Shown in pieces: positions 1 through 38,171 of a stretch of DNA of 38,171 nt. Positions within the stretch are counted from its first letter, which is position 1; each line of letters begins with the position of its first letter. This DNA comes from a virus, in IMG/VR virus record IMGVR_UViG_3300034069_001889, positions 77,723 through 115,893 of that record; one strand, 5' to 3'. The position numbers and the translations under genes were made by a program. The notes under the pieces are model-generated. The model was not told the origin of the DNA. It saw only the letters and a program-made list of their open reading frames with translations, and made no database searches.

Positions 1-236
1 AAATAAAATCCATCGTCGCCAAAGGTCAGACTATCCCGCACAAACACATGAACTTGCGTCCGCGGACGGATGAACTTGATGATTCCGAGTGGAACAAGCT
101 CGATGTTCGCCATGGCGGGCGCATTCATGCGGTGGCTAATCGACACGGCCGTGTTTGGCACTTCCCGGCCTTCGAGAAATACACGGACCTTCTGCCGACC
201 GCTCGCCTGATATGATTTCGCCGATTCGTCTGACAT
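1..236 (-). CDS. Partial gene (runs off window); probable baseplate hub / tail structural protein N-terminus
   Basis: ATG at 236 overlaps the stop of the upstream ORF. Open to the window edge: MSDESAKSYQASGRQKVRVFLEGREVPNTAVSISHRMNAPAMANIELVPLGIIKFIRPRTQVHVFVRD. The beta-rich pattern and position after the tape measure suggest a gp27/gpD-like hub. Confidence 0.5.
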   Translation of the reverse strand, partial: MSDESAKSYQASGRQKVRVFLEGREVPNTAVSISHRMNAPAMANIELVPLGIIKFIRPRTQVHVFVRDSLTFGDDGFY

Positions 237-1285
237 CATTCCGCTGTTTTTAGAGGGTTGGCGATCGTGATGTCGCTTTCGACACCGTAGGTAGCAGTTT
301 TAACATCATTTACGACTGTGCGCTGCTTCAGATAGTTATTTTTTAAATTGTCCTTGGCAGTCGGAATCGTTGCTTTGGTGGTGTCCGGACGGGTGGTTGC
401 TGATTCACCAAGTTTTTTTAGTGAGCCCGTGGGCGAACGACCCTGAAGCACGCTGTTCTTTAAAATCGACTGCAGCGTGTCCTGACCCTTGTTGAGACTG
501 GCGATGTCGGCTTGAGCTCGCGCACGTAAGCTCTGGAGGCGATCTTGTTGATCTTTGATAAATTTATCAAAATCTGCCGAGAACCCGACGATGTCGTGAT
601 TTATCACGAGCAGATCAAAAGAAAAGGGTACGCCTTTATCAAGCGACGCGTCTTGCTGAATCTGCAGACCGAGCAAGAAGCCAGAAACTGACCGTTTGTC
701 GTAGGTCATCACGGCCTGCGCCCCGAGCTCAGCGCTGGCGGTTCCGCGAAAATAATTGTCGTACATGAACCGGAACGAGTTCATCCAATTGTTCTTAGGG
801 TCATTCAAGAGCATGCCGGAGTAGCGATAAATGGGCGGACGTTTGCCGAAGAAAAAGGCGTAGTACGCCGTGAAGGTCTCAACGATCTGATACTTCTCCT
901 GCTCGGCCTCGGAGACCGACTGCAGGAAGAAACTCGAATACCCGGACACGACATTCCCGTCCGGGGTGCGAATCGCAATGCTGGCGATCGTATCTTTCTC
1001 CGGCTCATCGATCTCGCGAGATGGCCCATTGCCATTGCTGCGGTACGTATCGTAGGCCGCAAAATCTTGCTCAGGCGCCGTAGGCGGGGCGGCCACGGAC
1101 GTCCCGGACGGCTGCACCTGATTGACCACCATCGGCGTAAACAACTTATCAGTCGAGCCCGCCAGAGACCCGCGCACGCCTTCGATTTGAGAAAGCAGCG
1201 GACTTTGCGACGTCGCCGGGTTGCCCGCGTTACCGGTAAGGCTTTTTTCGGCGTACCCAAAAAACGAACTATCCATCGTAACCAC
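236..1285 (-). CDS. Putative virion tail/baseplate protein (349 aa)
   Basis: Long ORF in the tail operon downstream of the tape measure. Central beta-rich domain (FFLQSVSE...YAFFFGKRP...YSGMLLN...FSFDLLV). Confidence 0.55.
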   Translation of the reverse strand: MVTMDSSFFGYAEKSLTGNAGNPATSQSPLLSQIEGVRGSLAGSTDKLFTPMVVNQVQPSGTSVAAPPTAPEQDFAAYDTYRSNGNGPSREIDEPEKDTIASIAIRTPDGNVVSGYSSFFLQSVSEAEQEKYQIVETFTAYYAFFFGKRPPIYRYSGMLLNDPKNNWMNSFRFMYDNYFRGTASAELGAQAVMTYDKRSVSGFLLGLQIQQDASLDKGVPFSFDLLVINHDIVGFSADFDKFIKDQQDRLQSLRARAQADIASLNKGQDTLQSILKNSVLQGRSPTGSLKKLGESATTRPDTTKATIPTAKDNLKNNYLKQRTVVNDVKTATYGVESDITIANPLKTAE

Positions 1286-1505
1286 CTAAATTCGTGCCGC
1301 CGATCGTCACAGGCGGCCGGTTACGGACCTCTTGAGGATCAATACCAGCCGCCCGGTTTTGCATGCGTAAGTATTCGGCCTTACTTTGCACCGTCATTGT
1401 TACGAAATCATCGATGTCGTATTTCGAATACGTCGTCGTTGTGACCGCGACGGGGCCAATGGCGCTATCGAGCAAAGACGTTTTTTGATCTTTAATTTCT
1501 GCCAC
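1269..1505 (-). CDS. Hypothetical protein (78 aa) in tail operon
   Basis: Fills the gap between the tape measure and the 349 aa ORF on the same strand. Confidence 0.55.
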   Translation of the reverse strand: MAEIKDQKTSLLDSAIGPVAVTTTTYSKYDIDDFVTMTVQSKAEYLRMQNRAAGIDPQEVRNRPPVTIGGTNLGGYDG

Positions 1506-1516
1506 GACTGAAATCC

Positions 1517-4500
1517 TTATTTTTTAAACGACGCGGCGAGTTTTTGCTGCATCGTCGTCAGCAAGTTAATTTGCGTTTCAAGCGACTTGGCCATTTGAGC
1601 AAGCGATTCCATCTGTTGCGCAGTTAGCGGCCCCGCGACGCCCGCTAGACCCGCGGCTTCCACTCCCGAAGATTGTTTTGCCAGTTCCGCCGCCGATTGG
1701 TTGGCCGACATGAAGGCGTCTAGATCAGTTGTGTACTTGCCGAGATTTGAGTTTTTCTTCCCCCCGTTCGCCCCGGCCGCGTTACGAACGTCTTTGAGAG
1801 TGCGTTCAATTTGCTCGTCCGAAATCTTTTCTCCACGGAGAAGAGCACGGCCGGCCTGCTCGCCCGCTTTGTCTCCGTCGGCAAAAGCCGCGATGGCTCG
1901 CATGGCGTTGGTGTTTTGATGCTCAACCAACCCAAGAACAGTGTCGGATGAGATGAGCTGACGGGCGTCATCGACCAGCCGGTCACGTGCACCCTCGGCG
2001 CGTTTGGAATACATTGCCCCGGCTTTGGACAAGATGCGCGACAAACCCTCCGTATCGGATGCGTCGTGGATCTCGTTCTCGGCTTTATAAAAATTACCAG
2101 ACTTGGCCGAGGCTTTGATGCGGGCGTAAACATCTTTACCGTATCCGCCGGCCATGTAGGTTTCCATACTGAATTTATCACCGACGACCAGTTTGCCGAG
2201 GTCCGCGACCGAGACATCCTTTTTGCCAGCCAGAGCTTTTAAGGCCTTAGATCCCTGAACGGCGCCCATCTGCTTGTCGACCTCTTCGTCCGACACCTGC
2301 ATGCTTCGGCGGGCTTCGACAATTCCATTAGCCTGCGTGGCGCTGATGGCCACGACCTTGCCGTTTTCGTCACCAATCTTAACGTACTGGTCACCGGAAG
2401 CTTTCGAGGCCTCCGCCAGCTGCTTGTCATTCTCAAAACGATCAACGCGAACACCATTGATCGAATCTTTGCCTTTGGCCGCGCGCAGGAAATCGCCAGC
2501 CGCAGATCCTCTGGTCCCGCCAAACGAACGGCCGACAGCATCGTAAAACGAATCGGCTTTTCCATCGGAGGCGTCGATGACGTCTCCACCGGCCAACCGT
2601 CCCGCCACTTTATCCGCAATCTTTGCGCGCTCGGCATCCGACACGTTTCCGCCGGCTGCTTGCACGGCTCGATCGGTCTCCTGGTTCATGCGGTCTTGCA
2701 TGTACGCCTGAGCACCCGTGACTGTCTTGGCGTTCACGTAGCGCGCGTCCATCCCGGCACCGAAGAAACGGTCCCGCAGGCCGATCGAAATATTTTCGAC
2801 GGCCTCGGCGGTGCGGTTGTTGATCCCGGAGATCACTTCGCCGATTGGATTCGACACCGCCCGCGTGAACATGTTTTTAAAAACTTTAGGCCCTAAATAA
2901 TCGTCGCGCGCCGCTTCGAGGTTTTGCTGAACGACCATGGCGTTCACTTGCGTCTGCTGCTGCTCTTTGAACTTTTGCGGATCCATCGTGAGCATGCCGA
3001 CGTCGGTCTTAATCTGCTCCATGCTGACGCCCTGGCGGCGCGATTCGGCCATGAAGATGTCTTTGAGGTCACCTCCGAATGCCCCCTGAAGCGTCCGCGC
3101 GGTCGACATCCGCTGCGCGATCCCAAACATCTGCATTTCCATCGGACTCATCTTCGAGATCATGTCTTCTTGATGCGCCTGGAACTTAAACATGTTGGCG
3201 GGGTTGCTCATGGTGCCCGCGGCCCCCGCCATGATGCTCATGGAATCGCCGGACATCATCCGACCCACCATGTTTGGATCAAGGCTGCCCGTGGCCGGGT
3301 TGTAGGCGGCCATCATTGCGCCACGTCCCTGGAGCGTCTGGAAACTCGACAACGCGCTCGCCGTCATTTGCTGCGCAAGCCCGAGCTCGCCGCCCGCCTG
3401 GGCCACGGTCTCTCGCGAGATCGCGCCGGAATTGAGCATAGAGCGCACCATCGCGGTGTTTTGCTGATTGACCTCGAAACCACGCTGCATCGAAATTCCG
3501 GTGCCGCGGAACATCTCCGCGCCGGTTTGACCAACGGCCATCATCTCCATGCCCGTTCGACCCGACATCCGCCCCGTGGCTTCAGACCCAAGGATCATCG
3601 ACTGCTGCGTGCTGGCATCGGTTACGCCCATGTCGCGCAAACCGCGAATGGTCTCCATGCCCTCTTTCAGCGAGGTGTGCAACGTCGAGCTCACGGTCTT
3701 GACTGTGGCGACCAGGTCCTTAAACTTTTTCCCAAAGTCTTCGGCGTCGCGGGTGCCCGAGAACAGATCCATCTGCATCCCGGTTTCCATGATCTGTTTG
3801 TAGTCCGTGGTGTTCAGGCGATTGTCGTTCATCTCCTGGCTGAGGATGTTTGAAGCGATCGTGCCACGGTCTCGGCGGTTAAATCCCCGGCCCGTCAATG
3901 GGTCAACGTCAGAGCCTTGGTAGGCTCGGAACGACCCTGCGCTGAGCGCGGATTGAATTCCGATGTTTTCCATACCGCGCGAAATGCCCGCGCCCACGAT
4001 CGCACCACCGATGGGACCACCAACGAACGCACCGCCGATGAATCCACCGATGCCGGCACCCATTCCTGCACCAAACAGCGCGCCACCGAGGGCTGACCCC
4101 GCGGCAGTACCTAGAGCCCCGCCGGCGAGACTTCCGCCAAGCTGCGCGGCAGCACCCACCACCGCGGCCGTACGCCCGCCCACGCGGTCTGCAAACGACC
4201 GCGTCGAGTAATTGATGTACTCGCTGTAGGACATGTTTGGCGGAATGACGTCGCGTGAACCCGGTGCCATGAACTGGGCCGCCGCAATTCCGCCCACGCC
4301 AAATCCTGCGGCAAGACCCGCTTGACCAAGCGTTTGCTGAATTTGGAACATGCCGAAGTGGGGCTGCATCGCGATCGCCGGCGGCGTGAAGCTCACCGGT
4401 GCGACCTGGCCGCCAAAGTCGGCATAGCTTCCGCCCATCACCGGCGTGCCGAAGTTTCCACGGCCCCCGGCCATGACGTTCATCATGCCGATGTTCATGG

Positions 4501-4624
4501 GATTGAATCCGCCGCCGGCGCCGCCCACAGTCGAGTCAATGCTGGCGCGCATCTGCGTCAACTTCGCTTGGAAGTTAGAATCGTCTATGTTTACCCTGTA
4601 ATTGATCTGCTGATCGAAAGCCAT
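1517..4624 (-). CDS. Tape measure protein
   Basis: About 1035 aa, rich in Ala/Gly/Met/Gln and helical. It has a Gly-rich hydrophobic segment (GGALGTAAGSALGGALFGAG...) and lies downstream of the frameshifted chaperone pair. Start taken at MAFDQQ. Confidence 0.8.
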   Translation of the reverse strand: MAFDQQINYRVNIDDSNFQAKLTQMRASIDSTVGGAGGGFNPMNIGMMNVMAGGRGNFGTPVMGGSYADFGGQVAPVSFTPPAIAMQPHFGMFQIQQTLGQAGLAAGFGVGGIAAAQFMAPGSRDVIPPNMSYSEYINYSTRSFADRVGGRTAAVVGAAAQLGGSLAGGALGTAAGSALGGALFGAGMGAGIGGFIGGAFVGGPIGGAIVGAGISRGMENIGIQSALSAGSFRAYQGSDVDPLTGRGFNRRDRGTIASNILSQEMNDNRLNTTDYKQIMETGMQMDLFSGTRDAEDFGKKFKDLVATVKTVSSTLHTSLKEGMETIRGLRDMGVTDASTQQSMILGSEATGRMSGRTGMEMMAVGQTGAEMFRGTGISMQRGFEVNQQNTAMVRSMLNSGAISRETVAQAGGELGLAQQMTASALSSFQTLQGRGAMMAAYNPATGSLDPNMVGRMMSGDSMSIMAGAAGTMSNPANMFKFQAHQEDMISKMSPMEMQMFGIAQRMSTARTLQGAFGGDLKDIFMAESRRQGVSMEQIKTDVGMLTMDPQKFKEQQQTQVNAMVVQQNLEAARDDYLGPKVFKNMFTRAVSNPIGEVISGINNRTAEAVENISIGLRDRFFGAGMDARYVNAKTVTGAQAYMQDRMNQETDRAVQAAGGNVSDAERAKIADKVAGRLAGGDVIDASDGKADSFYDAVGRSFGGTRGSAAGDFLRAAKGKDSINGVRVDRFENDKQLAEASKASGDQYVKIGDENGKVVAISATQANGIVEARRSMQVSDEEVDKQMGAVQGSKALKALAGKKDVSVADLGKLVVGDKFSMETYMAGGYGKDVYARIKASAKSGNFYKAENEIHDASDTEGLSRILSKAGAMYSKRAEGARDRLVDDARQLISSDTVLGLVEHQNTNAMRAIAAFADGDKAGEQAGRALLRGEKISDEQIERTLKDVRNAAGANGGKKNSNLGKYTTDLDAFMSANQSAAELAKQSSGVEAAGLAGVAGPLTAQQMESLAQMAKSLETQINLLTTMQQKLAASFKK

Positions 4625-4704
4625 GCGCCGCGTCAATCCCCCGGACAGTCTGGAAGCTTTGCGGATATTTTAGCAGCTTACCCGGCAAATAGGGCAGCCG
4701 AGAT

Positions 4705-4881
4705 TTATGAGAGCGCTTTAAGCTTTTTCGTCGCTTCGTCCGCCTCGGCTTTGGTCAGGCCGTTGATGCTCCAGTTACAAGAGTCGACGGTGAGGATGAG
4801 CGTCCACGCGTTGCTGAGTTCGGTGATAAACCACGCCGAAATTCTGTCTGCTTTGAAATGACGGCCTTTGATTTCAACCAT
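4705..4881 (-). CDS. Small hypothetical protein (58 aa), not in ORF track
   Basis: MVEIKGRHFKADRISAWFITELSNAWTLILTVDSCNWSINGLTKAEADEATKKLKALS. GAAGG upstream; starts 3 nt after the previous stop. Confidence 0.55.
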   Translation of the reverse strand: MVEIKGRHFKADRISAWFITELSNAWTLILTVDSCNWSINGLTKAEADEATKKLKALS

Positions 4882-4884
4882 GAT

Positions 4885-5259
4885 CTACCTTCGTTTCTTT
4901 TTTCGCTTGGAACCATATTCCAAGCTTTGGACCTGCATCGGTCCACGTTTGAATTCCCGCTCAAGAAGCTTTTCGTTCTTCTTCGCTTCCGCGATGAGAT
5001 CCGTATCAATCTCCGGAAACATGGCGCTCCGGAATGTCTTCAGCGATTTTTTCAGATGATCGCCCATCTCTTGACCACTCGCCACCTTGCCGGCCGAGAG
5101 AATGGCCGTTACCAGCACCGTCATGCGCAAGTAATCAAGCTCCTCGCGACGCGCCTGACCCATGGTCATCATGCGCCACGTGTCGGCCTCGTAGGCGTTC
5201 GGGTTATGGCCATTGAGAATGAGGTCCAGCTCGGCGCGGGCCTGGTAAGAGCTGGTTAC
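4885..5259 (-). CDS. Tail assembly chaperone, post-frameshift (T-like) segment
   Basis: The -1 frame is open from the A AAA AAG site (5265-5259) through VTSSYQARAELDL...MMTMGQARREEL to the stop at 4885. Confidence 0.75.
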   Translation of the reverse strand, partial: VTSSYQARAELDLILNGHNPNAYEADTWRMMTMGQARREELDYLRMTVLVTAILSAGKVASGQEMGDHLKKSLKTFRSAMFPEIDTDLIAEAKKNEKLLEREFKRGPMQVQSLEYGSKRKKKRR

Positions 5260-5891
5260 TTTTTTAAGATATCTTTTTCTTGCATCATGAGGCGCAAGAG
5301 AGTGTCAAAATTCATCCTAGCCCGTGCCGCGCGCTCAACAAACAGTGCGCCCATTTGCCGGATGCGCTTCTCCCGCTCGTCCGAATCTGCTCCGAGCGAT
5401 TTACCGTCGGCGTGGGTCCAGGCGTAGGAAAGCGTGACAATGGCGTTTTCATTCTCAAGCCCGCTGCTGGTAAACTTTGCTTCGTTCTTGATTTGCGACA
5501 TACGGAGGTCAATCTCTTGAAGATCTGCCGCCTTGAGAGTCGTGATAACGCCTTTCATCAAGTTGGGCACCAGCACCATTTCTTTTGAAAGACGACCTTT
5601 AAATAAATAATCCTTGATGTCTTGAGAATTGAGATTGAACTCAAGCTCTTGCTCAATCTCTTCCCGAAATTTTGTGATTTGCTTTTGACGCTCGTCGAGC
5701 TCTTTTTGGATACGGTCCTCTTCGGAGGTGGCCGGCGCCGACGTATCCGCGGCGTCCGCAGTCTTAACGGCCGGTACGGGCTCTTGTTGCTCGGGCGCAC
5801 GCTTGGGCTCGGGTGGTCGGGCGAAGCTACCGCGGGGCTGCTGGGGTGAGCTGGCTTGCATGTGACGAATCTCCTTCGGCTTTGACTTCAA
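5256..5891 (-). CDS. Tail assembly chaperone (G-like, 211 aa)
   Basis: Ends TTA AAA AAG TAA and lies upstream of the tape measure, the lambda G/GT arrangement. Confidence 0.75.
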   Translation of the reverse strand: MKSKPKEIRHMQASSPQQPRGSFARPPEPKRAPEQQEPVPAVKTADAADTSAPATSEEDRIQKELDERQKQITKFREEIEQELEFNLNSQDIKDYLFKGRLSKEMVLVPNLMKGVITTLKAADLQEIDLRMSQIKNEAKFTSSGLENENAIVTLSYAWTHADGKSLGADSDEREKRIRQMGALFVERAARARMNFDTLLRLMMQEKDILKK

Positions 5892-5936
5892 TCCATCACT
5901 GTAGGCAAAATTTTCCTAATTGCAAGGAATACCCAA

Positions 5937-6449
5937 ATGGCCAAAATCAAGAATGTATACACCTGCCCTCGCTGCGAAGAAGGCATCACGTCCGACGAGA
6001 AGCCCGAGAAATGTCCGGGCTGTGGCGCCAAGTTCCCGGCCCTCGGGACCAGCGGCTTTGCCGAGCCGGTTACCATTTCCGAACAACGCCAACGCCTTGG
6101 AGATGAGGTCGCTCACCGACGATTTGTGCTCTCGCTCAAGATGGAGGTCGCAAACGACATCATGAACGACGCCCTCAATATCATTCAAACGATCCCGGTA
6201 AAAAAAGTCCCGGTTGCGGATATAAGAGACTTAGTGGGGATGGCAATACGCATTGGCGAGATTGCCACCAAATATCACGAGTTTCTCGCAGCCGGGGGCA
6301 CCCACACTCCTGAGCTGTTCATCAAAAAATCAGGAGACACCAATGGCAACGCAAAGACAGTACATGGAGGGCCACCTCCCACCCGCGAGCCCCAACCTCT
6401 GTTCGTTCCTCTGGACCAAGCTAAGGGAGGCGGGGGACAACCCATCTGA
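5937..6449 (+). CDS. Zinc-ribbon (rubredoxin-like) protein
   Basis: N-terminal YTCPRC...KCPGCGA; AAGGA RBS. Confidence 0.65.
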   Translation: MAKIKNVYTCPRCEEGITSDEKPEKCPGCGAKFPALGTSGFAEPVTISEQRQRLGDEVAHRRFVLSLKMEVANDIMNDALNIIQTIPVKKVPVADIRDLVGMAIRIGEIATKYHEFLAAGGTHTPELFIKKSGDTNGNAKTVHGGPPPTREPQPLFVPLDQAKGGGGQPI

Positions 6450-6948
6450 GCAGTACATCGTCTTTCTCGCCCGGCTCATTTCCGAATATTTTCGCAACAC
6501 GCCGGAGGGTAAGCAGACCGCCTTCACCCTGCTCGACGCCGAAATTTTCGAAGTGGGGGTCACGAACGCCTACCGCTTCGCCAACGCCCCGCCGCACATC
6601 CCGGACATCCCCAACAACCTGCTCAAACAATTCCGCGGCTACCTTTACGAAGGCGAGCGCACGTACGCGCCGAGCCAGATCGCCGTCGAGCAAGACGGCA
6701 ACATGGACGGCTGCGAAGACACGGGCATCCTCGCGCCAAAGGGCTACTGCCTGCAAAACGTTCTCGTCTACGGTCAGGGCGGCAAACAGCACCTGCGAAC
6801 CTTGTCCAACTACGCCCGGCTCATGCACCCGGATCCAAAAGTCTCAGACACGGCAAGTCGAAAGACGTGTGAACTCTGTCCTGTGAAGACTTGCGAATAT
6901 CATCCTTCGCGAGATCAACAAATGTCGCTACTCTCTAACGGGTACTAA
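6343..6948 (+). CDS. Hypothetical protein with Cys-rich C-terminus (201 aa)
   Basis: AGGAG RBS before the ATG at 6343; ends CELCPVKTCEYHP. Confidence 0.65.
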   Translation: MATQRQYMEGHLPPASPNLCSFLWTKLREAGDNPSEQYIVFLARLISEYFRNTPEGKQTAFTLLDAEIFEVGVTNAYRFANAPPHIPDIPNNLLKQFRGYLYEGERTYAPSQIAVEQDGNMDGCEDTGILAPKGYCLQNVLVYGQGGKQHLRTLSNYARLMHPDPKVSDTASRKTCELCPVKTCEYHPSRDQQMSLLSNGY

Positions 6949-6970
6949 ATCATCAACAGGAGAAAAGGCG

Positions 6971-9034
6971 ATGGCAAATCCCGTAGAGATGGAACTCTCG
7001 GGCACGAAGATCGTGCTCAGGCTTTCCAAATCCTCGTACGACGTCTACGCAATGAATCTTGCCGGCAAGGTCAAGAACGACCAACTCGGCGTGTTCGAGT
7101 ACACCATGAATCCCCAGAACCTCGAAAAGATCTTCAAGGTCTTCGACGGCAAGGCTTTGCCGAAGCCCGTCGTCACCAAGGGCCAGGAGTGGCTGGAGCG
7201 ACAGCGCGAGAACTTCCGCATTCACCGCGGTCGCAAGCGCGTCATTCAAGACATCATGAAGGTCGAGCGTTACCCAATCGAACCAAACGGCAAATTCGTT
7301 CCCTACGCGCACCAGACGAAGATCGTGGGCGCCGTGTTGAGCGATCCGTTCACGCCCGTATTCTCAGATTGCGGGACGGGCAAGACCGGAAGCGTAGGCC
7401 GGGCGGTTGAGATCGGACTGAACAACGGCGAGATCGCGCGCGGCAAAGTCCTCATCAGCGCGCCCAAATCGATTCTGTTCAGCTCCTGGGGCGACGACCT
7501 CACCAAATTTACGAATTTGCGCTATAAGGTTTTGTGGACACCCCTTACCAATAAAACAAAACGTCAGGGCGAGAAGGTTGTGCTGGGTCACGGCTTGGCT
7601 GAGGCTCCGGCGGGCACGTTGACCACCAAAAGCCGCAAGGCCATGCGGTGGGTCAAGGGTTCGGAAATGAAATCCGGACGGCTGAACCTGTTCGAAGAAG
7701 CCGAGGGCGGTTGGGTCAAGATGGAGGTGTCCTGGAGGGATGCAATCTCTCAGGCCGGAACTCCCACGACCGTTGGTCCGATCTACGGGCAGCCCGTCGA
7801 AAAAGAGCGCACGCGCGAAAACTTTATCGCCGAAGCACTCAAAAATCCCGATGTTGACGTCTTTCTCATCAATCACGATGCGGTGCGGATCTATCAAGAG
7901 CTTTTGAAAAAGCATGAGTTCGACTGGATCATCGTTGACGAGTCGACCAAAATCAAAAGTCCGCAGAGTAAGGTAACTAAGTCGCACATCGAGATCAGCT
8001 GGCGGGCCAAGAGACGCGTCATCATGACAGGAACGCCAAACCCGAACGGCTTCATGGACCTGTGGAGTCAGTTCTATTTTCTCGACCGCGGCTTGACACT
8101 CGGCTCCTCGCTCAAAGATTACCGCCACGACTACTTTACGCCCGTGAGCGTCGGTCGCTTTGCCGGCCGTGATGCCGTCAAGTGGGAGCTTCAAGACCAA
8201 TCGCTCAAAGAGTGCCTTATCCAAAAGATCCGCGAGAGTTCGGTTTTCTTCGAGCAGCGCGACTGCATTGACTTGCCGCCGCGCTCCGATTTGACCAGGG
8301 ACGTCTACATGACGGGCGAACAATCGCGGGTCTACAAAAAAATGGAGGAAGATCTCGTTGCCGAGTTGCTAGATCAAAAGACCGGTGAGAACATCATGAT
8401 TGAGGCGTCGAACACGCTGTCCAAGCTCATGAAGCTCCGCCAGATCACGTCTGGGTTCATCGGGCACGCCGGTGACATTCACAAGGTCGAGAGTCTTGAG
8501 AACAACCCGAAACTCGATGAGATGGATGATTTCATCGAAGAGCTCGGGGGCAAAAAGGTTGTCATCGCGTGTCAATTTAGGGAAGAGATCTATACGCTTC
8601 TCGAACGCTACAAAGATCGCGGCATTGCTGCTATCTTTGGGGACGAGAGCTTAGAAAAGCGCACGGCCAACATCCGGCGCTTCCAAACGACCGACGAGCT
8701 TCAGATCATGGTTCTTCAGCCGCAGGCCGCGGCCCACGGGATCACGCTGACCGAAGCTCACTACTTTGCGTTTCTCTCACTCGACTACAACTTCGAGTAT
8801 TACTATCAAACGGGCAAACGGATCGAACGACTGGGTCAAAAAAACCCGATGTTCGTCTACCATTTCCTCGCGCGCACAGAATCCGGACGGCAGACCATTG
8901 ACCACGATCTCATGGAGGTGCTGAAATCAAAAGCCGCCGATCGAAACGCTTTGTTTAGTGATAACGCGGGCACGAAGATTGAAATTGCAGAGCAACTCAA
9001 ACGCCGGCTCATCGAGCGGGTTCATAATCAATAG
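6971..9034 (+). CDS. SNF2-family (SF2) helicase/ATPase
   Basis: Motifs DCGTGKT, IVDEST, MTGTP, DLWSQFYFLD, KLRQITSGF, AHGITLTEA, QTGKRIERLGQ; AGGAG RBS. Confidence 0.92.
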   Translation: MANPVEMELSGTKIVLRLSKSSYDVYAMNLAGKVKNDQLGVFEYTMNPQNLEKIFKVFDGKALPKPVVTKGQEWLERQRENFRIHRGRKRVIQDIMKVERYPIEPNGKFVPYAHQTKIVGAVLSDPFTPVFSDCGTGKTGSVGRAVEIGLNNGEIARGKVLISAPKSILFSSWGDDLTKFTNLRYKVLWTPLTNKTKRQGEKVVLGHGLAEAPAGTLTTKSRKAMRWVKGSEMKSGRLNLFEEAEGGWVKMEVSWRDAISQAGTPTTVGPIYGQPVEKERTRENFIAEALKNPDVDVFLINHDAVRIYQELLKKHEFDWIIVDESTKIKSPQSKVTKSHIEISWRAKRRVIMTGTPNPNGFMDLWSQFYFLDRGLTLGSSLKDYRHDYFTPVSVGRFAGRDAVKWELQDQSLKECLIQKIRESSVFFEQRDCIDLPPRSDLTRDVYMTGEQSRVYKKMEEDLVAELLDQKTGENIMIEASNTLSKLMKLRQITSGFIGHAGDIHKVESLENNPKLDEMDDFIEELGGKKVVIACQFREEIYTLLERYKDRGIAAIFGDESLEKRTANIRRFQTTDELQIMVLQPQAAAHGITLTEAHYFAFLSLDYNFEYYYQTGKRIERLGQKNPMFVYHFLARTESGRQTIDHDLMEVLKSKAADRNALFSDNAGTKIEIAEQLKRRLIERVHNQ

Positions 9035-9043
9035 GAGATAAAA

Positions 9044-9298
9044 ATGTACCAAAACAACAACGAGGGCTACTTGAAATTCGACACCTATGGTCCCCAACCC
9101 CGCTTTCGGCGAGGCGAGGTCGCGTTCACGAAAAAAGATCACGAGAAGGTGGTCGTCTTAAAGCCGCTCAACGCGAGCGAAGACGACCGGAACGTCGACC
9201 TGGGCCAACTCTACCTTCTTCGCGGCAACGACAATAAGATCTTTCGGCTCTACGAATTTGAGCTGCTGACCGCCGAGGAGGCGAACGCCTCTCTCTAA
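9044..9298 (+). CDS. Hypothetical protein (84 aa)
   Basis: AGGAG RBS; operonic position. Confidence 0.7.
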   Translation: MYQNNNEGYLKFDTYGPQPRFRRGEVAFTKKDHEKVVVLKPLNASEDDRNVDLGQLYLLRGNDNKIFRLYEFELLTAEEANASL

Positions 9299-9384
9299 CG
9301 CCGACCACGCAGAAATCAGACTCGGCACCTTCGAAGGGATTTCAAGCCCTACATCATCATCAGTATTTCTGGGGGGAATATATT

Positions 9385-12300
9385 ATGAGTCCTGGTTCAC
9401 ATCAGCCGTCACGGCTGTCAATCGAAGAGAAAGTAAGACTCTTCCGCAAACGCTTCGCCGTCCGCGAGGACGTGTTCCTCGAAAAACGGCCCATCGAAAA
9501 GTACGAGATCAACAAAGATACGGGCGAGAAAACCAAGGTCATGGGCCACACGTTCATCCCGGTCTGCGTGAACATGGGCGACGTCAACGTTTGCCTCATC
9601 GCGCAGCGCCGGGGGAGTTGTCACAGCTGCACGGCCAAAAAGTACGACACGCTCTCCGACGCTTGGGTGCGCCAGCACATCGTGGGTAACCGCACGCTCT
9701 GCTTTATGCCGACGACGCCGGAAGGCGCCAAGATGGGCGCGATCGACTTCGACGAGAGCGCCGGCGACGGTCTCCAGGCCGTCTTCGAAGACGCGTTGCG
9801 GGTGCGGGATTACTGCCAGACCCTCGGCATTCCATCCTACATTGCGCGTAGCTCCAACAAAGGCTATCACCTTTACTTCTGGTTCTCGGACTGGATCCCG
9901 CCGCACCACTTCACGAGCTTTGCGTACCACGTGCTCGAAAAGACCGGCTTCGCGTCGCGCCTCGAATTTCAGGGCATCAAACTTCCCGAGGTCTTCCCGA
10001 AGCAGACGCTCTACGACAAAGAGGCCGTCGGAAACGGTATCCGCGCGCCACTCTCCGAACCGGACGTGAAGAACGGTCGGAACTGTTTCGTCAACGACAT
10101 GGCCGAGCCCTACCCGCTCCTAGAGCAGTGGACGAAGCTCAAAGACATGCGGGAGACTGCGCCCGACATCTTCGAGAAGATTCTTAAAGAGCAGGGCGTT
10201 CAAATCTACGCCGCGCCCGTGTCCCGCACCGGCGCCAAACGCCAGAAGGTCATCAAGAACGAGGATGGCACGGAGACCGTGGTCGACGACCATAGCTCGG
10301 GGCCGATCAGCCAGCACGGTTCGTTCTCAAACGTCATCGCTGCGTGCCCTGCCATGCAGGAGTACTGGGCCAAGAACGCCGCCGGGCAGTACGCCTGGGA
10401 CGTCTCGAATCCCAAGGGTTTGTTCAACGCCGCGCGCGTCGCGAGCATGAATTTAGCTCTCTCGACCAAAGACGGGGAAAAGTACCTGAAAGAACGCTGG
10501 AAGGGGCCGCACACCGAACGCCAGATTGAGGGAGCAAAGGCCAAGGGCTACAAACCCTGCACGTGCCGGTGGATGCAGCAGCAGAGTGTTTGTCACATCA
10601 ACAAGCACCCGCGCTTTGGCAATCACTGCTTCAAGAAGCTCGCTCCCGTCACGACCGAAAACGGCAAACTGATCACGAATCCGGACAAGCTGCCCGAAGA
10701 CGCATGGCCGGAGCCGAGCCCAATTCGCTACTCGACCGAGAAGCACCTGAAGGTCGACGGCATCTGCGAGCGCTTCAAACTTCTCGTAAAAGCCATGAAC
10801 CGCATGGCGAAGCAAGAAAAGGGTGAGGCCGTGCCGCCGGAGCTCGACGACCGCGGGCGCCCGATCATCAAGGAGGAGTTCACGCCGGACAACGCTTCGC
10901 AGCTTCTCAGCAACCTGATGAAGCGCACGGTGGCGCTGAAAGAGGCCGAGCGAAACCAGGTCCAAGATTACGTCCTGTCGAACAAGATCTTCACGAAAAC
11001 CGAATGGAACTCGCGCCTCAAGGGTGCGGGCCTGCTGGTTGCGGACGAAAAGAAAAAGGACACCAAGGTCCAATTCAAATCGTTCGAAATCGCCGGGCGC
11101 ACGTACTTCCTGAAGGAGGGCATGATCCACGCGATGCACGTCGACCAAAAGACGCAACAGTCGTTCGAGCGCATGTTTTCGAACTTCTGGATCGAACGCG
11201 TCGACGAGCCCGCGACCATCCGGCTGATCGAGCGCGAGGGCAAAGAGCACGTCATGTACGAGGATCGTCTCTACAAACTGATGATCCACGTTAATGGCCA
11301 ATCCAAGCCCATCACCGTGACAAACCGGGCGTTCTCCAGTGCCAACGCGTTTTTTGAGGCCTTGCGCGCGGGCGGCGGCACGGACCTCGTTTTCGCATCC
11401 TCCAAGGACGCTTACGACGTCTTCATGGCGTCGATTAGTCACTTCTCGGAGCCCATGATCGAAAAGCACGCGCTTAAAGACATTGGTTTTTACAAAATCA
11501 AGGGCGCGACCAAATACATCATGCCGAGCGTGATCGTGACGCACGAGGAGATCGTGGCCAACGACGCCTACGTGCTGGAGTTCACGGACGACGTGACCCG
11601 CGGTCTCGATTTTCAAATTCTCGACGAAGACGAGTTTAAGAAGGTCGCCCGGCACATCACGGAGGACTACTTCAAGTGCAACAACATCATGCTGACCATG
11701 AGTTGTTTCGCGCACGCGATGGCGTCCGTTTGCACCGAAGCCATCGCGGAAGTGAAGGGCTGGCGAAAGGCTCCGGTCTTGTGGATCGCGGGCGACTTCT
11801 CCGGCGGAAAAACGTTCGTGATCGAGAATTCGCAATTCTTCTTCGGCAACTTTGCGAACGTGGCGCAAACCGGGGCCGGGGGATCATTCAAGGCCAAGCT
11901 CGGCGCGGCGGACTCGTACCGACACGCTTTCCTGGGCTTTGACGACCACAAGGACTCCATGCAGGCCGACCGCGGGCGCGACATCGTGAACTTCATCCAG
12001 AACGCCTACGACCGGCGCGCGAACGTGGCGCTCAAACGTGACGGCACGAACCGCCAACACTTACCGCGCGTGCGCGGGCTGATCGGGGTCTGCGGCGAAG
12101 ATTTCCCAGACAAAGAGGCTTCGGCCGTCTCCAGGCTCATTCTCATCGACACCACCATGTCGAAGAACATCGAGCACGGGACCAAGGTCTTGAACATGCG
12201 GCAGCACTACTCAGGGTTCACGCCCTACGTCGTGCGCCACATTCTTCAGATGCCGCCCGAGGCCGTGGGTGCCCTGTGGGACACGCTTTACGAGGAGATT

Positions 12301-12981
12301 TTCAAAGGGTCCGAAAAATCCGAGGAGGGCGCGAGCGCCACGCGGGTTTGCGAAAACCTGACCTTGAATCTCTTCGGATTCCGCATCGCTCTCGATTGCA
12401 TGGTGGCCAATGGGGCCATCAGTCAGCCGGAGGCGGTGGTCCTGGCCGGGCAGCACCTGACGAACCTGCGCATCGCGAAGGGTCATCAGTTGGCCTCGGT
12501 CAAAGACGCGCGGGCTTCGGAGGTGTTCATGGAAGATCTGCAGCAGCTCTTGGCCGATCCGCGGAAGTACAAGATTCACGGATGGGCCAAGACGGATGTC
12601 GAGGAAGCGCGAAACGCCGAGACGCTGGGGTTCATTTCTCCGAAAGAACCCGGCGTGGTCTTTCTCTACTCGTCGCTCGTGTACAAAGCCGTGGCGCAGT
12701 TCGCGCGGCAAAAGAACACGACGCTCCAGAGTCAGCGGCACATCGTCCGTCAGCTCGCGACCGACGGGTTCATGAAGCTCGACCTGGTCGATCGCGCCAA
12801 CGACCGCCTGACCGTGAACAAGCGCGGGCCCGGCGGGACGCAGGTGCGGGTTTACCCCATCGTGGCCGAAAAGCTCGGCTACGACGAGGTGTCGAGCAAG
12901 GCCGCGGAAAGGGGTCAACACGCCCCGGCAACGATTGTGAAGAGAAATCAGTTGCCAGATGAATCTTTCCCCTTAGAGTAG
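9385..12981 (+). CDS. Archaeo-eukaryotic primase (TOTE-like) fused to a Cys-rich PriL-like region and a C-terminal P-loop helicase
   Basis: AEP motifs AIDFD, SSNKGYHLYFWF, EVFPKQ, GNGIRAPL. Cys cluster CPAM...CTCRWM...CH...HC. Walker A GDFSGGKT, Walker B FLGFDD, and Arg-finger-like SAVSRLILI. Confidence 0.85.
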   Translation: MSPGSHQPSRLSIEEKVRLFRKRFAVREDVFLEKRPIEKYEINKDTGEKTKVMGHTFIPVCVNMGDVNVCLIAQRRGSCHSCTAKKYDTLSDAWVRQHIVGNRTLCFMPTTPEGAKMGAIDFDESAGDGLQAVFEDALRVRDYCQTLGIPSYIARSSNKGYHLYFWFSDWIPPHHFTSFAYHVLEKTGFASRLEFQGIKLPEVFPKQTLYDKEAVGNGIRAPLSEPDVKNGRNCFVNDMAEPYPLLEQWTKLKDMRETAPDIFEKILKEQGVQIYAAPVSRTGAKRQKVIKNEDGTETVVDDHSSGPISQHGSFSNVIAACPAMQEYWAKNAAGQYAWDVSNPKGLFNAARVASMNLALSTKDGEKYLKERWKGPHTERQIEGAKAKGYKPCTCRWMQQQSVCHINKHPRFGNHCFKKLAPVTTENGKLITNPDKLPEDAWPEPSPIRYSTEKHLKVDGICERFKLLVKAMNRMAKQEKGEAVPPELDDRGRPIIKEEFTPDNASQLLSNLMKRTVALKEAERNQVQDYVLSNKIFTKTEWNSRLKGAGLLVADEKKKDTKVQFKSFEIAGRTYFLKEGMIHAMHVDQKTQQSFERMFSNFWIERVDEPATIRLIEREGKEHVMYEDRLYKLMIHVNGQSKPITVTNRAFSSANAFFEALRAGGGTDLVFASSKDAYDVFMASISHFSEPMIEKHALKDIGFYKIKGATKYIMPSVIVTHEEIVANDAYVLEFTDDVTRGLDFQILDEDEFKKVARHITEDYFKCNNIMLTMSCFAHAMASVCTEAIAEVKGWRKAPVLWIAGDFSGGKTFVIENSQFFFGNFANVAQTGAGGSFKAKLGAADSYRHAFLGFDDHKDSMQADRGRDIVNFIQNAYDRRANVALKRDGTNRQHLPRVRGLIGVCGEDFPDKEASAVSRLILIDTTMSKNIEHGTKVLNMRQHYSGFTPYVVRHILQMPPEAVGALWDTLYEEIFKGSEKSEEGASATRVCENLTLNLFGFRIALDCMVANGAISQPEAVVLAGQHLTNLRIAKGHQLASVKDARASEVFMEDLQQLLADPRKYKIHGWAKTDVEEARNAETLGFISPKEPGVVFLYSSLVYKAVAQFARQKNTTLQSQRHIVRQLATDGFMKLDLVDRANDRLTVNKRGPGGTQVRVYPIVAEKLGYDEVSSKAAERGQHAPATIVKRNQLPDESFPLE

Positions 12982-13026
12982 GTGGGTAGGAAATTATTGC
13001 CTACCTAATCTGAAGGAGATTCAAAG

Positions 13027-13266
13027 ATGAACATGATGGACGAACAGCCGCAGCAAGACGTGCTCCCCGACAAGAAAAACAGAAACCCGGTCATCTACGC
13101 CGTGCTTTACACGGACGCGAACGGGAATCTCAACTTGGAGGAGTGCCCGTCGCGGCTGGAGGCCAAGCACTTCATCAATCAGTTTCCAAACACCGAGTCG
13201 ATCGTGCGCGTTTACCGCGTCTCGCAGACGCTCGAACTCAAGCAAAAGACCGTCGTACACTTCTAG
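13027..13266 (+). CDS. Hypothetical protein (79 aa)
   Basis: AAGGAG RBS; followed by a terminator. Confidence 0.7.
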   Translation: MNMMDEQPQQDVLPDKKNRNPVIYAVLYTDANGNLNLEECPSRLEAKHFINQFPNTESIVRVYRVSQTLELKQKTVVHF

Positions 13267-13298
13267 TCTGGGCCTTCAACGGTCAAGCTAGCGGTGGC

Positions 13299-13328
13299 AA
13301 AGGCCCCCTCCCTGGGGCCTTTGTTTTA
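13299..13328 (+). terminator. Rho-independent terminator
   Basis: AAAGGCCCC-ctccct-GGGGCCTTT followed by GTTTT. Confidence 0.75.
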
Positions 13329-13358
13329 CCTATGTAAAAACCAGTCCAAGGAGGGCCG

Positions 13359-15563
13359 GTGCAAACGACGGACGAGTTTTCGCGCGCGCTCGCGTTGGTC
13401 GAAAAAATTCACGCCACGGGTTTCGGGCCCTTTCGACCACCAAAAGATAAACCCCAGGATGGAGCATTAAGGCCGCAGCAGCTCAAAGCTGTCCGGCAGA
13501 TCTTGCACGCTCTCCTGCAGGAAAAAAAGAAGTACATCGTTTTAACGGCGCCGACAGGGTCGGGCAAATCTGTGATCGCCGCGGTCCTTTCCAAAGTGCT
13601 CAAGGAAGTGATGGGGTACAAGACCAATCTCACAACGTCAAGCCGGGCGCTTCAAAAACAGTACGGCGTGGATTTAAGTCAGGATGACGATTTCAAAGTT
13701 GTCATGGGCACCGCCAACTACGCGTGCTCGCTCTACCGCGACGAATCGAATCTTCACCGGACGGGCAAATCTCCCTGTCAAGACACGAAAAGATCCTTTC
13801 GGGAAATCATGAGCTACCTTGAGCCCGCCGACAGCTCAAATCCGGACGACACGGGCGAAACCGGCATTCAGACTATCCACCGCGACCAGGACGAGGACGT
13901 CTTTGATGCCATTCCTGAGGCGATCGCTGAGGCTCGTAGGCTCATTTCAGAATTAGACGCACAGGAAGAAGAGAGCGGTAAATCCCAAGATCGGGAGGCT
14001 ACGTTTATAAAAAAAGCCTGCCGCGGGAAGGGTGGCTGCAGCTACTACCGCGCCCGAGATGAGGCCGAAGAATCTCCCGTCGCAATCCGTAGCATGCAGC
14101 ATTTACTTTTTTACATTATGTTTGGCGTCAAGATAGACGGGATGCCAGTGCTCCAGCAGCGCGAGGTGCACATCCACGACGAGTGTCACAATCTGGAGAA
14201 CACGTTTCGTGATTTCTTTTCCGCCACGTTCTCCGACAAGCACTACTCCGAGATGCTGGGCGACCTGGACGCTAAATTCCGAAAGGGTCGGCCACGCGAG
14301 CCTAGCCTGGAAATAACCGCCGATTTTAGAAACTTCAAGTCCGGACCAGGTGAGTGGAGCAGCGACGATCGCCTCCGGACTGTCGAAACCGTTCACAAAG
14401 AGCTGGGACAGGCCGTAGAGCGGTTCATCCTGCCCGATGAGAACTGGGCGCGGACTCTCGCCGGCGACGCGTCCAAGCCCCGCCTGAACTCAGCTGAGGA
14501 GTTTCTGCGCGCCAGCGTTCAGGGTGACCTACGCATTGATCTCGATAGCTTAAGAGATGGGCACAAAACAGTTCTAGGCTGGTTCAAAAATACCTACCAC
14601 GCCCTGAAGGACGTCGAACGCGAGAAGCAAAAAAAAGGCGAAGGCTTTAGCCACAAACGCCGCTACGCCATCAACCTCGGAAAAGACAAGGGCACGTCCC
14701 GCCTGGCGGTGAGCCCGCTTTCCCTCGAAGGCATGGTGGACCGCTACTTCGGCGAAAAGCAGACGGTGTTCATGTCGGCCACGCCGCAGCCCGCCCGAAT
14801 CTTTGAGCAAATGTTTGGTATCGAAGGGCAGGCGGCCTACATCGAGATCGAATCTGATTTCCCCCCAGAGCGCTCGCCCATCTTTCACGATCCCGTCGAC
14901 ACGATTACGAACGAGCGCGCGCGAACCCTTGGTGCCGAAATGGTGCGAAACCGTCATTTCAAAAGTGACTGGGAGCGCCAGCAGGCCGCGGCCGAAGCCG
15001 GCTGGATTCAGATTCACGCGAGCCTCGCGGGCAAGATCCGGGAGATTCTTCTCTACCACCCCGATCTACCGGGCATCATTCCGTGCTCCAGCTACAAGAT
15101 GGTCCAGGCCCTGCAGACCGATCTTTCGGATCTCGACCGCATGATCTTCGCCGTCGACGGCGAGTCAAACCGCAAGGCCGTCATCGAATTTAAGCGCCGC
15201 GCCGAGACCGAGCCCGTCGTTCTCGTGAGCGCCGGGATCTCGGAAGGCCACAGCTTCAACGACAAGGTTTCACGGCTTCAGATCATCCCGAAGATGCCCT
15301 ACGCCGTGAGGGATCCGGAGATGGAAGAACTCTGCAAACGCTGGGGCCCGGCCTACTACGCCAACCGCACGGCCACAACGCTCCAGCAGATGGTCGGACG
15401 GTCCATGCGGAGCAAAGGCGATTACTGTAAAACAATCCTACTTGATCAAAAACACTCGGATCTCAAAAGTGTGAAAATTTTGAAGAACTACTCGCGCCAC
15501 TTCGCCCACTGCCTGCGGTGGGACGAAGACTGGCGCCACTTCCGGTTCCCCTCGAACGTTTGA
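13359..15563 (+). CDS. DinG/XPD (Rad3)-like SF2 helicase
   Basis: Q motif LRPQQ, APTGSGKS, spaced Cys (Fe-S-like), IHDECHNLE, MSATP, ISEGHSF, QQMVGRSMRS, ILLD. Confidence 0.88.
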   Translation: MQTTDEFSRALALVEKIHATGFGPFRPPKDKPQDGALRPQQLKAVRQILHALLQEKKKYIVLTAPTGSGKSVIAAVLSKVLKEVMGYKTNLTTSSRALQKQYGVDLSQDDDFKVVMGTANYACSLYRDESNLHRTGKSPCQDTKRSFREIMSYLEPADSSNPDDTGETGIQTIHRDQDEDVFDAIPEAIAEARRLISELDAQEEESGKSQDREATFIKKACRGKGGCSYYRARDEAEESPVAIRSMQHLLFYIMFGVKIDGMPVLQQREVHIHDECHNLENTFRDFFSATFSDKHYSEMLGDLDAKFRKGRPREPSLEITADFRNFKSGPGEWSSDDRLRTVETVHKELGQAVERFILPDENWARTLAGDASKPRLNSAEEFLRASVQGDLRIDLDSLRDGHKTVLGWFKNTYHALKDVEREKQKKGEGFSHKRRYAINLGKDKGTSRLAVSPLSLEGMVDRYFGEKQTVFMSATPQPARIFEQMFGIEGQAAYIEIESDFPPERSPIFHDPVDTITNERARTLGAEMVRNRHFKSDWERQQAAAEAGWIQIHASLAGKIREILLYHPDLPGIIPCSSYKMVQALQTDLSDLDRMIFAVDGESNRKAVIEFKRRAETEPVVLVSAGISEGHSFNDKVSRLQIIPKMPYAVRDPEMEELCKRWGPAYYANRTATTLQQMVGRSMRSKGDYCKTILLDQKHSDLKSVKILKNYSRHFAHCLRWDEDWRHFRFPSNV

Positions 15564-15574
15564 AAGGCCAAGCC

Positions 15575-15778
15575 ATGACCGGCGCGATCGAAGACATGAA
15601 AAAACTGAAGCTGCAGCACGCTTTGCGAAAGCTGAAGGGCAACCGCACCCACGCGGCGCGCGAACTCGGGGTGAGCGTGCGCACGATCCGGACGTGGATC
15701 GACAAATTCGACCTAAAAAAACAGTTTCCGTCCGGTTCGGGCTCAAAATCTGTGCTCCCGCGTCTCAAGCCAATTTAA
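15575..15778 (+). CDS. Stand-alone Fis-type helix-turn-helix protein
   Basis: ALRKLKGNRTHAARELGVSVRTI matches the Fis/NtrC HTH pattern. Confidence 0.85.
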   Translation: MTGAIEDMKKLKLQHALRKLKGNRTHAARELGVSVRTIRTWIDKFDLKKQFPSGSGSKSVLPRLKPI

Positions 15779-15812
15779 ATGCGGAAACAGGTACAGGTTT
15801 GATAGGAGGGAA

Positions 15813-16076
15813 ATGCTAATGCACGATGCAACGCATAAAGGTCAGTTGAGTGTCGCCACGGATGTGGCTCCTAAATTCATGGTGGCCAAGAGAAGTCTTC
15901 CGGAAACGGATACTTTTCAAGTCTACTTTCAATACGGCATGACCGTGGCGGGGCCGTGGGCCAAGCTGGGGTTGAACCACACCGAATACCTGGCCGGGTT
16001 TGTTCCCCAGAACATTCTCGACCAATGCCCGGTGCAACAACTGCTCGGCTACTGCCTAGACTCTGTAAACAAGTAG
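15813..16076 (+). CDS. Hypothetical protein (87 aa)
   Basis: AGGAGG RBS. Confidence 0.65.
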   Translation: MLMHDATHKGQLSVATDVAPKFMVAKRSLPETDTFQVYFQYGMTVAGPWAKLGLNHTEYLAGFVPQNILDQCPVQQLLGYCLDSVNK

Positions 16077-16098
16077 CCCTTCAAACGGGAGATGAAAG

Positions 16099-16323
16099 AT
16101 GACCGCACCGAAGCTCGAACCGAAGAAAGTCCCCTCCAAATCTGGACCGCCCAAGGTTACGGCCGCCAAGCGTCAGCAGCTGGCCGGAGATATTTTGTGC
16201 GCCATCATCGCCTCCCGCGGGCAGTACCCTTTAGAGGGTTTGCCGCTAATTGTGAAACAGATGGCACATGTGGCCGTCGAACTGACCGACAAGCTCTTGG
16301 AGGAGCTGGAAAAGGGGCCGTAA
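16099..16323 (+). CDS. Hypothetical protein (74 aa)
   Basis: Its stop codon falls in the loop of the following terminator. Confidence 0.6.
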   Translation: MTAPKLEPKKVPSKSGPPKVTAAKRQQLAGDILCAIIASRGQYPLEGLPLIVKQMAHVAVELTDKLLEELEKGP

Positions 16324-16338
16324 TTGGCCCCTTTTTTT
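16310..16338 (+). terminator. Rho-independent terminator (possibly bidirectional)
   Basis: AAAAGGGGCC-gtaatt-GGCCCC-T7. Confidence 0.8.
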
Positions 16339-16350
16339 AGCCTTGTGTCT

Positions 16351-16406
16351 TTACCGTGTCTGCCGGACACGGTAAGCCTTAGCGTAATTTCAAATTACGC
16401 TAAGGC
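16351..16406. promoter_or_regulatory. Two abutting perfect inverted repeats upstream of the antirepressor (candidate operators)
   Basis: TTACCGTGTC-5nt-GACACGGTAA (16351-16375) and GCCTTAGCGTAATTT-c-AAATTACGCTAAGGC (16376-16406). Confidence 0.5.
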
Positions 16407-16472
16407 CGATATAGCGCATTTTCAGGCATAAGTTCTTTGATGAGGGCATTCCGCCTTCTCAAGGAGACACAT

Positions 16473-17036
16473 ATGAGCATGCAAAAAACGTTTCCCATCG
16501 TTGTTGGCACGCACCAAATTCAGGCCTTGGTAATCGAAAAAGATGGTTTTGACTGGATTGCTATTAAACCCATCTGCGCGGCCATTGGTGTCGATCACGA
16601 CAGCCAACGTACGAAACTTCGAAACAATCCACAGTTCAACTGCGGTGATATCACCGCAGTTGGTTTTGATGGTAAAAGCCGACAAATGGTCTGTTTGCCG
16701 CTTCGTCAAGTGACGAGCTGGCTTACGATGATCAACGCAAATAAAGTAAAAGCTGAGGCCCGCGGACCTCTCCTTTCTTTCCAGGAGGGGTGCCAAGATG
16801 TGCTGACGGCAGCTGTGTTTGGTACAGCTAGCGGTGCAGAAGTTGCGGAACTAAAAAGACGTATTGATTCTGTTAGCACGCAGATAACAGAATTTGCGAT
16901 CGCGCTTGCACATGAGAAGCGTATGCGACTCGCTGCCGAAGAAAAGCTAGAGCAAGTTAGTCGTCACCAAGCAACAGCGGGCGCATTCCAACTTCATGCA
17001 CGACGCGTTATGAAGCGCCCTCTTACTCTCAATTGA
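16473..17036 (+). CDS. Phage antirepressor N-terminal (P22 Ant-like) domain protein
   Basis: WIAIKPICAAIGVDHDSQRTKL...DGKSRQMVCLPLRQVTSWLTMINANKVK. AAGGAG RBS before the ATG at 16473. Confidence 0.85.
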   Translation: MSMQKTFPIVVGTHQIQALVIEKDGFDWIAIKPICAAIGVDHDSQRTKLRNNPQFNCGDITAVGFDGKSRQMVCLPLRQVTSWLTMINANKVKAEARGPLLSFQEGCQDVLTAAVFGTASGAEVAELKRRIDSVSTQITEFAIALAHEKRMRLAAEEKLEQVSRHQATAGAFQLHARRVMKRPLTLN

Positions 17037-17048
17037 AAATGTAAAACA

Positions 17049-17294
17049 ATGGACAAAATGATTGAAGAGCTTCAAAAAGATCTAGATAGACTAAAGGACC
17101 CTGATATACCTCTGATTGACAAAATGAACGGTGTTAGGCTTTTTCACGAAAAAGCTAAAAGTATTCGGGGACTATCAGGTGAAGAAGGACCCCGCGAGAT
17201 GCGCAGAAAAATTGCACTTTGGGCTGATGCTGTCGAATTTGCCACAAAAACGATTGCTGAGCTTGATGCGAGGGAAGGCACATTGCCGAAGTAA
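17049..17294 (+). CDS. Hypothetical protein (81 aa) in the antirepressor cassette
   Basis: AT-richer ORF directly after the antirepressor. Confidence 0.65.
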   Translation: MDKMIEELQKDLDRLKDPDIPLIDKMNGVRLFHEKAKSIRGLSGEEGPREMRRKIALWADAVEFATKTIAELDAREGTLPK

Positions 17295-17300
17295 CACTTA

Positions 17301-17328
17301 AAACGGGTCTTGATCGGCCCGTTTTTTT
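17301..17328 (+). terminator. Rho-independent terminator
   Basis: AAACGGGTC-ttgatc-GGCCCG-T7. Confidence 0.75.
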
Positions 17329-17357
17329 AGCTATGCTTACGGCACAAGGAGACCCCC

Positions 17358-17564
17358 ATGAGAGATTTTATTCTTCAGTTTTTCGCCTACGAGCACCTCC
17401 ACAAAGATCTTCAAGAGGTTTCAAAGCCCTTCTCGGAGCTCGCCGAACTCATGTACAAGTACCTGCCTAGCAACTCGGAGCGCGCCACGTGCCTGCGTAA
17501 ACTCCTTGAGGCCAAGGACTGTGCGGTGCGCGCGCACCTCGGCGGTCATCAGAGTCGTGGATGA
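17358..17564 (+). CDS. Small helical phage protein, possibly related to the Acb2/Tad1 hairpin
   Basis: ILQFFAYEHL...VSKPF...LPSNSERATCLRKLLEAKDCAVRA; AAGGAG RBS. Confidence 0.55.
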   Translation: MRDFILQFFAYEHLHKDLQEVSKPFSELAELMYKYLPSNSERATCLRKLLEAKDCAVRAHLGGHQSRG

Positions 17565-17983
17565 AGAAAACGTACGAAATTGATACGGATGACCTAACCG
17601 AGCCGGAAGAGCAGCTGGCGTTTCTAATCAACGAGTGCGTGATCTTCTGCAACAACGGCTGGTGGGACGAGAAGTGGCCAAAAGACGCCATCTCGCTCCA
17701 CGTCAACTGCAACGACATCTTCGCGTGGGGTTGCGCCGACTCCGAAGATATTCGCTGTGGCGAGCTCAAAGATCTCACCGACCTCTATCTCAAAGACGAG
17801 GCGTGGGGTGCGGCCGTATGGTGCATTAAAAAGCGTCGCCAGATGCCCCAAGCCCCCGTGGCAAAAGACATGCGGGAGGCCGGCTACAATCTCGAAGAGT
17901 TGATTGCTACCCCTATTGACGAGATTGCGGAAAAACCCCTAGACTCAAACGTGAACGAGAAGCACCTGAGCCCGGAGACGTGA
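17561..17983 (+). CDS. Hypothetical phage protein (140 aa)
   Basis: ATGA overlap with the previous stop; VNCNDIFAWGCAD motif. Confidence 0.7.
   Translation: MKKTYEIDTDDLTEPEEQLAFLINECVIFCNNGWWDEKWPKDAISLHVNCNDIFAWGCADSEDIRCGELKDLTDLYLKDEAWGAAVWCIKKRRQMPQAPVAKDMREAGYNLEELIATPIDEIAEKPLDSNVNEKHLSPET
17916..17945 (+). promoter_or_regulatory. Sigma70-like promoter for the ncRNA at 17951
   Basis: TTGACG-18 nt-TAGACT, ending 5 nt before the first base of the terminal stem. Confidence 0.6.
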
Positions 17984-18082
17984 GTGCTTGCGCCTCACCG
18001 AGGGTAGCGATGGACACGGCTTGGCTTTGACCCTTGCACGCCCTGGAGCCTGAGCCGGAAATAGCGCGCCGGCCTCGTTCAC
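17951..18082 (+). ncRNA. Unknown structured ncRNA E (132 nt)
   Basis: Terminal stem GTGAACGAG/CTCGTTCAC. Hairpin AAGCAC/GTGCTT, helix AGGGT/ACCCT, and a 3' hairpin GCCGG-aaatagcgcg-CCGGC abutting the terminal stem. Own promoter and T8 tail. Confidence 0.7.
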
Positions 18083-18139
18083 TTTTTTTTACTCCTGTGG
18101 TCTAATGAGCCCAATCGCACAGGAGTTTTTGAAGCCACC

Positions 18140-18433
18140 ATGCTCGGCATTTACTTTGGAATCGGTTCGCTTATTTCAATGGGTTCTTATTGCTATTTAA
18201 CAATTTTAGAAACTGACGGCCATCTCTCCCGCGAAGAAGAAATGACCCTTTGGACCATTCGCAACCAACCCATTGTTGGTGCGTTCTCACTGACGGCGCT
18301 CGCCGTCTTGTGGCCGGTGGTAGTCCTTTCGGCGCTCGGCAGCATGGCCGCGCAACTCAAACACCACCTGCGTGCCTACGTCAGGGCGCGGTCAATCCGC
18401 CGTCTGCAGCGATCTCACGCCACTTCGCAATGA
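18140..18433 (+). CDS. Membrane protein (97 aa)
   Basis: Two hydrophobic segments; AGGAG upstream. Confidence 0.55.
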   Translation: MLGIYFGIGSLISMGSYCYLTILETDGHLSREEEMTLWTIRNQPIVGAFSLTALAVLWPVVVLSALGSMAAQLKHHLRAYVRARSIRRLQRSHATSQ

Positions 18434-18638
18434 GAAACGTCCGGTCCTCAAACTCCGGCCAGAACGGCGTTCCCGGGCCACTCATAGGCACGCACTGCGC
18501 GTAGATCTCGGTCGCGGTTTGAAGCTCTTCGAGCACCCGTAGACACAATTGCTCGGACGAGTAACGCCCAACCGTTTGCGTGTGAGGCGGAAACTGGTGC
18601 GTGGACGAGTACAACGTGACGATCAGTAGGTAAATCAT
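18381..18638 (-). CDS. Hypothetical protein (85 aa)
   Basis: Plausible ORF with a TTGCGT...TGcTACGGT promoter-like sequence immediately upstream. Confidence 0.5.
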   Translation of the reverse strand: MIYLLIVTLYSSTHQFPPHTQTVGRYSSEQLCLRVLEELQTATEIYAQCVPMSGPGTPFWPEFEDRTFLIAKWREIAADGGLTAP

Positions 18639-18719
18639 GCGGAAACCGTAGCACCGGGTTTTCCAAACGCAAGATTATTTAGATCCGACGCGAGAAGTCT
18701 GATACTACTTTTACTTCAT

Positions 18720-18859
18720 GGGTGCGCCAGCGCGCTATCTTTAGGGTCGGTCGGACGAGGCTGAGTTAAGGTAAAAGTTTTTACCTTAACCGGGTTGCAC
18801 GGTAAAACACGTGATGGGTAGCGAGCGGACCAAGATTCTTTAGAACGCCTGGCGTACCC
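18720..18859 (+). ncRNA. Unknown structured ncRNA F (140 nt)
   Basis: 11-bp terminal stem GGGTGCGCCAG/CTGGCGTACCC; its G-U pair favours the + strand. Internal CGCTATC/GGTAGCG helix and a 12-bp hairpin at 18765-18790. Intergenic. Confidence 0.55.
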
Positions 18860-18906
18860 GCCTTACTTTCTCGTTTTCTAGAAACAATTCACTACATTTG
18901 ATCTGA

Positions 18907-18940
18907 GGCGATAGTTTCTAACTAACTAGAAACTATCGCC
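18907..18940. repeat. 14-bp perfect inverted repeat in AT-rich intergenic DNA
   Basis: GGCGATAGTTTCTA-actaac-TAGAAACTATCGCC. Confidence 0.85.
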
Positions 18941-19001
18941 GGTTATGTTTCGTGGTTGTCTATTTAAACTAACATTAAGCCCTTAAAGTTAATTTAAACA
19001 C

Positions 19002-19661
19002 TCAATCCCTCAGCGCATGCTCCGTCACATGCCAGTCGAGCGTGTCGACCATGTAGGCCGGATTGTACCCGTGATAGCGCCCATCGAGCGCCGCGGCGTT
19101 GATCGCCTGGTAAAGGCCAAAGGCGTGCCCCGCCCCTTCGTGGATGTGCCCGCACGCGTGTACTTTAAGCATGTCCAGAGCCACCACGCGCTGCCGCAGA
19201 GTCTCTGACCCAACGTTTCCACTCGGCACCTCGTCGAGCACGTACTTCGCCGGCCCGTGCGTCACGAGCACCTGCGTGTCGTCCGGGATGTCCGCCCACT
19301 TGTTGGCCAAGATCATGTCATCGGCCATAAAGGACCAGTTGTAAAACGTAGGCGTGTAGGGCGAGAAGAAGAACGTAACGTCTCCAATTACGCGGCGTTC
19401 GTGCACGGGCAAGTCGACTCCGTGGTGCATCGCCATTTCCCTTGCCCACGCTCGTTCTTCCTCCACGACGCAGTCGTGATTTCCGGGGGAAAGAATCATA
19501 CCCTTCGGAAACTGCGCTTTCATCGATAAAAGCCAGGCGAGTTGGATCTGAAAATCCAACTTCTCGCCCCGCGGGCAAATATCGCCGCAGTGAATCAGAA
19601 GGTCGGCCGACGGCAGGTGCGGCGTATGTCCATGGGTGTCGGAGATGAATAAAATTTTCAT
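19002..19661 (-). CDS. Calcineurin-like metallophosphoesterase
   Basis: ISDTHG, HCGDI, PGNHD, LVTHGP, CGHIHE motifs. Confidence 0.93.
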   Translation of the reverse strand: MKILFISDTHGHTPHLPSADLLIHCGDICPRGEKLDFQIQLAWLLSMKAQFPKGMILSPGNHDCVVEEERAWAREMAMHHGVDLPVHERRVIGDVTFFFSPYTPTFYNWSFMADDMILANKWADIPDDTQVLVTHGPAKYVLDEVPSGNVGSETLRQRVVALDMLKVHACGHIHEGAGHAFGLYQAINAAALDGRYHGYNPAYMVDTLDWHVTEHALRD

Positions 19662-19744
19662 AATGGGCCATACCTTATTTCTTCATGGTAAACTAACTCC
19701 TGTTTTACCATAATTACCTTCAACCACCCTTCAAGGAGTATTAG

Positions 19745-20236
19745 ATGAGCGTTCTCGAAAAAGTTCAGGCGATGAAAGCCCAAGTCCAAGCACAGGTCGA
19801 TGCATTCTCGGAGATTGAGTCGGAACTCCAAGCGGCTCCCGACACGTCGGCGGTCGATGCCGATCTGACCGCGCAACTTGAAAAAGCTAAAGAGGATTCG
19901 GCGGCCCTCGTGGCCGAGCGCGATGCTCTCCGCGCCGCGATCCAGACCGAAATCGACGACCGCAAAAAAGACACCGAGCGCCTGGAAGCCACCATCGCTC
20001 CGCTTCAGCAAGCCCCGGCTCCCGTCATCCCCGACGCTCCGGCGCAAGACGCTTCGCCCGCACCCTCGGATTCGGCACCGTCCGATTCGGCTCCGTCGCA
20101 AGATGCAGCTCCCTCGCCGGATGCTCCGACCGACCTCCAGCCGGGCGTGCCCGCTGAAAATCCCGCCGAAGACCCCAGCCAACCGAAGTCGATGGCCGAC
20201 GCATCGGCCGGCAGCTCGACCCCGTTCGCGATCTAA
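19745..20236 (+). CDS. Coiled-coil protein with Pro/Ala/Ser/Asp low-complexity tail
   Basis: AAGGAG RBS; heptad pattern followed by APSDS repeats. Confidence 0.7.
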   Translation: MSVLEKVQAMKAQVQAQVDAFSEIESELQAAPDTSAVDADLTAQLEKAKEDSAALVAERDALRAAIQTEIDDRKKDTERLEATIAPLQQAPAPVIPDAPAQDASPAPSDSAPSDSAPSQDAAPSPDAPTDLQPGVPAENPAEDPSQPKSMADASAGSSTPFAI

Positions 20237-20269
20237 TTTAGGCACACACCATCCACGCGGCGCTGAATC

Positions 20270-20611
20270 TTACCGGCGCCGCGCTTTCTTTTTAGCCGTC
20301 CGGCGCACCGCTTTGACAAATGCACTAGGGTTCATCAGTAAAACCTCCGCCAGGGGCTCCTGGAGGGCGTAAATGACGTTGTGGGGGATACTGATGCCGT
20401 ACTCAAACTCGATCGCGTGAAGAAGCTCGTGAACGAAGATGTGCCGCTCTTCCCGCTTCGACATCCCACTCTTTAGCAAGATCATGCGCGATCCATTTGG
20501 ATTGTGCTTATTGATGCACTCACCAAGTTGATTCGGGTCCTCGAACTTCGGAACGTAGGCCACGAGGTAATAGACGCTTTTCTTGATTTTGATTTTGTGG
20601 GGAATGTTCAT
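20270..20611 (-). CDS. HEXXH metallopeptidase-like protein (ImmA/IrrE-like)
   Basis: IFVHELLHAIE; GAGG RBS. Confidence 0.7.
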   Translation of the reverse strand: MNIPHKIKIKKSVYYLVAYVPKFEDPNQLGECINKHNPNGSRMILLKSGMSKREERHIFVHELLHAIEFEYGISIPHNVIYALQEPLAEVLLMNPSAFVKAVRRTAKKKARRR

Positions 20612-20702
20612 GGCCCCTCATTATCGCAAATGGGGGCCCGTTCTTGAGTCCAGATTTCCGTGAAACGCCCGAAGCCGCGCTGCGGCAGCTCCCAGGCCTT
20701 TC

Positions 20703-21122
20703 CTATTGTCCGCGACCGGTGAGAATAAATTTGGCGAAGACGTACTGCGCCGTGGCCGAAAAGTCTTTGATCTTAAAAATCTCGGGCGAAAGGTCCAAAT
20801 TGACCTTTCCGTCGAGTTTATACGTGGGCAGGGTCACCGTAGCGGTCGCCGTTTTCTTGGCCGCGTCAACGGTTACGACCGTGATCGTGACGTCGCCAAA
20901 CGCCAGCACCTTCCCCACCTTCACGTTCTTCGACAAGAAGAGCGTCGGGTCCACTTTGTAATTGGCCTGAAAGGGGTAGTCCGTGGATTTAAAAAGCAGC
21001 TTGACCGTGACGTGACCCTTGACCTCAAGTTGCCCGGTGTCGGTGTCAGCCGTGTAGGTCGCGGTGCCGCTTTGAACGATGCCGTGCGGATCGAGCACGA
21101 CGGGCTGAGATACTTTACTCAT
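20703..21122 (-). CDS. Hypothetical beta-rich protein (139 aa)
   Basis: GAGGGG RBS; Thr/Val-rich strands. Confidence 0.7.
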   Translation of the reverse strand: MSKVSQPVVLDPHGIVQSGTATYTADTDTGQLEVKGHVTVKLLFKSTDYPFQANYKVDPTLFLSKNVKVGKVLAFGDVTITVVTVDAAKKTATATVTLPTYKLDGKVNLDLSPEIFKIKDFSATAQYVFAKFILTGRGQ

Positions 21123-21192
21123 TTTTTAAAAATCCCCTCTCTGGTGAACGGATAGAAGATCTCTATTCTACCGCCATCGAAGGTTTGGCGCC

Positions 21193-21444
21193 TCAAGCTT
21201 TTTCGATCGAACTCGCTGCCTCGTGTTTGCGCACGATGCCGGCGTTGGCCCAGAACATGGCCTCTTCAAGTTTATTGATTGCGGTCGAAAGCTCGGCGCA
21301 CTCCGGCACCATCTCGCACAAAACCATCGCGATGTCCTGAAGCTGCTCTCTCACCGCCTCGAATTTTGGCACCATCGCGGGCTCGGGCTCTTGGTAAGTA
21401 AATCTAGAATGGATCTCTTTGAGAGTCTCAGCGTGCTTATACAA
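21193..21444 (-). CDS. Acb2/Tad1-like helical hairpin protein (putative anti-defence nucleotide sponge)
   Basis: RFTYQEP...KFEAVRE...PECAELSTAINKLEEAMFWANAGIVR resembles the KLEEA-x-x-W hairpin of Tad1/Acb2-like proteins. Confidence 0.6.
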   Translation of the reverse strand: MYKHAETLKEIHSRFTYQEPEPAMVPKFEAVREQLQDIAMVLCEMVPECAELSTAINKLEEAMFWANAGIVRKHEAASSIEKA

Positions 21445-21457
21445 ATGAATTTGTTCC

Positions 21458-22006
21458 TTAATCGTGACGGTCTTTCAGTGATTTCAATACGCCGCACCAG
21501 GAACGCTTCTCTTTTGTTTTCCCGAAGTATGGGTAAGCTAACCCACGCTTGAGCAAAAACTCCCCCAGCGAATGCCCATCATACCGAACATCGGCAACAA
21601 TACGGAAATATTTGTCGGGGCGAACGTTCAGGAGATCTATGCGGCGCGCGCCTTTCAGCTCCTTTTCGACGGCCACGCGGGCAAAGTCCGAGACCTCGGC
21701 CTCGCAGGGGCCTACGCCGTGAAGTTCCGGGGCATCGACACCATCGACGCGAATGTGCGCGTTTTGCCCAAAAAAAGGGTGCACCTTCGGAATCTCGACC
21801 GAAAACGTGTCGGCATCGTGACAGGTTTTGAATTTAACGCAATGAAACGCTTTCGCCTCATGCTCGCAATAGCTCCCCGTGGCCAGTGTCGCAATAGCCG
21901 CGGCGAAGATGTGTGACGGAGAATCCGAACCAGACGTCTTGGCCCAAGCACCCCCGGCCGGTAAAAATAGACTCAACGAGGCAAAAGTCACGAACGCCCA
22001 AAACAC
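21458..22006 (-). CDS. Thermonuclease (SNase-like) with signal peptide
   Basis: DADTF, IRVDGVDAPE, DKYFRIVADV, LLKRGLAYPY; hydrophobic N-terminus ending AWA. Confidence 0.88.
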   Translation of the reverse strand: MFWAFVTFASLSLFLPAGGAWAKTSGSDSPSHIFAAAIATLATGSYCEHEAKAFHCVKFKTCHDADTFSVEIPKVHPFFGQNAHIRVDGVDAPELHGVGPCEAEVSDFARVAVEKELKGARRIDLLNVRPDKYFRIVADVRYDGHSLGEFLLKRGLAYPYFGKTKEKRSWCGVLKSLKDRHD

Positions 22007-22104
22007 GCTACTGTTTCTCCCTTGACAGGTTTACAGTAGAGTAGGAAATTTTTTCCCAGTCAAGGGGAACTGGGTCAACATGGCTCATCATGGGAGGCCT
22101 TAAG

Positions 22105-22236
22105 ATGTTTTTTAAAGTATGCATTTTGACCACTATCGCTGTTTCAGCAACCCTGGCGCTCCTCACGGTCGCCACCGCGTCCACCATCATCACGATCGCC
22201 TTCGATCAGTACATCCGCCCGCTCATCGTCGGGTAA
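22105..22236 (+). CDS. Small single-pass membrane protein (43 aa), not in ORF track
   Basis: GGAGG RBS; MFFKVCILTTIAVSATLALLTVATASTIITIAFDQYIRPLIVG. Confidence 0.5.
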   Translation: MFFKVCILTTIAVSATLALLTVATASTIITIAFDQYIRPLIVG

Positions 22237-22256
22237 AAGAAACGAGCCTGAACAGT

Positions 22257-23219
22257 ATGATCAATGTCGTCCACATCACGGAAAATCCCATCGCCGGCGC
22301 GCCCTACAATCTTCACCACGCGCTCAACAAATACCAGGGCGACAAGGTTCGCTCGCGGCACATCGCCTACAGCGACCGGAACGAGAACCGGATCTTTCCG
22401 CACGACATCATCATCGACAAAACGTCGTACCAGGCCCTCCGCGACGTCCTGGAGGCGGCCGACGTCATCCACCTCCACAACTTTTGGAAGAACCAGCACC
22501 TCTTTCGCACTTACCCCGACCTCTGGCCGATCGTGATGCGAAAGCCCCGCGTCTGGCAGGTGCACACGCAAAGAGACGTGAAATGGGTTTCGATGGAAGA
22601 TGGCATCAATGACAAGGGTGCCAAACACCTCGTCATCGCTCAGTACCACCCGCGGCAGTATCCAGAGTGCCAGGTCGTTCCAAACATCATCGACATCTTC
22701 GAGCCGAAGTACATGCCGATCGTTCGCGACAACACGCCCGCGCGCGTCGTCTACAGCCCGAGCCGCAACCGCGCGCACGGCTGGGAATCAAAAGGGTACT
22801 CGGAAACGCTGCCCGTCTTGCAAAGACTCGTCGACGAGAGGGTGTGCTCGGCCGACCTCATCTTCAACCAACCCCACGCCGCCTGCATGGCCCGCAAAGC
22901 AAAGGGCGACATCGGAATTGACGAGATCGTGACGGGCTCTTATCACCTCTGTAGTCTTGAAACGCTTTCACTTGGCCTTGTCACGCTCGCCGGACTCGAT
23001 GATCTTCAAATCAACACCCTGAAAGATTTGACCGGATCCGCAAAGCTGCCCTGGATTATAACGACGCCGGATACACTCGAAGAAAATTTACGTAAACTGA
23101 TCTCGGCGAACAAAGATGATCTTAAGGCCATTCAAGAGTTTTCACGAACTTGGATGGAGATGTACTGGCACCCGAAGGTCACGACCGAGCACTTCGTAAA
23201 AATTTACGAGAGCCTCTGA
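22257..23219 (+). CDS. Glycosyltransferase (GT-B/GT4-like)
   Basis: INVVHIT, ADVIHLHN, VVPNIID, ESKG, GSYHLCSLETLSLG (divergent EX7E region). Start taken at MINVV. Confidence 0.7.
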   Translation: MINVVHITENPIAGAPYNLHHALNKYQGDKVRSRHIAYSDRNENRIFPHDIIIDKTSYQALRDVLEAADVIHLHNFWKNQHLFRTYPDLWPIVMRKPRVWQVHTQRDVKWVSMEDGINDKGAKHLVIAQYHPRQYPECQVVPNIIDIFEPKYMPIVRDNTPARVVYSPSRNRAHGWESKGYSETLPVLQRLVDERVCSADLIFNQPHAACMARKAKGDIGIDEIVTGSYHLCSLETLSLGLVTLAGLDDLQINTLKDLTGSAKLPWIITTPDTLEENLRKLISANKDDLKAIQEFSRTWMEMYWHPKVTTEHFVKIYESL

Positions 23220-23220
23220 G

Positions 23221-23993
23221 ATGTGGCAAGTATTCAGCATTCCGAAGAAAGAGAAACTGGTGGAGAAAAAAGTAAACGTGCGCAGACTCGTTCGCGACCT
23301 CATGCATCAGCAGGGGTTGATTGGCTCATCCTTCGCAGACCCAATCGACAGCGTAGCGGCCGAGCGACTTGGCGTGGCCTGCTACCACGCCAACGATCAG
23401 CAGCACCTCAAAGATCGTATTTTTGAGCTCGAAGAGATCGTCCACGATCGCCTAGTTCTTTCCATGAATGGTTTTGCCGGGGCGAACGTCGATGAGCCCT
23501 CGCCCGGAGACTTAAAGCGCGTTCTCGATGCCTACTACATTTGCCACGCCGAAAGAGAATCGCTCAAACGTCGCAACGACAAACTTGTCAAAGAGGTTGA
23601 GTCATACAAACAACTCGCCAACATTGGCGCCGGCAAAGCTTCGGCCTACAAAGCGCTCGGCGACAACCTCGTCCGAGCTATCAAAAAAGTGGCGGATGCC
23701 GTGCACGAATACGATAAACTGGATCAATGGAAAGACTCGGCGGAGAAATAGACACGTGCGTCTACTATGTCTTATTTTATTTAGCTACCTCGGCCATGTT
23801 CTACGTCATGGTTGGCGGTCTCCACGACGAGGAGCACCAGGGCCCTACCCGGAGTGGCTACACGTTACTCCTGGCTCTCGTCTGGCCTTTGATCTTGCCC
23901 GTGCAGCTGATCGCGTGGGGGACGCAGATGATTGGTAAGTCGGGCTCCATTTTTATTGGTAGAATCATCCGATACCTCACCAAGGAGAAATAG
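23221..23993 (+). CDS. Two hypothetical proteins (23221-23751 coiled-coil; 23727-23993 membrane)
   Basis: Consecutive, tightly packed ORFs. Confidence 0.55.
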
Positions 23994-24794
23994 ATGATTA
24001 TGTTTAAAGGTCGCAAGTTTAACTACCGCTGGGCCGAAAAAGACGACCGCGATTTTCCGTTCAAACACATCATGCGGCTCTCGCACCTGCCAAAGCTGCC
24101 GGAAGAAGTCGATCTCACCAAAGAATCCTTTTACCCGCCCGTCTGGGACCAGGGCGAACAGGGCTCCTGCACGGCCCAGGCCGCGTGCGCCGTCAAAACG
24201 TTCATTACGCGCCGCTACGTGCCGCACCAGGACGATTTGAGCATCGACGGCTTTTACTGGTGCGAGCGCTTCGTCGACGGCAACACGCTCCTCGACTCCG
24301 GGTCCGACGGCCGCACGTCCGGTAAAGTCATGCTTGAGACCGGCGTGGGCTCGGCCAAGATCTGGGGCTACGACGATTCCCACTTTCTGAAGGAGCCGCC
24401 GAAGGAGTACTTCGAAGACGCCAACAAGAACAAGATCGGGGCCTTTTACTTCCTCCACGGGCGAATCCAAATGCAGCGCTGCCTCGCGGCGGGCTTTCCC
24501 TTCGTCTTTGGAACTTACATCCCGTGTCAAATGATGGCCGACGATTTCAACGGAATCCTCGACAATTGCTCGACGAACGATATGCTCGTCGAAGACGGGG
24601 GCCTGGCCGGCCACCAGATGTCTTGCTTCGGGTACAAAAAGATCAACGGCAAGTTGTTCTTCAAAGTCCGCAACAGCTGGGGCACCGACTGGTGCGACGG
24701 CGGGCACTTCTGGTATTCGGCCGACATGATGACCAACCCCGATTGGTGTGACGACGCAATCACCTACCGATTGGCCAGAGAGCCGGGGATTTAG
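23994..24794 (+). CDS. Papain-like (C1 family) cysteine peptidase
   Basis: WDQGEQGSCTA, GHQMSCFGY, VRNSWGTDWCDGGHF; AAGGAG RBS. Confidence 0.92.
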   Translation: MIMFKGRKFNYRWAEKDDRDFPFKHIMRLSHLPKLPEEVDLTKESFYPPVWDQGEQGSCTAQAACAVKTFITRRYVPHQDDLSIDGFYWCERFVDGNTLLDSGSDGRTSGKVMLETGVGSAKIWGYDDSHFLKEPPKEYFEDANKNKIGAFYFLHGRIQMQRCLAAGFPFVFGTYIPCQMMADDFNGILDNCSTNDMLVEDGGLAGHQMSCFGYKKINGKLFFKVRNSWGTDWCDGGHFWYSADMMTNPDWCDDAITYRLAREPGI

Positions 24795-24795
24795 A

Positions 24796-26365
24796 TGGCG
24801 AGAGCTAGTAAGCCGCAGTACCAATGGAACACACGGGCGCTCCTCCTCTGGGCGCTCGTCCTCGCCGCGGGGTATTCATTTTACGAATGGACGGGGCTCG
24901 GCACGGCCTGCCTCTTTCTCGTCGTGATGCAGTTGGTTTGACCGTATGGAATGGGAGATTCAATTTATGAAGTTCGTGTGGGAAAAGCTTTGCGCCGTCC
25001 GGCCCACGGTCTATTTTGGATTGGTCGGTTTGACCATCACGAGCGCGGCCATTGCGGAGCTCGCCGGCGACGGATGGGGTTGGTTGTTCTTTGGGCTCGT
25101 GGTCCTGGTGATGGCCGGCTCACTGAACGAATCTGAATTTACCGAGCGGAAGTAGGGCATTCGTGAGGCTCTCAAAGATTGAGATTCTCGTGGCGGCCGG
25201 AATCGTTGTCGTTCTACTCACGATTGTCGCAATCACGAGTCTTTACGGCTGCCCCGCGGGTGAATGCTTGGAAGAGCGCGAAGACGGAAGCACCGCCATG
25301 TGCGCGGGCTACACGCCCGAAGGCATGTGCATTGGTTACGTGTTTTCGCCAAATTACACGTGCGTGAAGCGCGCCGCGCCTCCATACTGTCGGCCCAAAG
25401 GTCTATCGCGCTGGAAGCTCACGCGCGAAGGCGATGAATACTAAACAAGGAAACTCATGGCCGGATCGTACAAACATATTGTCAATAGTGACAACACTTT
25501 CATCGGTGTGCGTCTTCTCGATCATTTGGGCGACGCCTGGGGTGCGCTCGAAGAGTGTCACTGGATGATCAAATATCTTGCCGGCGGCGACCTCAGCAAA
25601 ATTTTTGAAGCACACCGCGCCTACGTCGCTGCGCCCGACGGTTGCAATAATCCTGATTACGCGGCCAAAATGAGTGCACGCAATTATTGGGGCGACAAAG
25701 AAGACGATGTAGATTTGGAGGATGGCAATGACTGAGGAAGAATCTGACAAATACGCAAAAGGCCTCGAAGACATCATCGACAAACTCGTCGAAAAGGTGA
25801 ATAGCCGTGGCGCGCGGGGCGACCGCCTCGCCAAACGTTTAGAACGCTTTGCGCACCGTCAGGACGCCCTCGACGGATGGGTTGCGGATGAAATCAGGGC
25901 TGCTATTTCCGAATTCCGCGCGGGCAAGCACGGAGATCAACAATGAAGCTCTTTGGCTACGTGATCGTTAAAAAAGAAGAGCTCGAAGAAATTCACGACA
26001 TGGCGTTGAAATACAACAACCTCGCCACGTACTGGCACTGGTTTCACCACTGGACGGATTTGCGTCTCGTGCTGCGCGGCTTCGTGAACGAAGAGCTCAA
26101 TGGCAACACCGTGATGGAAATCCGTAAGCAAGTGGCCAAGCTCCGCCAAACCGACGAGTGGGGCTTCCCGACGCCGCTCTCCGTCGGAGAGTCGCGGATC
26201 GTTGAAAAAAACGAGGAGTTTGTGAAGCGCATTACCGCGGCCATCGAGTACACTCTTCGGGGGGCCGGCTATACGGAAGAGCGCGTTCAGTTTCTCATGA
26301 CGTGTATTTGGGCCAAGGCCGACAAACTCAAAGAAACGGTTCGGGTCGAAAGGCCTAAGATTTGA
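24796..26365 (+). CDS. Train of small hypothetical/membrane ORFs (24796-24942, 24946-25155, 25163-25444, 25457-25735, 25722-25946, 25943-26365)
   Basis: Head-to-tail packing with short gaps or overlaps; the first three are hydrophobic. Confidence 0.6.
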
Positions 26366-26673
26366 GCAAAATGATCGACGGCAACACATCAGACGGCCAC
26401 CACACGTTTAACGAGCTCTACGACCACCGCTGCATGCTCTTCATCCGGCTTTGCCTGCGGGACGTTCCGCACGCCGCCTGGAAGCATCACCTCGACGACT
26501 GGTTTTTGTTGTACCTGGAGTTACCGGAAGGGCAGATCAGCTACCACTGCCCGGTCAAGTACCTGCACTTCGTGGAAGACAAAATCAAGCAAGTGCCGCA
26601 CTACAACTACGACGGCCACAACAGCGAACAGGTGTTGGAGCGGCTGATGGGACAAGGGAAAAACTGTGACTGA
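26362..26673 (+). CDS. WDGH-like phage domain protein
   Basis: SDGHHTFNELYDHRCMLF...GQISYH...YDGH. Confidence 0.65.
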   Translation: MSKMIDGNTSDGHHTFNELYDHRCMLFIRLCLRDVPHAAWKHHLDDWFLLYLELPEGQISYHCPVKYLHFVEDKIKQVPHYNYDGHNSEQVLERLMGQGKNCD

Positions 26674-27174
26674 GCGTCCAAAATGGTTTTACGTGCCTGT
26701 CGTGAATAAAAATGAATCTTATGGCGGGTACGCGGACAGCGAAGAATGTTTGAAGACGCACGGCTCCGCCCAGCTCGTCTGCGACCACCTGTTTCTCGAC
26801 GAAGTGCAAGACCTCAAGGACGTTTTAGAAAGTGAGCGGAAAGCCTCTGAAGGGCTCTACGCCGTCCTGACGCACGCGACCGAACTCGGCTACCTCGGTG
26901 AAGGCTCAACGGCGGGGTGGGTCCAGGAGATGCTGACAAATTACGAAGCCGTAAAGTACAAACGCTGATGGAAGATTTTTGTGGCGTCGTTATAACGGTG
27001 ACAATGGGTTTTGCCATAATTTTTGGCACCTACAAGTGCGTGAACGCACCTTCGACGGCGGAATTGATTTACGCCGACTGTGTTGCGGACGGGGGCAAGC
27101 GGCTCGATTGCCGCAAAGAAGCTTTGAAAATCCAGCAACACACGCCCTGCACCGGGTGTCGGACGTCTGACTAA
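26666..27174 (+). CDS. Two hypothetical proteins (26666-26968; 26968-27174, membrane-anchored and Cys-rich)
   Basis: Overlapping start/stop codons. Confidence 0.6.
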
Positions 27175-27386
27175 CCAACGCTCGTGCGGTTGGCCGCGAG
27201 CACCCGCACGCGTTCTTTGAGCGCCTTGATGTCGTCTTCCATTTTTTCGGTCTGCTTCCGGTGAGCGACGTGCTCTTTACGCCTGATGCCGACCGTGCTC
27301 AAGGCTTTGCCGATCTCAAAATTCCGGGCGTGCCAGGTGATGATCGCCCCCAAAATTACGCCCGCGCCTACGTATAATGCGTCCAT
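27171..27386 (-). CDS. Small TM plus coiled-coil protein (71 aa)
   Basis: MDALYVGAGVILGAIITW...MEDDIKALKERVRVL. Confidence 0.55.
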   Translation of the reverse strand: MDALYVGAGVILGAIITWHARNFEIGKALSTVGIRRKEHVAHRKQTEKMEDDIKALKERVRVLAANRTSVG

Positions 27387-27426
27387 AGGGCTAGATTTTA
27401 CATAGATTCTCAAGTAGTGTCCATAA

Positions 27427-27606
27427 TGACTGATGAGGCGTGGAAGCGGGGTGCTGGCTTAAAAACCGGTCGCTCACGATCCCTGGAACACGCACTGTAG
27501 CCGTGATAGGTCCTCCGGGGTGTCGTTACCACGAAGAAGCTTTAGGGCGGGACGGTAAGGAAGCGGCGCAAACGGAATTGCCAGAGTCGCGCCTGGCCAT
27601 TGGTCA
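27427..27606 (+). ncRNA. Unknown structured ncRNA A (180 nt)
   Basis: Terminal stem TGACTGATG/CATTGGTCA (2 G-U). 5' GCGTggAAGC motif and 3' hairpin GCCAG-agtcgcgc-CTGGC. Ends 5 nt before tRNA-Met. Confidence 0.7.
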
Positions 27607-27611
27607 TTTGA

Positions 27612-27682
27612 CGCGGGTTGGAGGAGTGGTCCCTTGCTAGGTTCATACCCTGGAGACGTCGGTTCGAACCCGGCACCCGCTA
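27612..27682 (+). tRNA. tRNA-Met(CAU), initiator-like
   Basis: Cloverleaf; anticodon arm CTAGG-ttCATac-CCTGG; GGTTCGAAC T loop; C1:U72 mismatch; no encoded CCA. Confidence 0.88.
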
Positions 27683-27699
27683 CTTTGATTTGTTTTTAT

Positions 27700-28075
27700 G
27701 GGGGCATACTGGTTTCGACACGGGACCAAGACGCTCGCCTGCACGCCGGGGATGAATTCGAACCCCGTTATCAAACGAGTTCACATGTACATGGCGAATC
27801 GCAAGATTTCTCCATGAAAAACGCTGCCTAGACAGCAGTGATTTTTCGGGGCACGCAGCCTGGCAACAGAACGCGCAACAAGAGGAAACGCAGCCGCACC
27901 TCTTTAAATTAGGCGGAACCCGGTTGCCAGACCGGGACTAACAAAACTGGATGGTGGAGAGCGTACGAAGCTTAGCCGTTTCGTACCCCATGTAGGTTCC
28001 GTCTCACGGAACTAAGCGTGTAGAGGGTGAGTGATCAAAGTTTTGTGGACGAGGGTTCGATCCCCTCTGCCTCCA
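27700..28075 (+). ncRNA. ssrA: tmRNA
   Basis: 5' GGGGGCATACTGGTTTCGAC; 3' GGACGAGGGTTCGATCCCCTCTGCCTCCA with a G3-U70 pair. Tag frame 27793-27831 reads GESQDFSMKNAA-stop. Confidence 0.93.
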
Positions 28076-28093
28076 CTTTTTGTTTTTGTTTGT

Positions 28094-28169
28094 TGGTCGG
28101 TACCATAATTGGCAATGGGCCAAACTGTTAATTTGGAATATGGAAGTTCGAGGCTTCCCCGGCCAACCA
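28094..28169 (+). tRNA. tRNA-Asn(GUU)
   Basis: CCAAA-ctGTTaa-TTTGG; acceptor TGGTCGG/CCGGCCA; ACCA end. Confidence 0.9.
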
Positions 28170-28176
28170 TTTTTTT

Positions 28177-28248
28177 GGGTCTGTAGTTTAAACGGTAGAA
28201 TGCCGGATTCCAAATCCGGTGATCGAGGTTCGAATCCTTGCGGGCCCG
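28177..28248 (+). tRNA. tRNA-Trp(CCA)
   Basis: CCGGA-ttCCAaa-TCCGG; GGTTCGAATCC; G discriminator. Confidence 0.9.
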
Positions 28249-28258
28249 CAGTTTTTAT

Positions 28259-28347
28259 GGAAAGTTGGCAGAGTGGTCTATCGCGCCCGCCTTGAAAGCG
28301 GGAGGACCTTGAAAGAGGTTCCGTGGGTTCGAATCCTACACTTTCCT
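28259..28347 (+). tRNA. tRNA-Ser(UGA)
   Basis: CCCGC-ctTGAaa-GCGGG; long variable arm; acceptor GGAAAGT/ACTTTCC. Confidence 0.92.
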
Positions 28348-28369
28348 CAGTTTTATAGAAGGAGCAACT

Positions 28370-28540
28370 ATGGAAAATAGAAAAGTCATTCAGCTCACCA
28401 TTTCGGCTCCAAACGTCAATGACCCCGACCGAGTGTTTCCGATTCTGTTTGCTTTATGCGATGACGGCACCATCTGGTGGTCAAACGTCAGCAATGAATC
28501 TGAAAATTGGCAGCTGTACAAACAAGTTCCTACATCTTAA
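28370..28540 (+). CDS. Small hypothetical protein (56 aa) inside the tRNA cluster, not in ORF track
   Basis: AAGGAG RBS; MENRKVIQLTISAPN...LFALCDDGTIWW...W. Confidence 0.7.
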   Translation: MENRKVIQLTISAPNVNDPDRVFPILFALCDDGTIWWSNVSNESENWQLYKQVPTS

Positions 28541-28553
28541 ATCTCTTTCTTAC

Positions 28554-28630
28554 GCGGTTATAGTTCAGAGGCCTAGAACGCTCGCCTGTCACGCGAGAGG
28601 TCACGAGTTCGAATCTCGTTAGCCGCGCCA
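28554..28630 (+). tRNA. tRNA-Asp(GUC)
   Basis: CTCGC-ctGTCac-GCGAG; GCCA end. Confidence 0.93.
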
Positions 28631-28637
28631 TTTTTAT

Positions 28638-28901
28638 TTGCTTATGACCGTCACCTACACCAAATCCGAAGCCCTCCTAATCAAGTACTTTCGCGACCTC
28701 CTCCAAGATTTGTGGGATGAGGGTATGAATACCAAGAAAGACCCCGAGGACCGTCTCGCCGCGCTCGTGATAAAAATCAATGGCGCACTGACCCTAGCCA
28801 ACGTCATGGCGGACGAGACAGAATTTGGGAAATTCATCACGTACCTCAAGGAGACTCACAATGATAACGATCAAAGACGAAAGCCAACGGGTACCGATTA
28901 A
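28638..28901 (+). CDS. Hypothetical protein (about 85 aa)
   Basis: ORF between tRNA-Asp and rtcB, overlapping the rtcB start. Confidence 0.55.
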   Translation: MLMTVTYTKSEALLIKYFRDLLQDLWDEGMNTKKDPEDRLAALVIKINGALTLANVMADETEFGKFITYLKETHNDNDQRRKPTGTD

Positions 28902-30042
28902 ACTCTGGGCCGACGAGGTCGAGCCCCAGGCCATGGCCCAGCTCAAGAACACGGCCGGCCTTCCCTTCGTGTTCAAACACGTCGCCGCCATGCCGGACGT
29001 GCACTTTGGCCTTGGCGCCACCGTGGGCTCCGTCGTCGCGACCAAGGGCGCGGTCGTACCCGCGGCGGTGGGGGTCGACATCGGATGCGGCATGATGGCG
29101 GTTCAGCTCGACGCGGACGTGCGCATCGCGCGCGATAAGGCCGCGGTCATCCGCCACTCGATCGAGCGGTCCATACCCGTAGGATTCGACCAGCACCGGA
29201 CAAATCAAGACGAAGAGATGGGACTGCTTCACCTGACCTGGGCCGACATTGCGTCCGAGAATGCCGACAAACGTCTTTATGAAAAAGCAGCGCGGCAGAT
29301 GGGCACGCTCGGGGGCGGCAATCACTTTATTGAGCTCTGCGAGGACACGAACGGTGGCTTCTGGGTCATGCTCCACTCCGGGTCCCGCGGCGTCGGGAAC
29401 CGACTCGCCCGCTGGCACATGAACGAGGCTAAAGGCCTCATGCGGAAGATGTTCATCGAGCTGCCGGACCCCGACCTCGCCTACTTTGCCGAACAAACCA
29501 AAGAGTACGATGCCTACATGACGGACCTTTATTGGGCGCAAAATTACGCGAAGCGAAATCGCGAGGTCATGATGGAGCGGGTCCTCAAAGACATCTCCCA
29601 CGCCTTCGGCCTCGGCGGCGCCCCCATTCCAAAGCTCCGCGAGATCAACTGCCACCACAACTACGCCGAGACGGAAAACCACTACGGCGAGAACGTGCTG
29701 GTCACCCGAAAAGGCGCCGTACGGGCCCGGGAGGGCGATTACGGCATCATTCCCGGCTCCATGGGGACGCGGTCTTACATCGTGAAGGGAAAGGGCAACT
29801 TCCAGAGCTTCTGCTCCTGCAGCCACGGCGCGGGGCGTAAGATGTCCCGGAACCAAGCGCGCGCCCAATACACGGTTGAGGATCTGGCCAAGCAGACCGA
29901 AGGGGTCAACTGTCGGAAAGACGAGGGGGTTCTCGACGAGCTGCCCTCGGCGTACAAAGACATCGACACCGTCATGGCGAATCAGCAGGACCTGGTCGAG
30001 GTCGTGGCCGAGCTCAAGCAATTCGTTTGCATTAAGGGCTAA
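28861..30042 (+). CDS. rtcB: RtcB RNA ligase (3'-phosphate/5'-OH)
   Basis: MPDVH, VGVDIGCG, GTLGGGNHFIE, HSGSRG, CHHNY, RKGA, IPGSMG, SHGAGR, AYKDI; AAGGAG RBS. Confidence 0.97.
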   Translation: MITIKDESQRVPIKLWADEVEPQAMAQLKNTAGLPFVFKHVAAMPDVHFGLGATVGSVVATKGAVVPAAVGVDIGCGMMAVQLDADVRIARDKAAVIRHSIERSIPVGFDQHRTNQDEEMGLLHLTWADIASENADKRLYEKAARQMGTLGGGNHFIELCEDTNGGFWVMLHSGSRGVGNRLARWHMNEAKGLMRKMFIELPDPDLAYFAEQTKEYDAYMTDLYWAQNYAKRNREVMMERVLKDISHAFGLGGAPIPKLREINCHHNYAETENHYGENVLVTRKGAVRAREGDYGIIPGSMGTRSYIVKGKGNFQSFCSCSHGAGRKMSRNQARAQYTVEDLAKQTEGVNCRKDEGVLDELPSAYKDIDTVMANQQDLVEVVAELKQFVCIKG

Positions 30043-30047
30043 CGAAG

Positions 30048-30084
30048 TTAGGGAATGTTAGTCAGACGGGCTAACATTCCCTAA
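30048..30084. repeat. 14-bp perfect inverted repeat between rtcB and ncRNA B
   Basis: TTAGGGAATGTTAG-9nt-CTAACATTCCCTAA; no T tail. Confidence 0.85.
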
Positions 30085-30107
30085 TATTATCTGATAGACC
30101 TAATATC

Positions 30108-30335
30108 GAACGTGATTGCGTATAAGCTGTGGCAATTGCTAATGCCCGCACAATGCGACTTCGAGGACCCTCACTGGCAAGGTTGTGTCTGAAAAGCGGG
30201 GCCACTAGGATACGTAGGTCGGTTAGGACCGAAAGAGTACTGAGACGAATATAATGGTGAATTGACACCTGCCCTAACGGGTATTCGCGAGTCGGGAAAT
30301 CTCTTTCACAACCGGAGTCGCGCCCGGTCACGTTC
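30108..30335 (+). ncRNA. Unknown structured ncRNA B (228 nt)
   Basis: Terminal stem GAACGTG/CACGTTC. 5' GCGTatAAGC motif and 3' hairpin ACCGG-agtcgcgc-CCGGT. Ends 5 nt before tRNA-Phe. Confidence 0.75.
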
Positions 30336-30340
30336 TTTAT

Positions 30341-30416
30341 GGACAGGTAGCTCAGTTGGTAGAGCACCGGTTTGAAGCGCCGGGTGTGGTAGGTTCAACT
30401 CCTACCCTGTCCACCA
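30341..30416 (+). tRNA. tRNA-Phe(GAA)
   Basis: CCGGT-ttGAAgc-GCCGG; acceptor GGACAGG/CCTGTCC; ACCA end. Confidence 0.92.
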
Positions 30417-30428
30417 TTTTACATTTCT

Positions 30429-30525
30429 GGAACGTGGCTCGTGTCCAAGAGGCTCCGGCCGGTGCGCACCGGTACAGGATGAGGGATTAAGTCGGCGCCG
30501 CCCAACCCGTAAACGGCCACGTTCT
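30429..30525 (+). ncRNA. Unknown structured ncRNA C (97 nt)
   Basis: Terminal stem GGAACGTGGC/GCCACGTTCT; internal CCGGT-gcgc-ACCGG hairpin; long T run after. Confidence 0.65.
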
Positions 30526-30589
30526 TTTTTTTCTTACTAATTAATTAAATTACTTAGACAGAGTCGGACTGATTTGCTTAATTAATTAC

Positions 30590-30814
30590 GAACGTGAAGC
30601 GTGAAGCAAGTCCCCGACGTAGAAGCGTTGATGCTGATCTAAGCCCGGATACGTACAAAGACACGAAGGGTAAAATCAGCGGAGTGGAGAAGGTTGCTAA
30701 TGCGCGCACTCTGACCTTGCACGCATGGACAGAGTTCAAAAGGCCGCTTGATGCCGGTTCGAAACGGCTAGTACAGTGGAATAATGAAAGCCAGGGTTGC
30801 GCCTGGTCACGTTC
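30590..30814 (+). ncRNA. Unknown structured ncRNA D (225 nt)
   Basis: Terminal stem GAACGTG/CACGTTC. 5' GCGTgAAGC motif and 3' hairpin GCCAG-ggttgcgc-CTGGT. Ends 11 nt before tRNA-Tyr. Confidence 0.75.
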
Positions 30815-30825
30815 AACTTTTTTAC

Positions 30826-30911
30826 GCGTTGTTGCGGGGAATTGGTAACCCAGCGGATTGTAAATCCGTGCCCTCACGGGTCTGGTGGTTCGAGTCCATC
30901 ACAACGCACCA
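30826..30911 (+). tRNA. tRNA-Tyr(GUA)
   Basis: GCGGA-ttGTAaa-TCCGT; long variable arm; ACCA end. Confidence 0.92.
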
Positions 30912-30914
30912 TTT

Positions 30915-30988
30915 TCGGGATTGGTGCATCGGTAGCACGTCAGACTTTGATTCTGAAGAGCGAGGTTCGATTCCTTGATCCCGAGCCA
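30915..30988 (+). tRNA. tRNA-Gln(UUG)
   Basis: TCAGA-ctTTGat-TCTGA; acceptor TCGGGAT/ATCCCGA; GCCA end. Confidence 0.92.
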
Positions 30989-31203
30989 TTTAGTAATTTA
31001 CTAGGTGCATCAACTAACGTTTCGGCACAGATAGTTACTGTTTTAGTAATTATCTGGATTTTTCTTTTTAGTTGCACCCCCAAATCTTTTAGTTGAGCTT
31101 TAGTTCCAAGCGCAATGTGGTGCTTACTGCGCCCGGCCCGATCAAATCTTTCTTGGCGGGAAGGTCATCAGCGGGTCGGGTGTTTTCATATTGAGGGGTC
31201 TGT

Positions 31204-33529
31204 GTGAAACTCGTCTGCTACCACAAAGAGTGGGATTGGATCGCGGTTCACGAAGGTGCTTACGCGGTTGAAGTCGACGACGGGGTGTTTTGGTTTTGGT
31301 CGCACTACCTGACATTTCCCGGTGGCTCGTACATGCTCACCGATAAGGATTTCTACAAAAACTGGGTCCTGATCGGTATTCTGGATAAGGAGGAAAACAA
31401 TGAAAACATTTGATCTGGTTCGCACCGAGGACGTGAGCGGCGTTTCAGGAATTGGCACTGTGGCTCAAGGCGTCGAGTTTGACGATGGCTCGTGCGTGCT
31501 CCGCTGGCTCACCGAGTTCAAAAGCACGGCGTTTTATAACTCCGTCCGGGACTTGCTTCACATCCACGAACACGGCGGCCGCACAAAAGTCGTCTTTCAC
31601 GAGGAGATCAAATGACGTCGCGCGACTTTTGCTACTGGCTCCAAGGGTTTTTCGAACTCGCCCACTCTGGCCCCGTTCCGCCCGAACCGCAGTCCCGCTA
31701 CCATCTGTACGACTACCAAGTCGACATGATCCGCAACCACCTCGCCATGGTGTTCAAGCACGAGATCGACCCTAGCATGGGCAGCGCTATTCACCGCGAC
31801 CAGCTTCAGCAAATCCACCATGGTTATGTTCAAGCTCAAGAGATCGAAAACAAAGCCGAAGCTTGCTTGGACAGATCCGGGAAGTTTAGCCCCACCGCCA
31901 AGATGAACTGCTGACACCACCCGTCTAGTTTTACCATTTGCCTTGATCCTCCATTTTTGATCCGTAATTCTATGGACCAACCAATGGAGGATCATCAACA
32001 TGGATCTCATCGAATTCCCCTGCCCCGACTGCACGACCGGCCTCGGCCAGGTCCCCCTTTTCGACATTTTCAAACCCACGTGCCCGACCTGCAACGGCAA
32101 ACGTAAAGTTCTCGTCAAACGCGAAGACATCATCAAGCTCGGGGGCAAATAGGCTTATGAGAAAGCCGAAGCGCCGTTACGCCATCGAACACGTCACCAT
32201 CAACAAAACGACCGCGGAATTGGTCATCGTCCTTCCCGTGCAGCTGATGTTTGAGCCGGAAGCCTTCACGGTTCCGGGCGTGGGCGAAGGAGCGCCGGAA
32301 ATCGAATACAGCCTTCAGGTCGGGACAAACGAGCCCGACGGCTATCTGGTGCCCGTCGAGACGTTTGCTAATCGAGACATTTACGTCTTTTGTAAGACCT
32401 CGCGGCTCAAGAAAATCGCCGACATCCTGGGGCCGCTATGATGCGGTGGCTTTTTGGCGACCCCTACCGCTTGATCAGCGATGGTCACGGCAAGTGGGCG
32501 GTCCAGAACACGAGGTGGGGTCTCTTTGGCGACAGCTACTGGGACTTTCAAAACGAATTCTGGACCCTGTACCCTCGTGAAAAATGTTGGACGGACGTAG
32601 AAACCGCCACGCTTTGGGCCAAGAGGTTCAACGCATGACGAGTCCAAAGCAAAAAGCTAGCGCCTACGTCTACGTGATCTCGCGGATTCACAAAGCGCCG
32701 ACCCCAAATATTACCGAGATCCCGAACCTCGGCGTGCACCGAACGCTCAAACGCGGGTTGTCGCACTACAAGGCCGTCTACGAGGATCGTCGGTCGCGGA
32801 TCACGAGTTCTTATGGCGAACAGGATAAGGTTGTCACCGACCATCCCTGCACGGTCCTCGCTGAGTTTTACACGAGCGACCAAGAAAATGTGCGTTTCGA
32901 ACGCTGGACGGTTTACTAAGTATGAAACCACTCACAGCCAAAAAACTGGGGAAGCAGAGCAATTCGGTGGTCTACCTTGCCAAGTACGACATGATTGTCG
33001 AAGTGTGGTGCCACCAAAGGTTGAAATTCATGCTGCACGATCAGGACAGATGGTACATCAAGGGGCCGCTCGGCATGAACGGTCAGATCACTTTAAAAGA
33101 ACTCAATAGCGCGAGTGCTATCAAAATAGGAGTAATTCACTAATGTACAGCAAATACGCACCTCCCGTTTCGGAAATCAAGAAATGGATCAGCGCCCTTC
33201 GTTCGGGCAAATTCCAACAAACTCAAGGAGTGCTTCAAGACAGGGATGGCTACTGCTGCCTTGGCGTAGCGTGCCAAATTTTCTCGCCCAAACACCAGCT
33301 CGAAAGAAACGGGCAATATCTTCGCGGCAGTATGCCAAGTGATCAGCGTCACGCGCCAACCTGGCTCAAACGCGTCGCCAATGATTTCGCTCGCGCCACT
33401 AAAATTGTTCACGAGGATGGCGATAACGAGGTCACAGGCCTCATCGACATGAACGACGAGGAAAACTTCTCGTTCGACGAGATCGCCGACATGCTGCAGC
33501 TGGTCTACGTCGAAAAGGCGTTCGCGTGA
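31204..33529 (+). CDS. Train of small phage hypothetical proteins (31204-31413, 31400-31615, 31612-31914, 32000-32152 CxxC zinc finger, 32157-32441, 32438-32638, 32635-32919, 32922-33143, 33143-33529)
   Basis: Overlapping start/stop codons and RBSs. Motifs I recall from uncharacterised phage proteins: DVSGVSGIGTVAQGVEF, DFCYWLQGFFE, WISALRSG...CCLGV. Confidence 0.7.
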
Positions 33530-34071
33530 AAGAGTTCGTGGGCTTTCCCAAGATTCCCCGGCTTTCGCGCGACATCATCGTCACCGAAAAGATCGACGGC
33601 ACGAATGCGCAAATCTACATCAGCGAGGACGGCACGGAGTTCTTAACCGGATCCCGCAACCGCTGGATCACGCCGGACAAAGACAATCACGGATTTTCAA
33701 AGTGGGCCCACGAGCACAAGGATGAGCTCATGAAGCTTGGCCCCGGGCATCACTTTGGTGAGTGGTACGGTCAAGGGATCAATTGCGGCTACGGGCTCAA
33801 AGAAAAGCGTTTTGCGCTCTTTAACGTCAAGCGGTGGGAAGACAATAGCGTCCGCCCGGCTTGCTGCGAGATTGTGCCTATTCTGTACAAAGGCATCTTT
33901 GATCTAGTAGTCATTGAATACTGTTTGAAAAAGCTCGCTTTCGACGGCAGCAGCGCCGCGCCAGGTTTCATGGACCCCGAGGGCGTGATGGTTTTCCACA
34001 TCGCGGCGAATCACTATTTCAAGAAAACCATTAAACACGACGATGAGAGAAAGTCGCAGGTGAACGCGTGA
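33526..34071 (+). CDS. ATP-dependent RNA ligase family protein (Rnl2-like nucleotidyltransferase core)
   Basis: Motif I TEKIDGTNA, SRNR, FGEWYG, FALFN, motif IV PEGVMV, motif V YFKK. Confidence 0.85.
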   Translation: MKEFVGFPKIPRLSRDIIVTEKIDGTNAQIYISEDGTEFLTGSRNRWITPDKDNHGFSKWAHEHKDELMKLGPGHHFGEWYGQGINCGYGLKEKRFALFNVKRWEDNSVRPACCEIVPILYKGIFDLVVIEYCLKKLAFDGSSAAPGFMDPEGVMVFHIAANHYFKKTIKHDDERKSQVNA

Positions 34072-37000
34072 GTGACAAACAACCCAAAGCTTGGACGCAC
34101 GAAGAGATTCTTAAATTTGGTGAAACGACCGTGGACAATACCGTTAAGCCGAGCCCGGAAGTGATCAAAGAACGCCAACGCACCGCGAAGCTTCTTGAGG
34201 CCATTGAATTTGCGCTAATTTTTAATCCCTACCACGACCAGTACAAAATCCAGCACGAGGTCTTGCCGAAGCTCAAGCAAGCCAAGGCCGACTACGAGGC
34301 TGGTCTGTGAGCACGGATCTCGCCAAAGAACGCGAGCGGATGACGTTTATGAAAGGCTACTTGACGGCTCAGCTTGAAAACGCCGGCCGTCTCAATGAGT
34401 TGAAAGAGGTCATCGTGATGCTGTCCGAGCATGATCCCAAATGCCCGGGCCCGCGCGAGTGTTGGTGCATGGATGCGGCCGGAATTGCGGAAGGAGCGCT
34501 TTGTGACGCAGAGTAAGCAAGAAGCAATCGCAATGGCGGAAGAATTTCTCAAATGGTCGCCGAGCCAATGGAACAACGACGGATCGGTAAATAAGATCGA
34601 CATTTACGTGACGGGCTATTTGAAAGGCCGTGAGTCCGTAAAAATGGACCGCATGGTTCAAAACGTCGGCCACGCCCACGTGCGCAGTGAGTTCGACACG
34701 CACGTCAAAGAGTCGGAAGAGTTCGTGAAAATCGCGATGGCAAAGATCGAAGCCGGGAAAGCGCGCGAGGCAAAACTTGTCGAAGCTTTGAATCGATGCG
34801 CGTCTCCATACTCAGCGGTTGAAAAAGAAAACGTGGCCCGCCAGGCGCTCGCGGAGTACAAAATGAGTGATGTGCGATGATCACGCCTGAGTGCGAAGCC
34901 GGTTGCCTCGCGTTGAGCGGCGGAGACGTTCGGCATCAGGCCGCCTGCCCGCACTATCCGGAAAGCATCGCCGCCATGTACGACCGCGAAAAAGCCCGGT
35001 CCTCCCGGTTAATCAAAGGCTTATTTGAAATTGCCGAAGAGCACTCGGGCTTTGGCACTAGAGAGGCAATGGCTAAACGTTTGAAAAAAGAGTACGAGGC
35101 GAGTGATGACTGAAAAAGACCGCCAACGCGCCATCGAAGTCTACGACCAATGGCAAAAGTGCCACGCCGGTAAACTTCCCGTCGACGAAGCTTTTCTCGC
35201 CGGCTATGCCACCGCCATGCGCGATAAAGAGTTGGAGATGATGGAGGCCACGTCCGCTTCGAGCGAACAGGCGGCGTGCTATTCGAATCAGTGCGACGAG
35301 CTTTGGGAAGACCTCAAAGAAGAGCGGGCGCGTTCTGCAAAGCTTCTTGAGGCCTTATATTTTATAGCCAATGAACCAGATAGCTTATCGAGACGACTGA
35401 TCTTGGCCGCACGATATAAGGGCGAGTACGAGGCGTCCAAATGAACTGGCTCGTTTGCCGCCACTGCCGCGGCGTATTTAAACTGTGTGATTCATTCAAC
35501 CGCTGTCCGCACTGCGGAAAGGACAACCCATGAGCGAAGAAGCCAAGTACCGCGAAGAGATTTATCCCGTCGCCGACAAGGTGAAGAACAAGACGGATTT
35601 CAATAAACTCATGAAATCGATCATCACCAGGCAACATGACTACGGCACGATCGTCGTCGGCATGGCCGCGGCCATGCGAGGCGCCATGCGCCTCGTGGAC
35701 AGCTCAAAAAGCGGCGGCATCACCGGCTTTCAAGCCAGCTGCGTCATGTGGGAACTCGTCCCCCTCCTCACCATGAAAAAGCCGCCCATGCGGCTTATTT
35801 CCTACAACGATATGCTTTACCCGCAATACGAAGACAAATTTCAAAAAACAATCGACCCGAGCACTTGGGAGCACTTGCAAACCGAGGCGCACAAGATTTT
35901 GAGCAAAGACCAACCAGTACCAATTGCCGAGACCGTCCAGACGCACTTGCAAACCATCGTCGACGGCCAGGTGCCGTTTGGCTACACTGTGAGGAACTCA
36001 TGAAATTTCCATCCGAAGTCATGGCCCGCGTGTTTGAATGGGCCTACGAAAACCAAATCGACATCACTTTGGCGCGCTACGAAAGACACGACGGTCCGTA
36101 CCCGGTGCTGAGATTCCACCGGAACGGCAAGAACTTGGAACGCGCGTTCTACCATCTCACGAGTTTGACCGACGAAATCAAATACGCCTGGCGCGACATC
36201 GCGCTCCAGCTCTGCGTCGAACCCCTCGATCTGGAGGATCTCGGTGGCTAAAAAGGAAGACAAATGGGCAAAGCGTCGGGAGCAGGGTTGGCCTTTTTTT
36301 AGCGTCGACAACATGCTCCTCGCCGGCGCCATGGAGAGCGGTAAAGACCTTTATTGCCTTGGCCGGTTCGGGGGCTTCGGAGGACACCTCGGCACCGTTT
36401 ACCCGGAACTCGAATGGGCCATCGAAGAGGCGCACGCCAATAATGAAAAAGCAAAAGCGGGCGAAAAAATATCCTGGCAGTGCGTTTACCGCATCAAATG
36501 CGAACTCGTAACGGAGACACCATGACCGAAAAGACCAAAGCTCAAAAAGAACACGAAAAGTGGACGTTGCGCCAGGACCTGGAGCAAGCGAATCTCGAAA
36601 ATCAGCTTCTCCCGTATATCAAATGCATCGTGCAGATCGTTTTCAAACGCATGAGCTGGCTGTGACCGACGAGGAGCACGAAGCCGCCAATGCCGGCGCC
36701 AAGGCGTACGCCGAAGAGCTGGCGCGCGACGGGTGGGACGAGTGGGCCCCGCCCGTAGGCAGCGCCGGGTTTTTTCGGGGGTACAAGGAGGCCTGCGCGG
36801 CCGGTGAAAAAGCATTGGTGTTGGCCCTCAAACTTGTCAACTCGCACCTCGACCGAGTCGACGAAGAACGCGCGCGGTCCAAAGATCTCGCAATGATTTG
36901 CCGCAGACTGGCCGCGGCAAGCACTTTAGAAGCCCGCGACCGTATTGCTCGCGAATGTCATAATTTATTTAGAGGCGAGATTACCCGTGACGGATGAAGA

Positions 37001-38171
37001 ACGGGCCGACTTTCTTAAACTCGCCAAAGATCACCAAGAAAACTTCGGCAAGATCAAGGCCCTGGAGGCCGAGCTGTGGTTTGCGCGGAAGTATTTGGCG
37101 CTTTACCAATACATCGGCAGCACCCTGCTGGCCGCGCTCGGCTGCGTCGACGACGATCTTAAAATGCTGCCCGAAGATTACGATGACATCCGCAGATACG
37201 TCAGCGATTCCCACAAAGCGTGGAATATTGCCGAAAATTTACGCATGCGTTTTCGGGAAGGAAAAGACGACGCGAAGACGTACCATTACTTAAGCTGTAT
37301 CTCGACGCCCGAATCATGGACGGAGAGCTTTGAAAAAAGGGGCATTTATGAATGACGACGACGATGATCTCGACTACATCTCCTTGCCTCCCTTGAGTAC
37401 CCAATTTTTTCGCTACGTGCCGCTTAAAAAATTTGAAGACGAAAAAGAGCGCGGGGCAGCTTTAATCAAAGCCATGAAAAAGGCGCGCGATCTCCTCTGG
37501 TACCGCGACGCAGAAGCGTACGGCGTTCTTGACGAAGCAATCAAAGCTTACGAATCTTGAGGGATGACCGAAAACGAACAGCGCATCTTCGATTGGCAAA
37601 CCGGCGAGCTCGTGGGCACCCAGAAACTCTTTGCCGACCAGCGGCAAAAGTATTTGAAGCTCGTCGAAGCTGCTCAAGACTTCATCAATAAGACCCAGGA
37701 AGAATCAAAGAAACACGGCCACAACCGCATGTTCGCGCCCGACGAATACGTAGAGCTTCTTAAGGCCGTCAACGAGGCGTGGCGATGACCGACTCGGAAA
37801 AAGACGCCCTCATCTTGCGTCAGCAGCACGAAATCCAGATTCTCAAAAACGCGCGTGACGACCGCACTGAAGCCCTCTTTAGAGAGCGCATGGCCGAGGC
37901 CAAGGTCGTCCAGACGAACGTCCAGTTCATCGCCATGAAGTCCCTGCTAAAGCAGTACTTGGCCGAGTGCGAAAGTCCCGTGCCGGACCTTTTGTACCGC
38001 ACCAACTTGAGAAAACGATTGGCGACTTTGCTCGCGCAGTGCGAGGCTGGGGCATGACGAACAACACGAATTTCTGGGATGTCTGCTGCGTTTTCTTTTA
38101 CCTCCTCTTCGTCTTCGGGAGCGGGGCCGGGGTGTGTTACCTCATCGACCGCTGCGGGTGGTCGGAGTGGA
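34068..38171 (+). CDS. Train of about 17 small coupled ORFs (34068-34310, 34307-34516, 34503-34880, 34877-35113, 35103-35444, 35441-35533, 35530-36003, 36000-36251, 36244-36525, 36522-36665, 36662-36997, 36987-37355, 37348-37560, 37564-37788, 37785-38057, 38054->end)
   Basis: Nearly all are joined by ATGA/GTGA or short overlaps. Several share an ERARSAKLLEAL-like helix. Confidence 0.7.

Follow-up and report, generated by a model that had tools for sequence, protein, structure and literature searches.

The stretch of DNA analysed here, referred to as the window, comprises 38,171 nucleotides. It derives from an uncultured phage and carries a tRNA/tmRNA island, an rtcB gene and six elements designated A to F. 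Features of the plus strand are as follows.

17951..18095, plus strand: element E, probable compact collinear paralogue of D
18816..18824, plus strand: GGGTAGCGA in element F, a chance match (p = 0.13)
27427..27609, plus strand: element A, canonical member of a non-coding RNA family
27612..30988, plus strand: tRNA/tmRNA island with tRNA-Met, tmRNA, tRNA-Asn, tRNA-Trp, tRNA-Ser, tRNA-Asp, tRNA-Phe, tRNA-Tyr and tRNA-Gln
28861..30042, plus strand: rtcB, RNA 3'-phosphate/5'-OH ligase (Pfam RtcB, E = 3.6e-124)
30108..30335, plus strand: element B, diverged family member
30430..30524, plus strand: element C, short, just past tRNA-Phe
30590..30814, plus strand: element D, diverged family member

Element A stops 2 nt upstream of tRNA-Met (27612-27683), with the tmRNA gene 90 nt downstream of it. 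B follows directly on rtcB, whose database copy has 393 aa, and stops 5 nt upstream of tRNA-Phe, while D stops 11 nt upstream of tRNA-Tyr. The first 33 nt of E overlap the end of an ORF at 17561-17983. The RNAs would be transcribed from the plus strand, and the three elements located just upstream of a tRNA gene may be co-transcribed with that gene.

A common scaffold and its distribution

Using a 3'-box scan of IMG/VR, blastn and a metagenome scan, 14 further copies of the RNA were gathered from 12 other viral or metagenome loci, and these carry the same boxes as the phage elements. The scaffold consists, in this order, of a closing stem P1 (7-10 bp), a 2-nt joint, a helix P2, a variable insert and a hairpin P5, and usually ends in a U-rich tail. 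P2 arises from pairing between the 5' box, which reads GCGUG followed by G(G)AA(A)GC, and the middle box, which reads (C)UGGA(A/GA) followed by CACGC; between them the two boxes enclose an internal loop that is conserved and, in some copies, an additional arm, P3. The insert is hypervariable, ranging from 22 to about 115 nt. P5 has a stem of 5 bp and a loop of 8 nt, in most cases AGUCGCGC, and stacks directly on the P1 3' strand. As modelled, the scaffold is tRNA-shaped, with P1 resembling an acceptor stem and P5 stacked like a T-arm; the P1/joint/P5 descriptor is also satisfied by real tRNAs. The minimal copy (L307:902-977, 76 nt) is a four-arm cloverleaf, and another copy, L292, encloses a domain scoring 31.9 bits on the Rfam tRNA model.

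In the nine copies compared, pairing in P1 is complete (100%), five of its seven pairs show compensatory changes, and the covariation score is 0.449 against 0.129 in shuffles (0/500) and at most 0.07 in slid controls, these values being obtained from an alignment that was fitted to the model. P2 hardly varies across the same copies and thus has no covariation of its own; the P2 of B (UGCGUAU/AUACGUA) and its P3 depart from the GCGUG/CACGC consensus through matched changes in both strands.

Element A, with P1 UGACUGAUG/CAUUGGUCA, 5' box AGGCGUGGAAGC, middle box CCUGGAACACGC and P5 GCCAG-AGUCGCGC-CUGGC, has both boxes complete and was found by a model, R2, built from two foreign copies only (23.6 bits, E = 5e-4). 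A second covariance model, R3, built from five foreign copies plus A and run unfiltered on the whole window, matched D (25.3 bits, E = 2.3e-4) and B (20.3 bits, E = 3.2e-3) over their full length, within the boundaries listed above; the next match (9.7 bits) was unrelated. Model search of the whole contig found only A, D and B. B is composed of P1 GAACGUG/CACGUUC, 5' box UGCGUAU-AAGC, P3 GUGGC/GCCAC and P5 ACCGG-AGUCGCGC-CCGGU, its boxes representing a compensated variant, GCGUAU/AUACGU. D has the same P1, the 5' box GCGUG-AAGC and P5 GCCAG-GGUUGCGC-CUGGU, followed by a T6 tail. The six GAACGTG/CACGTTC sites in 30108-30814 all pair up with one another, forming the two ends of each of B, C and D. 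The constant scaffold put forward in the preliminary description is thus borne out by P1, the 5' box and the stacked P5 that are held in common, and by the full-length recovery of B and D with R3.

The remaining elements are more distant. E has the closing stem GUGAACGAG/CUCGUUCAC, on which a hairpin, GCCGG-(10 nt)-CCGGC, is stacked, and a T8 tail follows. Its GAACGAG/CUCGUUC is one compensatory pair away from GAACGUG/CACGUUC. The 5-bp hairpin on P1 has an 8-nt loop in A, B and D and a 10-nt loop in E. E gave no R3 match, and its tie to the family runs through D alone. C reuses the closing stem (GAACGUGGC/GCCACGUUC), followed by a stacked hairpin reduced to a 3-bp stem with a tetraloop and by a T8 tail, and looks like a terminator; its 3' end matches that of B at 13 of 14 positions. 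With no R3 match, C is not detectably a family member, and its kinship is less certain, the closing stem being all that it appears to have in common. The 5' and middle boxes are not recognisable in E or C. F is intergenic DNA with two hairpins, one of 14 bp at 18907-18940, and was rejected as a member of the set, having a chance-level word in common with E, no R3 match and no family feature.

Among phages, the family occurs sporadically. Six of 17 copies have a tRNA gene no more than 200 nt away, and no recurring partner protein was found among the neighbours of foreign copies. The related phage G001 gave no copy, and neither did those exact matches to the 3'-box pattern that were inspected in bacterial genomes. 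Rfam 15 has no entry for the family, and A to E yielded no tRNA call with ARAGORN and no Rfam hit even at E up to 10.

Shared words, their significance and their order

The preliminary description had proposed that the elements share protein- or nuclease-recognition modules in shuffled order. All five pairs of words behind this proposal were found at the coordinates given there: the 16-mer TTGCTAATGC(C/G)CGCAC and the 9-mer GGATACGTA in B and D (the latter at 30647-30655 in D), CT(G/A)AGCCCGGA(G/T)ACGT in E and D (30639-30654 in D), TGACC(C)TTGCACGC in E and D, and GGGTAGCGA at 18002 in E and 18816 in F. The opposite order of the 16-mer and the 9-mer in B and D is also present. The sites are as follows.

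17966..17981, plus strand: segment in E, CTGAGCCCGGAGACGT, with a GGAGAC similar to the CUGGAGACACGC middle box in foreign members
18028..18041, plus strand: TGACCCTTGCACGC in E, collinear with the D copy
30136..30151, plus strand: 16-mer in B, TTGCTAATGCCCGCAC, 2 nt past the P3 5' strand GUGGC
30208..30216, plus strand: 9-mer GGATACGTA in B, internal-loop GGA plus P2 3' strand
30639..30655, plus strand: the same middle-box-like segment in D, CTAAGCCCGGATACGTA, common to E and including the 9-mer
30694..30709, plus strand: 16-mer in D, TTGCTAATGCGCGCAC, with GUGG-AGAAGG directly before
30712..30724, plus strand: TGACCTTGCACGC in D, by homology the family middle box (cf. UGACCUGGAACACGC in L100)

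Significance was estimated for 15 element pairs with 300 dinucleotide shuffles per pair, shared termini being removed. Three words exceed chance, namely the B-D 16-mer (p<0.003, interiors only) and the two D-E words (p=0.013 and p<0.003). The 9-mer, as second-best B-D match, is marginal (p=0.03, a value from a single pair among the 15), and sharing of some 9-mer has an analytic probability of about 0.18. For E-F, the word GGGTAGCGA does not exceed chance, and neither do 10 other element pairs. In a real-DNA control, the summed top two matches per pair were compared with those of windows from the same 116-kb contig: the B-D score is higher than that of all 2428 control windows, and the D-E score was equalled or beaten by 2 of 2429. 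Word sharing stands for B-D and D-E against both shuffled sequence and other DNA of the same genome; against shuffles, it falls for the E-F link and the other pairs. Nothing else in the contig matches the 16-mer with 2 mismatches or fewer, an exact scan of IMG/VR for the D/E word followed by GGGTA returned no non-coding match, and a search for orthologues of B, D or E found none.

D and E are joined by four collinear matches (5' end, two interior words and 3' end) across 12.6 kb, which upholds the proposed link over more than 12 kb. Between B and D, the 5' end, the 16-mer and the 3' end keep a common order, and the 9-mer alone is displaced. It is the one out-of-order match among eight above chance, and the weakest of them.

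Several of the words coincide with strands of the scaffold. In the minimum-energy fold of B, the 9-mer supplies the 3' strand of P2 (AUACGUA, 7 bp with UGCGUAU), P2 and P3 both having pair probabilities of about 0.48; R3 puts this strand at 30245, not at the 9-mer. In D, R3 aligns P2 as GCGUG at 30599-30603 with CACGC at 30720-30724, a complement of the 5' box located within TGACCTTGCACGC, and the 9-mer sits in the second, middle-box-like segment. Although D has both the 5' box and CACGC, its thermodynamic ensemble pairs the 16-mer with the 5' box GCGUG-AAGCAA at 0.75-0.97 and gives CACGC a probability of 0.01 for this role. The P2 partner in D is thus ambiguous between the model (CACGC) and the ensemble (16-mer, 0.75). 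If the ensemble is right for D, the 16-mer and the 9-mer would truly swap structural roles between B and D. Several of the words are thus better read as helix strands of one architecture than as free-standing protein sites.

Probable paralogy and alternative readings

Based on family membership, scaffold covariation, collinearity and the match statistics, as established by the analysis, A, B and D are best explained as diverged paralogues of one tRNA-shaped RNA, with E as a compact relative of D and the shared words mostly helix strands or boxes (probability of about 0.65); tRNA mimicry enters this reading as a guess. The words would be of two kinds, conserved boxes or helix strands on the one hand and duplication patches within this genome, such as the 16-mer, on the other. 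The out-of-order 9-mer would be a variant of the middle box, of which D has an extra copy. For the most part, the copies appear to show ordinary gene-family divergence, and a shuffled recognition code is not supported.

True modular shuffling, with a constant scaffold displaying independent protein or nuclease motifs that are exchanged and reordered, appears improbable. The B-D score above every control window and the mosaic conservation, with identical blocks within otherwise unalignable interiors, would both suit such exchange, as would a hypervariable insert that holds a tRNA-like domain in L292. However, the reversal of the 16-mer and the 9-mer, which also speaks for it, depends on the weakest match (p=0.03, about 0.18 analytically), D and E are entirely collinear, and the E-F link is at chance. 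In the thermodynamic ensemble, the pairing of the 5' box with the 16-mer in D (0.75) and with the 9-mer in B (0.48) speaks for an exchange of modules. Against it, several of the words are strands of the common architecture, and neither the D/E word (as an exact pattern in non-coding IMG/VR sequence) nor the 16-mer (in the contig) recurs.

The alternative pairings raise the prospect of a conformational switch, riboswitch-like or driven by a chaperone, in which the 16-mer, the GGAUACGU segment and the CACGC segment are mutually exclusive partners of the 5' box. GCGUG of D can pair with CACGC (5 Watson-Crick pairs), with CGCGC in the 16-mer (0.75) or with UACGU, and a fold constrained to the CACGC partner is only 3.6 kcal/mol less stable; A likewise offers its 5' box a choice of two, CACGC at 27489 or CCACG at 27529. 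Short GC-rich complements easily arise by chance, however, and the nested alternative in D costs 12 kcal/mol, which makes a switch an unlikely reading.

Little credence is also given to the view that the elements act as DNA or transcription cassettes. In that case the ends, whether signals near promoters and at terminators or inverted repeats from a small mobile element, would punctuate the tRNA operon, and the interiors would be unconstrained spacers. A stem followed by a T-run does occur at element ends (T8 after C and E, T6 after D), but A and B have weak T tails and lead straight into a tRNA, and a terminator role leaves the conserved internal boxes and the P5 loop unexplained. TAGAC-N8-GAACG is found upstream of both B and E, and E has TTGACG-18-TAGACT, yet promoter-like sites in a sigma-70 scan were at background or shuffle level. 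Identical 7-nt inverted repeats in B, C and D, a sporadic occurrence among phages and the absence from G001 recall mobile elements; P1 nevertheless covaries across phages, pointing to selection on pairing and not on sequence. A miniature inverted-repeat element was rejected, as the flanks of B, C and D have no target-site duplications and the ends covary across phages instead of staying constant.

Finally, that the words are compositional accidents in unrelated intergenic sequence would suit the E-F word, the 10 other pairs and the marginal 9-mer, but for B-D and D-E it is ruled out by the shuffles, nearly all real-genome windows and the R3 detection of B and D (E no higher than 3e-3), leaving coincidence a very remote explanation overall.

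Relation to known RNAs and biological significance

Returning to the paralogue reading, a minihelix of P1 and P5 would allow the RNAs to be bound or handled by tRNA-recognising proteins. That they are tRNA mimics, acting as decoys or regulators in an island devoted to tRNA, tmRNA and RtcB-dependent translation repair, is a guess whose chances we place somewhat below even. As for tRNA identity, it was rejected for A to E, which lack canonical cloverleaf calls; only the inner domain of L292 scores as a tRNA.

Like the phage family, YrlA and other bacterial Y RNAs are non-coding RNAs of about 80-230 nt known from bacteria and phages; they mimic tRNA, as the phage RNAs may. In Salmonella, the YrlA gene neighbours rtcB. 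The defining features of YrlA are a GNCGAAN0-1G motif that binds Ro, D- and T-arms of canonical form, and a gene for Ro60 (TROVE) no more than about 4 kb away, and some bacterial Y RNAs are cut by RNase P owing to a 7-bp acceptor-like stem (Chen et al. 2014, PMC4201824). In contrast, the RNA ends form an acceptor-like stem in the phage family and a Ro-binding stem in YrlA, and the T-like loop of the phage family has 8 nt (AGUCGCGC) and is not TΨC. The GNCGAAN0-1G motif was not seen on inspection of the elements, whose 5' boxes read GGCGUGGAAGC, UGCGUAUAAGC, GCGUGAAGC and ACGAGAAGC, and no TROVE gene was matched on the 116-kb contig (74% complete; controls positive).

The tRNA-like domain of tmRNA also has paired ends forming an acceptor-like stem, a hairpin on the 3' strand and a large insert, but the phage family is devoid of a tag reading frame, an encoded CCA and a canonical T-loop, and neither the Rfam tmRNA model nor ARAGORN matched the elements. 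The tRNA cluster of phage T4 encodes two small stable RNAs, species 1 and 2 (rnaC and rnaD), that are released by the tRNA-processing machinery. They resemble the phage family in being encoded among phage tRNA genes. GOLLD and ROOL are structured RNAs of 500-800 nt encoded by phages, often beside tRNA genes; their architectures are unrelated to that of the family, and both are in Rfam, where the family had no match. Thousands of unnamed phage structured RNAs, some tRNA-like, have been catalogued from IMG/VR viruses (PMC10690425). This catalogue and the present family share their data source.

The supposed code of shuffled motifs largely reduces to paralogy, and a false lead is thereby stopped. 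What remains is a well-delimited, covarying, tRNA-shaped RNA family with several copies in this phage, a natural case of a fixed RNA scaffold tolerating very different inserts. A bolder view, which we consider doubtful, is that of a natural 'tRNA scaffold', whose constant acceptor-stem-plus-T-arm module would engage the host tRNA machinery and carry exchangeable cargo and alternative strands, as a small panel of decoys or switches against tRNA-targeting host defences, kept beside the tRNA, tmRNA and RtcB repair genes. If so, a tRNA-like domain would be the cargo in L292, while in this phage the 16-mer and the variants of the middle box would play that part; modules would truly have been exchanged where the 16-mer and the 9-mer trade roles between B and D. 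Phage tRNA islands are now associated with evasion of tRNA-cleaving host nucleases, and a tRNA mimic encoded in such an island is a candidate decoy or processing regulator.

Genomic setting and limits of the elements

The source contig is a 115,893-bp IMG/VR phage sequence, estimated to be 74% complete, of which the window represents the final 38 kb. Eight tRNA genes and a tmRNA are found at 27.6-31.0 kb of the window, with an rtcB ligase gene sitting within this stretch. The short words at issue were described as common to pairs of intergenic elements: B with D, on the downstream side of rtcB, and E with F, 12 kb upstream. Element limits were set by terminal stems.

Elements and their terminal stems
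27427-27609: element A, closing stem UGACUGAUG/CAUUGGUCA
30108-30335: element B, GAACGTG start and CACGTTC end
30430-30524: element C, GAACGTG start and CACGTTC end
30590-30814: element D, GAACGTG start and CACGTTC end
17951-18087: element E, closing stem GUGAACGAG/CUCGUUCAC, followed by T8

The ends of B, C and D supply half (6/12) of the window occurrences of the terminal 7-mer GAACGTG/CACGTTC, and three elements stop 2-11 nt short of a tRNA gene (tRNA-Met, tRNA-Phe or tRNA-Tyr).

Shared words and their recurrence

The five word pairs of the preliminary description all lie exactly where it had placed them: a 16-mer (B 30136-30151, D 30694-30709) and a 9-mer (B 30208-30216, D 30647-30655), whose order in B is reversed in D, two words common to D and E (E 17966-17981 and D 30639-30654; E 18028-18041 and D 30712-30724), and an E-F word (E 18002, F 18816). 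With the termini removed and 300 dinucleotide shuffles per element pair, the B-D 16-mer and the second D-E word both reached p<0.003, and the first D-E word p=0.013, while the 9-mer, second-best match of B and D, was marginal when taken alone (p=0.03). All remaining pairs were at chance level in this test, and so, with p=0.13, is the E-F link. Real-DNA controls comprised all 200-nt windows of the contig, with the two best matches summed as the statistic: B-D exceeded all 2428 control windows and D-E was reached by 2 of 2429. Together, these shuffles and contig windows indicate a true relationship between B and D and between D and E. The proposed link across 12 kb is retained for D and E, which are collinear at four points. 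Region F, whose neighbouring genes are convergent or divergent, has two strong hairpins (18767-18790 and 18907-18940; the stem of one measures 14 bp), most simply viewed as terminators rather than as a member of the RNA set.

Database searches revealed no close relative of the phage in phage GenBank (megablast, no match), in IMG/VR (RtcB and helicase) or among 5.8 billion proteins (RtcB, best identity 68%, on non-syntenic contigs). The 57 RtcB loci of IMG/VR, at ≤55% identity, contained none of the shared words, and a family copy (see below) was found only in locus L037. Searches with the fused RNA polymerase identified one distant relative, phage G001 (59% identity), in which a tmRNA is accompanied by six tRNAs but both rtcB and the family are absent; in this 175-kb genome, a coding stretch of about 170 codons (L071:8202-9069), not a structured RNA, separates the tmRNA from the six-tRNA block. 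In IMG/VR, the D/E word combined with GGGTA gave 50 matches, all coding, and the non-coding arrangement was not found. Two IMG/VR loci, L005 and L053, place rtcB within a 29-tRNA array of another phage that has several unexplained inter-tRNA gaps of 90-180 nt; no family copy was detected in this array with R3, a covariance model described below.

A tRNA-shaped RNA family

A, B and D represent diverged paralogues in a new family of tRNA-shaped RNAs carried by phages. Directly before the 3' strand of the closing stem, all three have a 3' hairpin (5-bp stem, loop RGUYGCGC). The plan common to the family comprises P1 (7-10 bp) and a 2-nt joint, a 5' box (GCGUG followed by G(G)AA(A)GC) with an optional arm P3 next to it, a middle box ((C)UGGA(A/GA) then CACGC), the CACGC and GCGUG forming P2, 22 to about 115 nt of variable sequence, and P5 (GCCRG-AGUCGCGC-CYGGC), after which come the P1 3' strand and usually a U-rich tail. 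In nine copies aligned to a model, and hence fitted to structure, P1 was 100% paired, with compensatory changes at five of seven pairs and a covariation score of 0.449, against 0.129 when shuffled and ≤0.07 with partners slid. P2 was almost invariant among the same copies and, given the structure-fitted alignment, is based on conservation, not covariation.

R3, built from five foreign copies and A, was searched without filters over the whole window. It recovered D (25.3 bits, E=2.3e-4) and B (20.3 bits, E=3.2e-3), each at full length and with limits identical to the stem-defined ones, the next-best match reaching 9.7 bits; contig-wide, A, D and B were the sole matches. No R3 match was found for E, a compact collinear relative of D, or for C. 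The earlier interpretation thus holds in part, its constant scaffold being supported by the covarying P1 and by the recovery of B and D. A narrower model of two 5' domains (R1) was uninformative, and loose descriptor scans gave background-level matches and also caught true tRNAs, real tRNAs also satisfying the P1/joint/P5 descriptor.

The exact 19-nt pattern of the 3' hairpin occurs at 18 IMG/VR loci, five of which have an A-like architecture. A second family copy in L100 and one in L037, the latter between two tRNAs and followed by an rtcB about 700 nt further downstream, were identified by blastn, and a metagenome scan added seven further copies. A tRNA adjoins 6/17 family copies, and the smallest (L307:902-977, 76 nt) is a four-arm cloverleaf. 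The two diverged copies of L100 (8666-8856 and 11009-11206) lie 2.3 kb apart, so that multi-copy carriage is not unique to the present genome. A scan of bacterial genomes (one per species) for the 3' box gave 106 matching stretches. Among the 80 loci listed, not one had both the 5' and middle boxes, and such matches thus look like chance.

Rfam searches with the elements and six foreign copies, at the gathering threshold and at E up to 10, gave no family except for the inner domain of L292. There (L292:2031-2113, minus strand), the variable insert holds a near-complete tRNA-like domain nested inside the family scaffold. This domain combines a D-arm and an enlarged anticodon arm with a T-arm of canonical type, GGUUCGAAUCC, and scores 31.9 bits on the Rfam tRNA model, above threshold. 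The equivalent place in D is taken by a T-loop-like hairpin, GCCGGUUCGAAACGGC (about 30753-30768). Element B contains, at 30136-30260, the words GCCCGCACAA, GAATTGAC and ATACGTAGGT, which are putative bacterial 16S rRNA words; B gave no match to Rfam SSU models at E up to 10. Unlike Y RNAs, with their GNCGAA motif and nearby TROVE gene, the present elements lack the motif and no TROVE gene was found on the contig, and this identity was rejected. A hammerhead in A, suggested by a CUGAUGA word, was dismissed since the word is missing from other family members.

Pairing alternatives and possible function

The preliminary description had read the words as shuffled modules, a combinatorial set of recognition motifs. 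In its minimum-energy fold, B has P2 as UGCGUAU/AUACGUA and P3 as GUGGC/GCCAC, so that its 9-mer, GGATACGTA, corresponds to an internal-loop GGA plus the P2 3' strand, and it varies in step with the altered 5' box of that element. In D, TGACCTTGCACGC is similar to the canonical middle box, which reads UGACCUGGAACACGC in L100, and R3 pairs the CACGC of TGACCTTGCACGC with D's GCGUG. The 9-mer of D sits in CTRAGCCCGGAKACGT, a second middle-box-like segment common to D and E (compare CUGGAGACACGC in L099, L286, L292 and L093), and a GUGG motif precedes the 16-mer in B as well as in D. On this scaffold mapping, B and D would be collinear, in the order P1, 5' box, (extra sub-domain in D), GUGG, 16-mer, P2 3' strand, 3' domain, P5 and P1. 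The apparent inversion would then arise because the single middle box of B is set against the additional one in D. D and E are also collinear, and a shuffled code is not established.

The thermodynamic ensemble of D points elsewhere. Candidate partners of the 5' box in B and D are the 16-mer, GGAUACGU and CACGC. In D, the ensemble favours the 16-mer (probability 0.75-0.97) over CACGC (only 0.01), whose forced pairing costs 3.6 kcal/mol; in B, the P2 partner chosen by R3 differs from that of the fold and is weaker. If the D ensemble is right, the structural roles of the 16-mer and 9-mer are truly swapped between the two elements, a reading retained among the rivals and as the more novel case. 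A duplicated P2 unit nested within D (ACGUA-GAAGC...CGGA-UACGU), attractive on sequence, was not relied on because of its 12 kcal/mol cost and zero ensemble probability.

Of the 22 positions at 30601-30622 in the 5' region of D (GTGAAGCAAGTCCCCGACGTAG), 20 are complementary to the plus strand at 31540-31561, inside a gene at 31400-31615 (phrog_7499, E=5e-26). This is the best match of the D interior contig-wide (score 34; mean 16.4, sd 2.4) and may reflect an antisense target or a relic, with a rough chance estimate of about 0.01-0.04.

As for function, the rivals to tRNA mimicry are a conformational switch, a DNA or transcription cassette and module shuffling, the last disfavoured by the collinearity of D and E. 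Sigma-70-type promoters were at background level. Just upstream of the closing stem, B (30087-30112) and E (17940-17957) have TAGAC-N8-GAACG in common, with boxes TTGACG-18-TAGACT in E and CTAACA-18-TAGACC in B; this candidate may be a common promoter, putting the transcript start at P1. The 52 flanking ORFs of foreign copies included no recurrent partner protein.

The family is multi-copy within the tRNA/tmRNA/RtcB island of the window, and we tentatively favour tRNA mimicry, at a probability of about 0.4. The RNAs would be made from the plus strand, partly together with a downstream tRNA, and released by tRNA-processing enzymes, to act as tRNA mimics, either decoys or regulators.

Follow-up and report, generated by a model that had tools for sequence, protein, structure and literature searches.

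A candidate small structured RNA outside the tRNA island of a phage, apparently a shortened paralogue of an island element

Many structured RNAs of unknown role adjoin tRNA genes in phage genomes. In T4, two of them are located at the end of the tRNA cluster, namely rnaC (species 1, 139 nt) and rnaD (species 2, 119 nt), both of which are annotated as "small, stable RNA". Small RNAs may also be derived from the 3′ UTR of an mRNA, as in the case of DapZ and MicL, which are transcribed from an internal promoter and share the terminator of the mRNA. Insertions between phage genes are represented by the morons and by the PeSLs, promoter-stem-loop sequences that are said to form the cassette borders of T4-type phages. 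We know of no function that has been assigned to the T4 species 1 and 2 RNAs in the decades since they became known.

The element described here, termed E, is located in the last 38 kb of a single virus record (IMGVR_UViG_3300034069_001889; 115,893 bp; 55% G+C; estimated to be 74% complete). The window, i.e., the whole stretch of 38,171 nucleotides that was analysed, provides the position numbers used below; E, element D and the flanking open reading frames (ORFs) are all on the + strand. E extends from approximately 17947 to 18090 and is a folded RNA element of roughly 135 nt, with a predicted species of 135-140 nt. The tRNA island of the phage (27612-30988) contains eight tRNA genes, a tmRNA gene and rtcB. 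Of the kinds described so far, small stable RNAs encoded in phage tRNA clusters appear to come closest to E, considering that rnaC and rnaD are likewise small structured RNAs encoded by a phage, of similar size and with an origin tied to a tRNA island. Unlike E, which is 9.5 kb away from the island and has no T-loop, the T4 RNAs are encoded inside the tRNA cluster, and rnaC has a canonical GGUUCGAAUCC T arm. Both were considered as relatives of the RNA family to which D belongs (elements A, B and D); with the A/B/D model, no hit was obtained in the T4 region.

Direct reading of the sequence revealed a sigma-70-like pair of hexamers, TTGACG (17916-17921) and TAGACT (17940-17945), with a spacer of 18 nt and a match at 9 of 12 positions. 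Five nucleotides (caaac) separate TAGACT from the closing stem of E, P1, in which the 5′ strand GTGAACGAG (17951-17959) and the 3′ strand CTCGTTCAC (18074-18082) form a perfect helix of 9 bp at a pair probability of 0.99-1.0. A transcript starting about 7 nt past the -10 hexamer is predicted to coincide with the first bases of P1 (~17951). Within the multi-branch fold enclosed by P1, the hairpin H2 (GUGAG.GC/GC CUCAC; 17980-17998) was predicted in all folds tried, with a pair probability of approximately 0.9. The terminal 5-bp hairpin (GCCGG, 18054-18058; loop aaatagcgcg; CCGGC, 18069-18073; pair probability 0.6) abuts the 3′ strand of P1 with zero spacer and is predicted to be stacked on P1. 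Directly 3′ of P1, there is a run of eight T residues (T8, 18083-18090), which is the presumed site of intrinsic termination or 3′-end formation. Thus, the promoter-like site 5 nt before the stem, the 9-bp stem around a multi-branch fold and the final hairpin followed by T8, as described in an earlier reading made from the sequence only, are all present. The same applies to the claimed distance of 9 kb from any tRNA, as the closest tRNA found by ARAGORN begins at 27612, ~9.5 kb off, and to the overlap with the last codons of ORF 17561-17983, the stop codon of which is 33 nt into E.

The fold, the promoter match and the combination of stem and T run are each within chance when taken singly. For the fold of E, an MFE z-score of -1.42 was obtained, and 21 of 200 shuffles were equally stable. 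Promoter-like sites with a 9/12 match occur five times in 6 kb compared with 3.0 ± 1.8 times in shuffles, which is chance frequency. A scan for stems of at least 8 bp around 60-260 nt of sequence, with T6 directly behind them, returned three hits in the genome (E, C and D) against 1.6 expected; at a stem length of 9 bp, there were two hits versus 0.44 in simulations (P = 0.08). Across all 116 kb, E, C and D are the only elements in which a long-range stem of at least 8 bp is combined with a T6+ run. The MFE fold of E amounts to -49.9 kcal/mol, and a D-like fold (-40.2 kcal/mol) would be approximately 10 kcal/mol costlier. E is a single-copy element in its own genome. One 11-nt direct repeat is its only internal repeat, binding-array repeats being absent, and no antisense complement of E longer than 11 nt was found in the phage genome.

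The relationship of E to element D (30590-30814), a canonical family member in the tRNA island, was assessed by global alignment of E without the T run (17947-18082) with D (30589-30814), where 5000 random segments of the same genome served as the null. The alignment score of 90, compared with 53.9 ± 6.7 for the null (z = 5.4), was reached by none of the 5000 segments, and 102 of the 119 aligned E bases were identical. When the closing stems and T runs were removed, z was still 4.2, with the score reached in 2 of 1461 cases. None of the corresponding core alignments of E with A, B or C was significant. A MAFFT and RNAalifold alignment of E and D was poor and was left out of the analysis.

E is ~90 nt shorter than D and colinear with it over the full length of E, with several deletions in E. 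The colinear blocks in the 5′ part are AACGTGAA(G)CG(T/A)GAAGC at the 5′ end, CT(G/A)AGCCCGGA(G/T)ACGT and CAC(C/G)(G/A)AGGGT; those in the 3′ part are GAC(C)CTTGCACGC..TGGA, GC(C/T)TGA(T)GCCG..GAAA and GCGCC(T)GG(C/T)C(T/A)CGTTC. Two modules shared according to the alignments are CCTGAGCCCGGAGACGT (17965-17981), which agrees with TCTAAGCCCGGATACGT of D at 14 of 17 positions, and CTTTGACCCTTGCACGCCCTGGA (18026-18048), for which D has CTCTGA-CCTTGCACG-CATGGA. Because the shared blocks are colinear, E looks like D after several deletions, and on this evidence it is apparently a deletion derivative, i.e., a paralogue, of D.

Direct comparison showed that the 5′ end of E (17947-17963; AACGTGAA-CGAGAAGC) is homologous to the 5′ end of D (AACGTGAAGCGTGAAGC), the automatic alignments having placed it on D's second copy of the motif instead. 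In E, the family 5′ motif is reduced to the vestige CGAGAAGC (versus GCGUGAAGC in D), which is reused as the 5′ strand of P1 and half paired there. The register of P1 is shifted by 3-4 nt relative to D, as evident from the match of GTGAACGAG with GTGAAGCGTG of D, just past D's own stem strand. According to the alignment, two hairpins of D contributed to the terminal hairpin of E, an internal one its 5′ half and the last one its 3′ half. Despite strands of other origin than in D, P1 and the terminal hairpin are perfect helices, and this rebuilding of perfect pairing from different pieces of D argues that P1 and the terminal hairpin matter.

The A/B/D family is absent from Rfam 15. Full-length members were located in seven other IMG/VR contigs (L326 twice, L320, L310, L325, L319 and L317) by a pattern scan and a covariance model, R1, which was built from three sequences only (A, B and D) and scored the members in the other phage contigs at 18.5-35.6 bits. 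Common features are a covarying closing stem, the 5′ motif UGAG-GCGUGGAAGCUG, the middle motif CUGGARACACGCA and the 3′ hairpin AGCCRGAGUCGCGCCYGGCCA. Judged by these shared features, A/B/D is a real family of phage RNAs.

E has two traits in common with this family. It has a closing stem that joins the 5′ and 3′ ends over a long range (at least 7 bp in the family, 9 bp in E), and directly before the 3′ strand of that stem there is a G+C-rich hairpin of 5 bp, for which a post hoc descriptor gave four hits in the genome versus 0.33 in simulations. The sequence-only reading had stated that the 3′ architecture of E is the same as in A/B/D, and this applies to the abutting hairpin; the loop in E is 10 nt long, not 8 nt, and the AGUCGCGC signature of the family is missing. 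E further differs from the family in that no tRNA adjoins it, T8 follows the stem and both hallmark motifs are missing. A weight matrix of the 3′ motif, for which seven members of other phages served as the training set, ranked A, B and D as the three top hits of the genome (35.5, 23.2 and 23.0 bits), and the best value within E was -7.4 bits, i.e., noise. With the 5′-motif matrix, trained on five such members, the best value within E was -0.6 bits, again noise, compared with 22.2 bits for A. Of the checks proposed in the sequence-only reading, the covariance comparison with A/B/D gave E 5.9 bits under R1 (E = 1.2, rank 17 among noise), and the search of Rfam 15 yielded no family for E or for A-D, either at gathering thresholds or at E ≤ 10. 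With both hallmark motifs absent and R1 at noise level, E therefore fails the defining motifs of A/B/D. Its placement in the set of RNAs of this phage thus holds for the relationship to D and not for membership of the family. E is best described as a derived offshoot that would be tied to the family via D, mostly via D's interior.

A related phage was seen as contigs of one public run, X3, and a 2070-nt contig thereof aligns to 17930-18318 with 52 differences. The X3 differences quoted in the following are those listed, all of which lie at least 45 nt from the end of an aligned piece, as would fit a ranking by this distance; for E, they inform on the part from 17974 onward, past the -10 hexamer and the 5′ strand of P1. 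Among them, three fall into 17974-18108 (17974 G>T, 17975 G>A and 18015 C>A), with a single one in 17976-18108; 11 differences and an insertion are listed for 18109-18139, and eight in the ~60 nt of the ORF from 18140, six of these at third codon positions. Upstream, in ORF 17358-17564, 16 of the 17 listed changes are at third positions, corresponding to ~31% of such sites. The three changes listed within E are non-compensatory: a weak 3-bp helix is disrupted by two of them, and a pair of the MFE fold is lost through the third. Judged by the listed differences, the constraint on the body of E seems to equal that on first and second codon positions. Alternatively, recent recombination can leave two mosaic phages nearly identical over a short block. 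The identity to the X3 relative was observed to vary strongly between blocks. Two genomes only, this record and the X3 relative, were found to carry E. Since E is related to D, lies 9.5 kb from the tRNAs and is apparently conserved, sequences of the lineage have been kept outside a tRNA precursor. To that extent, the earlier suggestion that the family is not just tRNA-precursor spacer is supported for the lineage, with the restriction that E is no regular family member.

The ORF upstream of E (17561-17983) encodes a protein of 140 amino acids with 79 homologues and without a Pfam match; its relatives are numerous, none of them exceeding 66% identity. All 11 aligned homologues end at ...NLEELI(K), at about residue 115 of the query, so that the last 24 codons of the ORF (17904-17980) exceed the family C-terminus, crossing the promoter-like stretch into E. 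As judged from the homologue alignment, the 47 nt before E (17904-17950), with TTGACG and TAGACT, are lineage-specific, the promoter candidate being at chance frequency. In two fetched contigs with homologues of 57-61% identity, the next gene abuts and there is no intergenic element. From the longer frame here and the abutting gene there, it looks as if the original stop codon had been replaced by an insert comprising E and its 47-nt leader, which resemble a cassette. The joint location of E and the promoter-like stretch past the family C-terminus is the one indirect argument for E being transcribed on its own.

As far as its predicted ends allow, E is comparable to phage morons and PeSLs, i.e., it would be a self-contained unit inserted between two genes, bounded on one side by a promoter-like site and on the opposite side by a terminator; like a moron, it is missing from the same position in the two contigs encoding homologues of the 140-aa protein. 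In contrast to both, its cargo would be a structured RNA instead of a protein gene, and it occurs once in the genome. With intrinsic terminators and terminator-sharing sRNAs, E has in common a G+C-containing stem followed by U8, a promoter-like site in the end of the upstream coding sequence and the overlap with its last codons. It differs in that the stem encloses a multi-branch body of 114 nt rather than a short loop, and both termination and promoter are predicted. It is because of this loop length that E, in spite of its stem and U8, is not called by a consensus terminator scan.

Downstream of T8, a second hairpin of 9 bp (18091-18130; -14.7 kcal/mol) is formed by ACTCCTGTG (18091-18099) and CACAGGAGT (18118-18126), followed by the T run TTTTT (18126-18130), which shares its first T with the end of the stem. 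AGGAG occurs in the 3′ strand of this hairpin, at a distance of 14 nt from the start codon (ATG) of the next gene, and the hairpin is the sole content of the 49 nt that separate T8 from this ATG. In X3, the stems of the second hairpin are free of listed changes, with variation in the loop (3′ half) and in the spacer that follows. The downstream ORF (18140-18433) encodes a hydrophobic protein of 97 amino acids, for which no relatives were found; it is regarded as a real gene on account of the six of eight listed X3 differences at third codon positions. No clear promoter was seen between E and this gene. Direct reading revealed TTCACT-17-TCTAAT within 18078-18106 as a weak candidate.

On balance, and at slightly better than an even chance, we take E to be a selectively maintained small structured RNA module which arose as a shrunken paralogue of D of the tRNA/tmRNA/RtcB island. 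E probably works as a small RNA, and that it is transcribed independently is plausible. In such a scenario, the element would have been copied out of the tRNA island as a cassette, and deletions of the D-like copy would have removed the hallmark motifs while P1 and the stacked hairpin were re-formed. The 5′ end of the RNA may be set by the promoter-like site, with a start near 17951, or by cleavage of the upstream mRNA; the 3′ end may arise at U8 by intrinsic termination once the body has folded and P1 is closed by its 3′ strand. In A/B/D, the tRNA-like frame would serve processing inside a tRNA precursor and would become dispensable as soon as promoter and terminator set the ends, leaving as working cargo the parts that E shares with D. 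Most likely, the RNA would act in trans through a protein or RNA partner, as D presumably does. The loss of the hallmark motifs could equally be read as decay.

A farther-reading version of this scenario, which we regard as tentative and would sooner doubt than adopt, considers all RNAs of the A/B/D type as cargo in a scaffold. Accordingly, the frame would be needed only for excision from the tRNA precursor and for stabilising, and the variable inserts would be the working parts; a copy of D would have left the island, gained a promoter and a terminator, shed the frame motifs and kept the insert modules (GCCCGGAKACGU, GACCUUGCACGC...UGGA) under near-absolute constraint.

A competing explanation, namely that E does no more than provide the two-gene unit upstream of it (17358-17983) with a terminator and a 3′ UTR, in which a decayed D-like copy was co-opted since P1 and U8 stop RNA polymerase, the interior having no function of its own, appears rather unlikely to us. 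It would account for the position of T8, which is where the next terminator is expected, given that the two cassettes immediately upstream of the E region close with plain hairpin-plus-T7 terminators (T runs at 16332 and 17322), and it agrees with the loss of the hallmark motifs, a fold no stabler than shuffles and a promoter match at chance level. However, P1 and the U run would suffice for a terminator, yet the 114-nt interior shows three listed changes versus ~31% at neutral sites; furthermore, the terminal hairpin was rebuilt to perfect pairing, and a multi-branch loop of 114 nt is atypical of terminators, those nearby in this phage being simple. Termination would also be central if E were a cis-acting leader, attenuator- or riboswitch-like, that governs read-through into the membrane-protein gene 18140-18433, with control exerted at the U8 stop and by the second hairpin masking the ribosome-binding site. 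This reading, which we consider clearly unlikely, is kept alive by the AGGAG-bearing second hairpin, the only content between T8 and the ATG, together with the lack of a clear promoter for the gene, and the order of a conserved body followed by a hairpin with unchanged stems and a variable 3′ loop half among the listed differences is in line with it. Against it, Rfam contains no riboswitch or leader family matching at E ≤ 10, E is derived from a trans-type RNA of the tRNA island, and the weak TTCACT-17-TCTAAT site could serve the gene instead; moreover, there is no conserved antiterminator pairing, as the sole candidate (17968-17975 with 18069-76) is broken by X3 changes.

The apparent constraint itself would be misleading if E were a decaying, functionless pseudogene of D whose near-identity in X3 reflects a recent recombination patch. 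Phage genomes are mosaic, identity to X3 differs strongly by block, the hallmark motifs are lost and E was found in two genomes only, all of which suits this explanation; we nevertheless hold it to be very unlikely, because the deletions were followed by the re-formation of two perfect helices, P1 and the terminal hairpin, and because the alternation after the conserved tract (stem kept, 3′ loop half variable, stem kept, spacer variable) is a mark of selection and not of a single patch. It is extremely improbable, finally, that the conserved block acts as DNA, for instance as a site bound by a protein or, comparable to the PeSL motifs of T4-type phages, as a hotspot of recombination at the border of a cassette. 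Its location at a cassette border and its combination of promoter-like site, stem and T run would be compatible with such a role. The homology to an RNA gene family, other members of which are found by the covariance model at 18.5-35.6 bits in unrelated phages, speaks against it, as do the single copy of E and the lack of binding-array repeats save for the one 11-nt direct repeat.

Searches for known RNA classes and for relatives were conducted on several levels. In Rfam 15, the sole match for 17850-18150 at E ≤ 10 was a snoRNA model (E = 6.6). A tRNA or tRNA-like nature of E was discarded, as there was no ARAGORN call and no match to RF00005 at E ≤ 10 in 17850-18150, and the loop aaauagcgcg does not contain UUCRA. 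A Y RNA of the YrlA type was likewise rejected; no Rfam match was obtained, and the 116-kb record, ~74% complete, gave no TROVE (Ro60) match, the control genomes being hit. A known riboswitch or leader was dismissed on the basis that no aptamer or leader of Rfam 15 matched at E ≤ 10.

Neither megablast nor blastn matched E, B or D to any GenBank phage, and among these phages no close relative of the present one was found. Exact-pattern scans of IMG/VR with P1 plus hairpin and with the shared D/E module retrieved no element with the P1-plus-hairpin context and no likeness to E past the pattern; two double hits were examined and turned out to be collagen-like repeats. Neither of the two models, E and A/B/D, nor the 140-aa protein had a match in the IMG/VR record that is closest by RNA polymerase (59% identity; complete, 175 kb). 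For the helicase, IMG/VR contains nothing closely related, and a search of five other records with the E model was likewise negative. A first exact 20-mer of E retrieved nothing from JGI metagenomes or GTDB genomes. The 55 hits of a second one, none with E-like flanks, appear to be G+C-rich coding sequence. Among the runs listed as holding E sequence, none is on record as RNA. The hallmark 20-mer of the family was found 53 times in bacterial genomes, in no case with the P1 context or the middle motif; four of these hits have a loose match to the 5′ motif ~200 nt upstream, one weak full-length model hit was obtained, and the flanks shown resemble G+C-rich coding sequence.

E is a rare case in that an RNA of the kind adjoining phage tRNA genes has a paralogue away from the tRNA context. 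The comparison of E and D separates the needs of a tRNA precursor, i.e., the frame motifs lost in E, from the parts that were kept, namely the interior modules, the closing stem and the stacked hairpin. If confirmed, E would provide a compact construct of ~135 nt for finding the partner of the lineage, and the lineage would be more than precursor spacer; otherwise, E would be an unusual terminator built from the remnant of an RNA gene. Should the scaffold version hold, the A/B/D RNAs would correspond, in nature, to the tRNA scaffolds that were engineered for expressing recombinant RNAs, and the modules shared by D and E would be the place to seek the target of the family.

The phage also encodes an RNA polymerase of its own, and an open frame of 2040 codons is seen in the record. 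E is surrounded by a block of small genes on the + strand.

Element C (window positions 30430-30532) carries a T8 run and shares its closing-stem sequence, GAACGTGGC/GCCACGTTC, with B and D, two canonical members of the uncatalogued phage RNA family A/B/D. Neither hallmark of this family, the 5' motif or the 3' hairpin motif, is present in C, and its core similarity to B, to D or to E, the folded RNA element at 17947-18090 (+), was not significant. With its closing stem and terminal T run, C represents a second RNA-like element of non-canonical type. Throughout the tRNA island at 27612-30988, every tRNA, the tmRNA and each of the elements A-D is followed by a T-rich spacer, as exemplified by CCA-TTTTTTT after tRNA-Asn; the island therefore seems to follow a general grammar in which a T run comes after each stem-closed RNA. 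E conforms to this grammar.

Canonical members of the A/B/D family are present in unrelated IMG/VR contigs of 48-70% G+C, namely at L326:8667-8857 and L326:11012-11205, L320:1302-1489, L310:7998-8204, L325:2152-2363, L319:195-428 and L317:7523-7644. Common to these members is CUGGARACACGCA, a third conserved motif located centrally in the element. ARAGORN called no tRNA at five of the six loci. A T-arm-like sequence, CCCAGTTCGAATCTGGG, lies ahead of the L310 copy.

Directly 3' of E, a second hairpin with a T run is located at 18091-18130. Among the differences listed for the X3 relative, a related phage with contigs in a public sequencing run, none changes the stems of this hairpin, and the 3' half of its loop is variable. 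The ribosome-binding site of ORF 18140-18433 likely lies in the 3' strand of the hairpin.

Flanked by convergent gene blocks, the 360 nt at 18640-19000 are devoid of ORFs and contain several hairpins, one of them perfect with 14 bp (18907-18940). Comparison of the X3 relative with positions 18595-18899 revealed 19 differences, none of those listed being in the central part. Region 18640-19000 may be another conserved non-coding element. A tandem pair of long perfect hairpins at 16339-16436, the first CTTTACCGTGTC..GACACGGTAAAG-like and the second CCTTAGCGTAATT-tca-AATTACGCTAAGG, immediately follows the terminator 16310-16338 on its 3' side, within an ORF-less gap upstream of an antirepressor-like gene.

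Concerning protein genes, 17561-17903 encodes a member of a small protein family with the invariant motifs NNGxW...CND.F.W..AD.E...PQ.PV; no Pfam family was found for this protein, and homologues occur in many uncultured phage contigs. The 1198-aa protein encoded by 9385-12981 carries at its N terminus a TOTE conflict-system-type AEP primase domain (PF22548, E = 1.4e-28), and its neighbours on either side are SNF2-type and DinG-type helicases.

What the first reader, a model, noticed from the sequence alone, without database searches (positions are those of the whole stretch)
27427..30814. Candidate new phage ncRNA family: 180-228 nt RNAs with a tRNA-like top half, each placed just before a tRNA in a tmRNA/RtcB island
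Seen in sequence: elements A (27427-27606), B (30108-30335) and D (30590-30814) share one frame. (1) A 7-9 bp stem joins the 5' and 3' ends: GAACGTG/CACGTTC in B and D, but a different, still pairing TGACTGATG/CATTGGTCA in A. (2) GCGT-n1-2-AAGC follows the 5' strand. (3) A 5-bp hairpin with the 8-nt loop RGTYGCGC abuts the 3' strand, and its stem covaries (GCCAG/CTGGC, ACCGG/CCGGT, GCCAG/CTGGT). Each ends 5, 5 or 11 nt before a tRNA (Met, Phe, Tyr). The 5' GCGT can pair with the loop GCGC. The middles are dissimilar and lack convincing ORFs. Established: 7 bp + 5 bp coaxial stems are the acceptor/T-arm geometry read by RNase P and the CCA-adding enzyme, and tmRNA and bacterial Y RNAs use a tRNA-like cap with a payload. 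Inference: these are processed, stable tRNA-capped RNAs with variable cargo, possibly decoys for defence RNases or substrates/partners of the neighbouring RtcB. They are not tRNAs (no TTCRA loop, no anticodon arm), and I recognise no known family.
Basis: partly seen in the sequence, partly recalled or inferred. Interest (0 to 1): 0.92.

Follow-up and report, generated by a model that had tools for sequence, protein, structure and literature searches.

The report
Phage RNAs rebuilt from leucine tRNA
The three elements are real members of a widespread phage RNA family, absent from Rfam 15, that keeps a rebuilt leucine-tRNA frame, has lost the codon-reading arm and carries freely exchanged inserts; what it does is not known.

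Summary
A, B and D are real: the shared frame occurs 3 times in this 116-kb phage and 0 times in 200 shuffled genomes. They belong to a large phage family. All three helices covary, and no Rfam 15 family matches. The frame has a closing stem, a 5-bp D-like arm, a variable middle and a 5-bp T-like arm. Its letters match bacterial tRNA-Leu. A second subtype changes both loops together, which supports a tRNA-like elbow.

The closing stem is usually 8-9 bp, not 7. CCA is not encoded. Closeness to tRNAs (11/116) and RtcB (2/49 genomes) is not a family trait.

The closest known RNAs are T5 RNA1 and T4 species 1, which have normal T-loops and unknown function. My best guess is a stable tRNA-shaped RNA acting in trans as a decoy or binder (about 0.4). 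No expression data were available. This scan's notes appear to report this family, and sister families, on other DNA.

The parts
27425..27608 (+). RNA A, whole element with 11-bp closing stem P1 (27425-27435 with 27598-27608); best-scoring member in the window
   Evidence: model R1 E=1.3e-5
27438..27493 (+). A: D-like arm P2 (GCGTG 27438-27442 with CACGC 27489-27493), loop GAAGC...TGGAA interrupted by an insert at about 27448-27485
   Evidence: a related phage contig in run X3 has 88 other letters in place of these 38
27494..27579 (+). A: variable middle (86 nt) at the position of the anticodon and variable arms
   Evidence: no relative among 181 inserts
27580..27597 (+). A: T-like arm P4, GCCAG-AGTCGCGC-CTGGC
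27612..27683 (+). tRNA-Met(CAT), directly after A
27700..28078 (+). tmRNA (neighbour, not part of the family)
28825..30042 (+). RtcB RNA ligase ORF (neighbour; not a family-wide partner)
30108..30335 (+). RNA B: P1 7 bp; P2 GCGTA 30118-30122 with TACGT 30211-30215 (compensated variant) with an 88-nt loop holding an insert; 95-nt middle; P4 30311-30328
   Evidence: free MFE equals the family fold; R1 hits its 3' arm, E=0.086
30341..30416 (+). tRNA-Phe(GAA), 5 nt after B
30429..30525 (+). Element C: same GAACGTG/CACGTTC closing stem as B and D, but no D-like or T-like arm; not a family member
   Evidence: no R1 hit
30590..30814 (+). RNA D: P1 7 bp; P2 5' strand 30599-30603 (partner 30703-30707 by MFE, or CACGC 30720-30724 by the model); P4 30790-30807 with loop GGTTGCGC
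   Evidence: R1 E=0.023
30826..30911 (+). tRNA-Tyr(GTA), 11 nt after D
17951..18082 (+). RNA E: divergent stand-alone member; 9-bp P1, T-like arm GCCGG/CCGGC with a 10-nt loop containing TAGCG, followed by T8; D-like arm poorly defined
   Evidence: R1 E=0.089, fourth-best hit in the window

Best explanation
A, B, D (and probably E) are genes for small phage RNAs of one widespread family descended from a class II tRNA-Leu. SHOWN: the fold has four parts, namely an 8-9 bp closing stem, a 5-bp D-like arm, a free middle of 23-290 nt where the anticodon and variable arms were, and a 5-bp T-like arm. A second free insertion point lies in the D-like loop. INFERRED: the two conserved loops dock into a rebuilt elbow. 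The RNA is transcribed with neighbouring genes, cut out by host tRNA-type processing (here, RNase P cutting the next tRNA would free the 3' end) and persists as a stable, non-translating RNA. GUESSED: the active part is the frame, which acts in trans as a tRNA-shaped decoy or ligand for a host factor that reads tRNA shape, such as a tRNA-attacking defence toxin, a sensor or a translation factor. The inserts are mostly tolerated passengers. Odds: real RNA family 0.95; tRNA-Leu descent 0.75; decoy/ligand role of the frame 0.4.
For: Covariation: P1 has 8 of 9 pairs with two-sided changes and P4 3 of 5. P2 has 5 of 5 in a set picked on the other arm; slid controls give 31-43% paired against 96-97%. 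G-U versus A-C in P1 is 15:1, which fixes the strand. 126 of 149 members are ORF-free and co-oriented with flanking genes, 97:26 upstream and 101:32 downstream (own gene finder). All 11 members near a tRNA are on its strand, several 2-13 nt away. A pattern made only of family letters hits 11 of 61 Pseudomonadota genomes, and all 11 hits are tRNA-Leu-type sequences, with 0 for the reversed control. A phage tRNA-Leu(UAA) D-loop differs from the family loop by one base. In 7 of 7 subtype-II members the D-loop GA(A/T)GGA goes with the T-loop (T/A)ATCAAGC, which keeps the GG and UC of a tRNA elbow. For frame over cargo: one member has a 23-nt middle (L365), 148 of 181 inserts have no relative, a close relative swaps A's loop insert exactly, and most phages carry one copy. 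No phage protein partner was found locally or genome-wide.
Against: The target is unidentified and nothing here shows binding. The tRNA core nucleotides U8, U48, G18-G19 and the TTCRA loop are not kept in the main type, so enzymes that read tRNA may not recognise it. Model R1 scores tRNA-Leu best among the roughly 100 tRNAs tested, but not significantly (E=0.57), and the tRNA-Leu pattern was written after I noticed the likeness. The 13-14 bp stack exceeds the 7+5 stack that RNase P measures (PMC4919913). CCA is not enriched. Some inserts form conserved subfamilies and are mildly structured (mean z -0.55), which fits a payload role.
Confidence: 0.4

Rival explanations
1. Chassis for payloads (closest to the first reader): the frame only excises, folds and protects, and each insert is the active small RNA (decoy, sponge or antisense). 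The conserved frame also serves as a recombination junction for swapping inserts.
For: Four members with different inserts in this genome. Insert subfamilies of 8, 5 and 4 members keep their own motifs, and the T-arm word GTTCGA is enriched, 12 against 3.2 expected. Some middles are tRNA fragments (L468, L551). One closing stem can enclose unrelated RNAs (element C; the L640 slot).
Against: A 23-nt middle suffices, and most inserts are unique. No rRNA word enrichment and no antisense match to the own genome beyond short chance-level words. Near-invariant loops exceed what a passive clamp needs (my inference).
Confidence: 0.27
2. Cis-acting signal: the fold marks processing sites in long phage transcripts, stabilises mRNA or acts as a put-like antiterminator, and is not a free RNA.
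For: Co-oriented with flanking genes in about three of four cases. It sits at the start of early operons in PotUPM1 and Orimi01. No enrichment of its own terminators: 10 downstream-sense against 6-10 in controls.
Against: No constant position: after an integrase, between terL and the next gene, in a moron, or inside tRNA arrays. E stands alone before a T8 tract. Tandem copies occur (L612).
Confidence: 0.13
3. Self-cleaving ribozyme, or a substrate or partner of RtcB (cleavage, then ligation or circularisation).
For: About 18 near-invariant unpaired bases. RtcB and a second RNA ligase (33526-34071) are nearby here. L541 and L280 also have a member beside a tRNA and RtcB.
Against: RtcB is in 2 of 49 carrier genomes and 2 of 115 member loci. 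No Rfam ribozyme hit. No covarying pseudoknot.
Confidence: 0.06
4. Aminoacylated non-coding tRNA mimic: CCA is added after trimming and LeuRS, which in bacteria largely ignores the anticodon (own knowledge), charges it for a non-ribosomal use or as a competitor.
For: tRNA-Leu letters are kept in the D-arm (G13, A14, A15 equivalents), the T-stem and the G7-C66 pair.
Against: No encoded CCA and no conserved discriminator base. The stem is 8-9 bp and up to 25 bp. The T-loop is rebuilt.
Confidence: 0.07
5. Decayed tRNA pseudogenes or DNA-level hairpins without RNA function.
For: Weak whole-element folding z-scores.
Against: Strong compensatory change, near-invariant loops, strand asymmetry and spread across unrelated phages.
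Confidence: 0.03

Closest known systems
Phage T5 RNA1 and RNA2 (annotated 'tRNA-like stable RNA with unknown functions', AY543070.1) and T4 species 1 RNA (rnaC, NC_000866.4)
   Same: Non-coding RNAs of 125-144 nt in phage tRNA clusters. T5 RNA1 has a tRNA-Leu D-arm (GGAATTGGTAGA), a long insert in place of the anticodon arm and a T-arm. T4 rnaC is detected by Northern blot and its function is unknown (PMC9697503).
   Different: T5 RNA1/RNA2 and T4 rnaC keep a canonical TTCRA T-loop. This family has an 8-nt loop, a 5-bp D-stem, an insertion site in the D-loop and mostly lies outside tRNA clusters. Model R1 does not hit the T4 or T5 RNAs (best E=1.3).
Bacterial and phage class II tRNA-Leu (Rfam RF00005)
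   Same: Order of arms; GTGGAA...AGACACGC in the D-arm; GCCGG/CCGGC T-stem; terminal G-C pair of the closing stem.
   Different: No anticodon arm, no TTCRA loop, no CCA, two extra D-stem pairs and an 8-9 bp closing stem. Not called by ARAGORN or Rfam.
YrlA bacterial and phage Y RNAs with Ro60/Rsr (PMC4201824)
   Same: tRNA-mimicking ncRNA, found in phages, sometimes near rtcB.
   Different: YrlA has T before D (permuted), a 5' GNCGAAN0-1G motif, canonical loops and Ro60 within 4 kb. None of these holds here.
allo-tRNAs and irregular 8/4, 9/3 tRNAs (PMC5389517)
   Same: Lengthened acceptor stem; some in phages; some proposed to be non-translating.
   Different: They keep a 12-bp branch and an anticodon. 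This family has 8-9/5 (13-14 bp) and no anticodon arm.
Proteo-phage-1 RNA motif (RF03044)
   Same: Neighbour of a family member in one prophage record (L455).
   Different: A separate RNA about 210 nt upstream; no significant match in this genome.

Membership tests
tRNA (RF00005) | Cloverleaf order: acceptor, D, middle, T | tested here: met
tRNA (RF00005) | 7-bp acceptor stem | tested here: not met
   B and D 7 bp, A 11 bp; family mode 9 bp, position 8 paired in 84%
tRNA (RF00005) | Anticodon arm with a 7-nt loop | tested here: not met
   middles of 23-294 nt, unrelated; no ARAGORN or Rfam call
tRNA (RF00005) | TTCRA T-loop of 7 nt | tested here: not met
   8-nt NGT(A/C)GCGN loop
tRNA (RF00005) | 3' CCA, encoded or added | tested here: inconclusive
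   not encoded; enzymatic addition cannot be tested here
T5 RNA1 / T4 species 1-type tRNA-like stable RNAs | tRNA frame with an insert in place of the anticodon arm | tested here: met
T5 RNA1 / T4 species 1-type tRNA-like stable RNAs | Located inside a phage tRNA cluster | tested here: inconclusive
   met for A, B, D; only 11 of 116 homologues
T5 RNA1 / T4 species 1-type tRNA-like stable RNAs | Canonical T-loop and detectable homology | tested here: not met
   R1 best E=1.3 on the T4 and T5 clusters; loops differ
T5 RNA1 / T4 species 1-type tRNA-like stable RNAs | Accumulates as a discrete stable RNA in infection | not testable with these tools
   needs small-RNA data from a carrier phage
YrlA Y RNA | T arm before D arm (permuted order) | tested here: not met
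   PMC4201824
YrlA Y RNA | 5' GNCGAAN0-1G motif | tested here: not met
   absent from the 5' ends of A, B, D (read)
YrlA Y RNA | Ro60/TROVE gene within 4 kb | tested here: not met
   none in this genome (74% complete); 4 of 49 carrier genomes, about 10-31 kb from the member
tmRNA (RF00023) | Rfam match with a tag reading frame | tested here: not met
   only 27700-28078 matches
allo-tRNA (8/4, 9/3) | 12-bp acceptor branch with an anticodon | tested here: not met
   8-9/5 and no anticodon arm
Proteo-phage-1 (RF03044) | Score above the gathering cut-off of 42 bits | tested here: not met
   best 13.1 bits, outside the window
Candidate structured RNAs of Fremin et al. 2023 (8,495 from IMG/VR) | Listed in that catalogue | not testable with these tools
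   supplement not held; one arm or the whole frame may be listed there

The most novel reading that the evidence does not exclude
Hundreds or more of unrelated phages share a tRNA-Leu-derived RNA whose elbow has been recoded (two loop pairs, changed in step) so that it no longer works as a tRNA but binds one conserved host target. That would make it a common, general RNA-based counter-defence or host-control device, with two natural slots for added RNA domains.
Probability: 0.25. Interest if true: 0.85.

Novelty: new variant of a known kind. Interest (0 to 1): 0.62.

Why it matters
Stable tRNA-like RNAs of T4 and T5 are still annotated as function unknown. This family offers a tractable way into that question. 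It has a sharply defined frame, a 78-nt minimal member, two co-varying loop types and cultured carriers on laboratory hosts (Pseudomonas phages Persinger, PotUPM1 and Orimi01; Ochrobactrum POI1126; Caulobacter DMCA). It also shows a tRNA being rebuilt into a non-coding RNA, with an apparent intermediate form. A frame that tolerates inserts of up to about 290 nt could serve as a natural RNA expression scaffold. Interest is capped because function and expression are unshown, the general kind is known, and the scan appears to have met the family before.

Tried and rejected
Rfam at gathering and E-value thresholds on the window and 57 homologue loci: no family on any member. Two loose viral patterns gave chance hits, with one true member (L129) among about 240 loci. 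The exact B/D 3' pattern gave 4 hits, none a member. The GTDB-wide scan with the A-type arm gave 53 hits and no member by my descriptor. One true member was found in 401 genomes of one class and none in E. coli genomes, so no core host RNA was found in those searched. The nearest RtcB relatives (67-68%) have no such RNA nearby. Sequencing runs: no RNA holder listed; this is no evidence either way. rRNA mimicry: exact shared words between inserts and E. coli rRNA are at shuffle level, and the window's elements against 16S give p of about 0.13-0.39; gapped colinear likeness of C was not tested. Antisense targets in the own genome: only 11-14-nt chance-level words. Local protein partner: no enriched ORF cluster. 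GC-GC kissing between the loops of the main type: cannot be shown, since the T-loop GC is invariant and about 5 D-loop exceptions are uncompensated. Likeness to hammerhead, ZTP, twister and group I motifs was considered from memory and dropped: wrong topology and no Rfam score. Ten literature searches, including the literal motifs, found no description; the library lacks most subscription papers. My first gene-orientation count used naive ORFs and was replaced.
Full report
Setting. The window is the last 38 kb of a single 115,893-nt virus record, estimated 74% complete. Its DNA is held by plant-metagenome runs; the host is unknown. The island holds 8 tRNAs, a tmRNA and RtcB, and a second RNA ligase lies at 33526-34071.

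All stems, words and gaps are as described. The only three perfect RGTYGCGC hairpins in the genome are A, B and D. The full frame never appeared in 200 shuffled genomes. Rfam has no match.

Homologues. The 3' hairpin pattern gave 5 true members among 13 viral hits and about 11 among 56 metagenome hits. These showed that the 5' GCGTG pairs with a downstream CACGC, and that short forms exist with the 9-nt loop GAAAGCAGA and no insert. My descriptor holds 149 distinct members; the true number is larger. A model built from 59 short members, none from this window, ranks A, D, B and a fourth element E as the top four hits in the window. Only A is significant on its own (E=1.3e-5; the others 0.02-0.09). 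B and D are assigned also because their free folds equal the family fold. Cultured carriers include phages of Pseudomonas, Ochrobactrum and Synechococcus, and of Caulobacter, Komagataeibacter and Acidovorax (subtype II). Most carriers have one copy. One of 401 bacterial genomes of one class had a member.

Anatomy. In order: P1 (mode 9 bp, up to 25, inner G-C nearly invariant), a 2-nt linker (mostly CG), P2 (5 bp), its loop GAA-AGC-AGA with an optional stem inserted after the C, a free middle of 23-294 nt, an A, then P4 (5 bp) with loop NGT(A/C)GCGN, stacked directly on P1. P1, P2 and P4 all show two-sided changes, with 96-97% of cells paired against 31-43% for slid controls. Each arm was judged in a set picked on the other arm. 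G-U outnumbers A-C 15:1. Loop positions 1 and 8 covary (A-C, G-U, A-A). The proposed GCGT-GCGC pairing fails: P2's 5' strand changes without any loop change. A, B and D are of the loop-insert type. A related phage from another study replaces exactly the 38 nt of A's loop insert with 88 other letters (one contig, 80% likeness setting).

Origin. Bacterial tRNA-Leu(GAG) reads GTG-GAATTGGTAGA-CACGC in the D-arm and GCCGG-TTCGAGT-CCGGC-C in the T-arm. The family reads GTG-GAAAGCAGA-CACGC and GCCGG-AGTAGCGC-CCGGC-C. A pattern of the shared letters hit 11 of 61 genomes, always tRNA-Leu-type sequences (GAG or CAA anticodon; checked by ARAGORN in three of these loci), and the reversed control never hit. 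A second subtype has D-loop GA(A/T)GGA and T-loop (T/A)ATCAAGC in 7 of 7 cases. Three of these were found through one arm and then showed the other. This subtype keeps the GG and UC that form a tRNA elbow, looks intermediate, and indicates that the loops function together. Caveats: the pattern was post hoc and the model's tRNA-Leu score is not significant.

Context. Members are mostly ORF-free and co-oriented with neighbours. Eleven of 116 lie within 500 nt of a tRNA, all on its strand, some 2-13 nt away as if they were tRNA genes. In POI1126 an unannotated tRNA starts 3 nt after the member. Elsewhere they follow integrases, open early operons or lie between terL and the next gene. RtcB (2 of 49 genomes) and Ro60 (4 of 49, none here) are not partners. 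Inserts are mostly unique, mildly structured, sometimes tRNA fragments, and not rRNA-like beyond chance.

Mechanism. Shown: the fold, the strand, exchangeable inserts and co-changing loops. Inferred: transcription with neighbours, release by host processing and an L-like shape. RNase P measures a fixed distance from the elbow along a 7+5 bp stack (PMC4919913), so its action on an 8-9+5 stack with a rebuilt loop is uncertain. Guessed: because the frame is conserved while the insert can shrink to 23 nt, the frame is the active part and binds a host factor that reads tRNA shape (0.4). A payload-carrying chassis (0.27) and a cis signal (0.13) are the main rivals.

Relation to the known. It is built like T5 RNA1 and T4 species 1, tRNA-shaped stable RNAs of unknown function, but is not detectably homologous and has a different T-loop. 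It fails membership of tRNA, YrlA, tmRNA, allo-tRNA and Proteo-phage-1. I found no description in the papers searched, but could not check the 8,495 IMG/VR candidates of PMC10690425. Scan notes found with a family-like query describe what appears to be this family in other phages, and others describe sister families with a canonical T-arm. These are unchecked AI notes and I did not count them as support.

Verdict. Real; a new variant of a known but unexplained kind; interest 0.62.

Noticed in passing
window 30429-30525: Element C has the same closing stem as B and D but encloses an unrelated 80-nt RNA. The same swap is seen in L640, where a stem that holds a family member in L564 and L625 holds a different RNA.
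   Followed up: partly
window 18719-18860: Element F: a strongly folded non-coding RNA candidate (-63.6 kcal/mol, 11-bp closing stem), not hit by the family model; followed by a 14-bp inverted repeat at about 18907-18940.
   Followed up: partly
window 30618-30653: Inside D's loop insert lies a nested copy of a D-like arm (ACGTA-GAAGC...GGA-TACGT) resembling B's P2; B and D share the word GGATACGTA, suggesting internal shuffling.
   Followed up: no
window 30757-30773: D's middle contains a T-arm-like hairpin GCCG-GTTCGAAA-CGGC; 8 of 116 homologue middles contain T-arm words.
   Followed up: partly
L680:1409-1547 (T4 rnaC): T4 species 1 RNA contains GAGTAGCGT twice, the same word as the family's T-like loop, but in stems. 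The word GAGTAGCG also occurs in loop inserts of L612 and L301. Possibly chance.
   Followed up: no
window 27700-28078: The phage tmRNA has the tag peptide GESQDFSMKNAA as read by ARAGORN, which looks unusual.
   Followed up: no
window 31028-31056: 13-bp AT-rich hairpin directly after tRNA-Gln, a probable end of the tRNA transcript.
   Followed up: no
window 27395-27423 (minus strand): Sigma-70-like promoter (TGGACA-17-TAAAAT) facing away from A and overlapping the start of the 80-aa ORF 27171-27413; the scan's count of such sites is at chance level.
   Followed up: no
L559:2751-2822 and 3154-3224: Two tRNA genes flanking the family member in Ochrobactrum phage POI1126 are not annotated in the record.
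   Followed up: partly
L558:2993-3226: In Pseudomonas phage Orimi01 the member is overlapped by an annotated hypothetical protein, which may be a mis-call.
   Followed up: no
G417, G425, G426, G441: Four carrier phages encode a weakly matching TROVE-like protein of about 440-455 aa, 10-31 kb from the family member.
   Followed up: partly
L570:5985-6126: One member has a T-like loop sequence (GGGTTAGCGC) in place of the D-like loop.
   Followed up: no
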